Source of the DNA: an uncultured Pseudomonadota bacterium | GTDB lineage: Bacteria > Pseudomonadota > Gammaproteobacteria > Methylococcales > Methylomonadaceae | Assembly (NCBI GenBank): GCA_903847275.1 | Contig: CAINDC010000196.1 | Location: 3,884 to 67,883, forward strand | DNA length: 64,000 bases | Reading direction: 5' to 3' | In this document: positions 1 through 64,000 of the stretch, in pieces | Position numbering within the stretch: the stretch's first letter is position 1 | How the letters are laid out: every line of letters starts with the position of its first letter | Notes under the pieces: generated by a model | Databases searched by the model: none | Told to the model about the DNA's origin: nothing | What the model saw: only the letters and a program-made list of their open reading frames with translations | Translations under genes and position numbers: made by a program

Positions 1-1349
1 AGTTGCCAAATTTTTTCAGCAATATCACGATGTGCTTTATTCGTAACCACCATATCGGCTGGCAAACGGTGTGAAAATACGCCAACTTCTCGCGCCGTAC
101 CACACGCCGACGGTTGACCAGTTAATGAAAACGGACTATTTCCAGGTTCTGAAATTTTGCCCGTCAACAAATGAATGTTGTAAATCAGATTATTCGCCCA
201 AGTGCCGCGCGTGTGCTGATTAAAACCCATCGTCCAAAGCGAAACGATTTTACGTTTTGGGTCAGCGTACAACGCAGCAAGCGTTTTTAATTCTTCAACG
301 GGAACACCTGAAATTTCGTGCGCTTTTTCGACCGTATATTCGGCAACAAATTTTTTGTAAGTTTCAAAATCAATTGGTGTGGCATCATTCGCTTTATCCG
401 CATTTTTAGCGGCTTGTTCGAGAGGATGCGTCGGACGCAAACCGTAACCAATATCAGTATTTCCTTGTTGAAAATTAACGTGTTTTGAAATGAAATCCTG
501 ATTTACGTTGCCACTTTGAATAATATAATTCGCAATGTAATTTAAAATCGCTAAATCACTTTGTGGTTTAAAAATGAGTTTTTCGTCTGCTAAATCAAAA
601 CACCGATTTTCATAAGTCGATAACACAGCAACTTTTACATTTTCATTGCTCAAACGGCGTTCGGTAATCCGTGACCACAAAATTGGGTGCATTTCCGCCA
701 TATTTGAACCCCACAAAACAAACGCATCGGTGTGTTCAAAATCATCGTAACAGCCCATCGGTTCGTCAATGCCAAACGTCCGCATCATTCCCGTAACTGC
801 CGAAGCCATACAATGTCGCGCATTCGGGTCTAAATTATTGGTACGAAAACCCGCTTTCATCAATTTCGAGGCGGCATAACCTTCCCAAATTGTGGCTTGC
901 CCAGAACTAAACATTCCCACGGACGTTGCGCCTTTTGTGTTGAGCGCGTGTTTCCATTTTTCAGACATTACGATAAATGCTTGTTCCCAACTAATTGGCG
1001 TAAATTCACCGTTTTTGTCGTATTGCCCGTTTTTCATACGCAACATCGGTTTGGTTAAACGGTCGTGTCCGTACATGATTTTGGAAAGAAAATAGCCTTT
1101 CACACAATTCAAACCGCGATTCACTTCGGCTTCTGGATCACCTTGCGTGGCAACCACACGCCCATGTTGTGTGCCAACTAAAACGCCACAACCTGTGCCG
1201 CAAAATCGACATGGTGCTTTATCCCAGCGCACCTCATCACTTTCATTTTGTTCATTTGCCAGCGCGAGATTGGGCATATTTAAGCCAGCCACTGCTGCCG
1301 TTGCAGCAATCGCATTTAATTTAATAAATTCTCTTCGTGTTACTGTCAT
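1..1349 (-). CDS. napA: Periplasmic nitrate reductase catalytic subunit NapA (N-terminal ~449 aa; runs off left edge)
   Basis: Minus-strand ORF absent from the ORF track because it is truncated. ATG at 1347-1349 is preceded by GGAG. Translation starts [22 protein letters not shown] (twin-arginine signal), followed by [15 protein letters not shown] (4Fe-4S Cys cluster) and NapA-like sequence throughout. Confidence 0.9.
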
Positions 1350-1388
1350 TTTTCGCTCCTCTAATTAGTTTTAAACGACTCGTCGATT

Positions 1389-1616
1389 CTACTCGTCAAT
1401 GTGGTGATAAACCATTGCTGCAGTAAGGACACCTTGAATTTGTTGAACCTTGGTTAGTTGTTCCGTCAACATTTCATCTGTTTCTTGTTCCAAGGTGATA
1501 ACGATTTGGCTTTTTTCGTTCACACCGTGAATTTCAATATCGAGTTTTTTAAGATTTGTGATAACACGTTTTGTGTAAGTGGGAAGAGTGTTGATTAGAA
1601 TACCTACGATGTTCAT
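1389..1616 (-). CDS. napD: NapD-like chaperone for NapA
   Basis: 75-aa ORF 39 nt upstream of napA on the same strand. Size and position are typical of NapD. Confidence 0.7.
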   Translation of the reverse strand: MNIVGILINTLPTYTKRVITNLKKLDIEIHGVNEKSQIVITLEQETDEMLTEQLTKVQQIQGVLTAAMVYHHIDE

Positions 1617-1797
1617 CTGACGATTCCAGATAATTTAAATGAGTCATTAAGCTACCTCAAAATGTGACAAAAGAACAAATATGAAAGTGATTTCTAATTT
1701 TTTAGACGTGTGCAAATGTTTAAGTTTTCGCGTGAACTGACTACACTATGCACCATCTCCAAATTCAAACTTAAATTTTTATAAAAAAGGATAAATC

Positions 1798-3051
1798 ATG
1801 TTTAAAAAATCGATGACGATTGCGGATTTCGACAACGAATTACACCAAGCGATTCAAGATGAACATCAACGCCAAGAAGATCACATTGAATTGATTGCGT
1901 CTGAAAACTACGCCAGCCCGCGTGTTTTGGAAGCGCAAGGTTCACAACTTACCAACAAATACGCCGAAGGTTATCCAGGCAAACGTTATTACGGCGGCTG
2001 TGAATTCGTCGATAAAGTGGAACAATTAGCCATCGACCGCGCCAAAGCCTTATTCGGTGCGGATTATGCAAACGTGCAACCGCATTCGGGTTCACAAGCG
2101 AACATGGCGGTTTTCATGGCGTTATTGCAACCGCACGACACTATTTTGGGTTTGAGTTTGGCGGACGGCGGACATTTAACGCATGGCGCGAAACCGAATT
2201 TTTCAGGCAAAATTTACAACGCTATTCAATACGGTTTGAATGCGACGACGGGCGAAATCGATTATGACCAAGTCGAAGCTTTAGCGTTAGAACATAAACC
2301 GAAAATGATTATTGCGGGATTTTCGGCGTATTCGCGCATTTGGGATTGGCAACGTTTCCGCGATATTGCGGACAAAGTGGGTGCGTATTTGTTTGTGGAT
2401 ATGGCACATGTTGCGGGTTTGGTGGCGGCGGGCTTATATCCAAATCCTGTGCCGATTGCCGACGTGGTGACAAGCACCACACACAAATCGTTGCGCGGGC
2501 CGCGTGGTGGAATTATTTTGTGCAAAAGCAATCCCGAACTCGAAAAGAAATTTGATTCCAACATTTTCCCTGGCATTCAAGGTGGTCCACTGATGCACGT
2601 TATCGCGGCAAAAGCGGTGGCGTTCAAAGAAGCGATGGAACCCGAATTCAAAATTTATCAGCAACAAGTTATCGACAATGCCCGCGCAATGGCGAACGTG
2701 TTTATGGCGCGTGGTTTTGACGTGGTTTCAGGTGGCACGGACGATCATTTAATGTTGGTGTCGTTAATTGCGAAAGGTATTACAGGCAAAGCGGCAGATG
2801 CTGCGTTGGGTAAAGCGCATATCACCGTGAATAAAAACGCTGTGCCGAACGATCCGCAATCGCCATTTGTGACCAGCGGCATTCGTGTTGGCACGCCAGC
2901 ACCGACAACACGCGGTTTCAAAGAAGCTGAAATGATTGAAATTGCTGAAATGATGTGTGACGTAATGGAAAATATGGAAGATGAAAGCGTGATTGCAGCG
3001 GTGCGCGAAAAAGTATCGGTTTTATGTAAAAAATTTCCTGTTTACAGTTAA
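1798..3051 (+). CDS. glyA: Serine hydroxymethyltransferase
   Basis: 417 aa with LIASENY, the [15 protein letters not shown]-lysine region and full-length SHMT similarity. Confidence 0.95.
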
Positions 3052-3068
3052 GTTTTACGCAATAAAAA

Positions 3069-3101
3069 GGCGGCGTTGTGTCATACAACGCCGCCTTTTT
3101 T
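3069..3101. terminator. Bidirectional Rho-independent terminator between convergent glyA and kdsA
   Basis: Perfect 11-bp stem GGCGGCGTTGT/ACAACGCCGCC (3069-3079, 3085-3095) with a 5-nt loop. Flanked by an A-run upstream and T6 downstream. Confidence 0.8.
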
Positions 3102-3113
3102 AATGTTGATTTT

Positions 3114-3938
3114 TTACAAAACAAAACCCGATTTTTTCACCACGTCATCTAATGCCAACAACGTTTCTAATAATCCTTCCATTTCGCTTAATTTCCATGA
3201 ATTCGCGCCATCGCTTAACGCTTCGGCAGGATTCGGGTGCGTTTCCATAAATAAACCTGCAATGCCAACAGCAACCGCTGCACGCGCTAAAACAGGCACA
3301 AATTCACGTTGACCGCCTGAAGAAGTGCCTTGTCCACCAGGTAATTGCACCGAATGCGTGGCATCAAAAACCACGGGACACCCTGTTTCGCGCATTACAG
3401 CTAACGAACGCATATCAGACACCAAATTGTTATAACCAAACGATGCGCCACGTTCGCAAACCATAATTTGCTCGTTGCCTGTTGCTTTGGCTTTGTTGAC
3501 CACATTCACCATATCCCACGGCGCGAGAAACTGCCCTTTTTTGATATTCACAGGGATATTTTGCGCGGCAACCGCTTGAATAAAATTGGTTTGCCGACAC
3601 AAAAAAGCTGGCGTTTGCATCACGTCAACAACAGAAGCCACTTCAGCAAGCGGTGTATCTTCATGAACATCGGTCAAAACAGGTACACCGATTTGTTTTT
3701 TCACTTTTTCGAGAATTTCTAAACCTTTTTCAACGCCTAAACCACGAAAACTTTCGTGTGACGAACGATTGGCTTTATCGAAAGATGATTTGTAAATAAA
3801 CGGAATGTTTAAACGGTCGGTGAGTTCTTTCAAATACCCCGCTGTATCTAACGCCATTTGTTCACTTTCAATCACGCAGGTTCCCGCGATTAAAAAAAAG
3901 CGATGTTCTAAACCGACTTCAAAATTACATAATTTCAT
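3114..3938 (-). CDS. kdsA: 2-dehydro-3-deoxyphosphooctonate aldolase (KDO-8-P synthase)
   Basis: 274 aa with the typical KdsA N-terminus ([14 protein letters not shown]) and [14 protein letters not shown]. Confidence 0.9.
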
Positions 3939-3957
3939 GGATTTTCTCTTTGTATTT

Positions 3958-6422
<2,465 letters not shown>

Positions 6423-6513
6423 TTATGTTTTTGAAGTTTTTAGGAAGGAGGAATTTGAAACATTTTACGCGACGATAAACAAACGGCGCAAACTGGATAA
6501 AAATAGATATTTA

Positions 6514-7026
6514 TTAGCACCCACTTGTGGCATAAGTAGTTGTTGAATTACTTGCTGTTTCAACACGAACACGACCTGTTGCAGATATAACCACAGATCG
6601 AAAATCTGAAGACGAACAAAAAATAAAATGCCCACCTTTGGCGCGACCACTTGCATCATAACTAACAAAATTTTGATATGTTCCTTTTCCTGTTCCATAA
6701 GGTGCTGTGATAGTTGCGCTGAGTGCATCAAAAGTAGCAAAAGTAGGTTCTGCTGGGAGATTTTGAACATTATTGTCATTAGTATCTACAAAAACATCCC
6801 AACCTTTTTCCCATGTCGTTTTTTTAAATACAGCAACCGATTTATGCTGTTTTATTGCTTCAAATCGTGCAAGTTGCAACGCGCTCACCATTGCATTTGC
6901 TGCTGAAGTTAATCGAGTGCTTGCAATAATTGATTGAAAACTTGGCAAACCAATCGCCATCGTCATCGAAATAATTGCAACAACGATAAGTAATTCAATT
7001 AACGTAAAGCCTTTGTTTATATTCAT
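6514..7026 (-). CDS. Type IV pilus minor pilin, GspH/FimT/FimU family
   Basis: Start trimmed to MNINKG|FTLIELLIVVAII (prepilin cleavage and methylation motif). A GspH-like segment LPSFQSIIASTRLTSAANAMVSALQLAR follows. Confidence 0.7.
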   Translation of the reverse strand: MNINKGFTLIELLIVVAIISMTMAIGLPSFQSIIASTRLTSAANAMVSALQLARFEAIKQHKSVAVFKKTTWEKGWDVFVDTNDNNVQNLPAEPTFATFDALSATITAPYGTGKGTYQNFVSYDASGRAKGGHFIFCSSSDFRSVVISATGRVRVETASNSTTTYATSGC

Positions 7027-7051
7027 GAAGTTGACTATCCTAATAATTCTA

Positions 7052-7759
7052 TCAAGTTCCACAGCCAACAACGTGATCGCTGATAATTTCGCGTGTTGTG
7101 CCATTTACACTCGTTGAAATCACATCAATTTTATAAACTTCTTTTGGACAGGCTGGTTCAGGTAAAGTAGTTGGTGGCTCACTTCTGCATCTTAAATTTG
7201 GATTGCTATTGCTTGCATCTGGATTCGCACATAACGGATCATAAGGTTGATAACAATAATTAGCGGTATCGGAAAAAAGAGCCGCTACTTCTTCAATCGT
7301 TTTACCAGTGCAATTTACATCACCGCTTTTAGGATGACACGTTAATGTCGCGGTTGTTTTATCGTAAGAAGTACATTGCTGATAAGGTGAAAGACACGCA
7401 ACTGATGAAATGATACCGCCATCAATAACACCCGCTAAATCTATTTGTTGTTTATAAGATGCAGTTGGTGTGCATTGATGGGCATTGTTGTAAATTGAAA
7501 GTTTTGAATCTATAGGAAAATAATCATCTGATAAGTAGTTGTCATGACTTGAATAAGTATTAATAGTATTTTTAGCATTTGCCAATACAGCTTCGGTGTC
7601 TGCAAATGCTTGTGTTAAAAGTCTAACGTTTCCCGCCATTTGTAATTGCTGTTTATTTTGCTGAATCATGCGTGTTCCTGCCAATGTCAGTAATAACAGC
7701 ATCACCAAACTAAACGCTAATATCGCGCCACGTTGTTGTTTTGATCTAGAGAATTTCAT
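7052..7759 (-). CDS. pilX: PilX-like type IV pilus minor pilin/assembly protein (Cys-rich)
   Basis: N-terminus KQQRGAILAFSLVMLLLLTLAG resembles the PilX_N domain. Position after pilW fits. At least 10 Cys in the C-terminal half. Confidence 0.55.
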   Translation of the reverse strand: MKFSRSKQQRGAILAFSLVMLLLLTLAGTRMIQQNKQQLQMAGNVRLLTQAFADTEAVLANAKNTINTYSSHDNYLSDDYFPIDSKLSIYNNAHQCTPTASYKQQIDLAGVIDGGIISSVACLSPYQQCTSYDKTTATLTCHPKSGDVNCTGKTIEEVAALFSDTANYCYQPYDPLCANPDASNSNPNLRCRSEPPTTLPEPACPKEVYKIDVISTSVNGTTREIISDHVVGCGT

Positions 7760-7768
7760 TATGTTTTC

Positions 7769-8692
7769 TCAATGGTCAGCAGCACGTAAATAAATCGTTT
7801 TTGAAAAAACTTTATAAAGTCGTTTTTCATCTATTGCAGGATATTCCGTTGTGCCACCTTCTATCGACCACCCTGTTTTAAAACGTGTTAAATTTTTATC
7901 CGCACTTCGCATAACAAGAAAAACTTTAACCGCAAATACTTTTGTCCAATCCGATACATCAGCGGCTTTTGCATAATAAAACGTGTTCGCTGTTTTATCG
8001 TGAATGCCATATTTGAAAACTAATTTTTCAACTTCTGAAATCATTGGTTGAGATGTTGACTTAGACGTGCAAGACATTGAATGGTCACTGCTTTTGTAAG
8101 TGATATAAACAGGAACGACATCATACGCAGAGTATGAATCAACAATACAAATTGAATTATTTTTCTGACTTTTCGTTGAATCTAACACGAAACGATAAAC
8201 AAGAGCATTGTCTGCTCCTTTAATAATTTCGCACGTTGTAGTGCTTATTTCTGTTTTGGTACTTTCAATAGCATTTGTAGCATTTGTAGCATTTGTCGTT
8301 ACTGTTGGGCAATTTAAATCTAACCCAGAACTTAAAACGTTTGGTTGAGTTTCTGTAATTTCAGTTAGTGGTGTTCTAGGACTATCATTCTTGTCGCTGC
8401 ACGTTTTTGTAGTTGTGGATGTTGGTAAACCTGAAATCGGGGTTTTTGTAACGATTGTTTTAGAGCAACTAAAGTTTGCTCCTGATTCTGAATACCCAGC
8501 CACCAAAAGCCCCTTCGCTAAATCCTCCAAAACAAACGTACCATCGTCTGTCATATCACTTAAATTTCGTTGCATAGTGAAACTTTTTTGCGATTGAATA
8601 AATAGCTGACTAATACCTGCAACCAAAGCCAAACCAAGCATCATGCTAACCATTAATTCAATCAGCGTTACCCCCCGCTGTTTTTTAATCAT
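7769..8692 (-). CDS. pilW: Type IV pilus minor pilin PilW
   Basis: MIKKQRG|VTLIELMVSMMLGL prepilin motif. Size and order after pilV fit. 4-nt overlap with the pilV stop. Confidence 0.65.
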   Translation of the reverse strand: MIKKQRGVTLIELMVSMMLGLALVAGISQLFIQSQKSFTMQRNLSDMTDDGTFVLEDLAKGLLVAGYSESGANFSCSKTIVTKTPISGLPTSTTTKTCSDKNDSPRTPLTEITETQPNVLSSGLDLNCPTVTTNATNATNAIESTKTEISTTTCEIIKGADNALVYRFVLDSTKSQKNNSICIVDSYSAYDVVPVYITYKSSDHSMSCTSKSTSQPMISEVEKLVFKYGIHDKTANTFYYAKAADVSDWTKVFAVKVFLVMRSADKNLTRFKTGWSIEGGTTEYPAIDEKRLYKVFSKTIYLRAADH

Positions 8693-9171
8693 GGTGTGAC
8701 CTTCAAATAAAGCGTGGAATCTTTTGATAAAGCTCCCACATTTTTGCTATTTGTTCGCCCCCAACGAGTAATTAAACATAATGCAGTTCCCGTAATAATT
8801 GCACATGGTGTATTAGCTTGAGCTGTGTGACTAATTTCAACCGTTGCGCCCGTTTTAGGTTTTGAAAAAATAGCTTCGGCACTTCGCTTCCAATAACCAT
8901 AATCATTATTTGCCATTGTTTGTCCGTCACAAGGTGTGACTTTTGTACAATCACCCGTGCCAATTGTCACAGCAGCCCAATTGGCAACATTATTCCCCCG
9001 AATCCTATCCTGCATTTCATAAGCAAGCAACGTCGCTTGCTGGTAATAATAGGCATCTTGATTATCACGCAATGAAATTGCCTGTATTCCTGCTAATCCT
9101 AACAATCCAATCGCCAAAATCACCATCGAAATTAACACTTCAATCAGCGTAAAACCGCGTTGCAAAATCAC
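8689..9171 (-). CDS. pilV: Type IV pilus minor pilin PilV
   Basis: GTG start. (M)ILQRG|FTLIEVLISMVILAIGLLGLAGIQ is typical of PilV. Confidence 0.7.
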   Translation of the reverse strand: MILQRGFTLIEVLISMVILAIGLLGLAGIQAISLRDNQDAYYYQQATLLAYEMQDRIRGNNVANWAAVTIGTGDCTKVTPCDGQTMANNDYGYWKRSAEAIFSKPKTGATVEISHTAQANTPCAIITGTALCLITRWGRTNSKNVGALSKDSTLYLKVTP

Positions 9172-12100
9172 TATTTAACCACCTCTTTCCAATTCAACTG
9201 TCCGCGCGAACCGACTGTACCACTTGAGAAACAGTGATTTGTACTGGAAATTTTTACACCGCTAATAGTTGCGTTAGTCACGGTACCAAATGTCGTCGCC
9301 GTTGTTTCAGGATCCATTTCGCCACTAATAACGTTCCCGGCACTTACAACGGTGACTCCAGAAACAGTTGTGGTCGTCGCATTTTCAATAATCGCATTCA
9401 TTAATTGCCCTTTAACTCTCCGACCTTGAGTAATTGTGGTATCTGAATTGGTAATCGGTTTATCGAACTGTCCACTGGTGACGCTACCCCGCACAGGATT
9501 ACCATCACTGTCTGTACCAGAGGTAATCATTCCGTTAGTAATGGTTGCGGGTACAGGAGTTGCTGAACCCTCTTTTATTGAGGTTGGATTCGTTATTCCG
9601 CCAGTCACTTTAATGAAGCAACTTAATTTAAGCGACCCATTAGCCTCCAAACAACTTAGTTTTGTGTTTTGGGTTTTATCATCAATATAATCATTTGGAA
9701 TATCGATATAAGCTCCTGCAATTACTGCCCCCGTAATTTTTGCACCAACTACTTTGCCTTTCGTAATAACAGGTGTGATGGGGGCGCCATTTGAATCGGT
9801 ATAAGGTTCGATAACCAATGCTCCTTGTTGTTTCGTACCGTATTTCACAACCGTATTTACTAATGTGGAATTATCAAACGTTCCATCTTGTGTGGAGGCA
9901 TTTGCAATTCTTGCCCGTTTAATTGTCACGCTCGTTGTTACTGACGCATCGCTTTTAACACCTGTTACTGCGCCAGTATCATCGTAACAATAGGTGACTT
10001 CAGGAGGCAGTGGAAGCGTGACAGCTTCTTCAACCAATGCGTCAGGGATCCGAGGACATAATGGATCGTTAGCAGGATTGAGCGAATCCTGACAAGCCTG
10101 AACTGGATTTTTTGGTAACGGTGCCGTGCAATCAGCAGCATCTGCAGGAATTTTGGGATCATGACAAACTGGCGCATGACATTTACCTAAATAATAATTT
10201 TCATCGTGCTGCCAATCTACCCAGGCACTGCGTTCAATAGATTGATCTGTGCCACCATTACAAATATCAATTTTATCCGTAATAACAAGTTCTTTACTCG
10301 TTTCATCTAATACACCACTTCTCGATACATCAACGTCATAAGTTCCCGCATTTAAAATTGGAAGCTGTAATGACCATGTTGTGCCTGAAACAACAATGGT
10401 ACTTTGTGTATAGGTGACACCGCCGACAGTTACCGTAAAGGATTCGCTACCTCCTAACGTAGTACCACCTATGCTTCCTGATAATGTTATCGGTTGCTGC
10501 GCTTTGGTTAATGTCGCAATAGGGTTTACCGTTGGCGTTGGATAAACACACACTGTTCCAGCTGCGTTAGCCACCTTCGGTAATGAACACGTTGCAGTTA
10601 CTTTTAATTCACTTGTTGTTGCATCTATTAACCCCGTATCACCTGTTGCCACAACGTTATAAATACCTGCGGGTAAAACAGAAGGCGCAAATGTCCATGT
10701 TGTTCCCGTAATAATCGCATTACCTGTTGCTTGAGTTGCTCCCGTTGCATCATTTACGTTAATGACTAGTGACGTACTTGTGCCAACGTTACCACTTAAT
10801 GCAGCGGCAATTTTATCCGTTGTCGTTGCGATATTTACGGTTGGAACAGCTGGTGTGATACACGCAGTATGTGCTGAATTAATTATTTCTGGTGTGGTAC
10901 ACACTAAATTCACAACCAATTCATTGTGTGTAATATCTTTTGATGTATTTCTTGTGGCTTCAACTTCATGCGTTCCCGCTGGAATTACATCTGTCGCAGG
11001 AATGGTAAGTGTCCAATTAAGCGCATTAACCACGAGAGGATTTGTTGCCACTGCGCTTTTTGTGTAAGTTTTATTGTTCACAAGAACTGAAAAACTTTCA
11101 GTTGCTCCAAGCGCAACAACCCCAACCGTTCCTGTAATTATAGGCGTACTGCTATTTGTGTTTAGCGACATAACCGTTGGTACAGGTGTAATACACGCAT
11201 CACCTGCTGCGTTATATACTTCAGGAATCGTACACGTTGTAACAGTCAATTCATTTGGAGTCGCATCAACTAAACCAGAGTTACCTAACGCCACAACATC
11301 ATAAGTGCCAGCGGCAATCGGTGTTGAAGGTGTAAATGTCCATGTACTACCAGTAATAGTCGCAGCTCCCGTCACTTCTGGAGTGCTTTTAATCGTAATC
11401 GTCAATGACGTACTCGCTCCAGCATTACCAGACAAAGCAGGTGCAATTTTATCCAGCGTTGTTTTCGTATTAACTGTCGGAACGGCACTTGCTGTCACGG
11501 TTAATGTTCCCGTTCCAGAACCAGAAACTCCTGTTGCCGTCACGGTATAATTTCCCGCCGTAGCAATCGCTGCACTCGTGGTACACGTCCATGTTTTTGC
11601 CGCTAAATCAATTACAACTGGACATGAAATACCTGTACTTCCAATCGTAACGCCTGTTATTGACGTACTCGTTCCCAATGTACCACTCAAATGTGCAGGA
11701 GCTAAATCAGTCGTTGTTGCTGCCAACACAGTCGGTGCAATCGGCGTTTGTGTGACAGGGAATGTACAACTTGCCGTTAATGTAGTTGGAACGCCTGTTG
11801 CAGTTGCTGTGTAAGTTCCTGCAATTGGCAAAACTACCGAATCAAATGACCATGCGGTTGTCGTTGTCGTTCCACTATTCGTCTTTGTTCCCGTTGCTTT
11901 TTGTACGCCACTTGAATCTTTTACCGTAATCGTCAACGGACTACCCGTTCCGAATGTACCAGTAATAGTTGGGATTCCTGCATCTGTAACAGTCGCTGGA
12001 CAAACTATGGTTGGATTAACTGCTGATTGTGTCACAGTCAATTCTTGGGTTGTTATATCAACCAACCCCGTGTTGCCTTTCGCTTCAACGTCATAAATAC

Positions 12101-15100
12101 CCGCAACTGCAATGACTGCCGATGGCGTATAACTCCATTTTCCATCAGCTGCTGGCGTTATTGTTCCGCTAACAATCGGCGGGGGGGTTTTAATCGTAAT
12201 CGTCAATGATGTGCTTGTTCCAGCCGTACCAGTCAGCGTCGGAATTTGTTTATCCGTAAACGTTTTTGGATAATCCACCGTTGGTTTTGCTGATACGCTT
12301 AATTCGCCAGTCGTGTTATCAACCAAAGTCACAGTATTACTACCCGTGCCAGATGTTCCCGTTGCAATCACATCATACATTCCCGAAGGAATAGCCGTTG
12401 CAGGTGATCTCGTCACTGACCATGTTGTTGCACTGCCACTTTTCGTAGCGGTACCGATTGCATAAGTGACATTAGTTGTGGAATGTTTCGCTGTAATTGT
12501 TACCGATGTACTCGTTCCAAATGTACCCGTAATCGTTGGTGCAACGGTATCTGTTGCAGTTTGATTTGGGTCAATCGTTGGAAGCGATTCGCACGCTGTT
12601 CCAGCCGCATTGACTGTGGCGGGTGATGCACAGAATTTTGTTACGGTTAATTCATTAATCGTTTGATCAACTACACCATAACTATCGGTCGCGGTAACGC
12701 TATAAACACCAACTGGCAGCTTTGTTGTCGATGTAAATGTCCACGTTGTTGAACCTGACGATTTACTTGTTGCCGTACCCGATATTGATTGAGTATTACC
12801 ATTGGAATCTTTAATCACAATGGTCATCGAAGTCGCATCACTATCCGCCGTACCATTCAACGTCACCACTGTTTGGTCATCAATTGATTTTGCAGTAACG
12901 GTTGGTTTCGTTTTACAAGTTACAGCGGTTGCAGGGCAATTTGAATCCTGACTTACCCAAATCGTATCAAAGCCATTAGGTGTGTAAGAACCATCAGCAA
13001 GACATTTTGTCCTAACTGCAACTGCTGTATCTTGTACTCCATTGCTAAAGCGGCAAATTTTGATACTTTGCTTGTTACCACCACTACAGCTACTAGAGCT
13101 ACTAGTATCTTGTGCTAAATAAGCATTCCCTGTTGGTAATGGACTAGGCAGTGGATATGTTACAACAGTACACGCTTTGCCCGTTTGTGAACCACTCACA
13201 ACTAATTCTTCTGTCGTGGTATCAACTAAACCTGTATCACCCGTTGCGACGACATTATAAGTTCCAGCTGGAATTGGATTGTTTAGCTGGAAAGACCATG
13301 TTTTGTTTGAAGAATTACCGTTATAGTTTATTGAACCACTACTAGTCGCATAAGTAGCCCCCGTCGTGGAATCATTTATCGCAATCGTTACCGATGCACT
13401 TGTTCCAACATTACCAGTAAGTGTTGGTTTTGTTATGTCTGTAGCTGTTTTGCCTGCATCAACTGTCGGAACAGTGGTTGCTATCGACACAGTCAATTCG
13501 TTAATCGATATATCAACCAAATTACCATGAGCAGAATCGCCCGTTGCTGTTACGTTGTAAGTACCAGCTGTTGTGAGAATCGCAGGCGTATAACTCCACG
13601 TTGTACCACTTGGCGTTATGGTGCTAGACGTTGCCATCGTTGCACCCGCTGAATTTTTAACCGTAATAATTAACGATGTACTTGAGCCAAGAGTTCCTGT
13701 TAATGTCGGTGCCACGGAAGTTGTTGTACTTACTGCATCTACTGTCGGAACAACCGTTTCCGACACAACCAATTCGTTAGATGTTCCATCAACTAAGCCT
13801 GTTTCGCCAGTGACAATGACATCATAAGTTCCTGCTGGAAGTTTATTTGGGGTTGTCACTGACCAAGTTGTTGCCACGCCGCTTTTAGTTGCGGTATTGA
13901 TTGGGTAAATGACGTTGGTTACTGAATTTTTTGCCGTAATCGTAAGCGTGGTGCTTGTTCCGAATGTACCTGTAATTGTCTGCGTTGCAGTTGTTGTGGC
14001 TTTTTGATTAGGGTCAACCGTTGGATTAACTGCCGCTTGCGTTACGGTTAATTCATTTAATGACGTATCAACCAAACTGCCATGAGCAGAATCACCTGTC
14101 ACGACAACGTTATAAGTCCCCGCTGTTGTAATGACTGCTGGTGTATACGTCCATGTGCCAGCAACTGAATTGATGGTTGCCGCGCCACTTAAACCATTTA
14201 CCGTCACGGTTAATGATGTACTTGTTCCAACTGTACCGCTAAGAGCTGGCGCAACAGCTGTTGTCGAAGTGGCTGTATTTACAGTGGGTGCAACGGTAGC
14301 AGTAACCGTTAATGTTCCTGTACCAATTAAACCCGCGATATTACCTGTTGCCGTGACGGGATATGTATTTGCCGCAAGTGCTGTTGGTAATGTGTACGAC
14401 CACGTTGAACCCGTTACAGTTGCCGCGCCACTCACACCATTCACACTAACTGTAATGGCGGTGCTTGTGCCTGTTGTACCTGTTATGGTTGGAATTTGTT
14501 TGTCATTGAAAGTAATGGGAGTCACAGTTGGGACAGTCGTTGCGCTTACCACTAATTCATTGGTTGTGGTATCCACTAAACCTGTATTACCCGTTGCAAT
14601 GACGTTGTATGTGCCATTAGGTAAAATTGCGGGCGTATAAGACCATGTTCCCGCACTCAAATTAACAGTTGCCGCGCCACTCACACCATTGACGGTAATT
14701 GTTAATGATGTACTTGTTCCGAGTGTACCGCTTAACGATGCGGCGATTTTATCGTTCGTGGTTGTGCTGTTGATAGTCGGAACAGAAGGTGTAATACACG
14801 CAGTTCCTTGGGCATTAAAAATTTGTGAAGCTGAACACGCTAAAGTCACTGTTAATTCATTCGTTGTGGCATCTGTTAAACCTGTATTGGTAGTCACAAC
14901 AACATCATAAATGCCGATAGGTAAAATTGCAGGTGCATAAGTCCAACTTGTACCACTAATGGTTGCTGTACCGCTTGCTGCTGTTGTACTGTCCGCTGCA
15001 TTTTTCACTGTAACAGTGATAGATGAACTCGTCCCAACTGTTCCACTTAATGCAGGTGCAAGTAATGTAGATGCCGCTGCGGTATTTACGGTTGGACGAA

Positions 15101-16613
15101 CAGCCGTGATACAGGTTTTTGTTGCTGCATCGAGTATTTGAGTCGATGAACAAATAGGAACATCATCTGGGCATTCTCTACCTGCTGCACCAATCGTAGA
15201 TTCTACGTCGTTTGGATGGGTTTCATGCCCCGTTGTTCCTGTTGGATTGATAATTGCCTTAACGTAATGTCTAAGCGAATTATCGAGAGAATTTTCAACG
15301 CCATCGCCATTTCTATCGCCAATGTCGCCTGTATGACAAAGCACTACGTCGCTAGGCAATGGTGATACGCAGGCAGTTAATGATAAGTTTAAAACTTGTG
15401 GCACATTACAAACAGGCGTAATGGTCAGCTCATTATTGGATTGATCAACTAATCCGCCTGTCCGAGTTGCAGATACTTCGTATGTTAGAACAGGTAAAAC
15501 GGTTGGGATAGTCAATGACCAATTTGCACCAGTCATCACTAAATTAGCATTGCCATTGCTATAAACTACGCCATTTACGGTGACAGAAAAAGTTTCCCCT
15601 ACCGCCAATGGACTTCCCGTTTGAATACCTGTCGCGCTAGTTGCTGTGACAATGCCACCAAGTGAGCCTGTAATAGTAGGTTTTGTATCAGAAGTGGTCA
15701 GCAAATTGACTGTTGGCGCAATAGTTTCAAACGGTGCAACACCTGATTCTTTAAAACCATCTTTAACAAAAACTGCCCCGTAAAACCGTACACCTGTATT
15801 CGCACAAGTTGAAACAGCACTACCTATGCCAGTAGGTGCTGTGCCATTGGCAAATTGCCCTAATGTTAATTTCAAACTTGTGACTGTATTAAACCGTGTT
15901 TGAACACGGCTTGAATCTGTAATATATAAACCTGCGTTACCAGCACAATTGGAATTAGAAAAACGAATTTTTCCATTAAGACCTGCACCTGCGACCATGT
16001 GCTGTACAAGATTGGTTTTATAATCACTAGCGAATACATAGGAAACAAAGCCACCGAATTCATTGTATTCAACATTTTCATCATCTAATGAATTGTTATA
16101 TACGTTTTGTAAAACAACGGCTTTTCCTGAAGTGTCTTGAAATGAAATAGTAAAATCAACGTGAGCATCAGCAGTATGTGAAACTGCGGTTAATTGCGGT
16201 GCAAATATTGCACCTTCTGGTACGACACCCCCAAACGATGTTACGTAATTAACGGTTGTGCCAGTTAATGTTCTTTGTGCAGGATTTTTCGGTGTTGGAT
16301 TAGGTTTTGGTTCATCGAATTTCGTTATTGTCATATTGACGATATTATCTACGCTCACAATAGCGTCAACTTGAGTTCCATTAACTGTAATGACGTTGGT
16401 ATATTTAAATTTCGCCCCGACTGAAGCTGTCCCCGCACCAGCTGCAACGGCTGTTCCCGCAATAAGTACAGGATCTGAAAAATTTAATAATCGTCCTTGT
16501 GTATCAAGTGCTGAAAAGGTAAAAGCCGTCGCATAATTCGGCGACAAAAAGGTCATCAACAAACTGATGATGAAAAATAAGAAATTTTTTTTAATGTTCA
16601 TGTTCATATTCAT
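9171..16613 (-). CDS. Giant secreted Ig-like-repeat protein (2480 aa), putative pilus-associated adhesin
   Basis: One uninterrupted ORF. It has a Sec signal peptide (MNMNMNIKKNFLFFIISLLMTFLSPNYATA), a unique N-terminal ~265 aa, about 17 degenerate ~85-100-aa modules, and a unique 368-aa C-terminal domain. The TAG stop shares 1 nt with the pilV GTG start. Confidence 0.85.
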   Translation of the reverse strand: MNMNMNIKKNFLFFIISLLMTFLSPNYATAFTFSALDTQGRLLNFSDPVLIAGTAVAAGAGTASVGAKFKYTNVITVNGTQVDAIVSVDNIVNMTITKFDEPKPNPTPKNPAQRTLTGTTVNYVTSFGGVVPEGAIFAPQLTAVSHTADAHVDFTISFQDTSGKAVVLQNVYNNSLDDENVEYNEFGGFVSYVFASDYKTNLVQHMVAGAGLNGKIRFSNSNCAGNAGLYITDSSRVQTRFNTVTSLKLTLGQFANGTAPTGIGSAVSTCANTGVRFYGAVFVKDGFKESGVAPFETIAPTVNLLTTSDTKPTITGSLGGIVTATSATGIQTGSPLAVGETFSVTVNGVVYSNGNANLVMTGANWSLTIPTVLPVLTYEVSATRTGGLVDQSNNELTITPVCNVPQVLNLSLTACVSPLPSDVVLCHTGDIGDRNGDGVENSLDNSLRHYVKAIINPTGTTGHETHPNDVESTIGAAGRECPDDVPICSSTQILDAATKTCITAVRPTVNTAAASTLLAPALSGTVGTSSSITVTVKNAADSTTAASGTATISGTSWTYAPAILPIGIYDVVVTTNTGLTDATTNELTVTLACSASQIFNAQGTACITPSVPTINSTTTNDKIAASLSGTLGTSTSLTITVNGVSGAATVNLSAGTWSYTPAILPNGTYNVIATGNTGLVDTTTNELVVSATTVPTVTPITFNDKQIPTITGTTGTSTAITVSVNGVSGAATVTGSTWSYTLPTALAANTYPVTATGNIAGLIGTGTLTVTATVAPTVNTATSTTAVAPALSGTVGTSTSLTVTVNGLSGAATINSVAGTWTYTPAVITTAGTYNVVVTGDSAHGSLVDTSLNELTVTQAAVNPTVDPNQKATTTATQTITGTFGTSTTLTITAKNSVTNVIYPINTATKSGVATTWSVTTPNKLPAGTYDVIVTGETGLVDGTSNELVVSETVVPTVDAVSTTTSVAPTLTGTLGSSTSLIITVKNSAGATMATSSTITPSGTTWSYTPAILTTAGTYNVTATGDSAHGNLVDISINELTVSIATTVPTVDAGKTATDITKPTLTGNVGTSASVTIAINDSTTGATYATSSGSINYNGNSSNKTWSFQLNNPIPAGTYNVVATGDTGLVDTTTEELVVSGSQTGKACTVVTYPLPSPLPTGNAYLAQDTSSSSSCSGGNKQSIKICRFSNGVQDTAVAVRTKCLADGSYTPNGFDTIWVSQDSNCPATAVTCKTKPTVTAKSIDDQTVVTLNGTADSDATSMTIVIKDSNGNTQSISGTATSKSSGSTTWTFTSTTKLPVGVYSVTATDSYGVVDQTINELTVTKFCASPATVNAAGTACESLPTIDPNQTATDTVAPTITGTFGTSTSVTITAKHSTTNVTYAIGTATKSGSATTWSVTRSPATAIPSGMYDVIATGTSGTGSNTVTLVDNTTGELSVSAKPTVDYPKTFTDKQIPTLTGTAGTSTSLTITIKTPPPIVSGTITPAADGKWSYTPSAVIAVAGIYDVEAKGNTGLVDITTQELTVTQSAVNPTIVCPATVTDAGIPTITGTFGTGSPLTITVKDSSGVQKATGTKTNSGTTTTTAWSFDSVVLPIAGTYTATATGVPTTLTASCTFPVTQTPIAPTVLAATTTDLAPAHLSGTLGTSTSITGVTIGSTGISCPVVIDLAAKTWTCTTSAAIATAGNYTVTATGVSGSGTGTLTVTASAVPTVNTKTTLDKIAPALSGNAGASTSLTITIKSTPEVTGAATITGSTWTFTPSTPIAAGTYDVVALGNSGLVDATPNELTVTTCTIPEVYNAAGDACITPVPTVMSLNTNSSTPIITGTVGVVALGATESFSVLVNNKTYTKSAVATNPLVVNALNWTLTIPATDVIPAGTHEVEATRNTSKDITHNELVVNLVCTTPEIINSAHTACITPAVPTVNIATTTDKIAAALSGNVGTSTSLVINVNDATGATQATGNAIITGTTWTFAPSVLPAGIYNVVATGDTGLIDATTSELKVTATCSLPKVANAAGTVCVYPTPTVNPIATLTKAQQPITLSGSIGGTTLGGSESFTVTVGGVTYTQSTIVVSGTTWSLQLPILNAGTYDVDVSRSGVLDETSKELVITDKIDICNGGTDQSIERSAWVDWQHDENYYLGKCHAPVCHDPKIPADAADCTAPLPKNPVQACQDSLNPANDPLCPRIPDALVEEAVTLPLPPEVTYCYDDTGAVTGVKSDASVTTSVTIKRARIANASTQDGTFDNSTLVNTVVKYGTKQQGALVIEPYTDSNGAPITPVITKGKVVGAKITGAVIAGAYIDIPNDYIDDKTQNTKLSCLEANGSLKLSCFIKVTGGITNPTSIKEGSATPVPATITNGMITSGTDSDGNPVRGSVTSGQFDKPITNSDTTITQGRRVKGQLMNAIIENATTTTVSGVTVVSAGNVISGEMDPETTATTFGTVTNATISGVKISSTNHCFSSGTVGSRGQLNWKEVVK
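10278..15728 (-). repeat. Tandem coding repeats (~17 Ig-like modules) inside the giant ORF
   Basis: Recurrent signature: G(T/S)xGTS(T/S)S(L/I)T(I/V)TV ... W(S/T)(Y/F)TP ... AGTY(D/N)V(V/I)ATG(D/N)TGLVD.T.NEL.V(T/S). Copies are degenerate at the DNA level. Confidence 0.75.
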
Positions 16614-16778
16614 ATTGATGTACCTTTACGACTTAAATTTAAAACGACTTATTTTTTGAGATTAACATTTCACAATTAAGGTGTTAAACATCTACGCCTC
16701 CAATCTCACAAAACTTTATAATGGCGCGATTATAAGCTCGTTATTTAACGTCTGCCATTTTTTTAAAGAACAAAACAA

Positions 16779-17612
16779 ATGACTCAAATTTATGATTTAC
16801 ATTGCCACTCCACCGCGTCAGATGGTGCATTATCACCGACAGCGTTGATTAAACGTGCTGCGGAAAATGCCATTTCGATGTTAGCTCTTACCGATCACGA
16901 TACCGTTGCGGGACTTACTGAAGCTAAAAAGTGCGCCGATGAATTAAACATTAATTTCATCAACGGCATTGAAATTTCAGCACAATGGGAAAAAATCGGT
17001 GTGCATATTGTGGGTTTAAATATAGATCCACAACACGACGCATTACAAAAATTAATGGCTGAACTTCATATTATGCGAATCGAACGCGCCGAAAAAATTG
17101 CTCAAAAACTCGCTAAAAAAGGCATTCCTGACGCACTCGAATTTGTTCAAAAAACAGTTACCAACGAAACGATTACGCGTGTTCATTTTGCCAATTTTCT
17201 GGTGTCACAAGCATACGTTTCAACAGTTTCAGAAGCGTTTGACCGTTATTTGGGTGATGGAAAATCAGCCTATGTTTCAACAACATGGACACCGTTAGAA
17301 AATGCAATTCAAGCGATTCGTGATGCGGGAGGCATTCCAATTGTCGCTCATCCATTGCGCTATAAATTAACTGCGACCCGTATGAAAAAATTGCTGGGCG
17401 CGTTTAAAAATGCAGGCGGTTTAGCGATTGAAGTCGTTACAGGGCGTTACAATCCTGATGAAATGCGAATTTTGGCAAATTACGCGAATCAGTTTGAATT
17501 GGCAGCTTCCGTGGGTTCTGACTTTCATAGTCCCGAAAATGTATGGATTGAACTTGGGCGCGTTGCCCCGCTGCCAAATAATGTCAAACCCGTTTGGGAA
17601 TTGTGGCAATGA
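16779..17612 (+). CDS. trpH: PHP-domain phosphoesterase / RNase AM (TrpH/YciV family)
   Basis: 277 aa. YDLHCHSTASDGALSP and ALTDHDTVAG are PHP motifs. Confidence 0.8.
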   Translation: MTQIYDLHCHSTASDGALSPTALIKRAAENAISMLALTDHDTVAGLTEAKKCADELNINFINGIEISAQWEKIGVHIVGLNIDPQHDALQKLMAELHIMRIERAEKIAQKLAKKGIPDALEFVQKTVTNETITRVHFANFLVSQAYVSTVSEAFDRYLGDGKSAYVSTTWTPLENAIQAIRDAGGIPIVAHPLRYKLTATRMKKLLGAFKNAGGLAIEVVTGRYNPDEMRILANYANQFELAASVGSDFHSPENVWIELGRVAPLPNNVKPVWELWQ

Positions 17613-18049
17613 ATCGTTTTTGGGAAACAAAAACATTAGCGGAAATGAGTCGTGCCGAATGGGAATCGTTGTGTGATGGTTGCGGACGTTGTTGCTTACA
17701 CAAATTAGAAGACGAAGACACAGGTGACATATATATCACCAGCGTAGCGTGTAAATTGTTGGATTTAAAAACCTGTCGCTGTACAAATTACACTGAACGC
17801 ACGCGACTTGTACCCGATTGTTTAGAGCTTTATTCGGTTGGTTTCGAGCAATATCAATGGTTGCCAAAAACGTGTGCGTATCGTTTATTAAATGACGGTA
17901 AAAAATTACCAACATGGCATCCGTTGATTTCAAAACGTGAAAATAGCGTGAAAAAAGCAGGAATTACGGTGAACCGTTACGCGATTTCAGAAACAACAGT
18001 GAAAGATGTGAATGATTTGGAAGATTACGTTTTGGAATTGCAATCTTAA
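17609..18049 (+). CDS. ycgN: YcgN-family cysteine-cluster protein (UPF0260)
   Basis: Start trimmed to MNRFWE; its ATG overlaps the trpH TGA. WESLCDGCGRCCLHKLED motif. Confidence 0.75.
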   Translation: MNRFWETKTLAEMSRAEWESLCDGCGRCCLHKLEDEDTGDIYITSVACKLLDLKTCRCTNYTERTRLVPDCLELYSVGFEQYQWLPKTCAYRLLNDGKKLPTWHPLISKRENSVKKAGITVNRYAISETTVKDVNDLEDYVLELQS

Positions 18050-18060
18050 AATGCAAAAAA

Positions 18061-18092
18061 GGTTGCGAACTAAAAGCTCGCAACCCTTTTTT
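18061..18092. terminator. Bidirectional terminator between convergent ycgN and pnp
   Basis: Stem GGTTGCGA/TCGCAACC (18061-18068, 18078-18085) flanked by A6 and T6 runs. Confidence 0.7.
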
Positions 18093-18104
18093 ATGTGAAT
18101 CGAA

Positions 18105-20201
18105 TTAAGCAGCTGGTAGCTCTGCTGCGTCTTTAATCGCTTCTTTGATACTCAAACGCACACGACCTTGTTTATCAATTTCTAACACTTTGACTTTTAC
18201 AACGTCGCCTTCGTTCAAACGATCGCTAACTTTTTCGACGCGTTCATCTGAGATTTGAGAAATGTGAACTAAACCGTCTTTGCCTGGCATGATTGCAACA
18301 AATGCACCGAAATCCATTAAGCGAATTACTTTGCCTTCGTAGATTTTTCCGACTTCAACTTCAGCCGTAATTTCTTCGATTAAACGTTTTGCTTCTTCGC
18401 CAGCCGCTTTATCAACCGAGGCAACTTTTACAACACCATCATCAGTCAAATCAACTGCCGCGCCAGTTTGCTCAACGATACTACGAATCGTTGCACCACC
18501 TTTGCCAATCACTTCGCGGATTTTACTTGGATCGATTTTGAACGTGATAATGCGTGGCGCGAAATCGGACATTTCAGAACGTGAAACCGCTAATGCTTTA
18601 TTCATTTCGTCTAAAATATGTAACCGTCCTGCTTTCGCTTGTGCAAGCGCAGTTTTCATAATTTCAGCGGTAATACCTTGGATTTTAATGTCCATTTGCA
18701 ACGCGGTAATGCCTTCGGCAGAACCCGCCACTTTGAAATCCATGTCGCCCAAATGATCTTCGTCGCCCAAAATATCAGAAATTACCGCGAAACGGTCGCC
18801 TTCTTTAATCAAGCCCATCGCAATGCCAGCCACTGGCGCAGATAACGGAACACCAGCATCCATCAACGCTAAACTGCTGCCGCAAACCGAAGCCATTGAA
18901 CTTGAACCATTTGATTCGGTGATTTCAGACACCACGCGAATCGAATATGGAAATTCTTCCATATTCGGCAATACAGCTAAAATGCCACGTTTTGCCAAAC
19001 GTCCATGACCAATTTCACGACGTTTTGGTGAGCCAACAAAACCTGTTTCACCTACACTGTACGGAGGGAAATTGTAATGCAGCATAAACGGTTCTTTGTA
19101 TTCGCCCGCCAATGCGTCGATGATTTGTGCATCGCGTGCCGTGCCTAACGTTGCCACAACTAAGGCTTGCGTTTCGCCGCGTGTAAATAACGCTGAACCA
19201 TGGGTGCGAGGCAAAACACCCGTGCGAATGCTGATTTTACGCACTTTATCGAGCGGACGACCATCGATACGCTGACCTTCATTTAAAATCGCGCCACGAA
19301 CAACGTCATATTCTAACTGTTCGATTACGCCTTTAATTTCACGTTCTTCATAAGCTTCATCAGCGGTTAATTTTTCAATTAACGCGGTGCGAACTTCTTT
19401 AAGTTTTTCTTGGCGAACTAATTTTTCAGGAATTAAATAAGCGGCTTTAACGTCAGCTTCAATCGCGCCAACTAAACGATTTAGTTCATGATTCGCTTCA
19501 GGTGCAACCCATTCAACCGTTCCACAACCTGCCATTTCAGCAAATTCGTTAATTGCGTTAATCGCGGTTTGCATTTGTTCATGACCAAATAACACCGCGC
19601 CCAGCATGATTTCTTCAGACAATGATTTTGCTTCGGATTCCACCATTAAAACTGCGTGTGCTGTACCCGCAACCACTAATGTTAAATCGGATTCTTTTAA
19701 AATTTCAGGCGATACGTTCAGTAAATACTGACCGTCTTTGTAACCGATTCGAGCTGCACCGATGGGACCATTGAACGGCAACCCTGAAATGGATAAAGCG
19801 GCTGATGCACCCAATAACGCAACAACTTCTGTGTCCACTTCTGGATTTAACGATACCACCGTGGCAATAATTTGCACTTCGTTGGTATAGCCTTCTGGAA
19901 ATAAAGGGCGAATCGGGCGATCGATTAAGCGAGAAATTAAAGTTTCTTGTTCAGACGGACGACCTTCACGTTTGAAAAATCCACCTGGAATTTTGCCAGC
20001 CGCGTAGGCTTTTTCTTGGTAATTTACGGTTAACGGGAAAAAGTCACCGCCCGCCGCCGATTTTTTGCCTACCACTGTGACTAAAATAGACGTACCGTCA
20101 ATATCAATCATTACTGCGCCGTCAGCTTGGCGAGCAATTTCGCCAGTTTCGAGGATAACTTTTTGATTGCCGTACTGAAATTCTTTCCTAATAGGATTCA
20201 C
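18105..20201 (-). CDS. pnp: Polyribonucleotide nucleotidyltransferase (PNPase)
   Basis: 698 aa with two RNase PH domains, KH and S1 domains. Follows rpsO as in most bacteria. Confidence 0.95.
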
Positions 20202-20263
20202 TATGAGGGTTCCTTTGTTTGAAGGGTGTTTTAAAAATAAGTTTGTTTTTAGCTAAAGCAAAA

Positions 20264-20282
20264 ACGGCACAGAATGTGCCGT
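20264..20282 (-). terminator. rpsO terminator / pnp leader hairpin
   Basis: Stem ACGGCAC/GTGCCGT with a 5-nt loop, followed on the minus strand by T5. It sits 17 nt after the rpsO stop. Confidence 0.6.
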
Positions 20283-20298
20283 TTTCTAAGTGGTTTTT

Positions 20299-20568
20299 TT
20301 ATTTACGCAACCCTAAGCGTCCGATTAACGTGCGGTAACGTTCGCCATCTTTATTCTTCAAATAATCCAACAATTTGCGACGTTGATTAACCATGCGTAA
20401 TAAACCACGACGTGAATGGTTATCTTTTTTGTGCGTTGCAAAATGTGGAGCTAAATGTTGAATGTGAGCCGTCAATAAGGCAACTTGAACTTCTGGTGAA
20501 CCTGTGTCACTTTCTGATTGACGATAGGCTTCAACGACGGCTTTTTTTTGTTCTGCTGTAAATGGCAT
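20299..20568 (-). CDS. rpsO: 30S ribosomal protein S15
   Basis: 89 aa with typical S15 sequence ([20 protein letters not shown]). Confidence 0.95.
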
Positions 20569-20634
20569 TTCGGATAAATCCCTAAAATTAATAAAATGAA
20601 AGTTTCCACGTTTAGGGTGTAGAAACTTGAAATG

Positions 20635-21540
20635 TTACTCGTTCAAATTGAACAATCTAACGACCGTTATCTTATCATTTAATCCAATTTCACCCAAACC
20701 TAAAAACAAATTTTCTGCATATAAACGGACATTCTGTTTGCTTTCATTAGTTTTAAAATCAATCGCTTGACCGTGACAAATAGCTAGTTTTTGTTCAGGT
20801 GATAAATGAATCGCTAATAAGTTTTCTAACGGTTTATCAACCGCCATCAAACTCGTGTGTAATTCGTCCGAAGTCATCGTAGCGAGTTGCTCAATCGTTT
20901 TCGCTTCATGCAAATGAAACTGTCCCGCTTGCGTTCTTCGTAACGCCGTTACTGTTCCGCCGCAACCCAAACCATGTCCAATATCTTCGGCGAGTGAGCG
21001 AATATAAGTCCCTTTTGAACAGGCAACGTCTAAGGTCAACGTTTCAGGTGTGAATTCGAGCAAGTTTATTTCATAAATTGTGATGTTTCGCGGTTCTCGT
21101 TCAATCGTAATGCCGTCACGCGCCAATTCGTATAGTTTTTTGCCGTTATGTTTTAATGCAGAATACATCGGTGGCACTTGCGCTTGTGCGCCAGTGAATT
21201 TCGACAAACAGGTTTGAATTTGCTCACTTGACAACGTCGGCACAGGTTTAGTTTCGATAACTTGCCCTTCCGCATCACCTGTATCAGTCATGATGCCAAG
21301 TTTGATTGTGACTTGATAACGCTTGTCATCATCGAGCATCAAGGCTGAAACTTTGGTCGCTTCGCCAAAACACAGCGGTAATAAACCCGTTGCGAGAGGA
21401 TCTAAACTGCCCGTGTGTCCTGCTTTATTGGCATTAAATAAACGTCGAACTTCTTGCAATGCTTTATTTGATGAAATGCCTAAACGCTTATCCAACAAAA
21501 TAATGCCATGAACATTTAACCCTGATTTGCGCTTACTCAC
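20635..21540 (-). CDS. truB: tRNA pseudouridine(55) synthase
   Basis: 301 aa. GHTGSLDPLATGLLPLCFGEATK catalytic-Asp motif. GTG start overlapping the lpxH TGA. Confidence 0.9.
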   Translation of the reverse strand: MSKRKSGLNVHGIILLDKRLGISSNKALQEVRRLFNANKAGHTGSLDPLATGLLPLCFGEATKVSALMLDDDKRYQVTIKLGIMTDTGDAEGQVIETKPVPTLSSEQIQTCLSKFTGAQAQVPPMYSALKHNGKKLYELARDGITIEREPRNITIYEINLLEFTPETLTLDVACSKGTYIRSLAEDIGHGLGCGGTVTALRRTQAGQFHLHEAKTIEQLATMTSDELHTSLMAVDKPLENLLAIHLSPEQKLAICHGQAIDFKTNESKQNVRLYAENLFLGLGEIGLNDKITVVRLFNLNE

Positions 21541-22235
21541 TTTTCACCTCCAAAACTTAACACTGCACCGCCGTCGTTAGTCCAATCTGACAACACAAAA
21601 CGCTGTGCTTTTTGACCATTTAACATGAATTCATGTTTAGCTGGTCGGTGGATATGACCGTGAATTAAACGGGTGCATTGATGTTGCTGCATGATGTTTT
21701 CGATGGTCGTTTGATTCACGTCCATCATGTAATCCGATTTTTGTTGTTTATGCCAAAAACTACGAATTCGATACCAACGCGCAACACACAAGCGCAACCA
21801 TAATGGTTTTGAAAGTACATTTTGTTGCCATTCCGATGTGCGCGATTTGGTACGAAAAGTTTGATACGGAACATCATCGCTGCACAATAAATCACCATGC
21901 GTTAATAATGTGCGCTCACCTTCTAAATCAATCACTGCGTAATCATCCAACAAAATCACGCCTGTTCCACGGGCAAATCGTTCGCCAATTAAAAAATCAC
22001 GATTGCCGCGTTGTAAATAAACCATCACACCTGAATCAGTTAATCGTTTTAGTTCTCGACGAATTTTAGCGTTCGGTGCCGTAAAATCATCATCGCCGAC
22101 CCACGCATCAAATAAATCACCCAAAATATAAACCGTGCGGGCTTCGCGTGCTTTTGTTCTTAAAAAATGGACGAAATGGCGCGTGATTTTAGGTTTATCA
22201 AACGATAAATGTAGGTCAGAAATGAATAAAATCAT
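21537..22235 (-). CDS. lpxH: UDP-2,3-diacylglucosamine diphosphatase
   Basis: 232 aa. FISDLHL and GDLFDAWVGDD metallophosphatase motifs typical of LpxH. Confidence 0.9.
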   Translation of the reverse strand: MILFISDLHLSFDKPKITRHFVHFLRTKAREARTVYILGDLFDAWVGDDDFTAPNAKIRRELKRLTDSGVMVYLQRGNRDFLIGERFARGTGVILLDDYAVIDLEGERTLLTHGDLLCSDDVPYQTFRTKSRTSEWQQNVLSKPLWLRLCVARWYRIRSFWHKQQKSDYMMDVNQTTIENIMQQHQCTRLIHGHIHRPAKHEFMLNGQKAQRFVLSDWTNDGGAVLSFGGEK

Positions 22236-22810
22236 TATTCGATGATTTCAGCTTTTTCAATCACGATGTCAGTTTTTGGAACGTCTTGATGTCCTGCACG
22301 GGTTCCAGTCGGTTCAGCTGCCATTTTATCTACAATGTCAATGCCTTCAATGACTTCTGCAAATACCGCATAACCCCAACCGCTGGCATTTTTACCTGTG
22401 TGATTTAAAAAATCGTTGTCTTTGTAATTGATAAAAAATTGCGCGGTTGCAGAGTTTGGAACATTGGTACGCGCCATTGCAATTGAACCGCGTGTATTTT
22501 TCAAACCGTTATCGGCTTCATTTTCAATCGGCGCGTGAACTTCTTTTTGGTTAAAGCTAGTATCGAAACCACCACCTTGCGCCATAAATCCTTTAATCAC
22601 ACGGTGAAAAATGGTGCCGTTATAAAAGCCTTCTTTTACATAGGTTAAGAAATTTGCAGAACTAATTGGTGCTTTTTCTGAATTGAGTTGAATCGTGATG
22701 TCGCCCATTGACGTGGTGAGTTTAACTTTTTGGTGAGTCATTTTATTTTCCGTGGCAAAAGCCGTTGTTGTCGTGAAAAGAAACAACATCGAGAGTAATA
22801 AGTTACGCAT
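22235..22810 (-). CDS. ppiA: Periplasmic cyclophilin-type peptidyl-prolyl isomerase
   Basis: 191 aa. Signal peptide, then FHRVIKGFMAQGGG and AQFFIN cyclophilin motifs. Confidence 0.9.
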   Translation of the reverse strand: MRNLLLSMLFLFTTTTAFATENKMTHQKVKLTTSMGDITIQLNSEKAPISSANFLTYVKEGFYNGTIFHRVIKGFMAQGGGFDTSFNQKEVHAPIENEADNGLKNTRGSIAMARTNVPNSATAQFFINYKDNDFLNHTGKNASGWGYAVFAEVIEGIDIVDKMAAEPTGTRAGHQDVPKTDIVIEKAEIIE

Positions 22811-22859
22811 TTGTTTCCTTGAGAATGTTTTAAGAGCGTGAATTTTAGGCGTTTTTAAC

Positions 22860-22888
22860 TTGAAATAGAAGTATCGACTTGTTAAATT
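22860..22888 (+). promoter_or_regulatory. Candidate sigma-70 promoter for cysS
   Basis: TTGAAA (22860-22865), 17-nt spacer, TAAATT (22883-22888), about 35 nt upstream of the cysS ATG. Confidence 0.35.
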
Positions 22889-22923
22889 GCCTTATCTTTA
22901 CACATTTACTTGGTTTAAACAGA

Positions 22924-24276
22924 ATGCTGAAAATCTACAACACCCTGACCCGCTCAAAAGAAATTTTCACACCGCGTATTGCTGGAAAAGTCGGTTTATA
23001 TGTTTGCGGCATGACCGTTTATGATTATTGCCACGTTGGTCACGCTCGTGTGATGGTGGTTTTCGATACCATTGTGCGCTATTTACGTTATTCAAATTAC
23101 GACGTGACTTATGTGCGAAATATCACCGACATTGACGACAAAATTATTCACCGCGCCAATGAAAATGGCGAAGATTTTCACGCATTAACTGAACGATTTA
23201 TTGATGCCATGCACGAAGATGAACGGGCATTATTGGTTTTACCCGTCGATATTGAGCCGCGAGCAACGACTTCAATTCCTGACATTATTTCGATGATTGA
23301 AAAACTGATTGCCAATGAATTTGCGTATGTTGGCACGAATGGCGATGTGTTTTATGCGGTTGAAAAATTTAAAAATTACGGGCAATTATCAGGTAAAAAT
23401 TTAGACGATTTACAAGCAGGCGAACGAGTTGATGTCGATTTAGCAAAACGTAATCCGATGGATTTTGTGTTGTGGAAAATGGCAAAAGCAGACGAACCAT
23501 TTTGGGAATCACCGTGGGGAAATGGTCGTCCTGGTTGGCATATTGAATGCTCTGCGATGTCAACGTGTTGTTTAGGAAATTCATTTGATATTCACGGCGG
23601 CGGCATGGATTTGCAATTTCCGCATCATGAAAATGAAATCGCTCAATCTGAAGGCGCGACGGGGGAAAAGTTTGTGAATTTGTGGATGCACAACGGTTTT
23701 GTGCGAATCAACGAAGAAAAAATGTCGAAATCACTTGGTAATTTTTTCACCGTTCGCGAAGTGTTAAAACAATATCGTCCTGAAATTATCCGTTTCTTTA
23801 TTTTGACCAGCCATTATCGTAGCCCATTAAATTATTCTGATGAATCATTAAACGATGCAGCAGCAGGTTTGACGCGACTTTATACCGCATTGCGTGATGT
23901 TGAAATTATTGAAACTGACATAGATTTGGAATTTAAAAATCGTTTTGAACAAGCGATGAATGATGATTTTAATACGCCTGTTGCGTTAGCGGTTTTGTTC
24001 GATGTGGCGCGTGAATTGAATAAAACTAAATCGCCCGTTTTAGCGGCAACGTTGAAATCATTGGCAAATGTTTTAGGTTTATTACAAAGTGATTCGGAAG
24101 TCTTTTTAAAATCGGGAAATAATGACGATGCTGAAATTGATGCTCAAATTCAAGCGCGAGTTGACGCAAAAAAAGCGAAAAATTGGGCATTAGCAGATCA
24201 AATCCGTGATGAATTAAAAGCTAAAAATATCATTTTAGAAGATTCACCTGATGGTTCAACGCGCTGGCGACGTTGA
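22924..24276 (+). CDS. cysS: Cysteine--tRNA ligase
   Basis: Start trimmed to [16 protein letters not shown] (HIGH-type) and KMSKS motifs present. Confidence 0.95.
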
Positions 24277-24307
24277 GTATATAATAGCTCCACTAATTTA
24301 ACCGATT

Positions 24308-27300
24308 ATGGATAGACAGACTTTAATCATGCAATCGACTCAATCTACTGACGAAAAAAATGTTTCTAAAATGCTTTCAAAACTTTTTGAGCAATTACAA
24401 GGTGAATTTGAAAGCACACTTGCTCGTCTTGAAGAACAAAATTGGATTAAGTCGCAAGTAACGCAAATTACATCTTCGATTTATCAAACAAAAAACTTTG
24501 CTGACTTAGCACAAACGCTTCTCTCCGAAATCGCGGCACCTTTGAATATCGGGCAAGGGGCGTTTTATATATTGGGTGAGAATGAGCAGCTGACTTTAAT
24601 CGGTGGTTATGGTCTACGAGCCAATAAGAAACATTCAAGTTATCAACTCGAAATTGGTGAAGGATTAGTTGGGCAATGTGCGAAAGAAAAACGCCAAATC
24701 AAGATTGAAAATTTGCCTTCCGATTACGTCAAAATCAATTCTGCGTTGGGAAATGCGTTACCGCGATGTTTGCTCATCACGCCAATTATGCACATGGATT
24801 GTCTTTTGGGTGTTATTGAATTAGCGTCATTCAATACATTTAACGAACGAGAAATTGCGCTTTTAGATGCCATTATTCCATTGCTTGCGATGAATTTGGA
24901 AATGATGGAGCGCACACTGCACACGCAACGATTATTAGAAGAAACCCAAAAACAAGCTGCGATTATGAAGCAGCAATCGATTGAAATGGCGGAAAAACAA
25001 ATCCAACTTAAAGCGACCGAACGTTGGTATCGCAGTATTGTGGATTCATCGCCAGATGGTTTATTGATTACCGATGAAAATGGTTTGATTGTGTTAACCA
25101 ATCCAAAAATCGTAGATATTTTTGGTTATCAAGCCGATGAATTGGTGGGTCAACCTGTTGAAATTTTAGTACCACAAAATGTGCGTGGTGGACATCACAA
25201 ACATCGTGATGGTTATGTTCAATCGGGCGCGGCAACAAAAAATGGCGAAAGTCGTCAAATGGGTGTTGGTTACATGACATTACACGGCGTTCGTAAAGAT
25301 GGCTCAGAATTTCCTGTTGATTTAGGATTGTCGAAATTGCCCGCGCTTGATGGAAAAGGCGTTTGCATTTGCGTATCAGTGCGCGACATTACAGAACGAA
25401 AAGCGATTGAACAAAAAATCAAACGCGACCAATTCCTTTCTGAAACGGCATTGGATTTAACCCACTCAGGTTATTGGCACGCGACGTTAACTGAAAAAGG
25501 CTTTTTTTATGTTTCTTCTGAACGTGCCTCCTCTATTTTGGGCGCAGATCCAGATAATCTTAATGACGATGATTGGTTATCACCGATTAGCATTGTTGAT
25601 GAAGATATTGCTCGCCATGTCAAAAAGAATTTCGATGACGCATTTTCAGGCGTAGGGTCTTCTTATGACTGTATTTATCCTTACATGCGCCCCATTGACG
25701 GTCGAGTGATTTGGGTTCACGCGATTGGTAACGTAATACGCGATGACGATAATAATTTCGTTGAAGTGTGCGGCGTGATTCAGGATATAACCGAATCAAA
25801 AAATGCTGAAAAAAAACTACAACTTGCTAAAGAACTCGCCGAAGAAGCGGGACAAGCTAAAACAGATTTTCTAGCGAATATGAGTCATGAAATTCGCACA
25901 CCGATGAATGCGGTTATCGGTATGTCATATTTAATGATGAAAACTGATTTAACGCCGCGCCAGCTGAATTATATCAAAAAAATCAACAGTTCAAGCCAAC
26001 ATTTACTTGGCATTATTAACGATATTTTGGATTTTTCTAAGATTGACGCAGGAAAATTGACGATTGAATCGACTGATTTCTTTATGGATAAAGTCCTTAC
26101 TAATGTCACTAATTTAATTGCCGAAAAAGTAAATGACAAAGAGTTGGAACTCATTTTCGATATATCGCCTGATGTGCCACGCCATTTAATGGGCGATCCA
26201 TTGCGTTTGGGGCAAATCCTGATTAATTACGCCAACAATGCGGTGAAATTTACCGAAAAAGGTGAAATTGTCATTGAAGTTCGCCTTGAAGAAAATAATA
26301 CAGATGATGTTTTGGTACATTTCGGTGTACGCGATACAGGCATTGGTTTAACAGAAGAACAAAAAGGACGATTATTTCAATCTTTCCAACAAGCCGATAC
26401 ATCAACCAGTCGTAAATATGGCGGGACAGGTTTGGGACTTGCGATTTCTAAACAGCTCGCGCAGTTAATGGGTGGTGACGTTGGTGTTGAAAGTGAATTA
26501 GGAAAAGGCAGCACTTTTTGGTTCACCGCAAAATTAAACCGTATTAAAGAAGGTGAAATTGTCCAAAAATCCACAATGGATTTGCGGGGTTATAAAGCCC
26601 TCGTTGTCGATGATAATTTCACTGCTCGTCAAGTATTGTCTGACCAACTGAATCATCTGTCTTTCCTTGTGACGCAAGCAGAATCAGGTAATGAAGCCAT
26701 AAAGGCGATTGAACTCGCTGCAAAAAATCACAAACCTTTCGATATTGTTTTTATTGATTGGAAAATGCCAAAAATGAACGGCTTGGAAACGGCGCGTAAT
26801 ATCCATTTACTTGAACTAGAGCAAATTCCAAAAATCGTTATGGTAACGGCTTATGGGCGTGATGATGTTGTCGATGATGCGGCGAAAGTCGGCGTGGAAT
26901 GTATTTTGACAAAACCAGTCAATTCTTCCACATTGCTGAATTCGATTATGCGGGCGTTTAAAGGCGAAGAAGTTAAACAACCAAATACAAAACGAAATAC
27001 ATCAAATTTGATAGAAAGTTTAACGGCTATCAAAAGAGCAGCAATTCTACTTACCGAAGATAATGAACTCAATCAAGAAGTCGCGTGTGGTTTATTAGAG
27101 TTTGGTAATTTTGATTTAGATATTGCAAACAACGGTCAAGAAGCCATTGATATGGTTGGTATCAAGCATTACGACATCGTATTAATGGATATGCAAATGC
27201 CTGTGATGGACGGCGTGGCGGCGACTATCGAAATTCGTAAAAATACAGATTTAGATGCGTTACCGATTATTGCCATGACCGCAAATGCAAGATCAGAAGA

Positions 27301-28066
27301 TAAAGAAAAATGTTTAAGTGCGGGAATGCAAGACCATATTTCAAAACCGATTGATCCCGAAGAATTATTCAATGCGTTGCTTACATGGATTAAACCGCGT
27401 GATGGTGTTGGTGAAATAATTGAATCTGAACAACAAACCAACCCTGAAAAATCCTCGCCAGAAATCAATTTGAATGATTTGTTAATTATTGAAAATCTTG
27501 ATGTGGAACTTGGTTTGCAGCGTGTATTAGGTAATAGAACACTTTATTTGAATATATTACGCAAATATATCGGCAATCAAGATACCGCAGTAGCAGAAAT
27601 TAGAACGGCTTTGAGTGCGGGTGATTATTCGACGGCAGAGCGTCTTGTCCATACACTTAAAAGCATGAGCGGAAATATAGGGGCAACACTTTTACAAAGT
27701 ACGGCAGAAGAATTAGAAAATATGATTCGCAGTGGTGAGATTAACAACATTGACGTTAAACTTACCGTATTTTCAGAAATGCTTGATGCAATGGTTGCTA
27801 AAATAAAAAAGGGATTGCCCGCTGAAGAAGCGCATATTGTAAAAACCATTGATGCAAGCAAAGCTCCTGAAGTTATTAGACAATTAAAAGAATTACTCGC
27901 GGCTGACAGCAGTAAATCGGGTGCGCTAATTGATGATAATCTTGATTTATTGCATTTTATTTTGGGTGCGAAAGCATTTTCAAAAATAGATCGTGCTGTA
28001 AAACAATTTGATTTAGATGAAGCCCTAGAGTTTCTCGAAGAACGTATTACAGAACTTGAAATTTAA
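24308..28066 (+). CDS. Cytoplasmic hybrid sensor histidine kinase (GAF-PAS-PAS-HisKA-HATPase-REC-REC-Hpt)
   Basis: 1252 aa with no obvious TM segment. It has a GAF-like N-terminus, H-box [16 protein letters not shown] and G-box GGTGLGLAI. Two receiver domains carry [11 protein letters not shown] and [11 protein letters not shown]. The C-terminal Hpt carries [12 protein letters not shown]. Confidence 0.85.
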
Positions 28067-28102
28067 CTACAAAAAAATAATAAAATTATTTAGAGGAAAA
28101 CA

Positions 28103-29287
28103 ATGTCTTCAACTAACGAAAATACCGACAAAGCAACGATTCTTGTCGTTGATGATACGCCCGACAATCTTATTATTATGAGTAATTTGCTCGAAGATAA
28201 ATATATCGTTAAAGTTGCAAATCGGGGTGAAAAAGGTTTGAAAATCGCCCGTTCAGATTCACCGCCTGATTTGATTCTTTTGGATATTATGATGCCTGAA
28301 ATGGACGGTTATGAAGTGTGCGAACTTTTGAAAGCCGACCCAAAAACCGCTGATATTCCGATTATTTTTCTGACAGCTAAAAACGAAGTTGATGATGAAA
28401 TTTCTGGTTTTACACTGGGTGCAGTCGATTACATTACAAAACCAATTCAAGCCGAAGTCACATTAGCCAGAATCAAACGGCATTTGACGATTAAAATGGC
28501 ACAAGATAAACAACGCGCCACCGCCGAAAAATTGCGTAATCAATTACTACATCTGCAAAAAGTGAGCAGCATGGGGCAATTAACGGCGGGCGTTGCACAC
28601 GAATTTAATAACATTTTAGGTGTTATCAGTGGTTACACTGAAATAAGCAAAATGATTCTTGAAGATATTCAAGATGACAATTGCAAAGACGATTTAGGTC
28701 AAAATTTATCTGCGGTTGAAAAAGGAGTCAAAAAAGCGACTAATTTAATTCAAAAAATGCTTGTTTATTGCAATCAGCATGATTTGAACGAAATAAAAAA
28801 AATGGATGTTAAATCGACAGCGGACATTATCAATGATGTTTTATCAACGCTAGATGCGACGGATAAAGCGAAAACGACCTTAACGCTGTCATCGTGTGCA
28901 AAAAATATCGAAATAGATTCGACCGCATTAAATCAAATCGTGACCAATTTAGTGAACAATGCACATTACACCATCAAAGATATTCCAAGTGGACGGGTGG
29001 AAATTTCATTACAAATGACTCAATTAGATGAATTGCACTGTGCAGCTTGCGGCAATGAAATAAGCGGCTCATTTATCAAATTAAGAGTATCGGATAATGG
29101 CAGTGGAATGGATTGCGAAACAGCCGCGAAAGTATTTGATCCATTTTTCACCACAAAACCTGTTGGCGATGGTGTCGGCTTAGGACTTTCGGTGGTTAGC
29201 GGCATAGTGCATCAATCGAATGGTCATATTATTGTTGATTCAACATTAGGTGAAGGCACGATATTTAAATTATTTTTCCCCATTTGA
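28103..29287 (+). CDS. Response-regulator receiver fused to histidine kinase (REC-HisKA-HATPase)
   Basis: 394 aa. ILVVDDTP...LLDIMMPEMDG receiver, H-box AGVAHEFNNIL, and DNGSGM / GVGLGLS ATPase motifs. Confidence 0.8.
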   Translation: MSSTNENTDKATILVVDDTPDNLIIMSNLLEDKYIVKVANRGEKGLKIARSDSPPDLILLDIMMPEMDGYEVCELLKADPKTADIPIIFLTAKNEVDDEISGFTLGAVDYITKPIQAEVTLARIKRHLTIKMAQDKQRATAEKLRNQLLHLQKVSSMGQLTAGVAHEFNNILGVISGYTEISKMILEDIQDDNCKDDLGQNLSAVEKGVKKATNLIQKMLVYCNQHDLNEIKKMDVKSTADIINDVLSTLDATDKAKTTLTLSSCAKNIEIDSTALNQIVTNLVNNAHYTIKDIPSGRVEISLQMTQLDELHCAACGNEISGSFIKLRVSDNGSGMDCETAAKVFDPFFTTKPVGDGVGLGLSVVSGIVHQSNGHIIVDSTLGEGTIFKLFFPI

Positions 29288-29302
29288 GTATTGTAAATTT
29301 TC

Positions 29303-31531
29303 ATGTTCGTTCATTCACAAATTGAAATCCAAGGCTTTGTACAAGGCGTTGGATTTCGTCCATTTGTGGCACGTTTAGCGACGCGATTTTTACAAAATGG
29401 GGGGATTAAAAACACATCAACAGGCGTTTTAATTTCAGTTGAAGGTTTACAAATTCAACAGCAAGAATTTTTCGATGCACTTCAAAATGAATTACCGCCA
29501 TTTGCGGAAATTCACTATTTAAAAATTACTTCTGAGCCGTTACAAAATTTCAATCAATTTGAAATTTCCCCCAGTGTTTCTAATTCTCGAACTTTTGCTT
29601 TTTCATTGCCCGATATTGCGACGTGTCCCGAATGCGTTGAAGATATTTTCAATCCAAAAAGTCGTTATTTTCGTTATCCGTTCACCAGTTGTTGCAGTTG
29701 TGGCGCACGTTACAGCATCGCGACGCGCCAACCTTATGACCGCGAAAACACCAGCATGGCAAAATTTATTTTGTGTTTGGATTGTGAAAGCGAATATCGA
29801 ACAATAGACAATCGCCGTTTTCACGCACAAACCATTGCCTGTCCAACGTGTGGTGTTCAACTTTCTTTTTTGGATAATTTTGGAAATTTTATCGCTGAAA
29901 AAGAAGACGCTTTGGAATCGGCGGTTAAAGCATTAAAAGCAGGAAAAATCATTGCGTTAAAAGGTATTGGTGGTTATCAATTAGTTGTCGATGCGACAAA
30001 TGAAACAGCAGTTCAGCGTTTGCGCGAACGAAAAAAACGCCCAATGAAACCATTTGCGTTAATGGTTAAAAATTTAGCCGCCGCGCATTTGTTATGCGAC
30101 ATCAGAGAACTCGAACAATCCGCCCTCACCTCATCTGCTGCGCCAATCGTTTTATTAAAACGTCGTGAATTTTCCGATATTGCCAAATCCGTCGCTCCGC
30201 AACAATCGTTGCTCGGCGTGATGCTGGCATATTCTCCGTTGCATCACTTGCTGTTGCATGATTTTAATTCGCCGATTGTTGCGACGAGTGGGAATCGTTC
30301 CAACGAACCAATTTGTATTGATAACACGCAAGCGTTGGAAAAATTAGCCGATATTGCCGATTATTTTTTGGTTCACAATCGTGCGATTTTACGCCCGCTC
30401 GATGATTCGATTGCGCGAGAAATCAATGGAAAAATGACGGTTTTTCGACGTGCGCGTGGCTTTGCGCCATTGCCAATAAAAATAAATGCAATTATGCCAA
30501 ACACGCTTGCTGTCGGTGGACAAATGAAAAACACCATTGCGATTAGTCATAATAATCAAACGATTTTAAGTCAGCATTTAGGCGATTTGGATTCCGAAGC
30601 GACGCGCAAGCAATTTGAAAAAATACTCGCGGATTTACAAAAATCTTATGCTTTTGAACCGTTGCGAGTGATGCACGATTTGCATCCCGATTATGTGAGC
30701 AGTCAGTTTGCGGCAAATTTAAATATCGAAAAACACGCTGTGCAACATCATTACGCCCACGCGCTTTCGTGTATGGCTGAAAATAATGTGTTGCCACCCG
30801 CGTTAGGAATTGTTTTTGATGGTTCGGGTTTTGGTTTGGACGGCACGATTTGGGGTGGAGAGTTTTTGCTAATTGATGAAAAAGGTTTTGAACGTTTCGC
30901 CTATTTTCACCCATTTCCATTAGTTGGCGGCTCGAAAGCGATTCAAGAACCACGTCGCGCAGCATTAGGTTTGTTGTTTTGTTGTTATGGCGAAGTGGCT
31001 TTTGAAAAGATGGATTTTGATTTTTCGCAAACTGAAAAAACTATATTAAAAATCGCTTTGACTAAAAATTTGAATTGCCCAAAGACTAGCAGTGTTGGAC
31101 GTTTATTTGATGCAGTGGCGAGTTTATTGGAGATTTGCCACGTTAATCAATACGAAGGTCACGCGGCAATGTTGCTGGAATCATGCGCTGCAAAATCTAA
31201 AACGAATGATTTTTATACGTTTGAAATAAAAGAAAAAATAATTGATTGGAAGCCGATGATTGAGCAACTTTTAACAGATAAAAAATCGCAATTGACCAAT
31301 TATTGTGCAGCAAAATTTCATAATACGTTGGCAAAAATTAGCCTTGAAATTGCTCAACGAGCGAATCAAAAAAATATCGTTTTAAGTGGTGGCTGTTTTC
31401 AAAATGCACAACTCACCACAAAGATTTTTGTCGAATTAACAGCTGCAAATTTTTCTGTTTACACACATCAAAATGTGCCGCCCAATGACGGAGGTTTGGC
31501 ATTGGGGCAATTATTCGCAGCGTCTTTTTAA
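29303..31531 (+). CDS. hypF: [NiFe]-hydrogenase maturation carbamoyltransferase HypF
   Basis: 742 aa. Acylphosphatase-like N-terminus (GFVQGVGFRPFV), two CxxC-x18-CxxC zinc-finger pairs, YrdC-like and Kae1-like domains. Confidence 0.9.
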   Translation: MFVHSQIEIQGFVQGVGFRPFVARLATRFLQNGGIKNTSTGVLISVEGLQIQQQEFFDALQNELPPFAEIHYLKITSEPLQNFNQFEISPSVSNSRTFAFSLPDIATCPECVEDIFNPKSRYFRYPFTSCCSCGARYSIATRQPYDRENTSMAKFILCLDCESEYRTIDNRRFHAQTIACPTCGVQLSFLDNFGNFIAEKEDALESAVKALKAGKIIALKGIGGYQLVVDATNETAVQRLRERKKRPMKPFALMVKNLAAAHLLCDIRELEQSALTSSAAPIVLLKRREFSDIAKSVAPQQSLLGVMLAYSPLHHLLLHDFNSPIVATSGNRSNEPICIDNTQALEKLADIADYFLVHNRAILRPLDDSIAREINGKMTVFRRARGFAPLPIKINAIMPNTLAVGGQMKNTIAISHNNQTILSQHLGDLDSEATRKQFEKILADLQKSYAFEPLRVMHDLHPDYVSSQFAANLNIEKHAVQHHYAHALSCMAENNVLPPALGIVFDGSGFGLDGTIWGGEFLLIDEKGFERFAYFHPFPLVGGSKAIQEPRRAALGLLFCCYGEVAFEKMDFDFSQTEKTILKIALTKNLNCPKTSSVGRLFDAVASLLEICHVNQYEGHAAMLLESCAAKSKTNDFYTFEIKEKIIDWKPMIEQLLTDKKSQLTNYCAAKFHNTLAKISLEIAQRANQKNIVLSGGCFQNAQLTTKIFVELTAANFSVYTHQNVPPNDGGLALGQLFAASF

Positions 31532-31827
31532 CTTGATTCAGTCTTTTCGTCAGTGTTTTTTTCGTTAAATACAAAATACAAATTGCGAGCATAAATAAAT
31601 AAGCCGCTCGCTTGTCCTAAAATAAAAACAGGGTCTTGGCGATAAATTGCGTATGCCAATAAAGTTAGTCCACCGCCAATGCTGAAATACCAAAATGCGA
31701 CAGGAAAAACACTTTTTTTTGCTTTTTCACTTTTAAGCCACTGAATAATAAAGCGCGCTGAAAATAATGCCTGCCCTAAAAATCCAATCCCCAACCAAAT
31801 AGTTTCTTGACTGATATTAACGTTCAA
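31528..31827 (-). CDS. Small membrane protein with lipid-A-biosynthesis N-terminal (LAB_N) domain
   Basis: 99 aa, 3 TM. LGQALFSARFIIQWLKSEK motif. Overlaps the GT2 gene by 11 nt. Confidence 0.65.
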   Translation of the reverse strand: MNVNISQETIWLGIGFLGQALFSARFIIQWLKSEKAKKSVFPVAFWYFSIGGGLTLLAYAIYRQDPVFILGQASGLFIYARNLYFVFNEKNTDEKTESS

Positions 31828-32545
31828 TTTCGCTAACCTCGGTAAGTTTCATTCTTGTTTTTAACCAAATTACGCCCGCAATATCGCTAATTCCAACCCA
31901 TAGACGGTCAAGTGTGCCGTAATTAGAAACGCCGCGTTCTCTGGCGCGATGCGTAACAGGAATAGAAACAACTTGATAGCCCGAACGAAGCATTAACGCA
32001 GGTAAGAAACGATGGTAATGATCAAAAAAGGGGAGTTGTAAAGCGGCATCGCGCAAAAAAACTTTCAAGCCACAACCCGTGTCTGGCGTAGCATCACCTA
32101 ATAATCGTGAGCGAATACCGTTAGCAAATTTCGACGAAAATAATCGCCATGCGGAATCGTGACGCTGATTTCTCCAACCTGCAATCATAGCAAGTTTTAA
32201 ATTAGTTTCGCGTTGCGATTGTAATTGCGCGTATAAATTCGGAATATCAACTGGATTATTTTGTCCATCACCATCAAGTGTTGCAATTACAGGAAATTTC
32301 GCAGCTTTGATGCCTGTGTAAATTGCAGCACTTTGTCCACAGCTTTTTTCATGATGAAAAACGCGCAGATTTGGAATCGTTTGTTGAGCTGTTTTTAAAA
32401 TTTCTAACGTGTTATCGCTACTGCCGTCATTGATATAAATAATTTCATAGTCAGCAAAATTTTGTAAAGTCGCAATGATTTCGTTTAATAGCGGAGTGAT
32501 ATTTTCAGCTTCATTATGAACAGGAACAACGATTGAAATCGTCAT
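31817..32545 (-). CDS. Family-2 glycosyltransferase, polyprenyl-phosphate sugar transferase type (ArnC/DPM1-like)
   Basis: 242 aa. ISIVVPVHNE, YINDGSSD and LDGDGQN motifs. Confidence 0.8.
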   Translation of the reverse strand: MTISIVVPVHNEAENITPLLNEIIATLQNFADYEIIYINDGSSDNTLEILKTAQQTIPNLRVFHHEKSCGQSAAIYTGIKAAKFPVIATLDGDGQNNPVDIPNLYAQLQSQRETNLKLAMIAGWRNQRHDSAWRLFSSKFANGIRSRLLGDATPDTGCGLKVFLRDAALQLPFFDHYHRFLPALMLRSGYQVVSIPVTHRARERGVSNYGTLDRLWVGISDIAGVIWLKTRMKLTEVSEIER

Positions 32546-32582
32546 AAAAACCTCGTGATTTTAGAATTGAACCATAAAAAAA

Positions 32583-32606
32583 GGGCTACATCTTAAAATG
32601 CAGCCC
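32583..32606 (-). terminator. rpsI terminator
   Basis: Stem GGGCTACAT/ATGCAGCCC (one mismatch) followed on the minus strand by a T-run (A-run at ~32574-32582 on the plus strand). Confidence 0.6.
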
Positions 32607-32658
32607 TTTATTCGTGCCACTGTGTTGAGTAAAAACCCAACACAACAAGCCAAAACGA

Positions 32659-33051
32659 TTAACGTTTTGAGTATTGTGGACGTTTTCTCGCTTTGTGTAA
32701 GCCGATTTTTTTACGTTCGACTTCACGCGAATCACGCGTTACAAAACCTGCTTTTCTTAATTCAGGACGCAATGTTTCATCATAAACCATCAACGCACGA
32801 GTTAAACCGTGACGAATCGCGCCAGCTTGACCAGAAGGACCACTGCCTTTTACGAAAACGTTGACATCGAATTTACCCATCATCTCAAGCAATTCAAGCG
32901 GTTGAGTTGAAACCATTTGATCCGTTTTACGACCAAAATAAACGTCTAATTCTTTGTTGTTGACAGTAAATTTGCCTGTTCCCGCCACTGCATAAACGCG
33001 AGCAGTTGCACTTTTACGACGACCTGTACCATAGTATTGAGTTGCAGCCAT
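32659..33051 (-). CDS. rpsI: 30S ribosomal protein S9
   Basis: 130 aa ending ...[11 protein letters not shown]. Confidence 0.95.
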
Positions 33052-33053
33052 GT

Positions 33054-33494
33054 TTATTTACTCACAAATAATTCTAAAACTTTAGGTTGTTGTGCTTGAT
33101 GCTCGTGTTCTGCACCAGCATACACTTTCAACTTTTTAAACATCGCACGACCCAATGGATTGTTCGGTAACATACCTTTTACAGCTGTCGTTAGAATACG
33201 ATCTGGGAAGGTTTTTCTTAATTTACCTAACGTCGTTGTTTTCAAGTTACCGATATAACCTGTGTGATGTTGGTAAAGTTTGTTTTTTTCTTTATTGCCT
33301 GTTACGCCAATTTTTTCAGCATTTACCACGATGATGTAATCACCAGTGTCAACGTGTGGCGTGTATTCAGGTTTATGTTTTCCACGAAGGCGAAGTGCGA
33401 TTTCAGAAGCTAAACGACCTAACGTTTTACCTTCCGCATCAACCACATACCAATCACGTTTTACTTCTGCGGGTTTTGCGCTAAATGTTTTCAT
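33054..33494 (-). CDS. rplM: 50S ribosomal protein L13
   Basis: 146 aa. [19 protein letters not shown] is a typical L13 start. Confidence 0.95.
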
Positions 33495-33579
33495 TTTTTT
33501 ATTTCTACCAAAAATCTCAATAATTGAGAGCGAAAATTAAGTAAATCACCAACTTTTACAGCTGGTTCTTATGGTGGCT

Positions 33580-33609
33580 ATTATAGACCAGTAAACACTT
33601 ATATAACAA
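33580..33609 (-). promoter_or_regulatory. Candidate sigma-70 promoter of rplM-rpsI
   Basis: Minus strand: TTGTTA (33604-33609), 18-nt spacer, TATAAT (33580-33585). Confidence 0.35.
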
Positions 33610-33620
33610 CCGCGCATCGT

Positions 33621-34973
33621 TCATAGTTTGATATTAAGCGAATGCAATTTTCGATATAAATGTGTTCGCTCCATGCCAACAGCAGCCGATAATTTCGCCA
33701 CGCTGCCACCTGTTTTTTCAAAATGATATTCCAAATAGGCTTTTTCAAAATGATCACGCGCTTCTTTTAGTGGCAAATTAAAAAATTCTGGGACAGATGA
33801 CATCATCATCGAATCACCACTAATTCTCCCCACTGTATTTTTTACCTCATCTAACTCAATTGCTTCACCTACGCCCAAAATCATCAAGCGTTGCACCACA
33901 TTTTTGAGTTCACGGACATTGCCACGCCAGCTGTAATTGCGTAAATAATTTTGTGCAGCCATCGAAAAACGTCTAAATGGTAATTTTTCATGCGTTACAA
34001 AATAATCCACATAAGAATTCAATAATGCAGGTACGTCTTCGCTGTGTTCACGCAACGGAGCAATCGTTAACGTTACTTCATTGAGCAAATAATAAAGCTC
34101 ATGTCGAAATCGTCCCAAACGCACTTCTTCATCTAACGCCATGCGTGTTGAAGCCATCACATGAACATTTACATTCACTGCTTCACTGCCACCTACTCGT
34201 AAAAATGAACTCGATTCCAACGCGCTCAATAAACGCAATTGGGTTTCTTTATCCATGTCGCCAATTTCGCCCAAAAATAACGTGCCATTATTCGCACGTT
34301 CGAGTAATCCTTGATAAATTCGATGTCCGTCTTCTTTGCCAAAAAACTCAACTGCTGAATTTTCAGGTGAAATGCTGCCGACCGCAACGTTGATAAACGC
34401 GCCATTTTTGTGTGCGCTGTGATTGTGCAAATATCGCGCATAGAGTTCTTTGCCAACGCCCGCCTCACCAACAAATAAAACACGCGTGTCATGCTGCGCG
34501 AGACGTTTCAATTGTTCTTTGGTTCGCGCAACCGCTATACTTTTTCCTGTAGGCTCAATATCAATATGAATCGTGGGACGCAAACCTGCATTTTGTTGAC
34601 CTGCTTCTAAGGCTTTTTCGACAAGTAATAATAATTTTGCCAACGACAATGGTTTTTCTAAAAAGTCGAACGCACCTAATCGTGTCGCTTCAACAGCGGC
34701 TTCAACAGAACCATGTCCAGACATCATAATGACAGGACACAATGTTTTTTCTTCGGCGAGCCATTCCTTTAACAAGGTAATCCCGTCTGTGTCAGGCATC
34801 CAAATATCAAGCAAAATCAAATCGGGTTTAGTCGAAATTTTTAACTCTTTCGCGACGCTAGCATTTTCAGCCATACTGACTTGATAGCCTTCGTCTTCTA
34901 AAATTTCGCCTAATAAATGGCGAATATCGGGTTCATCATCAACAACTAAAATACGCGAAAATTGATTACTCAT
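33621..34973 (-). CDS. NtrC-family response regulator with degenerate AAA+ domain (REC-AAA+-Fis HTH; no GAFTGA)
   Basis: Start could be 34973 (MSNQFSRILVVDDEPD) or 35006. Receiver Asp in LLDIWMPDTDG and Walker A GEAGVGKE are present. The GAFTGA loop is absent and Walker B reads LFLGEIG. C-terminal Fis-type HTH. Confidence 0.8.
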   Translation of the reverse strand: MSNQFSRILVVDDEPDIRHLLGEILEDEGYQVSMAENASVAKELKISTKPDLILLDIWMPDTDGITLLKEWLAEEKTLCPVIMMSGHGSVEAAVEATRLGAFDFLEKPLSLAKLLLLVEKALEAGQQNAGLRPTIHIDIEPTGKSIAVARTKEQLKRLAQHDTRVLFVGEAGVGKELYARYLHNHSAHKNGAFINVAVGSISPENSAVEFFGKEDGHRIYQGLLERANNGTLFLGEIGDMDKETQLRLLSALESSSFLRVGGSEAVNVNVHVMASTRMALDEEVRLGRFRHELYYLLNEVTLTIAPLREHSEDVPALLNSYVDYFVTHEKLPFRRFSMAAQNYLRNYSWRGNVRELKNVVQRLMILGVGEAIELDEVKNTVGRISGDSMMMSSVPEFFNLPLKEARDHFEKAYLEYHFEKTGGSVAKLSAAVGMERTHLYRKLHSLNIKL

Positions 34974-35087
34974 AAGGTTTTTATAGATTGAATTAAAGTG
35001 ACGCAAATCATGGCATTCTATAGTTTTAGATGCAATCGCGATTTTGAAGGTAAAATTGAAACAAATGAAAATTCAACAAAACAAATT

Positions 35088-36683
35088 ATGATTCAAATTT
35101 TGATTTTATGGGCGATTCTGATTGCTATAAATTTAACGATTCGCCCGTTAATGCCTATCGACGAAACTCGTTATGTTGGTGTGGCGTGGGAAATGTGGCA
35201 GCGTGGTGATTTTTTAGTGCCACATCTCAACGGTGAAACTTATAGCCATAAACCGCCGCTGTTATTTTGGTTGATGCAACTTAGTTGGTGGATTTTTGGC
35301 GTTAATGAATGGACTCCGCGTTTAATTTCGCCATTATTTGCGCTAGGTTCGACATTATTATCAGGTTCAATCGCTCGTGAATTATGGCGTGAACGATCGC
35401 AAATCGCAGAAATTACGCCGTTCATTTTACTTGGCACATCGTTTTGGTTGATTTTCAGCACATTGACGATGTTCGATATGCTGTTGGCATTTTTTGTTTT
35501 ATTGGCAATTTTTAGTTTATTAAAATTGTCGCGTTCAAATTCGTGGCGTGACGTGTTTTTACTTGGCTTTGCAATCGGAGGTGGCGTATTAAGCAAAGGA
35601 CCTGTTGTGTTATTGCAAATTTTACCTGTGGCATTGCTTGCACCGTGGTGGTTGCAGAATAAAACGGCTGATTTTCGGTGGCACGAGTGGTATTTAAAAT
35701 TAGTTGCCGCGATTTTTATTGGCGCAAGTTTGGCGTTAGCGTGGGCAATTCCAGCAGGAATTTCGGGCGGTGAAGATTATCGAAATGCAATTTTTCTCGG
35801 ACAAACCAGCGGACGATTAGTGAAGTCTTTCGCACATCAATTACCGTGGTATTGGTATTTAGAACGTTTGCCGTTGTTATTATTGCCATGGATATTTTTC
35901 AAACCGCTGTGGCAAGGTGCTAAACAACTGACGTTAAACGATACTGGCGTGCGATTTTGTATCGCGTGGGCATTACCCGTTTTTTTGATGTTTTCATTAG
36001 TGAGTGGCAAACGGATTCATTATTTGTTGCCTTTGATTCCAGCGTTGGCGTTATTGTTAGCGCGTGCCGCTGATGAAATAAAAGATATTCAAAAATGGCA
36101 AAAGTCGTATTTCTACGTTTGGTTTATTTTTGCTTTTATCGCTGTGATTTTAGGTTTATTTCCCGCGTTGAATACCGTCTATCATTGGAATAAAGCGTTA
36201 AATGGATTTAATCCAATTTGGGGGGCTATATTAGAAATCATGCTGTTTTTTGTGATTTGTTCCAATCAAACAAATATACGCCAAATCATTTTTTACACTT
36301 GTATCCTTTCGATTGCTGCGCCGACATTGATAGCAGCGAGTTATCTGAATGTGTATGCCGAACGTTTTGACACAAAACCGATTGCTGAAAAAATTGCCCA
36401 CAACGTGTCGAAAAATAAACCTGTGGCATTTTATACGGGTAAATATCACGATCAATTTCAATTTCACGGACGATTAACACAGCCGATGACGCTTTTGAAT
36501 TCGCCAGAAACTTTACAAACTTGGGTACAAGAACATTCGGATGGATTTGTTTTGGTCGATTCCGAAAAATTGCCAAAAGATGTCTTGGTTTATTCGCACG
36601 CTTATCGAGCGGGACAATTAGGATTTGTTCAAACTGAAACTTTGAAAAAATATCCCGATTTAATTCATACATTGCAGCCTTAA
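35088..36683 (+). CDS. Family-39 glycosyltransferase (ArnT/PMT-like, polytopic membrane protein)
   Basis: Start trimmed to MIQILILWAIL. DETRYVGVAWEM ... YSHKPPLLFWL motif region and many TM segments. Confidence 0.8.
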   Translation: MIQILILWAILIAINLTIRPLMPIDETRYVGVAWEMWQRGDFLVPHLNGETYSHKPPLLFWLMQLSWWIFGVNEWTPRLISPLFALGSTLLSGSIARELWRERSQIAEITPFILLGTSFWLIFSTLTMFDMLLAFFVLLAIFSLLKLSRSNSWRDVFLLGFAIGGGVLSKGPVVLLQILPVALLAPWWLQNKTADFRWHEWYLKLVAAIFIGASLALAWAIPAGISGGEDYRNAIFLGQTSGRLVKSFAHQLPWYWYLERLPLLLLPWIFFKPLWQGAKQLTLNDTGVRFCIAWALPVFLMFSLVSGKRIHYLLPLIPALALLLARAADEIKDIQKWQKSYFYVWFIFAFIAVILGLFPALNTVYHWNKALNGFNPIWGAILEIMLFFVICSNQTNIRQIIFYTCILSIAAPTLIAASYLNVYAERFDTKPIAEKIAHNVSKNKPVAFYTGKYHDQFQFHGRLTQPMTLLNSPETLQTWVQEHSDGFVLVDSEKLPKDVLVYSHAYRAGQLGFVQTETLKKYPDLIHTLQP

Positions 36684-36687
36684 AATT

Positions 36688-37830
36688 ATGTTTAGACTTA
36701 GCCAATATATGCGCGAAGTGATTGCGCCCACGCCAATAAAACCGACACGAAAACCACTCGCGCCTGTGGTGATTTGGAATTTAATTCGGCGTTGCAATTT
36801 AATCTGCCAACATTGTTACACCACATCGGCAGACAAAGATTTTCCAAACGAACTGACTACGCCTGAAATTTACACGGCGATGGACGATTTAAAAGCGTTT
36901 AAAGTTCCCGTGTTGATTTTATCGGGCGGCGAACCCTTGTTACATCCTGATATTTTTGCTATTTCACAACGCGCCAAAGACATGGTTTTTTATGTTGCGT
37001 TGTCGAGTAACGGCACAAAGATTTCACCCGAAAATATCAACCAAATTGCAGCCATAAATTATTCGTATATTGGCGTGAGTTTGGATGGCATTCAAGACAC
37101 ACACGACGCGTTTCGACGCTCGAAAGGTTCGTTTAATCAAGCATTGCGTGGTATCGAATTGTGTTTAGAAAAAGGTATTAAAGTCGGCATTCGCTACACT
37201 TTAACGCAATCGAACGCACATGATTTTCCCGCGATGTTGCAATTGATGGACGATTACAACATTGATAAATTTTATTTGTCACATTTGAATTATGGCGGAC
37301 GCGGTAATAAAAATCGAGGCGATGACGCGCATTTCACGATGACACGCGACGCAATGGATTTATTGTTTGAAACTTGTTATCGCTGGGAGTTGGAAGGCAA
37401 AGAGCGCGAATTTGTCACGGGCAACAATGATGCTGATGCTGTTTATTTCTTGCATTGGGTACGCGCTCGATTTCCTGAAAAAGCCGCGCATATTCAAGCT
37501 AAATTAGAACAATGGGGCGGTAATTCGTCGGGGGTGAATGTGGCGAATATCGATAATCTTGGCAATGTTCATCCCGACACATTTTGGTGGCATTACAATT
37601 TGGGCAATGTGAAAGACCGCCCCTTCTCTGAAATTTGGCAAGATACTCGCGACCCGTTAATGGCAGGTTTGAAAAGTTCACCGCGTCCACTCGAAGGACG
37701 TTGTAAAACTTGCCATTATCAACCGATTTGTAATGGCAATACTCGCGTCCGTGCGGCACAAACAACTGGAAATTATTGGGCAGAAGATTCAGGTTGTTAT
37801 TTGAATGATGATGAAATAACGCCTAATTAA
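36688..37830 (+). CDS. nirJ: Radical SAM protein NirJ (heme d1 biosynthesis type)
   Basis: 380 aa. VVIWNLIRRCNLICQHCY radical-SAM cluster, LILSGGEPLL, and a C-terminal Cys-rich (SPASM-like) region GRCKTCHYQPICNGNTR. Collinear with NirJ as I recall it. Confidence 0.7.
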   Translation: MFRLSQYMREVIAPTPIKPTRKPLAPVVIWNLIRRCNLICQHCYTTSADKDFPNELTTPEIYTAMDDLKAFKVPVLILSGGEPLLHPDIFAISQRAKDMVFYVALSSNGTKISPENINQIAAINYSYIGVSLDGIQDTHDAFRRSKGSFNQALRGIELCLEKGIKVGIRYTLTQSNAHDFPAMLQLMDDYNIDKFYLSHLNYGGRGNKNRGDDAHFTMTRDAMDLLFETCYRWELEGKEREFVTGNNDADAVYFLHWVRARFPEKAAHIQAKLEQWGGNSSGVNVANIDNLGNVHPDTFWWHYNLGNVKDRPFSEIWQDTRDPLMAGLKSSPRPLEGRCKTCHYQPICNGNTRVRAAQTTGNYWAEDSGCYLNDDEITPN

Positions 37831-37834
37831 CCGT

Positions 37835-39163
37835 TTATTTTTTCGCAACGTTAATTTTTTGTGGTTCTAAATAAGCAACATTCAAATGGTCATCAATCAG
37901 ATATTTTCGCGCCACATTCCGAACTTGTTCCGCTGTGACTTGATTGATTTTTGCTACATATTCACCTTCTTTTTTCCAACCCAAACCAACAGTTTCAAGC
38001 ATTCCGAGTTGCATGGCTTGATAAAAATTTGAATCGCGTTGATAAACTTCGCTGGCTAACACTTGCGCTTTAATGCGTTGTAATTCGGCGGGTTCAACGA
38101 GTTTGGTTTGTAGTTTTGCAATTTCTTCTTTCAAAGCCGCTTCAATATCCCAAACGGTTTTACCTTCTGCTGGTGTGCCTTCCAGTTCAAATAAATCATC
38201 TAGCCGAGACGTTAAGTTATAACCTGCATTGGCTTCGACGGCGATTTGCTTGCCTCGAATTAACGAGCTACTCAAACGCGCACTGCTGCCACCATCTAAA
38301 ACACCTGCTAACACTTCCAACGCGTAGGCTTCGGATTCATCTTTGGCGGTTTTCAATGTTGGAACGTGATAACCCAATAAAACCGATGGCAATTTCGCGG
38401 GAACTTTGACCGTCATTTTGCGAACGCCAATTTGTGGAGCTTCTGTTTGAGGTTTGAGCGGCAAAATTTCGCTGGTTTTCAAATCGCCAAAATACTGTTG
38501 AGCTAACGCAAAAACGTCAGCGGTTTTCACATCGCCAACCACCACCAACGTGGCATTATTCGGCGCATACCAACGTTGATACCACGCTTGTAAATCTGGC
38601 GCAGTATAAGCCGCAATATCGGTTTGCCAACCAATAATCGGGTGTTTATACGGGCTACTCGTGTAAGCCATCGCGGCAAATTGTTCTGCCATTTTCGCTT
38701 GCGGATTATCTTCGGTACGCATTCGGCGTTCTTCGGTGACAACTTCGAGTTCTTTTTTTAATTCTTCAGGCAAAATGTGCAAATAGCGCATTCTGTCAGC
38801 TTCCAATTCAAAACTTACCGCTAATTTTGATGCCGCCATCGTTTGAAAATACGCGGTGTAATCTTGCCCTGTGAACGCATTTTCTTCACCACCATTTTCT
38901 GCAATGATGCGTGAAAATTCACCCGCTGGATGTTTGTCTGTGCCTTTGAACATAGTATGTTCAAGCATGTGCGAAATGCCCGTGATGCCATTCGGTTCAT
39001 AGCTTGAACCCACTTTATACCAAACTTGCGACACGACAACAGGCGAACGATGGTCTTCTTGCACCAAAATTTTTAAGCCGTTTGACAAAACGTGTTCAAA
39101 AATTTGTGGCGCGGCAAAACTGGTCGCGGGTAAAAGTAACAACAGAGATAAAAATTTTTTCAT
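37835..39163 (-). CDS. Secreted M16-family zinc peptidase (pitrilysin-like)
   Basis: 442 aa. Signal peptide and HMLEHTMFKGT inverted zinc-binding motif (HxxEH). Confidence 0.85.
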   Translation of the reverse strand: MKKFLSLLLLLPATSFAAPQIFEHVLSNGLKILVQEDHRSPVVVSQVWYKVGSSYEPNGITGISHMLEHTMFKGTDKHPAGEFSRIIAENGGEENAFTGQDYTAYFQTMAASKLAVSFELEADRMRYLHILPEELKKELEVVTEERRMRTEDNPQAKMAEQFAAMAYTSSPYKHPIIGWQTDIAAYTAPDLQAWYQRWYAPNNATLVVVGDVKTADVFALAQQYFGDLKTSEILPLKPQTEAPQIGVRKMTVKVPAKLPSVLLGYHVPTLKTAKDESEAYALEVLAGVLDGGSSARLSSSLIRGKQIAVEANAGYNLTSRLDDLFELEGTPAEGKTVWDIEAALKEEIAKLQTKLVEPAELQRIKAQVLASEVYQRDSNFYQAMQLGMLETVGLGWKKEGEYVAKINQVTAEQVRNVARKYLIDDHLNVAYLEPQKINVAKK

Positions 39164-39190
39164 AAAAATTCCATAACAAAAAATAAAGTA

Positions 39191-39583
39191 TTACAACGGA
39201 TTAAATACTTCTAAACCTTTCACTTTCACAAAATCATCGACATTTCGTGTGACTAAAACTTTGTCATTTACCAAAGCAGTTGCCGCGATAATGGCATCAG
39301 GCAGTTTGATTTTGTAATCCATGCGTAATTGAATGCAGTAGTCCGCAATAACTTGATTTAATGCAAATTCTTCAAATAGCGACAACAACCCACGCGCTTT
39401 TTCAAGAGATTCTTTGTCGTGACCTTGCCAGCCTAACACTTCGATTTTCGTGATAATCGACATCGAACTTCCCGATAAAATCATTTCATCAAGTTGCATC
39501 TTTACCGATTCGGGCAATTGTTTATTCAGGTAATAAATGAGAATGTTGGTATCAATCACCGTATTATTCGGCATTCGCATCAT
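39191..39583 (-). CDS. vapC: PIN-domain toxin, VapC family
   Basis: 130 aa. N-terminal VIDTNILIYYL (PIN Asp), internal DAIIAATAL, C-terminal TRNVDDF. Confidence 0.8.
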   Translation of the reverse strand: MMRMPNNTVIDTNILIYYLNKQLPESVKMQLDEMILSGSSMSIITKIEVLGWQGHDKESLEKARGLLSLFEEFALNQVIADYCIQLRMDYKIKLPDAIIAATALVNDKVLVTRNVDDFVKVKGLEVFNPL

Positions 39584-39819
39584 TCTCTATCCCATTCGGA
39601 ACGCATTTGTGCAATATCAAAATCAATTTGTTCGATAGATTTTGTTTGTTTTACACAGCCCCACGCCTGTTGCAATACCCGCTGTTTTTGGTTTTCTTGT
39701 ATTTTTTGCGGCGTTTCCATAAACGTAACAATTACTTGGACATTATCATAATGGCTAGGCACATCGTCTAACCAATTCAAATGCCCTTGTTTATAAACTG
39801 CGGCGTAACTTTTCAACAT
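39580..39819 (-). CDS. Cognate antitoxin (small, DUF104/AF2212-like)
   Basis: Start trimmed to MLKSYAAVYKQGHLNWLDD with a GAGG SD 5-6 nt upstream. 79 aa. Its stop overlaps the vapC start by 4 nt. Confidence 0.6.
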   Translation of the reverse strand: MLKSYAAVYKQGHLNWLDDVPSHYDNVQVIVTFMETPQKIQENQKQRVLQQAWGCVKQTKSIEQIDFDIAQMRSEWDRE

Positions 39820-39945
39820 AAAAACCTCACAATTCAAAAAATCAGGGCAACCACAAAGGATTGCCACTACAAAATCAAAATCCTCAACACCCACAAAGCC
39901 AAAATAAATACGTCCAAAATGGCTTTGTATTTTCAAAACATATAA

Positions 39946-41151
39946 TTACATTTTGGTTCCAGTTGAGGTGGTCTTCATCACACACGCTGGCGTTGCTGGT
40001 ATTCCAAATTCAGGCATTGCTGGCATTGCTGGAGTCGATTGCTGTTCTAAATGAGAGATAGTTCCATCACTGTTATACGTTAACTGTCCAGAAATTGATG
40101 GCATAGGAAATGACGGCATTCCAGCAACTGGTGCAACTGTTGGAAATGTCACTTGGTAGCTAATCGTATTTTCATCAATCAGCGATGCTGAGTATGATGG
40201 CACAGAGCCATAAGGTGAAACTGGAAACGGAAAAGAGACTTGATTACCAGTAACTTTTATAGGCATTACACCTAGAGGCATTACAGGAGATTCACTGGGA
40301 CCTCCACAATTACTGCCATCAACTGTTCCCTTTAAATTCCAATTTCCATCGAATTTATTTGAACCTGATGTTGCTGTACCTTCATTAGGTGTATTTGGCG
40401 TAACATTTGGAATAATAGGAGTTGGAATTATTGGTTCAAATTCTGAAGAATTTTCCACTACCGTAAAGCTATCGCCCAATGAATCAATTTCAATGTCATT
40501 TTTATCAAATAAGCTAATTTGAAATTGTTGCTCTCCAATTTCTGTTAGTGTGAAATAAAAATAGAATGCCCTTGATTCTGTTGCTGCGGCAGTCATTGGT
40601 TGGAACTCTTCACCATTAACGCTGATTTTTATGCTGTAAAAATCTTTTGCCAACGGTTTATCTAACTTTACTCTGATTTGTACAGCGTTTCCGAGTGTAA
40701 TATATCCTTTCGGAACAACAGAAATACTGTCAATGGCTGGCGGTGTAGGAGTACCGACAGAAAAAGAGCGAATTAAACCTTTTTTGCTGTTATCTAGCGT
40801 TGTCTTACCAACAGCTTGAACTTGCCAAAAATAATTGCCGTCTGTTTTCAACATAGCATGAGTTGCCGCGACGTTATAAGAAGGCGACGCGACGGTGTAC
40901 ATAAAACACGTTTTGGTATTCAAGCATTTAAATTTGTTCGCATCGTAATTCGCAAAACTTTTATCGTTAGAAAATATCACACGATATTTAGTTGCGCCCG
41001 CTACCTTCTGCCAAGAAAACTTAGCCAACTTTTGCAATGGTAAATTAGCACTGTCTGCGGGTGTTAACATCTGTGGAGTGTTTAATGGTGCGGCTTGCAC
41101 CACGTTCACAACTAAAAACGCAAGTGGAATTACTGCTTTCAGATAATTCAT
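39946..41151 (-). CDS. Secreted hypothetical protein (FN3-like N-terminal domain, Met-Pro-rich C-terminus)
   Basis: Start trimmed to MNYLKAVIPLAFLVVNVVQA (signal peptide). WQKVAGATKYRVIF resembles an FN3-type strand. No family recognised. Confidence 0.5.
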   Translation of the reverse strand: MNYLKAVIPLAFLVVNVVQAAPLNTPQMLTPADSANLPLQKLAKFSWQKVAGATKYRVIFSNDKSFANYDANKFKCLNTKTCFMYTVASPSYNVAATHAMLKTDGNYFWQVQAVGKTTLDNSKKGLIRSFSVGTPTPPAIDSISVVPKGYITLGNAVQIRVKLDKPLAKDFYSIKISVNGEEFQPMTAAATESRAFYFYFTLTEIGEQQFQISLFDKNDIEIDSLGDSFTVVENSSEFEPIIPTPIIPNVTPNTPNEGTATSGSNKFDGNWNLKGTVDGSNCGGPSESPVMPLGVMPIKVTGNQVSFPFPVSPYGSVPSYSASLIDENTISYQVTFPTVAPVAGMPSFPMPSISGQLTYNSDGTISHLEQQSTPAMPAMPEFGIPATPACVMKTTSTGTKM

Positions 41152-41250
41152 TATTTGACCCATTTCTCGCATGATGAAAATCCCTTTAATAAAAACGGCG
41201 CATTGCCAAAACAATACGCCGCCGTGTTGAACAAATTAAAAACGCGACTA

Positions 41251-42189
41251 TTAGCCGTCTGCGTTAATTTTAGCAATAATATCTTTCAAATTTTGTTCAC
41301 AACCTTCGTTAGCCACTTGGCACGTTCCCGCGTTCAAATGTCCGCCGCCGTTGTAACTCAAACATAATTCGCCCACATTGGTGTTTGAAGTACGATTCAA
41401 AATTGATTTACCAATTGCAAAGACGGTATTTTGTTGCTTCATGCCCCACATAACGTGGATTGAAATGTTGCAATCAGGATAAAGCGCGTAAATCATGAAA
41501 CGATTTACCGCATAAATGGTTTCTTCGTTGCGTAAATCCAAAACAACCAAGTTGCCGTGAACCGTTGAACAACGTTGAATTTGTTCTTTCGCAGCCGCTT
41601 CGTGTTCTTTAAATAATTTCACACGTTCTTGAACGTCTGACAATTTCAAAATATCGTCAATTGAATGGTCTTTACAATACGCAATCAAGTCCATCATCAA
41701 TTGATAATTTGAAACGGTGAAATCTCTAAAGCGACCCAAACCAGTACGCGCATCCATCAAGAAATTCATCAACACCCAGCCATCTGGATTCAAAATTTCG
41801 TCTTTGTTGAACTGTGCCGCATCACCTTTATCAACCGCTTTCATCATTTCATTCCAGCTTGCTGGAAAACGTGATGCGCCACCGTAATAATCATAAACCA
41901 CACGCGCAGCAGAAGGTGCGTCAGGTGAAATGATGTGATTATCTTGTTTTTCGTTACGAATGGTTTCGCTCAAATGATGATCAAATGCCAAATGCACGCC
42001 TTTTACATACGGTAAATTGGTAGTGATGTCGTTGTCGGTGATGTCGATAATTTCATCTTGCATATCTTTTGGATGAACGAATTTAATTTCTTCAATTAAA
42101 TTCATTTCTTTCAAAAGTACCGCACAAATTAACCCGTCGAAATCGCTACGAGTCACTAATCTAAATTTTTTTTCTGTCATGATTTTCAC
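41251..42189 (-). CDS. DHH-superfamily phosphoesterase (NrnB / exopolyphosphatase-related type)
   Basis: 312 aa. SDFDGLICA, AFDHHLS (DHH) and NGGGHLNAG motifs. Confidence 0.6.
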   Translation of the reverse strand: MKIMTEKKFRLVTRSDFDGLICAVLLKEMNLIEEIKFVHPKDMQDEIIDITDNDITTNLPYVKGVHLAFDHHLSETIRNEKQDNHIISPDAPSAARVVYDYYGGASRFPASWNEMMKAVDKGDAAQFNKDEILNPDGWVLMNFLMDARTGLGRFRDFTVSNYQLMMDLIAYCKDHSIDDILKLSDVQERVKLFKEHEAAAKEQIQRCSTVHGNLVVLDLRNEETIYAVNRFMIYALYPDCNISIHVMWGMKQQNTVFAIGKSILNRTSNTNVGELCLSYNGGGHLNAGTCQVANEGCEQNLKDIIAKINADG

Positions 42190-42245
42190 CTTAAAAATAT
42201 AAAAAAACGTTCTCCGTAAACGTCACGGATTATTTATTGTAGCAT

Positions 42246-43919
42246 TTAAAACAAACCAGTAATTTTACCATTATCATCAATATCGATTCGTTCAGCGGCT
42301 GGCACTTTTGGTAAACCTGGCATTGTCATCATATCGCCTGCAATCGCAACAATAAATCCTGCGCCATTTGCTAAACGCACATCACGAATTTCAATTGTGT
42401 GTCCAGATGGTGCGCCTTTCAAGGCAGGATTAGTTGAAAATGACATTTGTGTTTTTGCCATACAAATCGGAAATGTGCCGTAATCGGCATTCCACGCGGC
42501 AAGTTGTGATTTTACTTTCGCACTTGCTGTAACACTGCCAGCACCATAAAGTTTAGTCGCAATCGTTTCAATTTTTTCCCACAAACTTAAATTTTCGTCA
42601 TACACGAATTTAAATTCAGGTTCACGATTATCAACGATTTCAGTAACAGCATTCGCTAATTCTTCTGCGCCTTCGCCACCGTTTGCCCAATGTTTTGAAA
42701 CGACGCAAGTCGCACCTAAATCTGCACATTTCTGTTGAAGTAACGCAATTTCAGCTTCGGTATCAAACGTAAAATGATTCACACAAACTACGCACGGCAA
42801 GCCGTAATGCTCAGTGATATTTTTGTAATGGCGTTCAAGGTTTTCAAAACCTTTTTCAACAGCGGCTAAATTTTCTTGATTCAAATCGTCTTTTGCAACA
42901 CCGCCATGAAATTTCAAGGCGCGAATCGTGGCAACTAAAACAACCGCCGATGGTTTTAAGCCTGACATTCGGCATTTGATGTCGATGAATTTTTCCGCGC
43001 CTAAATCCGCACCAAAACCCGCTTCGGTGACAACGTAATCAGCGAGTTTTAACGCCGTTTTCGTAGCGGTCACAGTGTTACAACCATGCGCGATATTCGC
43101 AAAAGGTCCTCCGTGAATAATCGCAATGTTGTTTTCAAGCGTTTGGACTAAATTCGGTTTAATCGCGTCTTTCAAAAGTGCCGCCATTGCGCCATGTGCT
43201 TTTAAATCGCGTGCATAAACTGGCGTAACTTTGTCGGATTTGTAGCCAATAACGATGCGTCCTAAACGCTCTTTTAAATCTGCACGACTGGTTGCTAAAC
43301 ATAAAATTGCCATCACTTCGGAAGCGACAACGATGTCATAACCATCTTCGCGTAAATAACCGTTTGCCGCGCCACCCATACCAACAACGATATTTCGCAA
43401 TGCGCGGTCGTTCATATCGACAACACGTTTCCATTGAATTCGGCGTGGATCAATGTCGAGTTCGTTGCCATGATTGATGTGGTTATCGATTAACGCAGAT
43501 AACAAATTGTGTGCGACACCGATTGCGTGGAAATCGCCTGTGAAATGTAAATTGATGTCTTCCATTGGAACAACTTGCGCGTAACCACCACCTGCTGCGC
43601 CGCCTTTCACACCAAAACAAGGACCTAAAGAGGGTTCACGCAAACACATAATCGTTTTTTTATTTAAACGATTCATCGCATCGCCCAAACCAACCGTTGT
43701 TGTCGTTTTACCTTCACCTGCTGGCGTTGGACTAATCGCCGTGACAAGAATCAATTTACCGTCGGTTTTGTCCGCTAAACTGTTCACATATTCGAGTGAA
43801 AGTTTCGCTTTGAAATGCCCAATTGGATCTAAATGTTCGGGTGCAATACCGTAATTTTTCCCCGCAAGTTCAATAATCGGTTTCATGATGGCGCGTTGCG
43901 CGATTTCGATGTCTGACAT
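42246..43919 (-). CDS. fhs: Formate--tetrahydrofolate ligase
   Basis: 557 aa. [16 protein letters not shown]-loop and full-length FTHFS similarity. Confidence 0.95.
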
Positions 43920-44009
43920 TTTTTGCTCCTAAATCTTTAAAGTGAATGACGATAAATTTATCAGCAATCGTTACAATAGCCAAACACATTAAGCAATCAC
44001 AATCACTTT

Positions 44010-44312
44010 ATGAAAAAATTATTGGTTTTATTGCTCGTTAGCAGCACTTGTTTTGCTGTCGAACCATCACTTGAACGACAAACGGAATTACGTTTATTAT
44101 TGAAAAACGATTGTGGCGCGTGTCATGGTTTATTATTGCAAGGTGGTTTAGGTTCGCCTTTGCAACCACAAGATTTAATGAGAAAATCTGACATATTTTT
44201 AATTGAAACTATTGAAAATGGGCGAAAAGGTACCGCGATGCCACCGTGGAAACCGTTTATAACAACAAGCGAAATATCGTGGCTAGTGAATTTATTACGT
44301 CACCCAAACTAA
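44010..44312 (+). CDS. Periplasmic monoheme cytochrome c, c55X (NirC)-like
   Basis: 100 aa. Signal peptide, CGACH heme motif, NGRKGTAMPPW (Met ligand region). Confidence 0.7.
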   Translation: MKKLLVLLLVSSTCFAVEPSLERQTELRLLLKNDCGACHGLLLQGGLGSPLQPQDLMRKSDIFLIETIENGRKGTAMPPWKPFITTSEISWLVNLLRHPN

Positions 44313-44355
44313 AAAAGTTAAATCCTCTATTTCAAAATTACTGGAAATATAAAGA

Positions 44356-45345
44356 ATGTACACGCTCCTTATTGTTGATGATGACCCTGCTATTGTATCG
44401 TTATTAACATGCAGTTTTCGTAAAAGCTATCAGATAATATCTGCATTAAATGGCATAGAAGCCATTACGATTTTAAATAAACAGCCTATCGATTTAATTA
44501 TTTGCGACCAAGAAATTCCTGATGTTAATGGCATGGAAGTATTGAGTTATGCGTTGAAAGTTCAACCAGATGCTATTCGTATTTTATTAACAGGCGGTTA
44601 TATCCATGTGGACGACTTATTAAAGTACATCAATGAAGTTAATATTTATAAATACTTTAAAAAACCGTGGAGTCAGGCTGATTTAAAATTAAGTGTTGCT
44701 CGGGCATTGGAATCATTGGATTTGAAACGTGATTTACGCGAAGCCCGCGATTTATTTGAATCAGCATGTAAAGATGCGGTTGTTATGTTGTGTTTAGCTG
44801 CCGAAGGTAAAGATCAAGATACGGCAAGTCATTTACAACGCGTACAAAATTACACCGAAGCATTGGCTATTGCGATGGGAATTGGCAAAAAAGAAGCTGA
44901 ACACATGGGACTAATGAGTATGTTGCATGATATTGGCAAACTTGCTGTTCCAGATGAAATTTTGAAAAAACCTGGGAAATTAACCGATGAAGAATGGGAT
45001 GTTATGCGAGAACACCCAATGGCTGGTGTGCGGATTTTAAGTTCAAATCCATTTTATGAAGTGGCGCGGGAAGTTTCAGCAGGACATCATGAAAATTTTG
45101 ACGGTACAGGTTATCCCAATAATTTATGTGGTGAAGAAACGCCTCTTTCGGCGCGAATTGTAAAATTAGCAGATGTATTCGACGCATTAACAACGAAACG
45201 CCCTTATAAAGAAGCTTGGACAATGGCAGATGCCGTGGATTATATCGAGTCTTTTTCAGGCAGTATGTTTGATCCGACCATCGTAGAAAAATTCAAAATG
45301 CTCCATCTCGATGGGACATTAGAACGCATTAAATTATCGGCGTAA
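44356..45345 (+). CDS. Response regulator with HD-GYP c-di-GMP phosphodiesterase domain (RpfG family)
   Basis: 329 aa. LIVDDDP...ICDQEIPDVNG receiver, HDIGKLAVPDEIL, and GHHENFDGTGYP. Confidence 0.85.
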   Translation: MYTLLIVDDDPAIVSLLTCSFRKSYQIISALNGIEAITILNKQPIDLIICDQEIPDVNGMEVLSYALKVQPDAIRILLTGGYIHVDDLLKYINEVNIYKYFKKPWSQADLKLSVARALESLDLKRDLREARDLFESACKDAVVMLCLAAEGKDQDTASHLQRVQNYTEALAIAMGIGKKEAEHMGLMSMLHDIGKLAVPDEILKKPGKLTDEEWDVMREHPMAGVRILSSNPFYEVAREVSAGHHENFDGTGYPNNLCGEETPLSARIVKLADVFDALTTKRPYKEAWTMADAVDYIESFSGSMFDPTIVEKFKMLHLDGTLERIKLSA

Positions 45346-45350
45346 AAAAA

Positions 45351-45381
45351 CCGCGCTACTTTAAAAAGTAGAGCGGTTTTT
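45351..45381. terminator. Bidirectional terminator between convergent HD-GYP gene and proB
   Basis: Stem CCGCGCTACTT/AAGTAGAGCGG (one mismatch), flanked by A7 and T5. Confidence 0.65.
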
Positions 45382-45395
45382 GTATTCGCGTACAT

Positions 45396-47547
<2,152 letters not shown>

Positions 47548-47641
47548 TTACTCAAATAAAACTGATATAAACAAAAAAAGCCCCAACCATTCGGCGGAGC
47601 TTTCTCAGTCGTTGCCGCTTGCCACGAAGGCGAGCGATTAT

Positions 47642-47902
47642 TTATGCCGCTGTTACGATGCTAACAAACTTGCGGTTTTTAGGACCTTGTACTTTGAAAA
47701 GCACTACACCGTCCGCTTTCGCAAATAATGTGTGATCTTTGCCGATGCCAACGTTTGTGCCAGCGTGGAAATGTGTGCCACGTTGACGAACGATGATACT
47801 ACCTGCGGTAACTGTTTCGCTGCCATAACGTTTAACGCCTAATCTTTTTGATTGGGAATCGCGTCCATTGCGGGTACTACCGCCAGCTTTCTTATGAGCC
47901 AT
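47642..47902 (-). CDS. rpmA: 50S ribosomal protein L27
   Basis: 86 aa. [16 protein letters not shown]. Confidence 0.95.
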
Positions 47903-47918
47903 TTTAAACTCCTAGTTT

Positions 47919-48230
47919 TTAAGCAGAAATGCCAGTAATTTGGATTTCGGTATAGTATTGACGATGACCAGCAGTTTTCATGTGGTGTTTACGTCTTCTA
48001 AATTTAACAATTTTGATTTTTTTGTGTCTACCTTGAGACAAAACGGTGGCCGTTACTTTTCCGCCTACAATGAAAGGCAAACCCACTTTCACATCGCCGT
48101 TTTCTTCAATCATTAAAACTTTGTCAAATTCGATGCTATCGCCTTCGCCAAGTTCTAATTTTTCTACTTTTAAGTAGGTACCATTCTCTACGCGGTACTG
48201 TTTACCGCCTGTTTCAATTACCGCATACAT
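47919..48230 (-). CDS. rplU: 50S ribosomal protein L21
   Basis: Start trimmed to [12 protein letters not shown], with GGAG 9 nt upstream. Confidence 0.9.
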
Positions 48231-48280
48231 CGGCGTAAGCTCCATTAAGCATTTAATCTATAAAATATAGTAAGCGTGCG

Positions 48281-48309
48281 ATTATATTTTTATAACGCAG
48301 TTGCGTCAA
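48281..48309 (-). promoter_or_regulatory. Near-consensus sigma-70 promoter of rplU-rpmA-obgE-proB
   Basis: Minus strand: TTGACG (48304-48309), 17-nt spacer, TATAAT (48281-48286), about 50 nt upstream of the rplU ATG. Confidence 0.55.
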
Positions 48310-48415
48310 TGTTTAGATTAGTTGGCGTTACTTTGAAGATAAAATGTGAATTGTCTTATTTAAATCTATGACTTAAAGTGTTCTCTTTTATATTTTCTTC
48401 TTTGTAACCCTAACC

Positions 48416-49354
48416 ATGAAAACACTTTTTCCGCCTCTTGAACCGTTCAATCATTTCTTTTTAAACGCCAACCATGGACACTCGATTTACGTCGAACAAT
48501 GTGGCAATCCAGAAGGCGTACCGATTGTTTTTTTACACGGAGGTCCTTGTTCTGGGTGTAAACCTGATCATCATCGTTTTTTTGATCCTTCGTATTACCA
48601 CATTATTTTATTTGATCAACGCGGCTGCGGACGCTCATTACCTTTTGGTGAATTGGCTCACAATACGTTACCCGACTTAATCGCCGATATGGAGCGCATT
48701 CGGCAGCATTTGGCGTTAGAAAATTGGATTTTGTTTGGTGGTTCATGGGGTGTCACGCTGGCATTAGCTTACGCACAAAAGCACGTCAAACGGGTACAAG
48801 CGATGATTTTACGCGGCAGTTTTTTAGCGCGATTACAAGATATGCACTGGTTTTTGAGCAATCATGGCGTTTCGCTGATTTACCCTGAAGCATGGCAACA
48901 TTTGATTGATAGCATTCCCGCTGAACACCGCACAGACGATTTAATTGCCGATTTAAATACGATTTTATGGGGCAACGATGAATTAGCCAGTCGGCGCGTA
49001 ACGAAAGCGTGGCAAGCGTGGGGCGGACAAGTGGCGTTGGGCAATGCTTATCAGCCTTACGACTCTCACCTCACTGAACATGATATTAAACAGGTGAAAA
49101 TGGAGCTTCATTACGCTAGAAATCATTATTTTTTAGCTGAAAATGAATTGCTCACACATTGCGAAAAATTACGGCATTTGCCTGTGACGATTATTCATGG
49201 ACAACAAGATTTGGTTTGCCCAATAGAAGCAGGATGGCAATTACATCGTGTTTTACCGCAAGCAAATTACGTTGTATTGCCGAATTCGGGACATATCGCG
49301 CAAGGCGAAGAAATGATTGATGCCTTAGTCAGCGCAACAGAGGCAATAAAATGA
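48416..49354 (+). CDS. pip: Proline iminopeptidase
   Basis: 312 aa. HGGPG oxyanion motif and GGSWG nucleophile elbow. Confidence 0.85.
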   Translation: MKTLFPPLEPFNHFFLNANHGHSIYVEQCGNPEGVPIVFLHGGPCSGCKPDHHRFFDPSYYHIILFDQRGCGRSLPFGELAHNTLPDLIADMERIRQHLALENWILFGGSWGVTLALAYAQKHVKRVQAMILRGSFLARLQDMHWFLSNHGVSLIYPEAWQHLIDSIPAEHRTDDLIADLNTILWGNDELASRRVTKAWQAWGGQVALGNAYQPYDSHLTEHDIKQVKMELHYARNHYFLAENELLTHCEKLRHLPVTIIHGQQDLVCPIEAGWQLHRVLPQANYVVLPNSGHIAQGEEMIDALVSATEAIK

Positions 49355-49438
49355 TAATCCGACAGAATTAAATGTCACAACGTCGTCATGGAAATAACCT
49401 ATGCTGATTCCGTTATTATCCGCATAGGAAAATTTTTC

Positions 49439-51271
49439 ATGTCCGCTCTGCAACAAGAACTTATTTCAATTCTTGAACATAAAAAACTAACTCCCCACTT
49501 TCAACCGATTATTTCATTGACGCAAAAAAAAATTATTGCGTATGAAGCTCTGATTCGTGGACCCTCAAACAGTCCTTTACATAGCCCACTGAATTTGTTT
49601 GATATTGCCGATCGCTATGGTTTAAGTTCACAGTTAGAATTTGTTTGCCGTGGATTAAGCATTCAGCATTTCTCAGAATTTAACTTAGATGCAAAATTAT
49701 TTCTTAATGTTAGCCCACACGTTTTATTACAACCTGAATTTAAAACAGGAGAAACGCTGCGTTATTTAGAACAATTTGGATTGAGTCCCCGTAATGTCGT
49801 CATTGAACTCACCGAACATAAACCAATTGATGATTACGAATTGATGCGTGAAGCCGTAATGCACTATCGAGGCATGGGCTTTGAAATTGCGTTAGACGAT
49901 TTAGGTGCTGGCTATTCGAGTTTACGATTATGGTCAGAATTACTTCCCGAATACGTGAAAATTGATCAGCATTTCATTCAAGAACTACAAAATGATTCGA
50001 TTAAACTTAATTTTGTGCGTTCAATTCAAGGCATTGCCAGCTCATTAAATTGCCATGTAATTGCAGAAGGAGTTGAAACTGAAGCCGAATTTAACGTGAT
50101 TAAACAACTCGGTATTACTCATGGTCAGGGTTATTATTTTGCACGTCCAACCGCTATCCCATTAGTTGAACTCGATGCCAAAATTTTCTTACAAAATAAA
50201 TTTTCCGAAGAAACAAAATCGCATTGGTCAAATTCAACATCTGTCGAAAGTATTGGTCAATTTATTACGCCAATTTCAGCCGAAATGCCAATTAGTGATG
50301 TGATGAATCTATTTCAGCAACATGGCGAATTGTCGATTCTTCCACTGGTCGATTACGATGTAGGTTCGGGTATTATTTTTCGAGATACTTTTCTGTCGAA
50401 ATTATTTTCAAGTCGTTACGGCATGGAATTACATGGTCGAAAACCGATTAAAACGTTTATCGAACAAGTGCCGTTGAGTATTGATTGTAATACGCCGATT
50501 GAATTAGTGAGTCAGCAATTAACATCGACTATGCGCCATGAACAGGCGTTTCTCATTACTCGTGAAAATAAATACATCGGTGTAGCGACGATTTTATCGC
50601 TGTTAGAAAAAATCACCACGCAACAAATTGACAACGCAAAACACGCGAATCCACTGACATTATTACCTGGCAGCGTGCCGATAAATGAACAGATAAATCA
50701 ATTGCTCGCGAGTAAAACACCGTTTGCATTTGGTTATTTTGATTTAGATAATTTCAAACCATTTAATGATATTTATAGCTACAGTGCGGGCGATGACATT
50801 ATCAAAGCGGTGGCAACGGCTTTGACACAATGCGTTCCTCCTGAAAGCGGTCGTATTGGGCATATTGGTGGCGATGATTTTATTGTTATTTTTACAGGTG
50901 ATGATTGGTTAGAACGTTCTCAAAAAGTTCTCACCACGTTTGAAGCAATGGTGCCGAATTATTACACGTCCACTGATGTTGATGCGGGCGGTATTCAAGC
51001 AGAAAATCGTAAAGGTGAAAAATGCTTTTTCCCATTGACCAGTTTGTCCGTTGGTTTAGTTTCACCTGCAACGACAGCGCATTGCCAATCACATGTCGAT
51101 ATTGCTGATTTAGCGTCGGAATCTAAAAAAATGGCAAAAAAAATTGACGGAAATAGTTATTTCGTCAATCACCGTCAAAGTCCTAAAACCTTAGAAATCA
51201 TCAACATCAATGATGATAATGTCAGCTTTCAAGAACGTAGCACTGTGGTAAAGTTGCACGCGACACGATGA
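49439..51271 (+). CDS. EAL - CBS pair - GGDEF-like (GGDDF) signalling protein
   Basis: Start possibly 49439 (MSALQQ) or 49388. EAL motifs ELTE, DDLGAGYSSL, KIDQHF, EGVET and GQGYYF all present. A CBS pair sits in the middle. The C-terminal GGDEF-like domain has DLDNFKPFND and HIGGDDF. Confidence 0.8.
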   Translation: MSALQQELISILEHKKLTPHFQPIISLTQKKIIAYEALIRGPSNSPLHSPLNLFDIADRYGLSSQLEFVCRGLSIQHFSEFNLDAKLFLNVSPHVLLQPEFKTGETLRYLEQFGLSPRNVVIELTEHKPIDDYELMREAVMHYRGMGFEIALDDLGAGYSSLRLWSELLPEYVKIDQHFIQELQNDSIKLNFVRSIQGIASSLNCHVIAEGVETEAEFNVIKQLGITHGQGYYFARPTAIPLVELDAKIFLQNKFSEETKSHWSNSTSVESIGQFITPISAEMPISDVMNLFQQHGELSILPLVDYDVGSGIIFRDTFLSKLFSSRYGMELHGRKPIKTFIEQVPLSIDCNTPIELVSQQLTSTMRHEQAFLITRENKYIGVATILSLLEKITTQQIDNAKHANPLTLLPGSVPINEQINQLLASKTPFAFGYFDLDNFKPFNDIYSYSAGDDIIKAVATALTQCVPPESGRIGHIGGDDFIVIFTGDDWLERSQKVLTTFEAMVPNYYTSTDVDAGGIQAENRKGEKCFFPLTSLSVGLVSPATTAHCQSHVDIADLASESKKMAKKIDGNSYFVNHRQSPKTLEIININDDNVSFQERSTVVKLHATR

Positions 51272-51301
51272 AAACTTTCAAGAAAACGCTTAAAAAAATT
51301 T

Positions 51302-51712
51302 ATGATAAATGCTTGCGAATCAAGTGATTTAATTAAAAGTCACGCAAAATGGAAAATGAAATTAGCAACAGCCGTTGCCTGTGCTGAATGGCTTGATGTA
51401 GAAAATATCGCTAAGGATAATTGCTGTACGCTTGGTAAATGGTTGAATAGTGAAGACACTGTTTTGAAAATTAGTGAATTACATCATTATCGGGATTGTG
51501 TTGAAAAACATACGGAATTTCACATTGAAGCAGCCAAAATCGCAGAAATGATTAACACAAAAAGAAATGATGAAGCCATATCGCTATTACACTGTAATGC
51601 GTCGGCGTTTAATTCAATTTCCAATGCTGTGATTTTATCGATTTTTTTACTTTTTCAAGAATTAGAAGCAATGACTGATTTATCAGAAGATTTTAAGATG
51701 TTGGAAACATGA
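51302..51712 (+). CDS. Stand-alone CZB (chemoreceptor zinc-binding) domain protein
   Basis: 136 aa. HAKWKMKL ... CTLGKWL ... KHTEFH pattern (His/Cys zinc ligands). Confidence 0.65.
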   Translation: MINACESSDLIKSHAKWKMKLATAVACAEWLDVENIAKDNCCTLGKWLNSEDTVLKISELHHYRDCVEKHTEFHIEAAKIAEMINTKRNDEAISLLHCNASAFNSISNAVILSIFLLFQELEAMTDLSEDFKMLET

Positions 51713-52925
51713 ATTTGTAAACTTTTAAGGATTTATTTTTTCCTTTTAATTGGCATTCGCCGACCACTTCAAATTCGTAAAGATGATTGACGTAATTGTA
51801 CGATTGCTCACTGATTAAAATACGACATGGATGATTGGAATTTGGGGTTGCAATCGCTTTATCAAAACCTTCCAAACGCGCAGCAGTATTTACAGTGTCG
51901 CCAATCACAGTATATTCCATTCGTCCCACTCCGCCCAAACTACCAGCAACAAGTGAACCCGTACAAATACCCGTCCGCATAGTAATCACAGGCAAACCCT
52001 CTTGCTGCCATTTTCGATTAAGTTCACATAAACGCTTATCAAATTGCATCGCACATTGCACTGCATTAACGGCATCATTAGTAATCTCAACTTCCGTTTC
52101 ACTTTTTATCGGCGCACCAAAAATTGCCATAATAGCGTCGCCCATGTATTTGTTAATCACACCTCCATGGTCACTAATGATGCGACTCATTTCCGCCATA
52201 TATTCATTCAACCATTCCATCAAAATCAATGGATTCATGCTTTCTGCAATCACAGTGAAATCAGAAATATCGGTAAAAAGAATGGTTGCAACTAAGGTAT
52301 CTGGGCGCACACCGCCTTTATTAAAAAATTGTTCACGATCTTCCCACAACTTTTTGGCAATTTCAGGAGAAACATGACAAGAGAATAATTGCATAAGCTC
52401 GTCATGCTCAACGTGTTCCAAATGCGAAAAATAAAGTGTATTGAGTACTGAATCCATTTCTTCATTTGGTATTTCCGATACCGATAGCAATGCCGACAAT
52501 GGTGTTAAATTTTTTTCGGCATCAATATGTTGTTTGGTAGTCGTTTCTAATAACGATAAAACGGTAGATACACCAAAATACAAACCATCGCGAGTAATAA
52601 TAAAGGCTGGCTCGCTATACATTGTCAAAATTAATTGTTCCGTTGCTGATTTCAATGTGGTTTGAAAATTCATGCTTAACGGAATTTTGTCGATGAAAAT
52701 CGAAATCGGTTTTTGACCATGTAATGCAATGCTGTAACGATTCATAAACACTTTGGGCAAAAAAGAATCGCGATAAATAATGCCTGTTGCCACATTATCA
52801 GCAGCGATTAACGGTAGGATATTTAAGCAATCATTCTGTTGGAAAAGAGTCAGTACATCAATAATCAGTGTGTCTTCAGAAATTGCTAAGACGGGTTGGC
52901 TAATCGTTTCTAACATTTGATTCAT
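51693..52925 (-). CDS. CBS pair - class III adenylate/guanylate cyclase
   Basis: Start trimmed to MNQMLETIS (the ORF-track TTG start lies inside a hairpin). Cyclase motifs ILFTDISDFT and INKYMGDAIMAIFGAP. N-terminal CBS pair. Confidence 0.8.
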   Translation of the reverse strand: MNQMLETISQPVLAISEDTLIIDVLTLFQQNDCLNILPLIAADNVATGIIYRDSFLPKVFMNRYSIALHGQKPISIFIDKIPLSMNFQTTLKSATEQLILTMYSEPAFIITRDGLYFGVSTVLSLLETTTKQHIDAEKNLTPLSALLSVSEIPNEEMDSVLNTLYFSHLEHVEHDELMQLFSCHVSPEIAKKLWEDREQFFNKGGVRPDTLVATILFTDISDFTVIAESMNPLILMEWLNEYMAEMSRIISDHGGVINKYMGDAIMAIFGAPIKSETEVEITNDAVNAVQCAMQFDKRLCELNRKWQQEGLPVITMRTGICTGSLVAGSLGGVGRMEYTVIGDTVNTAARLEGFDKAIATPNSNHPCRILISEQSYNYVNHLYEFEVVGECQLKGKNKSLKVYKFMFPTS

Positions 52926-52941
52926 CTTGTTATTCAACTTT

Positions 52942-52964
52942 GGATTGCGTAAAAAACGCAATCC
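52942..52964 (-). other. Intergenic 9-bp hairpin between the mtdB-like gene and the cyclase gene
   Basis: GGATTGCGT-aaaaa-ACGCAATCC. No flanking T-run on either strand. Confidence 0.4.
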
Positions 52965-52981
52965 GCATCTCGAATTTGATT

Positions 52982-53884
52982 TTACTTCAACATTTCTCGC
53001 GCTTTAATAAACGCATCACGGAAATCTAAATATACTGGTTTTTCTGTTTCCAACATTGAAGCCAAAAGCGCGTGTTGAATTTGATATTTCACATCGCCAA
53101 TTGCTAATGCACCGACTCCGACTGCATTACAATGTGTCGCATGAATTAACGGTGCGCCAACATCACCACGATCAACACCTTCAATACCCGCAGGCGGTAC
53201 GGCATTGACATCACCTGCTACTTTTAGCTGCGTGACTTCTTTTAAAATCGTCGCATTCAATACTTGAACGCCTGCTTTTGCAGTACAAAAAATCACGTCT
53301 ACATCTTTTAATAATTCGATTTTCTCTTTATCGAAACTTGCTACGGCCGCTTTTAAATTACAACCAAAACGACGGTTATAAAGCGTTGCTATATCAGCAG
53401 CTGTGTCTAAATATAAATGATCAACAATGGTGGTGTCTGCGCCCGCAAGTGATGCAATAATTCCCGTTGCAATCCCAACAGGACCTGTACCACCAAAAAC
53501 AACCGCTTTACAACCAGCTAATTCTTTACCGTGTTTTTCTCGCAATTCTCTTTCAACACAGGCTACTAATGCCGCAGACGTTGTAAATGCTCCGCTTGGG
53601 TCGGCAAATACTGAAATTGCAAACGGTGACATCATCGCTTGTTTTGCTTCATTGAACATATCAATCGCTAAACCTAAATGTCGTCCACCAATAAATAGTG
53701 CTGTGCGTTTCAATCCCGCAGGACTGCGTGAAAAAATGGCATCTTGCGTCAAACCGTGAACGTTTTCTAATTTCACATTGTTATACGGCATCAAAAGATC
53801 AAAGCCTGCATCAACCGCCATGTTAATATCGAAAGGACTATTATTTGGCATTGGATCAAGCATGTGCAGAATACTACGTTTCAT
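52982..53884 (-). CDS. mtdB: NAD(P)-dependent methylene-tetrahydromethanopterin dehydrogenase, MtdB-like (copy 1)
   Basis: 300 aa. KRSILHMLDPMPNNSPFDINMAVDAGF, FADPSGAFTT, GGTGPVG Rossmann motif, DVNAVPPAGI and GVGALAIGDVKYQ. Collinear with MtdB as I recall it. Confidence 0.75.
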   Translation of the reverse strand: MKRSILHMLDPMPNNSPFDINMAVDAGFDLLMPYNNVKLENVHGLTQDAIFSRSPAGLKRTALFIGGRHLGLAIDMFNEAKQAMMSPFAISVFADPSGAFTTSAALVACVERELREKHGKELAGCKAVVFGGTGPVGIATGIIASLAGADTTIVDHLYLDTAADIATLYNRRFGCNLKAAVASFDKEKIELLKDVDVIFCTAKAGVQVLNATILKEVTQLKVAGDVNAVPPAGIEGVDRGDVGAPLIHATHCNAVGVGALAIGDVKYQIQHALLASMLETEKPVYLDFRDAFIKAREMLK

Positions 53885-53895
53885 AAAATTCCCGA

Positions 53896-54813
53896 TTAAG
53901 ACGATGCTTGAGTAGATTTAATATATTCACGCGCGACTTCAAAAGCGTGTTCAAAATGTAAATAAATGGGTTTAATACTTACAATCATGCGTTTTAATAA
54001 CAAATTTTGGGTTTGATATTTCACATTACCAATCGCTAATGCACCAATACCCACCGCGCCACTCGTTGAACTTTCAATAGCCGCACCATCATGAAACGCA
54101 TCAACTCCTGAAATACCTGCGGGAGGTACAGCATTTACATCAGCAGCGACTTTTAACAGTGATGCAGAAGCAATCAATTCTGCGCTCAATAATTCAATAC
54201 CCGCTGCACCCGTTGCAAACACCACATCTGCTGTTTTGATATATTCGCCTTTATCAGCATCTGCGCCTGCAAGAATGTTAGTTTGACCTTCACCAAACTC
54301 ACTGTTACACAAATCGGCAATGTGTTGCGCCTTTTCTAATTGACGACCAACAATGCGAACGTTTGCGCCTGCTTTTGCTGCAATAACAGCAGCAGCTTGA
54401 CCGACAGGACCCGTGCCACCTAACGCCAAAATATTTTTGCCTTCAAGCGTCGTATTAAATTTAGTTTTTAATTCGCGTTCGATGATAGCCACCATTGCAG
54501 CAGCAGTCGTAAATGCACCACTTGGATCAGCAAAAACAGACACTTCAAAAGGCGGAATCATTGAGCGTTTCGCGATTTTCAACATATCCATCGCTTGTTT
54601 CGTGTCACGTCCACCGATAAAAATACTGGTGCGTTTTAAGTTTTTGGCACTGCGCGAGAAAATTACATCTTGAACCAAACCTTGAATTTCACTGGCTTCG
54701 ATATTGGTGTACGGAATGGCAGAAATCCAACCTGCATCCATCGCCATATTGACATCAAATGGACTAAGATTTTTAGCGGTGGTGAGCATGTGTAAAATGA
54801 ATGGCTTTTCCAT
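53896..54813 (-). CDS. MtdB/MtdA-family methylene-H4MPT (or H4F) dehydrogenase paralogue (copy 2)
   Basis: 305 aa with the same motif set (ILHMLTTAKNLSPFDVNMAMDAG, FADPSGAFTT, GGTGPVG, DVNAVPPAGI). Diverged from copy 1. SD GGAG upstream. Confidence 0.7.
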   Translation of the reverse strand: MEKPFILHMLTTAKNLSPFDVNMAMDAGWISAIPYTNIEASEIQGLVQDVIFSRSAKNLKRTSIFIGGRDTKQAMDMLKIAKRSMIPPFEVSVFADPSGAFTTAAAMVAIIERELKTKFNTTLEGKNILALGGTGPVGQAAAVIAAKAGANVRIVGRQLEKAQHIADLCNSEFGEGQTNILAGADADKGEYIKTADVVFATGAAGIELLSAELIASASLLKVAADVNAVPPAGISGVDAFHDGAAIESSTSGAVGIGALAIGNVKYQTQNLLLKRMIVSIKPIYLHFEHAFEVAREYIKSTQASS

Positions 54814-55021
54814 GAAAACTCCTGTGTTAAATGAGCTAAACAGTATAAAAGAAAAGGCAAATGATTAAAACCAATTGTGACGTGGGATGGCGGGCAAAAA
54901 AATACCGCATCGAAAATTATGATACGGCATTAAGAAAAGAAGGATGTTTAAGACTCTTTCGCCTAGAGGAGCATTTAAAGAGTGGGCGTATTCTAGTCGC
55001 AAATTTTAACATTGAAAATGT

Positions 55022-55047
55022 GACAAATTGTCGCGTGACAATTTGTC
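55022..55047. other. Perfect 11-bp inverted repeat downstream of rsmA
   Basis: GACAAATTGTC-gcgt-GACAATTTGTC, 13 nt after the rsmA stop. Either a terminator-like hairpin or a protein-binding palindrome. Confidence 0.5.
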
Positions 55048-55059
55048 GCAGAACTTGAA

Positions 55060-55857
55060 TTACAAGGCTTCAACAACTTTTCGACTAACGACATTTGCCA
55101 TCAATGCAAAATCTCTTAAACTGATATTTTCAGCGCGTAAACTCGCATCAATTCCCAGTGCGGTAATTTCAGCTTCTGATAATGAATTTTTTAATGAATT
55201 TCGCAACGTTTTACGACGTTGTGAAAATGCTTCTGTGACGATTTTACCAAGCATTTTTACGTCATCAACTTCAACGGGCGGTTGTGTGTGTGGTACTAAT
55301 CGAACCATTGCCGACATCACTTTCGGAATAGGATTAAAACTTTCTGGCGGTACATCGAACAACCATTCCGTCGCGCAATAATACTGCATCATCACACTCA
55401 AACGCCCGTAAGAATTGCCATTTGGTTTAGCGCAAATACGATTTACCACTTCTTTTTGTAACATAAAAATCATGTCCGCAATGCAATCTGTCGTTTCGAG
55501 CAAATGAAACATCAACGGCGTTGAAATGTTGTATGGTAAATTACCGATAATATGGAGTTTTTCACCTTCAGGCGCGAGTGCCGCGAAATCAAATCGCAAT
55601 GCGTCCGCGCTGTGAATGTTTAAGTTCGTTTGTGCAGCGAATTTATATTCCAACCATTTCACCAAATCACGATCGAGTTCAACTACGTCTAAATGTGTAA
55701 CTTTTTTAAGCAACGGTTCAGTTAATGCGCCCTGCCCTGCACCGATTTCAACCCAACGTTGACCATTGCGAATCATCGCGTTACCGACAATGTTATTGAT
55801 GATATTTTGATCTGTCAGAAAATTCTGACCGAATCGTTTGCGTGCTTGATGCGCCAT
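55060..55857 (-). CDS. rsmA: 16S rRNA (adenine1518/1519-N6)-dimethyltransferase
   Basis: 265 aa. RFGQNFL and VEIGAGQGALT SAM motif. Confidence 0.9.
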   Translation of the reverse strand: MAHQARKRFGQNFLTDQNIINNIVGNAMIRNGQRWVEIGAGQGALTEPLLKKVTHLDVVELDRDLVKWLEYKFAAQTNLNIHSADALRFDFAALAPEGEKLHIIGNLPYNISTPLMFHLLETTDCIADMIFMLQKEVVNRICAKPNGNSYGRLSVMMQYYCATEWLFDVPPESFNPIPKVMSAMVRLVPHTQPPVEVDDVKMLGKIVTEAFSQRRKTLRNSLKNSLSEAEITALGIDASLRAENISLRDFALMANVVSRKVVEAL

Positions 55858-56834
55858 TACGAGTTGCTCATTGTGATTGCTGTTTGCAGTGCGTATTGCA
55901 AACTGCCCAAATCCGCTTTATTTGTCCCAGCCAAATCTAATGCTGTTCCGTGATCAACAGATGTACGAATAATCGGCAAACCGAGTGTGACATTAACCGC
56001 TTTACCGAAACCTTTGTATTTCAAAACGGGTAATCCTTGATCGTGATACATTGCCAAAACTGCGTCAGCATCTTGTAAATATTTATTCGTGAATAACGTA
56101 TCAGCAGGTAACGCGCCTTCTAAATCCATACCTTCGGCACGAAGTTTTTCTAAAATTGGATTGATAATGTCGATTTCTTCGCGCCCCAAATAACCGTTTT
56201 CACCCGCGTGTGGATTCAAGCCGCACACTAAAATTTTCGGTTGTTCGATATGAAAACGTGTTTTTAAATCACGATGTAAAATTCGTAACGTTTTTTCGAT
56301 GAGTTCAGGCGTAATCGCTGCGCTAACTTTTGATAATGGCAAATGTGTTGTGGCTAATGCCACACGCAAACCTTCTGTCGCCAACATCATTACAGGGTGT
56401 CCGCCCGTTTGTTCGGCAATATATTCCGTGTGACCTGTGAATGCAAAACCCGCTTCGTTAATCACACCTTTATGAACGGGAGCCGTGACCATTGCTGCAA
56501 ATGTTTTATTTAAACAACCTTGTGTGGCACGATCTAAAAGCTCAAGAACATAGTGACTATTTTCACGATTCAACACGCCAGCTTCTACAGGAACTTTCAA
56601 GGCGACAGGCAAAATTGTTAAATGTCCACACGGCAAAATTGTTTTCGGTTTGCTTGGGTCGAAATGATGCAGCGTGAGAGGTAAATTCAATTTTTTGGCA
56701 CGTTGTTGAAGTAATTCAGCATCGGCTAAAACAATTAATTCGCACGCTGGCAAAAGATTCTGAACCAATCGAATACACAAATCTACACCAATGCCAGCAG
56801 GTTCACCAGCGGTTAAAGCAATGCGTGGCAACAT
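55857..56834 (-). CDS. pdxA: 4-hydroxythreonine-4-phosphate dehydrogenase
   Basis: 325 aa. GEPAGIG, TGHTEY and NPHAGE motifs. 1-nt overlaps with ispG and rsmA. Confidence 0.9.
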
Positions 56835-58057
56835 TATTCAGATTTCCCATAATGTGTTTCGATGTAGCGTTCAACAATCGCTTGAAATTCTTCGGCAATG
56901 AAATCGCCTTTTAACGTCACCGTTTTTTCACCGTCTTCATAAACAGGTGCAACAGGTGATTCACCCGTACCAGGTAAACTGATGCCGATATTTGCGTTTT
57001 TGCTTTCACCAGGTCCATTCACAACGCAACCCATCACTGCAACTTCCATTGATTCAACGCCCGCGTATTTTTCACGCCAAACAGGCATTTGATCACGCAA
57101 AAAAGTTTGAATGTTTAACGCTAATTTTTGGAAATAATCGCTCGTTGTGCGCCCACAACCTGGGCAAGAAATGACCATCGGTGTAAATGCTCGAAAACCC
57201 ATAGTTTGCAAAATTTCTTGTCCAACAATCACTTCTTGTGTGCGTGACGTTCCTGGTTCTGGCGTAAGTGAAATCCGAATCGTATCGCCAATACCTTGTT
57301 GCATTAGTACAGATAACGCCGCTGCCGATGACACAATACCTTTTGAACCCATGCCCGCTTCAGTCAAACCTAAATGCAGCGCGTAATCACAACGTGACGA
57401 CAAATCTTCATAAATCGAAATCAATTCTTGAACGTTGCTAATTTTGCACGACAGAATAATTTTATCTTTACCAAGTCCAATTTCTTCCGCTTTCGCGGCA
57501 CTTTCTAACGCAGATAAAACAATCGCTTTTCGTGCTACAGCCCCTAGCGGTTCGGGTTGAGCAAGTTGACGATTTTCATCGAGTAAACGTGTTAAAACCG
57601 ATTGATCCAAACTGCCACCATTCACACCGATTCGCACGGGTTTATTGTATTGGCACGCAAATTCAATCATTTGTTGAAATTGTGGGTCACGCGATTTTCC
57701 GCGTCCGACATTACCTGGATTGATGCGGTATTTATCTAACGCCGCCGCACAATCAGGATATTTTTCGAGTAATTTATGTCCGTTAAAATGAAAATCTCCA
57801 ACAATCGGCACGAAACAACTTTTAGCTACTAATTGTTCTTTAATTGACGTTACGGCAGCTGCCGCGTCTTCAGAATTGACCGTAATTCGCACCATTTCTG
57901 AACCCGCTTTCGCCAATTCCATGATTTGATTAACGGTTGCTTTGATGTTGACTGTGTCAGTGTTTGTCATGGATTGCACCACAATGGGTGCGCCGCCGCC
58001 AACCTTTACATTGCCGACTAAAACTTGTTGAGTGATTTTTCTGAGGCGTTTGGACAT
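56834..58057 (-). CDS. ispG: 4-hydroxy-3-methylbut-2-en-1-yl diphosphate synthase
   Basis: Start trimmed to [28 protein letters not shown] and GCVVNGPGE Fe-S Cys motifs. Confidence 0.9.
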
Positions 58058-58148
58058 AATGAAATTAAATAAAATTAAGAATGGTAATAATTGTACAGGC
58101 AATTGCTATTTTTTTGTTCTGTGACACACGGTTTATAAACAATCAAAA

Positions 58149-58619
58149 TTAACCTGATTTTTGCATTTTTTTAATAGACACAATGCACTCATCATTTTGC
58201 TCTGCGTTACGACGTTCATCACCTTTTGCCATTAAATCTGCCAATGTAATATTCGATAAATAACCATAAATATGCTCGCTTAATCCCGTCCACAAATCAT
58301 GTGTCAAACACATACTTTCGTGTTGGCAATTAGCTTCACCCGCGCATTTGCGAGAATCAATCGATTCATTCACTGCTTCAATAACTTGTGCGACACTAAT
58401 TTTTTGTGGATTTTGACTGAGTTGGTACCCACCTCCAGGACCACGAACGCCTCGCACAATATTCGCTTTTCGCAATCGTGCAAAAAGTTGTTCTAAATAC
58501 GATAATGAAATTGTTTGTCGCGCTGCAATTTCAGTCAGCGTGACTGGTTTTTCTTGACTATTAAATGCTAAATCAAGCATCGCCGTTACAGCGTAACGAC
58601 CTTTTGTAGTTAAACGCAC
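58149..58619 (-). CDS. iscR: Rrf2-family [2Fe-2S] transcriptional regulator, IscR type
   Basis: GTG start (V34 of the track ORF) with AAGGA 7 nt upstream. (M)RLTTKGRYAVTAMLDL HTH. C-x5-C-x5-C-x2-H cluster ligands (CAGEANCQHESMCLTH). Confidence 0.8.
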   Translation of the reverse strand: MRLTTKGRYAVTAMLDLAFNSQEKPVTLTEIAARQTISLSYLEQLFARLRKANIVRGVRGPGGGYQLSQNPQKISVAQVIEAVNESIDSRKCAGEANCQHESMCLTHDLWTGLSEHIYGYLSNITLADLMAKGDERRNAEQNDECIVSIKKMQKSG

Positions 58620-58704
58620 AGTAAAATCCTTAGTAAAAATATGGAGAATTATGTTTAATATACTTAACCTAGCAAAATAGTCAACTATTGAACTATTGAA
58701 CCGA

Positions 58705-60087
58705 TTACACATCGACACTGTTTAATTGATATTTTTTTACTCGATAACGCAATGTTTCACGAGTGGTACCCAAATCTCGTGCCGCTGCAGTCAAATTATT
58801 TTCGGCACGTTCCAATGCCGTTTTGATAATAAATTTATCCATATCATCTAACGCCATGCTTCCATCGAGTGGCAAATGAATATGTGTACCATCTGCCGTC
58901 ACTTTTTCAGCGGACTTTCCAAGCTGTAACCATTGTTCTGGAAACGCAGAACCTTCGGCAAATAAAACGCAGCGTTCAATAACATTTCTTAATTCCCGCA
59001 CATTTCCACGCCAATCATGCGCTTTGAGTTTTTGCCAAACTTCGTTGGGTATTTGTTTAACGTGTTGACCTGCTTTCGCGTTGTATTCGGCGATAAATAA
59101 CGGCACGAGTTCATCTAAATCTTCAATAGCATCACGCAACGGCGGTAAATTGACCCGAAAAACATTTAAACGATGATACAAATCCGCCCGAAATGTTCCT
59201 GCTTGCGCCATATTTTCTAAATCTCGATTACTTGCCGCGATAATTTGCACATCAACGCTGATTTCTTTTTCGCTGCCGAGTCGGCGAACTTTGTGATCTT
59301 CGATAACTTTTAATAATTTCGCTTGAAGTTCTAATGGCATTTCGCCAATTTCGTCCATGAATAATGTGCCGCCGTCCGCTTGTTCTAATAAGCCTCGATG
59401 ACGACCTGTCGCCCCTGTAAATGCGCCTGCTTCGTGACCAAAAAGTTCTGATTCTAAAAGTTCACGCGGTAATGCGGCACAATTTACTTCAATCATAGGC
59501 TGAACTGCACGCGACCCACCATAATGTAAAATTCGTGCAATGAGTCCTTTGCCTGTTCCCGTTTCGCCCCCAATAATTAATGCACTAAAGGGAACTTTCG
59601 TGAGCTTCGTTAACAGTTGCCGAACCGCTTTCGCTTGTGAACTCTCGCCCACAAAAGCTTCGGGTGAATACCGTCGATGACCTTGTTTAGTTTGGTCGAT
59701 AACCCGACGAGACATTGATGCGCTGCGTGACGCGCTGGTAACAACCAAATCGAGACGGTCTAAATCGCAAGGTTTTTCTAAAAAATCATAAGCTCCCAAA
59801 CGCAATGCTCGTACCGAATCAGGCACATTTCCGTAACCCGTTAAAAATATCCATTCGGCAATACTGACTTGTTTTTTCATGGATTCCATAAAATCCAATG
59901 CGTTACCATCAGGTAAGTTCATATCTGATAAAATCAGCAACGGCTCAACCGTTTTTGAAATTAAAAGCTCTCGCGCCTCACTTAACGTGGTGATTAAAAC
60001 AACTTCCCAGCCCATTTGTTTGTAATGTCGCGACAATTCCAATCCAAGCAGTTTTTCATCTTCAATTATTAACAGCGTTTTTATCAT
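58705..60087 (-). CDS. Sigma-54-dependent response regulator (REC-AAA+-HTH), canonical
   Basis: 460 aa. Receiver Asp in ILSDMNLPDG, Walker A GETGTGKG, intact GAFTGA (HEAGAFTGATG), Walker B LFMDEIGEM. Confidence 0.9.
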   Translation of the reverse strand: MIKTLLIIEDEKLLGLELSRHYKQMGWEVVLITTLSEARELLISKTVEPLLILSDMNLPDGNALDFMESMKKQVSIAEWIFLTGYGNVPDSVRALRLGAYDFLEKPCDLDRLDLVVTSASRSASMSRRVIDQTKQGHRRYSPEAFVGESSQAKAVRQLLTKLTKVPFSALIIGGETGTGKGLIARILHYGGSRAVQPMIEVNCAALPRELLESELFGHEAGAFTGATGRHRGLLEQADGGTLFMDEIGEMPLELQAKLLKVIEDHKVRRLGSEKEISVDVQIIAASNRDLENMAQAGTFRADLYHRLNVFRVNLPPLRDAIEDLDELVPLFIAEYNAKAGQHVKQIPNEVWQKLKAHDWRGNVRELRNVIERCVLFAEGSAFPEQWLQLGKSAEKVTADGTHIHLPLDGSMALDDMDKFIIKTALERAENNLTAAARDLGTTRETLRYRVKKYQLNSVDV

Positions 60088-61526
60088 TACTTTGTCCTAT
60101 TAAACTGATTCGGCAAAATCACCGTTACCACCGCGCCATCGTTATTACCCAGCGTTAAAACACCGTGATTATCTTTCACAAATCGTTGCACCATCGCCAA
60201 ACCTAATCCCGTCCCACGTTCACGACTGGTACGAAACGGGCGAATGCCATAATCTAACCATTCTTGTGCGAAACCCTGTCCGTTGTCGTGAACTTGAATT
60301 TGTAATTCGTCACCATTTTTACTTGCTGAAATTAAAATATCACCGCTTTTTCCTTCCAACGCATCAGCCGCATTAAGTAATAAATTCAATAACGCCTGAC
60401 GCAAACCACTTTCTGGCAAACAAACGAACAATGTTTCTGGAGTCGTAAATTGCAGATTAAGATTTTCAGAAATTTGATAACGCACCAACGTCACAAGATC
60501 GCGAATTAACACGCTCAAATCAAAACGACTCGGAATTTCGGGTGTATGTTTACTGGCGTTAAGCATTTCATTTAATAATTTTGCCAAACGTTTTAATTCA
60601 CTATCAATCAGCTCCAAACGTTCACATTGATTTTCGTTGTCGATTTCACGGCGCAAATTTTTAAATGCCATTTGAATTCCAGCCAATGGATTCCGAATTT
60701 CATGCGCTAATTCTGCTGATACTTCACCAATTGCTGCCAACCGTTCGGCACGAGCCAAACTATGTTGTTGTTCCAATAATGCTTGTGTCGCTAAACGCAC
60801 TTCTCGCTGCAACGATTGAGCATACTCTCGTTTAGTTTCTTCTAGTTCTGTTAAATGCTTCACCATCCCGTTGTAACTATAAAAAACGGGCAGCAATAAT
60901 GGATCAATGCGTTTGGTTGCAATCGGTGTGTAATTTTCGTCGGAAAGATGCTCTAAAAGTTCCCGCAAATCGTTTAATGGATGCAAAATTCGACGTTTTA
61001 AAAATAAAATCGCACCACTCAAAATCGTCGCAAACATTAACAACGCGATATATAACTCAGATTCTGTATCGATGTTAATGCCTTCAAGCATTTGTTCACG
61101 TTGCAACGTTTCGCTATCCAAAATTTCACTCATCGATTTTAAAACTTGAATCAAACTTTGTTGTTGCTGATTTTTATCGAGGCTTTTACTTTGCGCGAGT
61201 AAAGAACGCACCGTTTCTAAATGCTGACGTGTTTCTGTAGATAAATAATCACGGTCGGACATTAAACCGTCTATTTCCAATAGTAACGTCGTCAATAATT
61301 GCGGTGATAAGTTTCGGTCTTTATCATTCATGCGAGCAATAACAGCTTGTTGAAAATCTATCGACACATTTTGAATTCGGTGCGAATAATTGACGTAAGA
61401 AATAGCCGTGTTGAAATGATGATGTGTACGCCAAATCATACCGCCTAAAATACCAACTGCCAGAAGCAATAAACCTAAAAAAGCCAGTCCGCGTAATCTA
61501 GCTAAACGATAAGAAATAGAAGTCAT
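60087..61526 (-). CDS. Membrane sensor histidine kinase (2 TM, periplasmic sensor domain)
   Basis: 479 aa. H-box AELAHEIRNPLAGI and G-box GTGLGLAM. 1-nt overlap with the regulator gene. Confidence 0.85.
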   Translation of the reverse strand: MTSISYRLARLRGLAFLGLLLLAVGILGGMIWRTHHHFNTAISYVNYSHRIQNVSIDFQQAVIARMNDKDRNLSPQLLTTLLLEIDGLMSDRDYLSTETRQHLETVRSLLAQSKSLDKNQQQQSLIQVLKSMSEILDSETLQREQMLEGINIDTESELYIALLMFATILSGAILFLKRRILHPLNDLRELLEHLSDENYTPIATKRIDPLLLPVFYSYNGMVKHLTELEETKREYAQSLQREVRLATQALLEQQHSLARAERLAAIGEVSAELAHEIRNPLAGIQMAFKNLRREIDNENQCERLELIDSELKRLAKLLNEMLNASKHTPEIPSRFDLSVLIRDLVTLVRYQISENLNLQFTTPETLFVCLPESGLRQALLNLLLNAADALEGKSGDILISASKNGDELQIQVHDNGQGFAQEWLDYGIRPFRTSRERGTGLGLAMVQRFVKDNHGVLTLGNNDGAVVTVILPNQFNRTK

Positions 61527-61556
61527 AAAACCTGCTGCATATAAAAATAAATTCGT

Positions 61557-62300
61557 TTATTTATGGAATTTTGGAATCCACATTTGATAAAGACTCAATA
61601 AAATCTGCATTCCCATTGAAATCCCCATTAACGCGCCACTTAAAATAACAACGTAAGCAAATTCAGGAATCGTTTTTGTAATAAACCATGACAACACGTC
61701 GAGCAACATCGCGGCGAATGGAACAACCATTGCAATACGTTTTACATAGATGTTTATTTCACACAACAAGAAAATTTTACCAATAAAAAATAAGATGAAC
61801 GCAATACCAAATAAATGAATGTGTGACACACGAATCAATGTCGGAATTGTCGCACCACCAGGTTTAGCAACTTCTGAAACACCTTCATAATTCGTCAAAT
61901 TGGGTAACGATGGATTGATAGTTGGCGTGTGACACATAATGCAATCACGATTCAAAATCGGTGCGATAGTGTCTTCATAAGCCGATTCAGACGCGCCACT
62001 ATGAATCCAACGCAAAATCACATCTTGGTCACTTTTGATTTTTAGGTTAGAAGCCATAATGCCTTTAACCGCCGTTCCTAAACGAGTTTGATTTGTCGAA
62101 CCATAATAACTAATTACGACATCTTCCACTGAAAGTCCTGCTTTGCCATCTAAACCTTGATGCGTGTAATACATATTCGCTAACGCTGCTAAATATCCCA
62201 AACCAATCGTCAGCAAAAAAACAGTATTCAAAATTCGTTCACTAATCGAAATATCTTTGAAGCGAATAAAGCGTTTTTCACCAATCATTCTGTCAGCCAT
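61557..62300 (-). CDS. Uncharacterised 4-TM inner-membrane protein with a periplasmic CXXCH motif
   Basis: 247 aa. TM1 ILNTVFLLTIGLGYLAALA, a ~110-aa loop containing CIMCH, then three TM segments (the first carries SHIHLFG). Confidence 0.6.
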   Translation of the reverse strand: MADRMIGEKRFIRFKDISISERILNTVFLLTIGLGYLAALANMYYTHQGLDGKAGLSVEDVVISYYGSTNQTRLGTAVKGIMASNLKIKSDQDVILRWIHSGASESAYEDTIAPILNRDCIMCHTPTINPSLPNLTNYEGVSEVAKPGGATIPTLIRVSHIHLFGIAFILFFIGKIFLLCEINIYVKRIAMVVPFAAMLLDVLSWFITKTIPEFAYVVILSGALMGISMGMQILLSLYQMWIPKFHK

Positions 62301-62322
62301 AATCTGTAATCCCTAAAAAAGA

Positions 62323-62353
62323 AAGGCGTTCAAAATCTGCTTTTGAACGCCTT
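62323..62353 (-). terminator. Strong Rho-independent terminator/attenuator after the cytochrome-porin gene
   Basis: Perfect 13-bp stem AAGGCGTTCAAAA/TTTTGAACGCCTT with a 5-nt loop, followed on the minus strand by TCTTTTTT. Confidence 0.75.
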
Positions 62354-62378
62354 CAGAAATAATAAACGTTGGGCGAAT

Positions 62379-63734
62379 TTAAAACGCCAACATTCCGTTA
62401 ATCATAAATGTATTGTTATCTGAAACTCGCTGTGTCGAACCATTCACTTTTGCAAAACCAATATATTGCAAGCTCGTCCGTAAATTCAACCATGGTGCGT
62501 GTACCGAACCACTTTTGCCAAAGGGAATATAAACCAATTCGGCGGTGTAATAATCGCTGTTTGGTTTGCCAATATCATAAAAAGTCGTTCCATCATCAGC
62601 TGTATTTAATGTCGAAACGTTTGATCCTTTCACGTTGTTATAAGCGAACGTCACGCCATAAGTTTGGTCGTAGGTGTAAGACGTATTGAATTTAAACGTA
62701 TTCAAATACGATTTCGCATTGGGGCTTAATTGGTTAGTCGTGCGCGTATAAGACAATTTTTGATCTTCGTAAATATAGGTCGTTTTAGCTTCAAAAATGT
62801 GTTTTGGATTTGCCATATATTGATAAGTCGCATCAAACGCAATGTCGGTATAACGATCACTTACACCCATGCTTTTATCACGACTTGGGAATACATTTGC
62901 CATCATTCCGTAATGCCCGACAGCGAAAAAGTGACCTTTCCAATCTTTTTGCAACGCCGCACGCCAATAAGGTGCTGCGCCGTCGAGTTCTAATCGGTCA
63001 CCTGTTGGAATGCCAATTCCTTTTTGAATACCATTCGCTAAACTTGTGTAACCACCTGCTTCTAAATACAACAAATTGTTAATCATTGTATAAGCCGTCG
63101 CGCCACCTACTTGAGCTGCAAGTCCACCATCAACTAATGCTGGTGTTCCCGCGCTGGGTTGTAATGCACTACCGTTGTATGGAAAACCCCAAGCTGTAGT
63201 GTTCCATAAATCTTGAACAGTGGGTGTATTGTTTACAGAAATGCCGTAAGTGACAGGCGTGTCCATAATATCGATATTGTCAGCAAAACGAATATCGGTA
63301 TTGTCCATCGCTGCTGCCTTTGAAACGCCGTCATAATTTAATTGAGCAAATGCCCCGACTTTGCCGTAAATTTTGCCAGCATAAAACGCATCAACAGCAT
63401 CGAATGTGAAGTTGTTGTTTTTATTATAGCCAGACGCTGGGAAATTAGCAGGGTCTTGGTCTTTATTTGTATTCGTAAATGAACCAGAAACCAACGCACT
63501 CATCGCAGGAATGTTAGAGCTTTTTCCGTTACTCATCGTGTAACCACCCAATTTAAAATCACGTCCAAACGGCGTTAAATTCGGACCAAAAGATTGGGTG
63601 TGACATTGATTACATGACGCACCTGTTTGACGAGTAAAACTTGGTAAAGCATTTGCTTCAAAGCTAGTAAATATGGTTGCTAATGTCACTGTAAAAAATG
63701 ACAGAGCAACTAATCGTTTTTTAAATTTATGCAT
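62379..63734 (-). CDS. Outer-membrane beta-barrel protein with N-terminal CXXCH heme motif (Cyc2-like fused cytochrome-porin candidate)
   Basis: Start trimmed to MHKFKKRLVALSFFTVTLATIFTSFEANA (signal peptide) with AAGGAG 5 nt upstream. The mature N-terminus is LPSFTRQTGASCNQCHTQ. About 400 aa of Gly/Tyr/Asn-rich alternating sequence follows. The protein ends in ...NGMLAF, an OMP-type C-terminal Phe. Confidence 0.55.
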   Translation of the reverse strand: MHKFKKRLVALSFFTVTLATIFTSFEANALPSFTRQTGASCNQCHTQSFGPNLTPFGRDFKLGGYTMSNGKSSNIPAMSALVSGSFTNTNKDQDPANFPASGYNKNNNFTFDAVDAFYAGKIYGKVGAFAQLNYDGVSKAAAMDNTDIRFADNIDIMDTPVTYGISVNNTPTVQDLWNTTAWGFPYNGSALQPSAGTPALVDGGLAAQVGGATAYTMINNLLYLEAGGYTSLANGIQKGIGIPTGDRLELDGAAPYWRAALQKDWKGHFFAVGHYGMMANVFPSRDKSMGVSDRYTDIAFDATYQYMANPKHIFEAKTTYIYEDQKLSYTRTTNQLSPNAKSYLNTFKFNTSYTYDQTYGVTFAYNNVKGSNVSTLNTADDGTTFYDIGKPNSDYYTAELVYIPFGKSGSVHAPWLNLRTSLQYIGFAKVNGSTQRVSDNNTFMINGMLAF

Positions 63735-63744
63735 AATTTCTCCT

Positions 63745-64000
63745 TTATTTACCACTTTTTAAAATACTAACGAGCCATGTAATTTCGTCTGATTCAAACG
63801 TTGATTTCCACGGTGGCATTGCTGTGCCTTTTCGACCATTGGTAATCGTTGTAATCAATAAATCATCTGCCTTATTTGCTAACGCGTCAGGTTTAAGTGA
63901 GGGTCCCATTGCACCTTGTAATTCCGGACCATGACAACCACTGCAACTATTTTGCAATAAAGCACGAATTTCAGTTTGACGTTCGGCGGACGGTTCAGCC
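63745..64000 (-). CDS. Periplasmic monoheme cytochrome c, c55X-like (C-terminal part; runs off right edge)
   Basis: The reading frame stays open to the window end (AEPSAERQTEIRALLQNSCSGCHG...). CSGCH heme motif and NGRKGTAMPPW. Paralogue of the gene at 44010-44312. Confidence 0.7.
   Translation of the reverse strand, partial: AEPSAERQTEIRALLQNSCSGCHGPELQGAMGPSLKPDALANKADDLLITTITNGRKGTAMPPWKSTFESDEITWLVSILKSGK

Follow-up and report, generated by a model that had tools for sequence, protein, structure and literature searches.

Proteins of the PilC/PilY1 family are needed for piliation and are located at the pilus tip. The family (PF05567/IPR008707) includes PilC1/2 of Neisseria, PilY1 of P. 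aeruginosa, ComC of A. baylyi and PilY1.1-1.3 of M. xanthus, large non-pilins with a Sec signal, a variable adhesive N-terminal part and a conserved C-terminal part that folds into a seven- or eight-bladed β-propeller; the gene typically lies just after pilX. In 2026, the priming and tip-anchoring role of PilC/PilY1 was traced to the last dozen residues, and the contribution of the conserved propeller was left open. Docking on PilK/PilX occurs via a terminal strand (PMC13533445; bioRxiv 10.64898/2026.09.18.752573). The last 10-12 residues augment the PilK sheet (PMC13533445), and the plug of PilC1 is of low confidence in the monomer model (bioRxiv 10.64898/2026.09.18.752573). A canonical pilY1 (MCA0087) is present in Methylococcus capsulatus (PMC4257694).

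A precedent for a propeller-less tip protein is MshQ of the V. cholerae MSHA pilus (mshDOPQ), a non-PilY1 protein of ~1200 aa encoded beside PilI/J/K homologues. In AlphaFold predictions, MshP, the homologue of PilK, receives the C-terminal strand of MshQ; Ellison et al. predict that MshQ is a non-PilY1 tip protein and expect others (PMC13533445).

A giant secreted protein and its minor-pilin neighbours

The window analysed here, a stretch of 64,000 nucleotides from an uncultured methane-oxidising bacterium of the Methylomonadaceae, carries on its minus strand a gene (9171-16613) for a 2480-aa secreted, fibrillar adhesin-like non-pilin, hereafter the giant. An identical protein is present in public collections without any name. 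As read from the sequence, residues 1-29 (16527-16613, minus strand) are a Sec type-I signal peptide, MNMNMNIKKNFLFFIISLLMTFLSPNYATA, with cleavage between ATA and F and FTF as the next residues; it is kept in relatives (alignment A2). A prepilin G-F-T-L-I-E motif is absent according to both sequence reading and a Pfam search.

The N-terminal head (aa 30-299; 15717-16526, minus strand) was modelled by AF2 as a β-sandwich (pLDDT 80.2, pTM 0.79). Foldseek matched this model to the N-domain of S. gordonii Sgo0707 (4igb; E 2e-6, probability 1.00) and also to the V domains of SspB/antigen I/II, with weaker scores for concanavalin A-type lectins (E about 1e-3); as modelled, the head is thus lectin-like and resembles Sgo0707 and antigen I/II. 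It is conserved in ~12 relatives, and Pfam and PDB sequence searches with it returned no match. The stalk (aa 300-2112; 10278-15716, minus strand) consists of 17 diverged Big_13-type Ig-like repeats, delimited by iterated HMM self-search and matching Pfam Big_13 with E 4.4e-14; its other elements are Cys-pair linkers and one insert each at aa 400-506 and aa 1141-1236. Tandem repeats at the DNA level were looked for in the stalk and not found.

The conserved C-terminal domain (aa 2113-2480; 9174-10277, minus strand; alignment A1) is predicted to adopt an all-β fold (AF2 pLDDT 76.6, pTM 0.74). A PDB profile search gave no match for it, nor did Foldseek (best E 0.03, TM 0.07), which therefore did not find the PilY1 structure 3HX6. 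Among 1.84 billion representative proteins, this domain defines a family of about 44 clusters that is unnamed and unannotated and for which Pfam has no model. With its lectin-like head, 17 Big_13-like repeats and conserved C-terminal domain, the giant has the architecture of a fibrillar adhesin, and a function in adhesion is predicted. RTX, autotransporter and PEP-CTERM features gave no Pfam or NCBIfam match in the giant. Assignment to any of these classes was rejected in view of the Sec signal, the hydrophilic C-terminus (…NWKEVVK) and the lack of a barrel match for the C-terminal domain model.

Four minor-pilin genes follow on the minus strand. These are pilV (8689-9171, GTG start), encoding a GspI-type core minor pilin (TIGR02523, 70.8 bits at a cut-off of 52.2; N_methyl motif), pilW (7769-8692), encoding a GspJ-type core minor pilin (PF16074, E 2.8e-15; N_methyl motif), pilX (7052-7759), encoding a GspK/PilK-type apical minor pilin (PilX_N, E 2.2e-5, slightly below the cut-off), and a gene (6514-7026) for a FimT/FimU-like, GspH-type minor pilin (PF12019, E 4.4e-17; N_methyl motif). 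PilX has 104 homologous clusters; PilX proteins are short (167-265 aa), lack a large insertion and share the conserved C-terminal strand REIISDHVVGCGT. The FimT-like pilin is 98% identical to that of locus L007.

On the minus strand the giant/pilV junction reads AAA GAG GTG GTT AAA TAG TG, the stop codon TAG (9173-9171) sharing one base with the GTG start of pilV (9171-9169). The Shine-Dalgarno sequence GAGGTGG of pilV (9179-9185, minus strand) falls within the final codons of the giant gene and, together with the TAGTG overlap, suggests translational coupling of the two genes. pilV and pilW overlap by 4 nt (ATGA), and gaps of 9 nt and 25 nt separate pilW from pilX and pilX from the FimT/GspH-like gene, the latter value applying to the ATG start at 7026 (MNINKGFTLIEL). 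That ATG is the likely start; the mechanically called ORF, which begins at 7104 and overlaps pilX, is probably too long. From this spacing we infer that the five genes form one co-transcribed operon. The best σ70-like promoter match (ATGGCA-18-TATAAT, 10/12 positions; 16729-16758, minus strand) lies in the 165 nt that separate the giant gene from a divergent PHP-domain gene; it is a match to the consensus only, and promoter-like sites there are not more numerous than expected from shuffled sequence. The operon is flanked by housekeeping genes (pyrG, kdsA and glyA; the PHP-domain gene, pnp, truB and cysS).

This layout had been read in an earlier note, from the signal-bearing ORF without prepilin motif and the shared TAG/GTG base to the identities, overlap and spacing of the pilin genes, and coordinates, junction sequence and domain matches agree with it. 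The note had further stated that the PilY1 slot of the operon is empty; indeed, PF05567 had no match in the operon, nor among those ORFs of 130 aa or more that were scanned with Pfam in the rest of the window.

Linkage in the Methylococcales

The relatives compared all come from Methylococcales assemblies. At 21 of the 24 informative pilVWX loci, the minor-pilin cluster includes the gene of a secreted non-pilin that bears the tail motif described below; the 21 are not all independent because several assemblies are near-duplicates (L016/L027, L032/L033, L045/L046). The linkage is thus kept in relatives but is not universal. At the locus between the PHP-domain gene and pyrG, the giant occurs in three gene orders. 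It precedes pilV (giant-V-W-X-T) in the window, L006, L007 and L018, occupies the canonical PilY1 slot (V-W-X-giant-T) in L014, L016, L027 and L045 and also in the starts of L022, L023 and L046, and comes last (V-W-X-T-giant) in L005. Toxin-antitoxin-like insertions are present in this region in L018 and L024 and a deletion in L029; L003 has tandem genes with the C-terminal domain, and a transposase-like gene lies nearby.

In a distant clade (L032-L034 and L036-L041, including a Methylobacter sp. assembly) the pilin loci lie at other chromosomal sites. The slot after pilX is filled there by a secreted protein of 400-590 aa that lacks the Pfam PilY1 domain and ends in GRLNFRE.., GRQGFREIT or GPISWREIT. 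A local hhalign match connects it to the C-terminal domain of the giant (probability 96%), and the two share only the tail and a 31-column motif. The slot protein of L039 carries DUF4114, which in M. xanthus forms the N-domain of PilY1.1 and PilY1.2 (PMC13190605). None of the pilin loci examined has a PF05567 domain; in the canonical A. baumannii operon, used as a positive control, PF05567 detected PilY1.

The recurrence of the giant/pilin arrangement in many relatives makes it more than chance, and its occurrence at unrelated chromosomal sites argues against an insertion hot-spot artefact. No giant lies within 10 kb of three distinct pilVWX-fimT loci (L024, L043/L044, L029/L028), and in L012 the giant gene adjoins pyrG without pilins. 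Moreover, there are 2-3 shorter paralogues per genome (~600 aa) that share this C-terminal domain, tail included, and are encoded apart from pilin genes in varied contexts; the domain could therefore have another, general purpose. The divergence of the domain body does not follow that of PilW or PilX.

The C-terminal tail and a comparison of the giant with pilus-tip proteins

The most conserved part of the giant is its tail NHCFSSGTVGSRGQLNWKEVVK (aa 2459-2480; 9174-9239, minus strand), whose 22 residues hold 17 of the 32 invariant columns of alignment A1 and which is retained in nearly all members of the C-terminal domain family. The motif common to giant and slot proteins is G-x-[LI]-[NS]-[WF]-[KR]-E; it is part of the core GQLNWKEVVK in the giant and appears as the related G-R-L-N-F-R-E or G-P-I-S-W-R-E in the distant clade. 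Resemblance to one canonical PilY1 tail (A. baumannii, …VRWYERYR) is limited to W-x-E. In the AF2 monomer model of 368 residues, the tail is of low confidence, with pLDDT values under 50 at model residues 352-356 and 358-368. A conserved extreme C-terminus that is unstructured in the monomer model recalls the 12-residue plug of PilC/PilY1 on PilK/PilX, and the invariant tail of the giant would match the docking mechanism published in 2026. By this analogy, GQLNWKEVVK is a candidate 'plug' strand and PilX its presumed acceptor. In apical subunits of the GspK (type II secretion), CpaL/TadG and ComZ type, an extra C-terminal β-strand completes the sheet in cis (PMC13533445), whereas the giant, a non-pilin, would supply the strand in trans.

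Like PilY1, the giant is a large non-pilin with a Sec signal that is encoded with pilV-pilW-pilX, between pilX and fimT in the orthologous loci L014, L016, L027 and L045, and that joins a variable, putatively adhesive N-terminal part to a conserved C-terminal part. A lectin-like N-terminal head is also predicted for meningococcal PilC. Unlike a typical pilY1, the giant gene of the window lies upstream of pilV. The product is about twice the size of PilY1, has a stalk of 17 Ig repeats and, in contrast to PilY1, has paralogues of its C-terminal domain outside pilin operons. HMM and fold searches for a PilY1 β-propeller and a vWA domain found neither in the giant (at E ≤ 0.01, PF05567 matched no part of the full-length protein); the giant is therefore a PilY1 analogue and not a member of that family. 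By eye, an EF-hand-like calcium site as in PilY1 (DxDxDGxxD type) was not noticed in the C-terminal domain; its conserved TDxxGNPVRG loop does not retain the Asp pattern throughout the family, and the stretch DRNGDGVEN at ~aa 433-441 belongs to a stalk insert, outside this domain.

Classification with MshQ was rejected: no sequence or Pfam/NCBIfam relation to the giant was detected, and the neighbours PilV (TIGR02523) and PilW (PF16074) are not of Msh type. MshQ also lacks an Ig stalk, and its MSHA pilus differs in class from the PilV/PilW/PilX-type pilins beside the giant. The plan of lectin-like head, Ig stalk and C-terminal attachment module is shared with S. gordonii Sgo0707, SspB (antigen I/II) and Gram-negative Big/Ig-repeat adhesins such as LapA and SiiE. 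These proteins rely on a sortase/LPXTG anchor or on type I secretion with a retention module, whereas the giant has a Sec signal, lacks LPXTG and RTX, and is encoded in a minor-pilin operon.

On balance, we favour a model in which the giant, a propeller-less functional analogue, rides on the pilus tip in the place of PilY1 and docks by its C-terminal tail. A pilus-associated or tip-presented stand-in for PilY1 had already been suggested in the earlier note, and linkage, absence of a propeller and the tail together render it fairly probable. Docking on PilX, location at the tip and adhesive function are what we infer from this evidence. In the model, the five genes would constitute the complete tip/priming module of a type IVa pilus, in which a non-pilin adhesin joins the four core minor pilins PilV, PilW, PilX and FimT/FimU-like pilin, the respective counterparts of GspI, GspJ, GspK and GspH. 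Sec would export the giant into the periplasm, where its tail (…GQLNWKEVVK) would add a β-strand to the sheet of the apical pilin PilX. PilV, PilW and FimT would then bind the PilX-adhesin pair, and the resulting complex would prime pilus assembly, pass the secretin and be carried at the pilus tip. There, the stalk of 17 Ig domains, roughly 60-70 nm in length, would expose the lectin-like head for binding to a surface or a glycan, and retraction of the pilus would pull on the adhesin-ligand bond.

The giant might instead be an ordinary cell-surface or secreted fibrillar adhesin whose C-terminal domain serves in anchoring or export by another route (for instance as a type II secretion substrate, or by binding to a surface layer or to the outer membrane), its adjacency to pilin genes reflecting co-regulated adhesion functions or shared history and not assembly on the pilus. 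The unlinked paralogues, the giant without pilins in L012, the pilins without giant in L024 and L043, and a domain body that evolves independently of the pilins and, at ~330-370 aa, far exceeds what a 12-residue plug needs are all in line with this reading. We nevertheless consider it unlikely, because the linkage persists across three gene orders and at unrelated sites in the distant clade, where tail and 31-column motif are the sole features in common with the giant, because no locus examined has a PilY1 for the tip role, and because the giant lacks RTX, PEP-CTERM and autotransporter features.

Less probable still is an exoprotein that uses the pilus machine as a secretion piston, touches the tip transiently and is then released, as for TcpF of the V. 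cholerae TCP and CofJ of ETEC CFA/III. Like the giant, these are non-pilins encoded in a pilus operon, and they engage tip minor pilins as the giant would; binding of secreted proteins to the minor-pilin tip of type IVb pili thus has precedents (PMC6048534). Several paralogues with one C-terminal domain would also fit substrates that share an export signal, and the giant is encoded together with tip pilins. TcpF and CofJ, however, are small, soluble, released proteins of type IVb systems that bind a homotrimeric minor-pilin tip through a flexible N-terminal segment, whereas the minor pilins here are of type IVa. The head-stalk-anchor design suits a tethered adhesin, and Ellison et al. argue that retained adhesins use strand addition and released type II secretion cargo does not (PMC13533445). 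That the PHP-pyrG region is a recombination hot spot which gathers large surface-protein genes, the pilV overlap arising from compaction, is very improbable despite the plasticity of the locus (permuted orders, toxin-antitoxin-like insertion, deletion, tandem genes, transposase-like gene), given the linkage in 21 of 24 informative loci and the fact that the pilVWX-fimT clusters of the distant clade, although located elsewhere in the genome, still include a slot protein with the tail.

Implications for type IV pilus tips

Under the hypothesis of the earlier note, the giant would be an undescribed cargo of the minor-pilin priming complex. As a concept, a non-PilY1 tip protein is not new, having been foreseen by Ellison et al. 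with MshQ; the protein family, however, has neither name nor annotation. An extension of our model, to which we give limited credence, is that the C-terminal domain and its …GQLNWKEV tail are a universal docking cassette with which any of a genome's several paralogous secreted proteins might be mounted on the same PilX-capped tip. The cargo would then include Ig-stalk giants with swappable heads, β-helix proteins and the ~600-aa proteins encoded elsewhere, the propeller would be dispensable for priming, and the type IV pilus of these methanotrophs, devoid of any PilY1 propeller, would act as a modular platform that displays exchangeable tip cargo.

If the giant does take the place of PilY1, a lineage whose propeller-less slot proteins range from 400 aa to a 2480-aa Ig-stalk protein and keep only the tail would offer a ready-made test of the tail model. 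It would show which parts of a tip adhesin are indispensable and how much variation in tip cargo is tolerated, would define a small unannotated protein family, and would suggest a means of attachment to particles or partner cells for uncultured lake methanotrophs.

Gene arrangement and domain layout of the giant protein

The coordinates proposed for the giant gene in the earlier note are borne out by the ORF map, which places an ORF of 2480 aa at 9171-16613 on the minus strand. The N-terminus of the product reads as a Sec type-I signal peptide (…SPNYATA/FTF), and a prepilin motif is absent from the protein. Its stop codon TAG (9173-9171) and the GTG start codon of pilV (9171-9169) have one G in common, and a Shine-Dalgarno sequence, GAGGTGG (9185-9179, minus strand), lies within the last codons of the giant gene. 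All downstream genes are on the same strand: pilV (8689-9171; TIGR02523, 70.8 bits versus a cut-off of 52.2), pilW (7769-8692; PF16074), which overlaps pilV by 4 nt, pilX (7052-7759; PilX_N), which follows 9 nt after pilW, and a gene for a FimT/GspH-like pilin (GspH, PF12019). If the latter starts with the ATG at 7026, it is separated from pilX by 25 nt; an alternative, longer mechanical ORF begins at 7104 and overlaps pilX. Together the four pilins are a complete core set, being the counterparts of GspI, J, K, and H.

The remaining genes of the window serve housekeeping and methylotrophy (pyrG, kdsA, glyA, pnp, truB, cysS, FTHFS, and two methylene-H4MPT dehydrogenase genes), and neither PilY1 nor further pilus genes were found among them. 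The top promoter-like match on the minus strand is located in the intergenic stretch that precedes the giant gene, and a terminator scan inside the gene string revealed nothing convincing; both scans are only weakly informative because the counts do not exceed those in shuffles. A PD-(D/E)XK_2 transposase-like (Rpn-type) gene (3958-4803, minus strand) is flanked by pyrG on one side and kdsA on the other, an insertion also present in the related loci L003 and L007 and missing from L012, L014, and L016. An adjacent pair of genes for a sigma-54 activator/response regulator and a histidine kinase (58705-61526, minus strand) could encode PilR/PilS-like regulators of pilin expression. Four minus-strand ORFs of the window (39946-41214, 41251-42189, 61557-62300, and 62379-63755; 247-458 aa) have no Pfam match at E<=0.001.

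Iterated self-search divided the giant protein into the signal peptide (aa 1-29), an N-terminal head domain (aa 30-299), a stalk of 17 diverged Big_13-type Ig-like repeats (aa 300-2112), and a C-terminal domain (aa 2113-2480). Short Cys-pair linkers lie between the stalk repeats, and two inserts (aa 400-506 and 1141-1236) break up the series; tandem repeats at the DNA level were not detected in the gene. Public sequence collections include an identical protein, encoded on a 76-kb contig and left without a name. The first stalk insert contains an EF-hand-like sequence, DRNGDGVEN, and an 'I-C-H-x-x-x-G … H-x-x-H' motif (e.g. KITICHVPPGNPANKHTIHIAFSAWAAHKAH; aa 420-470, window ~15200-15350). The latter motif is common to the N-termini of short paralogues that carry the C-terminal domain (protein entries P0004, P0005, and P0010), and it also occurs in secreted proteins encoded at the more distant loci L034, L036, L037, L040, and L041.

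The N-terminal domain is 37-94% identical across about a dozen full-length relatives, all of which came from the search of representative proteins; the search of 5.8 billion proteins yielded one fragment only. In Foldseek, its AF2 model (pLDDT 80.2, pTM 0.79) matched the N-terminal domain of Sgo0707, a fibrillar adhesin of S. gordonii (4igb; E 2e-6, probability 1.00). Antigen I/II adhesins were matched at their V domains, and concanavalin A-type lectins more weakly (E about 1e-3); TM scores were modest at 0.3-0.4. The model supports a lectin-like beta-sandwich adhesin head as the predicted fold class rather than any specific ligand. A vWA domain is absent from the N-terminal domain.

For the C-terminal domain, 17 relatives were found among the 5.8 billion proteins, and when 1.84 billion representatives were searched exhaustively with a profile, about 44 clusters proved to contain the true domain. 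Relatives with a named source are all from Methylococcales MAGs, and none of the relatives has a Pfam domain. In an alignment of the domain, 32 columns are invariant, and 17 of them belong to the last 22 residues (consensus N-x-C-F-S-S-G-T-V-G-x-x-G-Q-L-N-W-K-E-V-V-K), a tail that is retained in almost all members. The AF2 model of the domain alone is all-beta (pLDDT 76.6, pTM 0.74), with confidence falling under 50 in almost every one of the final 17 residues. Neither Foldseek (best E 0.03, TM 0.07) nor sequence and profile comparison matched the domain to the PDB, from which it follows that it is neither a PilY1 propeller nor an outer-membrane barrel. It contains ten cysteines and few aromatic residues; readings as an outer-membrane barrel, an RTX domain, or a sorting signal were rejected on the basis of composition and fold. 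PDB searches with the tail, with a PilX profile, and with the C-terminus of A. baumannii PilY1 were likewise without a match. The PilY1 beta-propeller and the vWA domain, both suggested as search targets in the earlier note, were found neither with Pfam/NCBIfam in the whole protein, nor with the two end domains against the PDB, nor by Foldseek of the AF2 models. As all of these sequence, profile, and fold searches were negative, both domains are rejected for the giant.

Conservation and plasticity of the pilin locus

Loci of relatives were collected in three ways: a one-genome-per-species scan for the C-terminal domain (18 loci, all in Methylococcales, with <=3 copies per genome), a metagenome scan with a PilX alignment (18 further loci), and PilX-homologue look-ups (eight further loci). 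Gene orders were read by tblastn and ORF maps. They revealed a single syntenic locus, with a divergent PHP-domain gene on one flank and pyrG-kdsA on the other, in which the giant gene takes three positions. It precedes pilV-W-X-fimT in the window, L006, L007, and L018; it lies between pilX and fimT in L014, L016, L027, and L045; and it follows fimT in L005. In L022, L023, and L046 the giant gene begins directly after pilX at the contig end. The order pilV-W-X-giant-fimT is exactly that of the canonical PilY1 slot, i.e. the position after pilX.

A second, distant clade (L032-L034 and L036-L041, including one Methylobacter sp. assembly) has its pilin genes at unrelated chromosomal sites and its PilV is about 45% identical. 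Here the order is pilV-pilW-pilX-fimT with a gene for a secreted protein of 400-590 aa without Pfam domain in the slot. These slot proteins end in …GRLNFRE(N/D/I)T…, …GRQGFREIT…, or …GPISWREIT…; the pattern G-x-[LI]-[NS]-[WF]-[KR]-E is therefore common to the distant clade and the giant (GQLNWKE). In profile-profile comparison a 31-column motif, ITxGxITAGTxxxGNxxxGxIT, also aligns (96% probability). The slot protein of L039 (10862-12220) has no propeller. It contains DUF4114 (PF13448, E 1e-10) together with a GTGG/GTGD repeat, and ~40 residues extend beyond its tail GPISWREIT. In Myxococcus, DUF4114 forms the N-terminal domain of PilY1.1 and PilY1.2 (PMC13190605), and the L039 protein looks like a bridge from Myxococcus-type PilY1 N-domains to the propeller-less family. 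In the longer contigs (L034, L036, L037, L040, and L041), fimT is followed by genes for a conserved 427-aa membrane protein with faint TPR matches and for a ComP_DUS-type pilin; L039 has the pilin gene and lacks that for the membrane protein, which may have an accessory function or act in pilin modification. L041 harbors a second, divergent pilin-like cluster on the opposite strand (3130-7724, minus strand) encoding a GspH-like and a PpdB-like protein, a 416-aa protein without Pfam match, and a 657-aa protein with an N_methyl motif.

The earlier note had asked whether relatives keep the linkage between the giant gene and pilV, and largely they do: 21 of the 24 informative pilVWX loci have a tail-bearing protein within the cluster, with L016/L027, L032/L033, and L045/L046 being near-duplicate assemblies. 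PF05567, the PilC/PilY1 beta-propeller family, is absent from all loci of the set, and the canonical A. baumannii operon fimU-pilV-W-X-PilY1-pilE, used as positive control (L042), was recognized by PF05567 and VWA. A small nucleotidyltransferase/HEPN-like (toxin-antitoxin-like) gene pair lies between pilW and pilX in L018 (12303-13060) and L024 (9261-9707); gene callers fused the nucleotidyltransferase to PilX in P0027, P0043, P0046, and P0052.

Exceptions to the linkage are of several kinds. L024 and L043/L044 have pilVWX-fimT without a giant gene within 10 kb. In L029 and L028, both at the PHP-pyrG locus, the giant gene is absent and pilX is shortened to its first ~68 codons (L029 10001-10354; L028 1207-1572), which looks like one deletion that removed everything from the middle of pilX through the end of the giant gene in a V-W-X-giant-T ancestor. 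In L012 the giant gene adjoins pyrG without pilins. Shorter paralogues (~600 aa) that share the C-terminal domain and its tail are located elsewhere, not beside pilin genes. Tandem pairs of C-terminal-domain genes, likewise not next to pilin genes, occur in L003 (3-8337; ahead of pyrG, the upstream side ending with the contig), L010 (1-10939), and L017 (6924-10852); in L001 (5268-9887; = L009, L011), again away from pilin genes, a ~620-aa paralogue is always 3' of a 909-aa spermine-synthase/TPR gene.

Compared with its closest relative, L007 (6938-13425), the window encodes PilV, PilX, and FimT that are 89-98% and PilW that is 80% identical. The L007 adhesin has 1320 aa and no N-domain, and the body of its C-terminal domain is 51% identical to that of the window, a difference which suggests that the adhesin gene was recently exchanged as a cassette. 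Across eight loci, divergence of the C-terminal domain body was not correlated with that of the pilins (Spearman rho 0.20 and 0.19 for PilW or PilX, p about 0.3). Judged from these sequences, the body is evolving independently of the pilins, and the giant gene therefore behaves like an exchangeable cassette with a fixed tail.

A predicted tail-docking mechanism and its alternatives

Two 2026 studies assign tip retention of PilC/PilY1 and licensing of pilus assembly to its last 10-12 residues (PMC13533445; bioRxiv 10.64898/2026.09.18.752573). According to Ellison et al. (PNAS 2026, PMC13533445), the final 10-12 residues add a beta-strand to the PilK/PilX sheet where it meets PilJ/PilW. When PilC was modeled alone, its tail had very low pLDDT (Denic et al. 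2026, bioRxiv 10.64898/2026.09.18.752573). Plug sequences vary by species. Like PilC/PilY1, the giant is a Sec-exported non-pilin whose gene shares its neighborhood with homologs of PilI/J/K/H; translational coupling to these is probable for the giant gene. In both, a variable N-terminal adhesive part is joined to a conserved C-terminal part, and the terminal tail, which is invariant in the giant family, is unstructured in the monomer model. With the one canonical tail compared, that of A. baumannii PilY1 (…VRWYERYR), the giant has W-x-E alone in common.

Because the giant matches this template feature by feature, we propose that its tail docks on PilX, that the docked pair would then be captured by PilV, PilW, and FimT, and that the resulting complex primes the pilus, whereby the long Ig stalk and the lectin-like head would be displayed at the pilus tip. 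Taken as a whole, this is in our judgment the most likely reading, and one we hold to be somewhat more probable than its alternatives combined. The C-terminal domain might instead be an anchor or export module of another route, with the gene neighborhood reflecting co-regulation. The unlinked paralogues and the locus exceptions speak for such a module, but a tail-bearing slot protein persists in different gene orders and at different genomic sites, and PilY1 is absent from the loci, so that we regard it as unlikely. Still less probable is that the giant is a TcpF/CofJ-like exoprotein set free by the pilus machine. Incidental adjacency in a plastic locus is contradicted by the distant clade and is highly improbable.

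Relation to known tip proteins

Functionally, PilC/PilY1 is the closest known system to the giant, which lacks the beta-propeller that defines PilC/PilY1. The closest precedent for a tip protein without propeller is MshQ, which has no detectable homology to the giant. In type II secretion, GspK provides the strand in cis; for the non-PilY1 protein MshQ it is predicted to be provided in trans, and more tip subunits are expected by the authors of the 2026 work. By its architecture of head, stalk, and anchor, the giant groups with fibrillar adhesins. Since a PilY1 homolog, MCA0087, has been reported for Methylococcus capsulatus (PMC4257694), it looks as though slot proteins without a propeller have replaced PilY1 in a lineage-specific manner within the Methylococcales.

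The idea that the giant represents undescribed cargo of the minor-pilin complex holds in part. That a tip protein can supply the last strand of PilX is a concept known as of 2026. The literature contains no description of the family or of its fold, nor of the giant version with an Ig stalk, the permutations of gene order, and the paralogues that lie dispersed and carry this tail. As a natural test case, the family bears on two questions: is the PilY1 propeller dispensable, and can tip cargo be modular?

Follow-up and report, generated by a model that had tools for sequence, protein, structure and literature searches.

The cluster at the end of the window, the whole 64,000-nucleotide stretch of DNA analysed here, has as its conserved core a cyc2→Aq_1264_TM gene pair: a gene for a putative Cyc2-family cytochrome-porin lies directly upstream of one for a predicted inner-membrane cytochrome of Pfam family PF27139 (Aq_1264_TM). 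The initial annotation had proposed a five-gene redox module and left its conservation to be checked; the pair is kept well beyond this genome, but the five-gene unit is not. We favour, with moderate confidence, a three-tier electron conduit built around Cyc2 across the cell envelope, to which a two-component system of the NtrC type, found in this lineage only, is attached.

Locus layout and the Cyc2-family porin

All five co-oriented minus-strand genes are present as originally described. The features are as follows.

58149..58619, minus strand: IscR-like Rrf2 regulator (Rrf2, E 3e-40), context and possibly a member of the regulatory unit
58705..60087, minus strand: NtrC-family sigma-54-dependent response regulator, 460 aa (Sigma54_activat, E 4e-64; GAFTGA)
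60087..61526, minus strand: two-TM sensor histidine kinase, 479 aa (HisKA, E 8e-15; HATPase_c, E 3e-17)
61557..62300, minus strand: predicted PF27139 (Aq_1264_TM) inner-membrane monohaem c-type cytochrome, 247 aa (precomputed PF27139 annotation)
62312..62354, minus strand: predicted intrinsic terminator/attenuator in the spacer between cyc2 and the inner-membrane gene (hairpin and CTTTTTT)
62379..63734, minus strand: putative Cyc2-family fused monohaem cytochrome-porin, 451 aa (ATG at 63734, AAGGAG SD)
63745..64000, minus strand: cytochrome c gene, 3' part (Pfam Cytochrome_CBB3, E 1.7e-12)

The window end cuts the cytochrome c gene, the remainder of which extends about 56 nt past position 64000. 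Contig L001 (17 kb), which is identical in sequence and extends the view past this end, gives the full protein as 103 aa with a signal peptide (L001 8133–8444). Its description as a c55X-like monohaem cytochrome c was borne out, the best PDB sequence match being cytochrome c55X (6tp9, E 8.8e-19). Cytochrome c55X (NirC) proper was considered and rejected: the similarity is present, but the nir gene context is absent from the window and L001. Judged by its sequence, the protein is c55X-like in fold class only. The c55X-like gene accompanies cyc2 in about 8 of 160 related loci.

The second gene starts 10 nt past the cytochrome c stop codon and encodes, as anticipated, a porin with a signal peptide and an N-terminal CNQCH. 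The signal peptide, read as MHKFKKRLVALSFFTVTLATIFTSFEANA followed by LPS, begins with basic residues, continues with a hydrophobic core and ends in an A-x-A site. CNQCH lies 12 residues past the predicted cleavage site between ANA and L; this motif (C41-N-Q-C-H45) is the sole CXXCH of the protein and is invariant in the homologue alignment. The published Cyc2 signature consists of AXPXFAR[Q/K][T/Y] upstream of CXXCH and PXL downstream, in a protein of at least 365 aa with an N-terminal signal peptide and a C-terminal 16-stranded porin (Keffer et al. 2021, PMC8406198). In the window protein it reads ALPSFTRQT-GAS-CNQCH-TQSFG-PNL and is followed by a predicted beta-barrel. The single substitution places T where the signature has A, a position occupied by A, S or T in homologues, and the spacers around CXXCH are 3 and 5 residues versus the 5 and 4 stated by Keffer et al. 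CXXCH is present in 120 of 120 homologues and a relaxed form of the motif in 117. More than 3224 homologues were found, and those with source names are 'cytochrome C' of Methylococcales; Pfam, NCBIfam and PDB sequence searches with the window protein returned no match.

The AF2 model, of moderate confidence (pLDDT 65.7, pTM 0.66), is an all-beta barrel with approximately 16–18 strand segments, and its best Foldseek matches are the 16-strand porins VhChiP (6e-10), OmpT, OprO (4rjw) and OprP (2o4v). OprO and OprP are the published modelling templates for Cyc2. The haem peptide (residues 24–76) is not resolved in the model. By motif, length and predicted fold, we assign the porin to the Cyc2 family.

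Like Cyc2 of Acidithiobacillus ferrooxidans, Cyc2PV-1 of Mariprofundus ferrooxydans and members of FeGenie clusters 1–3, the protein combines a signal peptide, a single N-terminal CXXCH, the motif with PXL, a length of about 450 aa and an OprO/OprP-type barrel. Unlike in the rus operon of A. ferrooxidans, neither the window nor L001 contains genes for rusticyanin, the dihaem c4 Cyc1 or a cox/aa3 oxidase. Unlike in the described Cyc2 pathways, cyc2 is followed here by the PF27139 gene, and its host is a methanotroph for which growth on Fe(II) is not known. MtoAB, PioAB and MtrCAB share the logic of electron transfer across the outer membrane, and their clusters sometimes hold an inner-membrane partner (MtoC/CymA-type); those systems use a separate porin and decahaem cytochrome, whereas here the porin and monohaem domain form a single fused protein, and multihaem cytochromes are absent. 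The occurrence of Cyc2 in methanotrophs is not new, since it has already been reported in Methylobacter, Crenothrix-like bacteria and other Methylococcales, with the FeGenie 'cluster 2' form reported in Methylobacter and Allocrenothrix. In Methylobacter sp. S3L5C, cyc2 expression rises with dissolved organic matter (DOM) (PMC12211021).

The PF27139 protein and its linkage to cyc2

A hairpin past the porin gene is terminator-like as first noted, with a stem of 14 bp rather than 13 bp, a 5-nt loop and a CTTTTTT tail. Of the terminator-like sites in 11.8 kb (L001 2400–14200) it ranks first, and its folding energy of −25.4 kcal/mol (z = −3.7) was equalled by 0 of 200 shuffles. Hairpins with a T-run, differing in sequence, occur in 25 of the 46 cyc2–Aq_1264_TM spacers. 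A strong terminator here may uncouple cyc2 and the cytochrome c gene from what lies downstream, or permit their higher expression.

The protein encoded beyond it has the predicted four TM helices and periplasmic CIMCH (C120-I-M-C-H124), arranged as TM1, a helical periplasmic domain carrying the motif, and TM2–4. The PF27139 assignment is a precomputed annotation that holds for the exact window protein and all listed homologues. Relatives comprise 905 clusters (50% identity) matched at E ≤ 1e-3, and CXXCH is found in 90 of 91 diverse full-length members. C120 is conserved in 98%, C123 and H124 in 100% and M82 in 86% of these; the HxH at the start of TM2 (H160 92%, H162 97%) and D201 (90%) and W205 (85%) in TM3 are also conserved. 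All three CXXCH motifs of the cluster are kept in homologues, in agreement with the proposal of one potential haem site in each envelope compartment.

The AF2 model of four long helices is of high confidence (pLDDT 94, pTM 0.84), and a search against the PDB found no structural relative (best E 2.6). We found no mention of the family in the literature searched. The inner-membrane partner had not been recognised from Cyc2 systems when the locus was annotated, and the described Cyc2 systems in that literature do not include it. Weak profile similarity links it to membrane-anchored class I cytochromes of the c_y/CcoP type and to FoxE, the Fe(II) oxidoreductase of Rhodobacter ferrooxidans, at W-I-x-x-G-A ... 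P-I-x-x-x-C-x-x-C-H; these matches are short and marginal (4rlr, E 0.005; FoxE 5mab, E 0.01; CcoP, E 0.02–0.03). As in class I cytochromes, a methionine (M82) is available as sixth ligand, but the order is Met...WIxxGA...CXXCH instead of CXXCH followed by Met, and unlike c_y, CcoP and FoxE, the protein has three C-terminal TM helices with HxH, D and W. The predicted haem is probably ligated by His124 and Met82. A putative, conserved polar pocket at the periplasmic membrane interface (H160-x-H162, D201 and W205) most likely serves electron exchange with the quinone pool. The putative haem attachment, the haem ligands and any quinone site are all read from residue conservation.

Linkage of the two genes was counted from both sides. 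Of the 66 Methylococcales genome loci whose upstream sequence is long enough, 46 have cyc2 immediately before the PF27139 gene. Starting from cyc2, 44 of 63 metagenome loci have the PF27139 gene immediately after it, an adjacency of approximately 70% from either gene. The same order occurs in MAGs labelled Methylotenera or 'Sideroxydans' (35% identity for Cyc2, 36% for the partner), where a 98-aa cytochrome c comes next, and in another lineage (L094; 35% and 45% identity), followed by two cytochromes c. In Zetaproteobacteria, a PF27139 orthologue (53–58% identity) is followed by monohaem and trihaem periplasmic cytochromes c. Roughly 30% of the PF27139 genes in Methylococcales lack an adjacent cyc2, and for 5 of about 10 distant members examined no cytochrome gene lies alongside, so partnership with Cyc2 is not obligate for the family.

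The two-component system and sigma-54 promoters

Both regulatory genes match their initial descriptions. The kinase has HisKA and HATPase_c domains and two hydrophobic segments, and the start of the GAFTGA activator shares 1 nt with the kinase stop. The activator consists of Response_reg (REC), Sigma54_activat, AAA_lid_14 and HTH_8 domains, and the two proteins together have the domain set of an NtrC-type system: REC, sigma-54 AAA+ (GAFTGA) and HTH in one, HisKA and HATPase_c in the other. The periplasmic sensor domain of the kinase is helical, with THHH just past TM1 at the periplasmic face, and Pfam and NCBIfam assigned no ligand domain to it. This architecture of a two-TM kinase and a REC–sigma-54 AAA+–Fis-type HTH activator resembles AtoSC and ZraSR. 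AtoC/AtoS and ZraR/ZraS rank with the top NCBIfam matches, but all scores are far below equivalog cutoffs, and the candidate target promoter lies outside the window; the kinase matches are sub-threshold AtoS/ZraS-type hits over the kinase core, and the activator reached no NCBIfam equivalog cutoff. The adjacent IscR-like gene has a probable GTG start at 58619 behind TAAGGA, and its product scores 202.6 bits against TIGR02010 (IscR), just below the cutoff of 207.55.

The proposed five-gene unit is not conserved: of 160 related loci, only about 8 have kinase and activator orthologues (at least 78% identity) along with cyc2, and these orthologues are confined to close relatives. Within this sub-lineage they adjoin cyc2–PF27139 in three different arrangements, being inverted in L012 and L096, where the response regulator/IscR pair is retained, and moved upstream of cyc2 in L138. 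Non-orthologous GAFTGA systems lie upstream in Methylovulum and Methylomagnum loci.

A sigma-54 promoter sought upstream of the cytochrome c gene was not found directly in front of either that gene or cyc2, nor in the intergenic regions within the window. The sole good candidate, TGGCACGTTAATCGCA, lies in L001, approximately 5.4 kb past the window end and 35 nt before a hyfF-like gene. It precedes a Hyf/Ehr-like operon, and the hyfF-like gene opens the long same-strand gene string; the same element is present in L038. Upstream of cyc2, sigma-54-like sites occur in 7 of 93 related loci, versus 3 of 93 for the control strand. Such elements lie at −44 to −77 of cyc2 in five loci, among them L138 with an activator orthologue directly upstream.

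Proposed electron route and alternative explanations

We propose that electrons would pass between the cell and a soluble redox species, extracellular or periplasm-accessible, such as Fe2+/Fe3+ complexes or the quinones of humic substances and DOM, by way of the Cyc2 haem, the soluble cytochrome c and the PF27139 haem c. The PF27139 protein would most likely exchange electrons with the quinone pool as a minimal functional analogue of CymA/NapC; alternatively, it may act as a membrane-tethered donor to a terminal oxidase. Flow in either direction is conceivable, as oxidation of Fe(II) or reduced DOM, or as electron disposal under O2 limitation; uptake would be constrained because ubiquinone reduction by a haem near +200 mV is uphill. 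The kinase, activator and IscR-like protein would form a lineage-specific regulator with a candidate sigma-54 target about 5.4 kb upstream. Quinol dehydrogenases of the CymA, NapC and NrfH kind form the inner-membrane entry to extracellular electron transfer of the Mtr type. The PF27139 protein would resemble them in role only, as an inner-membrane c-type cytochrome whose periplasmic haem links the quinone pool to periplasmic carriers and an outer-membrane conduit; those quinol dehydrogenases have one TM helix and four haems, whereas this protein has four TM helices, one predicted haem and no homology to them, and its quinone reactivity is conjecture. More tentatively, and with odds clearly against it as yet, the family may be the missing inner-membrane terminus of the Cyc2 pathway, a four-helix monohaem c-type quinone oxidoreductase of new fold that would, in methanotrophs, methylotrophs and Zetaproteobacterial iron oxidisers, join the quinone pool to Cyc2 and the small cytochromes of the periplasm.

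Envelope metal-redox homeostasis, an unlikely reading but the strongest of the alternatives, would have the trio serve not energy metabolism but the oxidation of toxic reduced metal ions, namely Fe2+ and possibly also Cu+, in the region of the outer membrane, and pass the electrons into the respiratory chain, with tuning by a metal-sensing kinase and the IscR-like regulator. It overlaps with the conduit explanation, because the mechanism is the same and only the physiological purpose differs. Outside the Methylococcales, the trio adjoins cusCBA-type efflux, HMBD-VKOR, DUF2231 and DUF411 genes (L091–93) or two HMA-domain P-type ATPases (L094). In L007 the pair is followed by a multicopper-oxidase-like protein and bacterioferritin. 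The THHH of the kinase and the persistence of the IscR-like gene beside the activator gene in rearranged relatives are consistent with such a role. Metal genes adjoin in few loci only, however, most Methylococcales loci having unrelated neighbours, and no metal-binding domain was detected in the three core proteins.

The two-component genes could also be taken as the true partners of the PF27139 protein, which would then feed the adjacent kinase in a three-component, haem-based periplasmic redox sensor rather than end an electron-transport chain. We consider this improbable. In L003, L004 and L155, as here, the kinase and activator genes come immediately after the PF27139 gene, the sensor domain has no assignable ligand domain, and at a few further loci the PF27139 gene is succeeded by signal-transduction genes, for example a 740–760-aa family (L005, L006, L036). 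Its downstream neighbours are nevertheless highly variable, with a kinase next in a small minority of loci; the conserved partner is the upstream cyc2, and Zetaproteobacterial and Methylotenera-type loci have cytochromes, not kinases, as neighbours. The rearrangements in L012/L096 and L138 show that co-translation or pairing with the PF27139 gene is not kept, which counts against a sensor. Less probable still is chance juxtaposition of five independent genes, with the cyc2–PF27139 adjacency as synteny inherited in one order and no functional coupling. Loss of the five-gene set and the many solitary PF27139 genes would fit this view, but at least six Methylococcales genera keep the pair while both flanks vary, two further lineages have it, together with a small cytochrome c, at an identity of only 35–45%, and the adjacency described above holds from either gene.

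Among marker genes for microbial Fe(II) oxidation, Cyc2 is the most widespread, and most lake methanotroph genomes have it. If the PF27139 family is indeed the missing terminus, aerobic methanotrophs could trade electrons with iron outside the cell or with humic substances. The PF27139 protein is a candidate, open to experiment, for the inner-membrane end that the Cyc2 electron pathway has so far lacked; if it couples Cyc2 to the quinone pool, it would provide a mechanism by which, in O2-limited waters, methane oxidation is tied to the reduction of iron or humic substances or supplementary electrons are taken up, and an extra marker gene for reading cyc2 matches in metagenomes.

Gene cluster and assignment of the porin to Cyc2

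All five co-oriented minus-strand genes described in the initial annotation are present at the end of the window, together with a hairpin:

58705–60087, minus strand: sigma-54 activator with REC, Sigma54_activat (E 4e-64), AAA_lid_14 and HTH_8 domains and a GAFTGA motif
60087–61526, minus strand: sensor kinase with HisKA and HATPase_c domains
61557–62300, minus strand: 247-aa inner-membrane protein containing CIMCH
62312–62354, minus strand: terminator-like hairpin after the porin gene, with a 14-bp stem and a T-run
ATG at 63734, minus strand: start of the porin gene (cyc2)
to the window end, minus strand: cytochrome c gene, cut by the window end

The canonical activator gene shares one nucleotide with the kinase gene, as had been proposed, and the porin ATG lies 10 nt past the cytochrome c stop, behind the expected AAGGAG Shine-Dalgarno sequence. 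The full cytochrome c precursor (103 aa) was read from L001, a contig sequence that runs past the window end and is identical to the window across the 601 nt of overlap aligned. Its label as a c55X-like monohaem cytochrome holds, as cytochrome c55X (6tp9, E 8.8e-19) is the top match in the PDB. The hairpin is the top terminator-like site within 11.8 kb (−25.4 kcal/mol, z = −3.7), which agrees with the suggested terminator or attenuator, except that the stem is 14 bp long and not 13 bp. An IscR-like Rrf2 ORF (window 58149–58718, minus strand) seems to share 14 nt with the activator gene. This overlap is probably an artefact of ORF extension, and a GTG preceded by a TAAGGA Shine-Dalgarno sequence is found 99 nt downstream; from this start the protein has the canonical N-terminus MRLTTKGRY (V read as M). 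The genes further downstream are ispG, pdxA, and rsmA, not isc genes.

The porin had no match in Pfam, NCBIfam or PDB sequences in single-sequence and profile searches. It has more than 3224 homologues, and those with a named source are annotated as 'cytochrome C' from Methylococcales, Methylobacter or Methylovulum. Keffer et al. 2021 (PMC8406198) defined Cyc2 by a signal peptide, one CXXCH, and a length of at least 365 aa, with AXPXFAR[Q/K][T/Y] just before the CXXCH and PXL just after it, and described the barrel as a 16-strand porin with OprO/OprP as model templates. The corresponding region of the window porin reads ALPSFTRQT-GAS-CNQCH-TQSFG-PNL, and CNQCH is located 12 residues past the predicted ANA|L signal cleavage site. 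Among the homologues listed, CXXCH is conserved in 120 of 120 and the Cyc2 motif in 117 of 120. The AlphaFold model (pLDDT 65.7) is a barrel that most closely matches 16-strand porins in the PDB, among them OprO (4rjw) and OprP (2o4v). The suggested barrel is thus predicted, while the haem peptide (residues 24–76) is not resolved in the model. As judged from its sequence and predicted structure, the window porin is a Cyc2 by the published motif and barrel criteria.

Cyc2 itself is an already known component, and methanotroph Cyc2 is present in the literature. A 'cluster 2' cyc2 has been reported in Allocrenothrix (PMC13641074) and Methylobacter (PMC12810054), and Methylotenera and Methylobacter MAGs carry Cyc2 (PMC6344600). 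In boreal lakes, 83% of Methylococcales OTUs have Cyc2 or another putative oxidative-EET protein (bioRxiv 2022.03.26.485925), and cyc2 expression is induced by DOM in Methylobacter sp. S3L5C (PMC12211021).

The PF27139 protein and its linkage to cyc2

The 247-aa protein had no match in local Pfam or NCBIfam but is assigned to PF27139 (Aq_1264_TM) in precomputed annotation; in UniRef, its relatives carry the erroneous name 'Elongation factor-1 alpha'. When a profile was searched against 1.84 billion representative proteins, 905 clusters matched at E ≤ 1e-3, of which 401 reached E ≤ 1e-10. CXXCH is conserved in 90 of 91 diverse full-length members, and C123 and H124 in 100%. H160 (92%) and H162 (97%) form an S-H-x-H motif at the periplasmic start of TM2, and M82 (86%), D201 (90%), W98 (95%), G102 (92%), W205 (85%), and G222 (93%) are also conserved. 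AlphaFold predicts the protein's fold with very high confidence (pLDDT 94, pTM 0.84), and the model is consistent with the proposed 4-TM protein with a periplasmic CIMCH: TM1 is followed by a helical periplasmic domain ending in CXXCH and three further TM helices. According to the model and the positive-inside rule, the haem domain and every conserved polar residue would be periplasmic or located where the membrane meets the periplasm. The protein appears to have no deep-membrane His pair, so b-haem wiring across the membrane is unlikely.

A Foldseek search of the model against the PDB found no relative (best E 2.6). The profile gave only short, marginal matches to c-type cytochromes among PDB sequences; 4rlr (E 0.005), FoxE (5mab, E 0.01), and CcoP are marginally similar around W-I-x-x-G-A...P-I-x-x-x-CxxCH. 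A dedicated cytochrome maturation factor was considered and rejected, since the protein is too small, has an invariant CXXCH with His of its own, and bears no likeness to haem lyases. We found no mention of the family in the literature searched, and a Cyc2 partner of this type is not described there, including in papers on Cyc2 neighbourhoods, in line with the initial annotation, which did not recognise the partner from Cyc2/Cyc1-type modules. A Ferrigenium preprint mentions a 'transmembrane-spanning cytochrome', which could not be linked to PF27139.

With each GTDB species represented by one genome, a scan identified 541 PF27139 relatives, the best 80 of which all belong to Methylococcales (Methylovulum, Methylobacter, Crenothrix, Methyloglobulus, Methylomicrobium, Methylomonas, and Methylomagnum). 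Of these loci, 66 extend at least 1.6 kb upstream, and in 46 of them the immediately preceding gene, in the same orientation, is cyc2. A strong hairpin with a T-run is present in 25 of the 46 spacers, differing in sequence between lineages. Methylomicrobium lacus (L079) and Methylovulum miyakonense (L020) are among the species with the pair. The genes downstream of PF27139 vary greatly. When JGI metagenomes were scanned from cyc2, a PF27139 gene came directly after cyc2 in 44 of the 63 loci whose sequence extended far enough, and a divergent PF27139 paralogue was near cyc2 in several further loci.

The arrangement was found twice outside Methylococcales. MAGs labelled Methylotenera or 'Sideroxydans' encode Cyc2 (AVPSFARQM..CAACH, 35% identical) and PF27139 (36%), followed by a 98-aa cytochrome c; they were counted as one lineage because the Cyc2 translations of L091 and L092, compared by eye, differ at only a few residues. 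In the second locus (L094), Cyc2 (35%) and PF27139 (45%) are followed by two cytochromes c. The closest PF27139 clade beyond Methylococcales is from Zetaproteobacteria (53–58% identity), where monohaem and trihaem cytochromes c follow and no cyc2 adjoins. Among distant PF27139 genes, one is preceded by genes for tetrahaem c4-like and monohaem cytochromes and another by a gene for an EB_dh haem-domain protein, while others stand alone. A 409-aa protein encoded upstream in L086 was rejected as Cyc2; it is a tetrahaem c4-like cytochrome.

Because of these linkage counts within and beyond Methylococcales, the conserved unit is Cyc2 plus PF27139, in most cases accompanied by a small soluble cytochrome c, and not the five-gene set of the initial annotation.

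Other variants of the locus were also observed. L075 (9501–10777) contains a decayed module, with a 120-aa cyc2 remnant without the haem region, a PF27139 gene without CXXCH, and transposase-like ORFs close by; the parallel decay of both genes fits a joint function. A second, divergent PF27139 paralogue (37–43% identical) is located beside the pair on the opposite strand in L051, L106, L110, L122, L133, L159, L160, L173, and L175, and tandem cyc2 duplicates are present in L030, L148, L151, L167, and L172.

Regulators, promoters and surrounding genes

The kinase and activator have orthologues (78–90% identity) only in the closest relatives, where three arrangements are seen: downstream in the orientation of the module (window, L003, L004, and L155), downstream and convergent with the IscR-like gene (L012 and L096), and with the activator gene directly upstream of cyc2 (L138). 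Because the regulators persist through rearrangement, a genuine link to the module within this sub-lineage is suggested. In the close relative L003, the 1-nt overlap seen in the window is broken by a PIN-domain (VapC-like) gene (12353–12784, minus strand), which sits between the two regulator genes in the opposite orientation. The kinase has Thr-His-His-His right after TM1 on the periplasmic face (window 61400–61440, minus strand, residues ~33–37), also kept in the L003 and L004 orthologues (N-termini compared), which could be a metal or haem contact. In the Methylovulum locus L021 and the Methylomagnum locus L082, non-orthologous GAFTGA two-component systems precede cyc2-PF27139. In both, this second type adjoins a unit of a 340–394-aa haem-less porin-like protein (…YRLGxGY…GGYA…) and a 160–200-aa periplasmic-binding-like protein, which recurs in L024 and L035; this unit precedes either cyc2-PF27139 or a PF27139 gene without cyc2.

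In this genome, the sigma-54 promoter sought upstream of the cytochrome c gene was not found there or elsewhere in the 58–64 kb intergenic regions, and regions upstream of this gene aligned across relatives had no common promoter or Fur-like motif. The sole good candidate for a sigma-54 site, TGGCACGTTAATCGCA, is located 35 nt before a hyfF-like gene, ~5.4 kb past the window end. The same-strand string from there is hyfF-like, nuoCD-like, nuoB-like, two DUF2490 genes, the 100-aa membrane protein gene, cytochrome c, cyc2 (terminator), PF27139, kinase, and activator. A sigma-54-type TGGCAC-N5-TCGCA precedes the Hyf/Ehr-like operon in L001 and L038. Upstream of cyc2, sigma-54-like sites were present in 7 of 93 related loci, including L138, versus 3 of 93 on the control strand, and five of the seven were at −44 to −77; this excess is suggestive but not significant. 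The surrounding genes are as follows:

L001 2800–6362 (~65.8–69.4 kb, past the window end), cluster strand: truncated Hyf/Ehr-like membrane oxidoreductase set
L001 6359–8062, between the Ehr-like and cytochrome c genes: two tandem DUF2490 genes and a gene for a 100-aa three-helix membrane protein
window 9171–16613, minus strand: 2480-aa protein with a Big_13 Ig-like domain as the sole detected domain
window 24308–31531, plus strand: hybrid GAF-PAS kinase with receiver and Hpt, adjoining hypF (hydrogenase maturation)
window 42246–43919, minus strand: formate-tetrahydrofolate ligase
window 52982–54813, minus strand: two methylene-H4MPT dehydrogenase-like genes (Mpt_N)

The truncated set encodes a HyfF-like antiporter subunit (scoring 776 bits, above the NF005045 cutoff), a NuoC-NuoD fusion of 526 aa without NiFe cysteine ligands (RVSGDTCVSH), and a NuoB-like FeS subunit. 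A longer hyfB-C-E-F-CD-B set is present in the close relatives L003 and L018, and the set adjoins cyc2-PF27139 in other arrangements in L038 and L132. DUF2490 genes are again beside cyc2 or PF27139 in L019, L029, L132, and L136, and the three-helix protein recurs in L033. The window has a G+C content of ~40% and no tRNA genes in its 64 kb, and its gene content fits a methylotroph or methanotroph.

Proposed electron path and alternative roles

The gene identities and their linkage are observed, and a three-tier conduit is the best-supported reading of the module. Electrons would pass between the outer-membrane haem of Cyc2, the periplasmic c55X-like cytochrome, and the inner-membrane haem c of PF27139, which is probably ligated by His124 and Met82. 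The H-x-H/D/W pocket beside this haem may exchange electrons with quinone; alternatively, the haem may pass electrons to a terminal oxidase. On thermodynamic grounds, sending electrons from quinol out to extracellular Fe(III) or humics is easier than uptake from haem to ubiquinone, and export fits proposals for O2-limited methanotrophs (PMC13641074, PMC6344600). The DOM-induction data for Methylobacter sp. S3L5C were read as uptake (PMC12211021).

The main rival is a role in metal homeostasis, prompted by the THHH motif of the kinase, the IscR-like gene, and the neighbours in a few loci. Outside Methylococcales, the cyc2/PF27139/cytochrome c trio is found with cusCBA-type RND efflux, an HMBD-VKOR fusion, DUF2231, and DUF411 in L091–L093, and with two HMA-domain P-type ATPases in L094. 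Genes for a multicopper-oxidase-like protein and bacterioferritin follow the pair in L007, and a MopE-like copper protein gene is nearby in L095. A sensing role for PF27139 is less likely, as is pure chance juxtaposition of genes that are linked within and beyond Methylococcales.

The observation in the initial annotation is confirmed, and its interpretation as a trans-envelope redox module is supported in part. The inner-membrane partner, conserved and without structural precedent, appears to be undescribed, as does the three-gene module, and the two bring the inner-membrane end of the Cyc2 pathway within reach of experiment.
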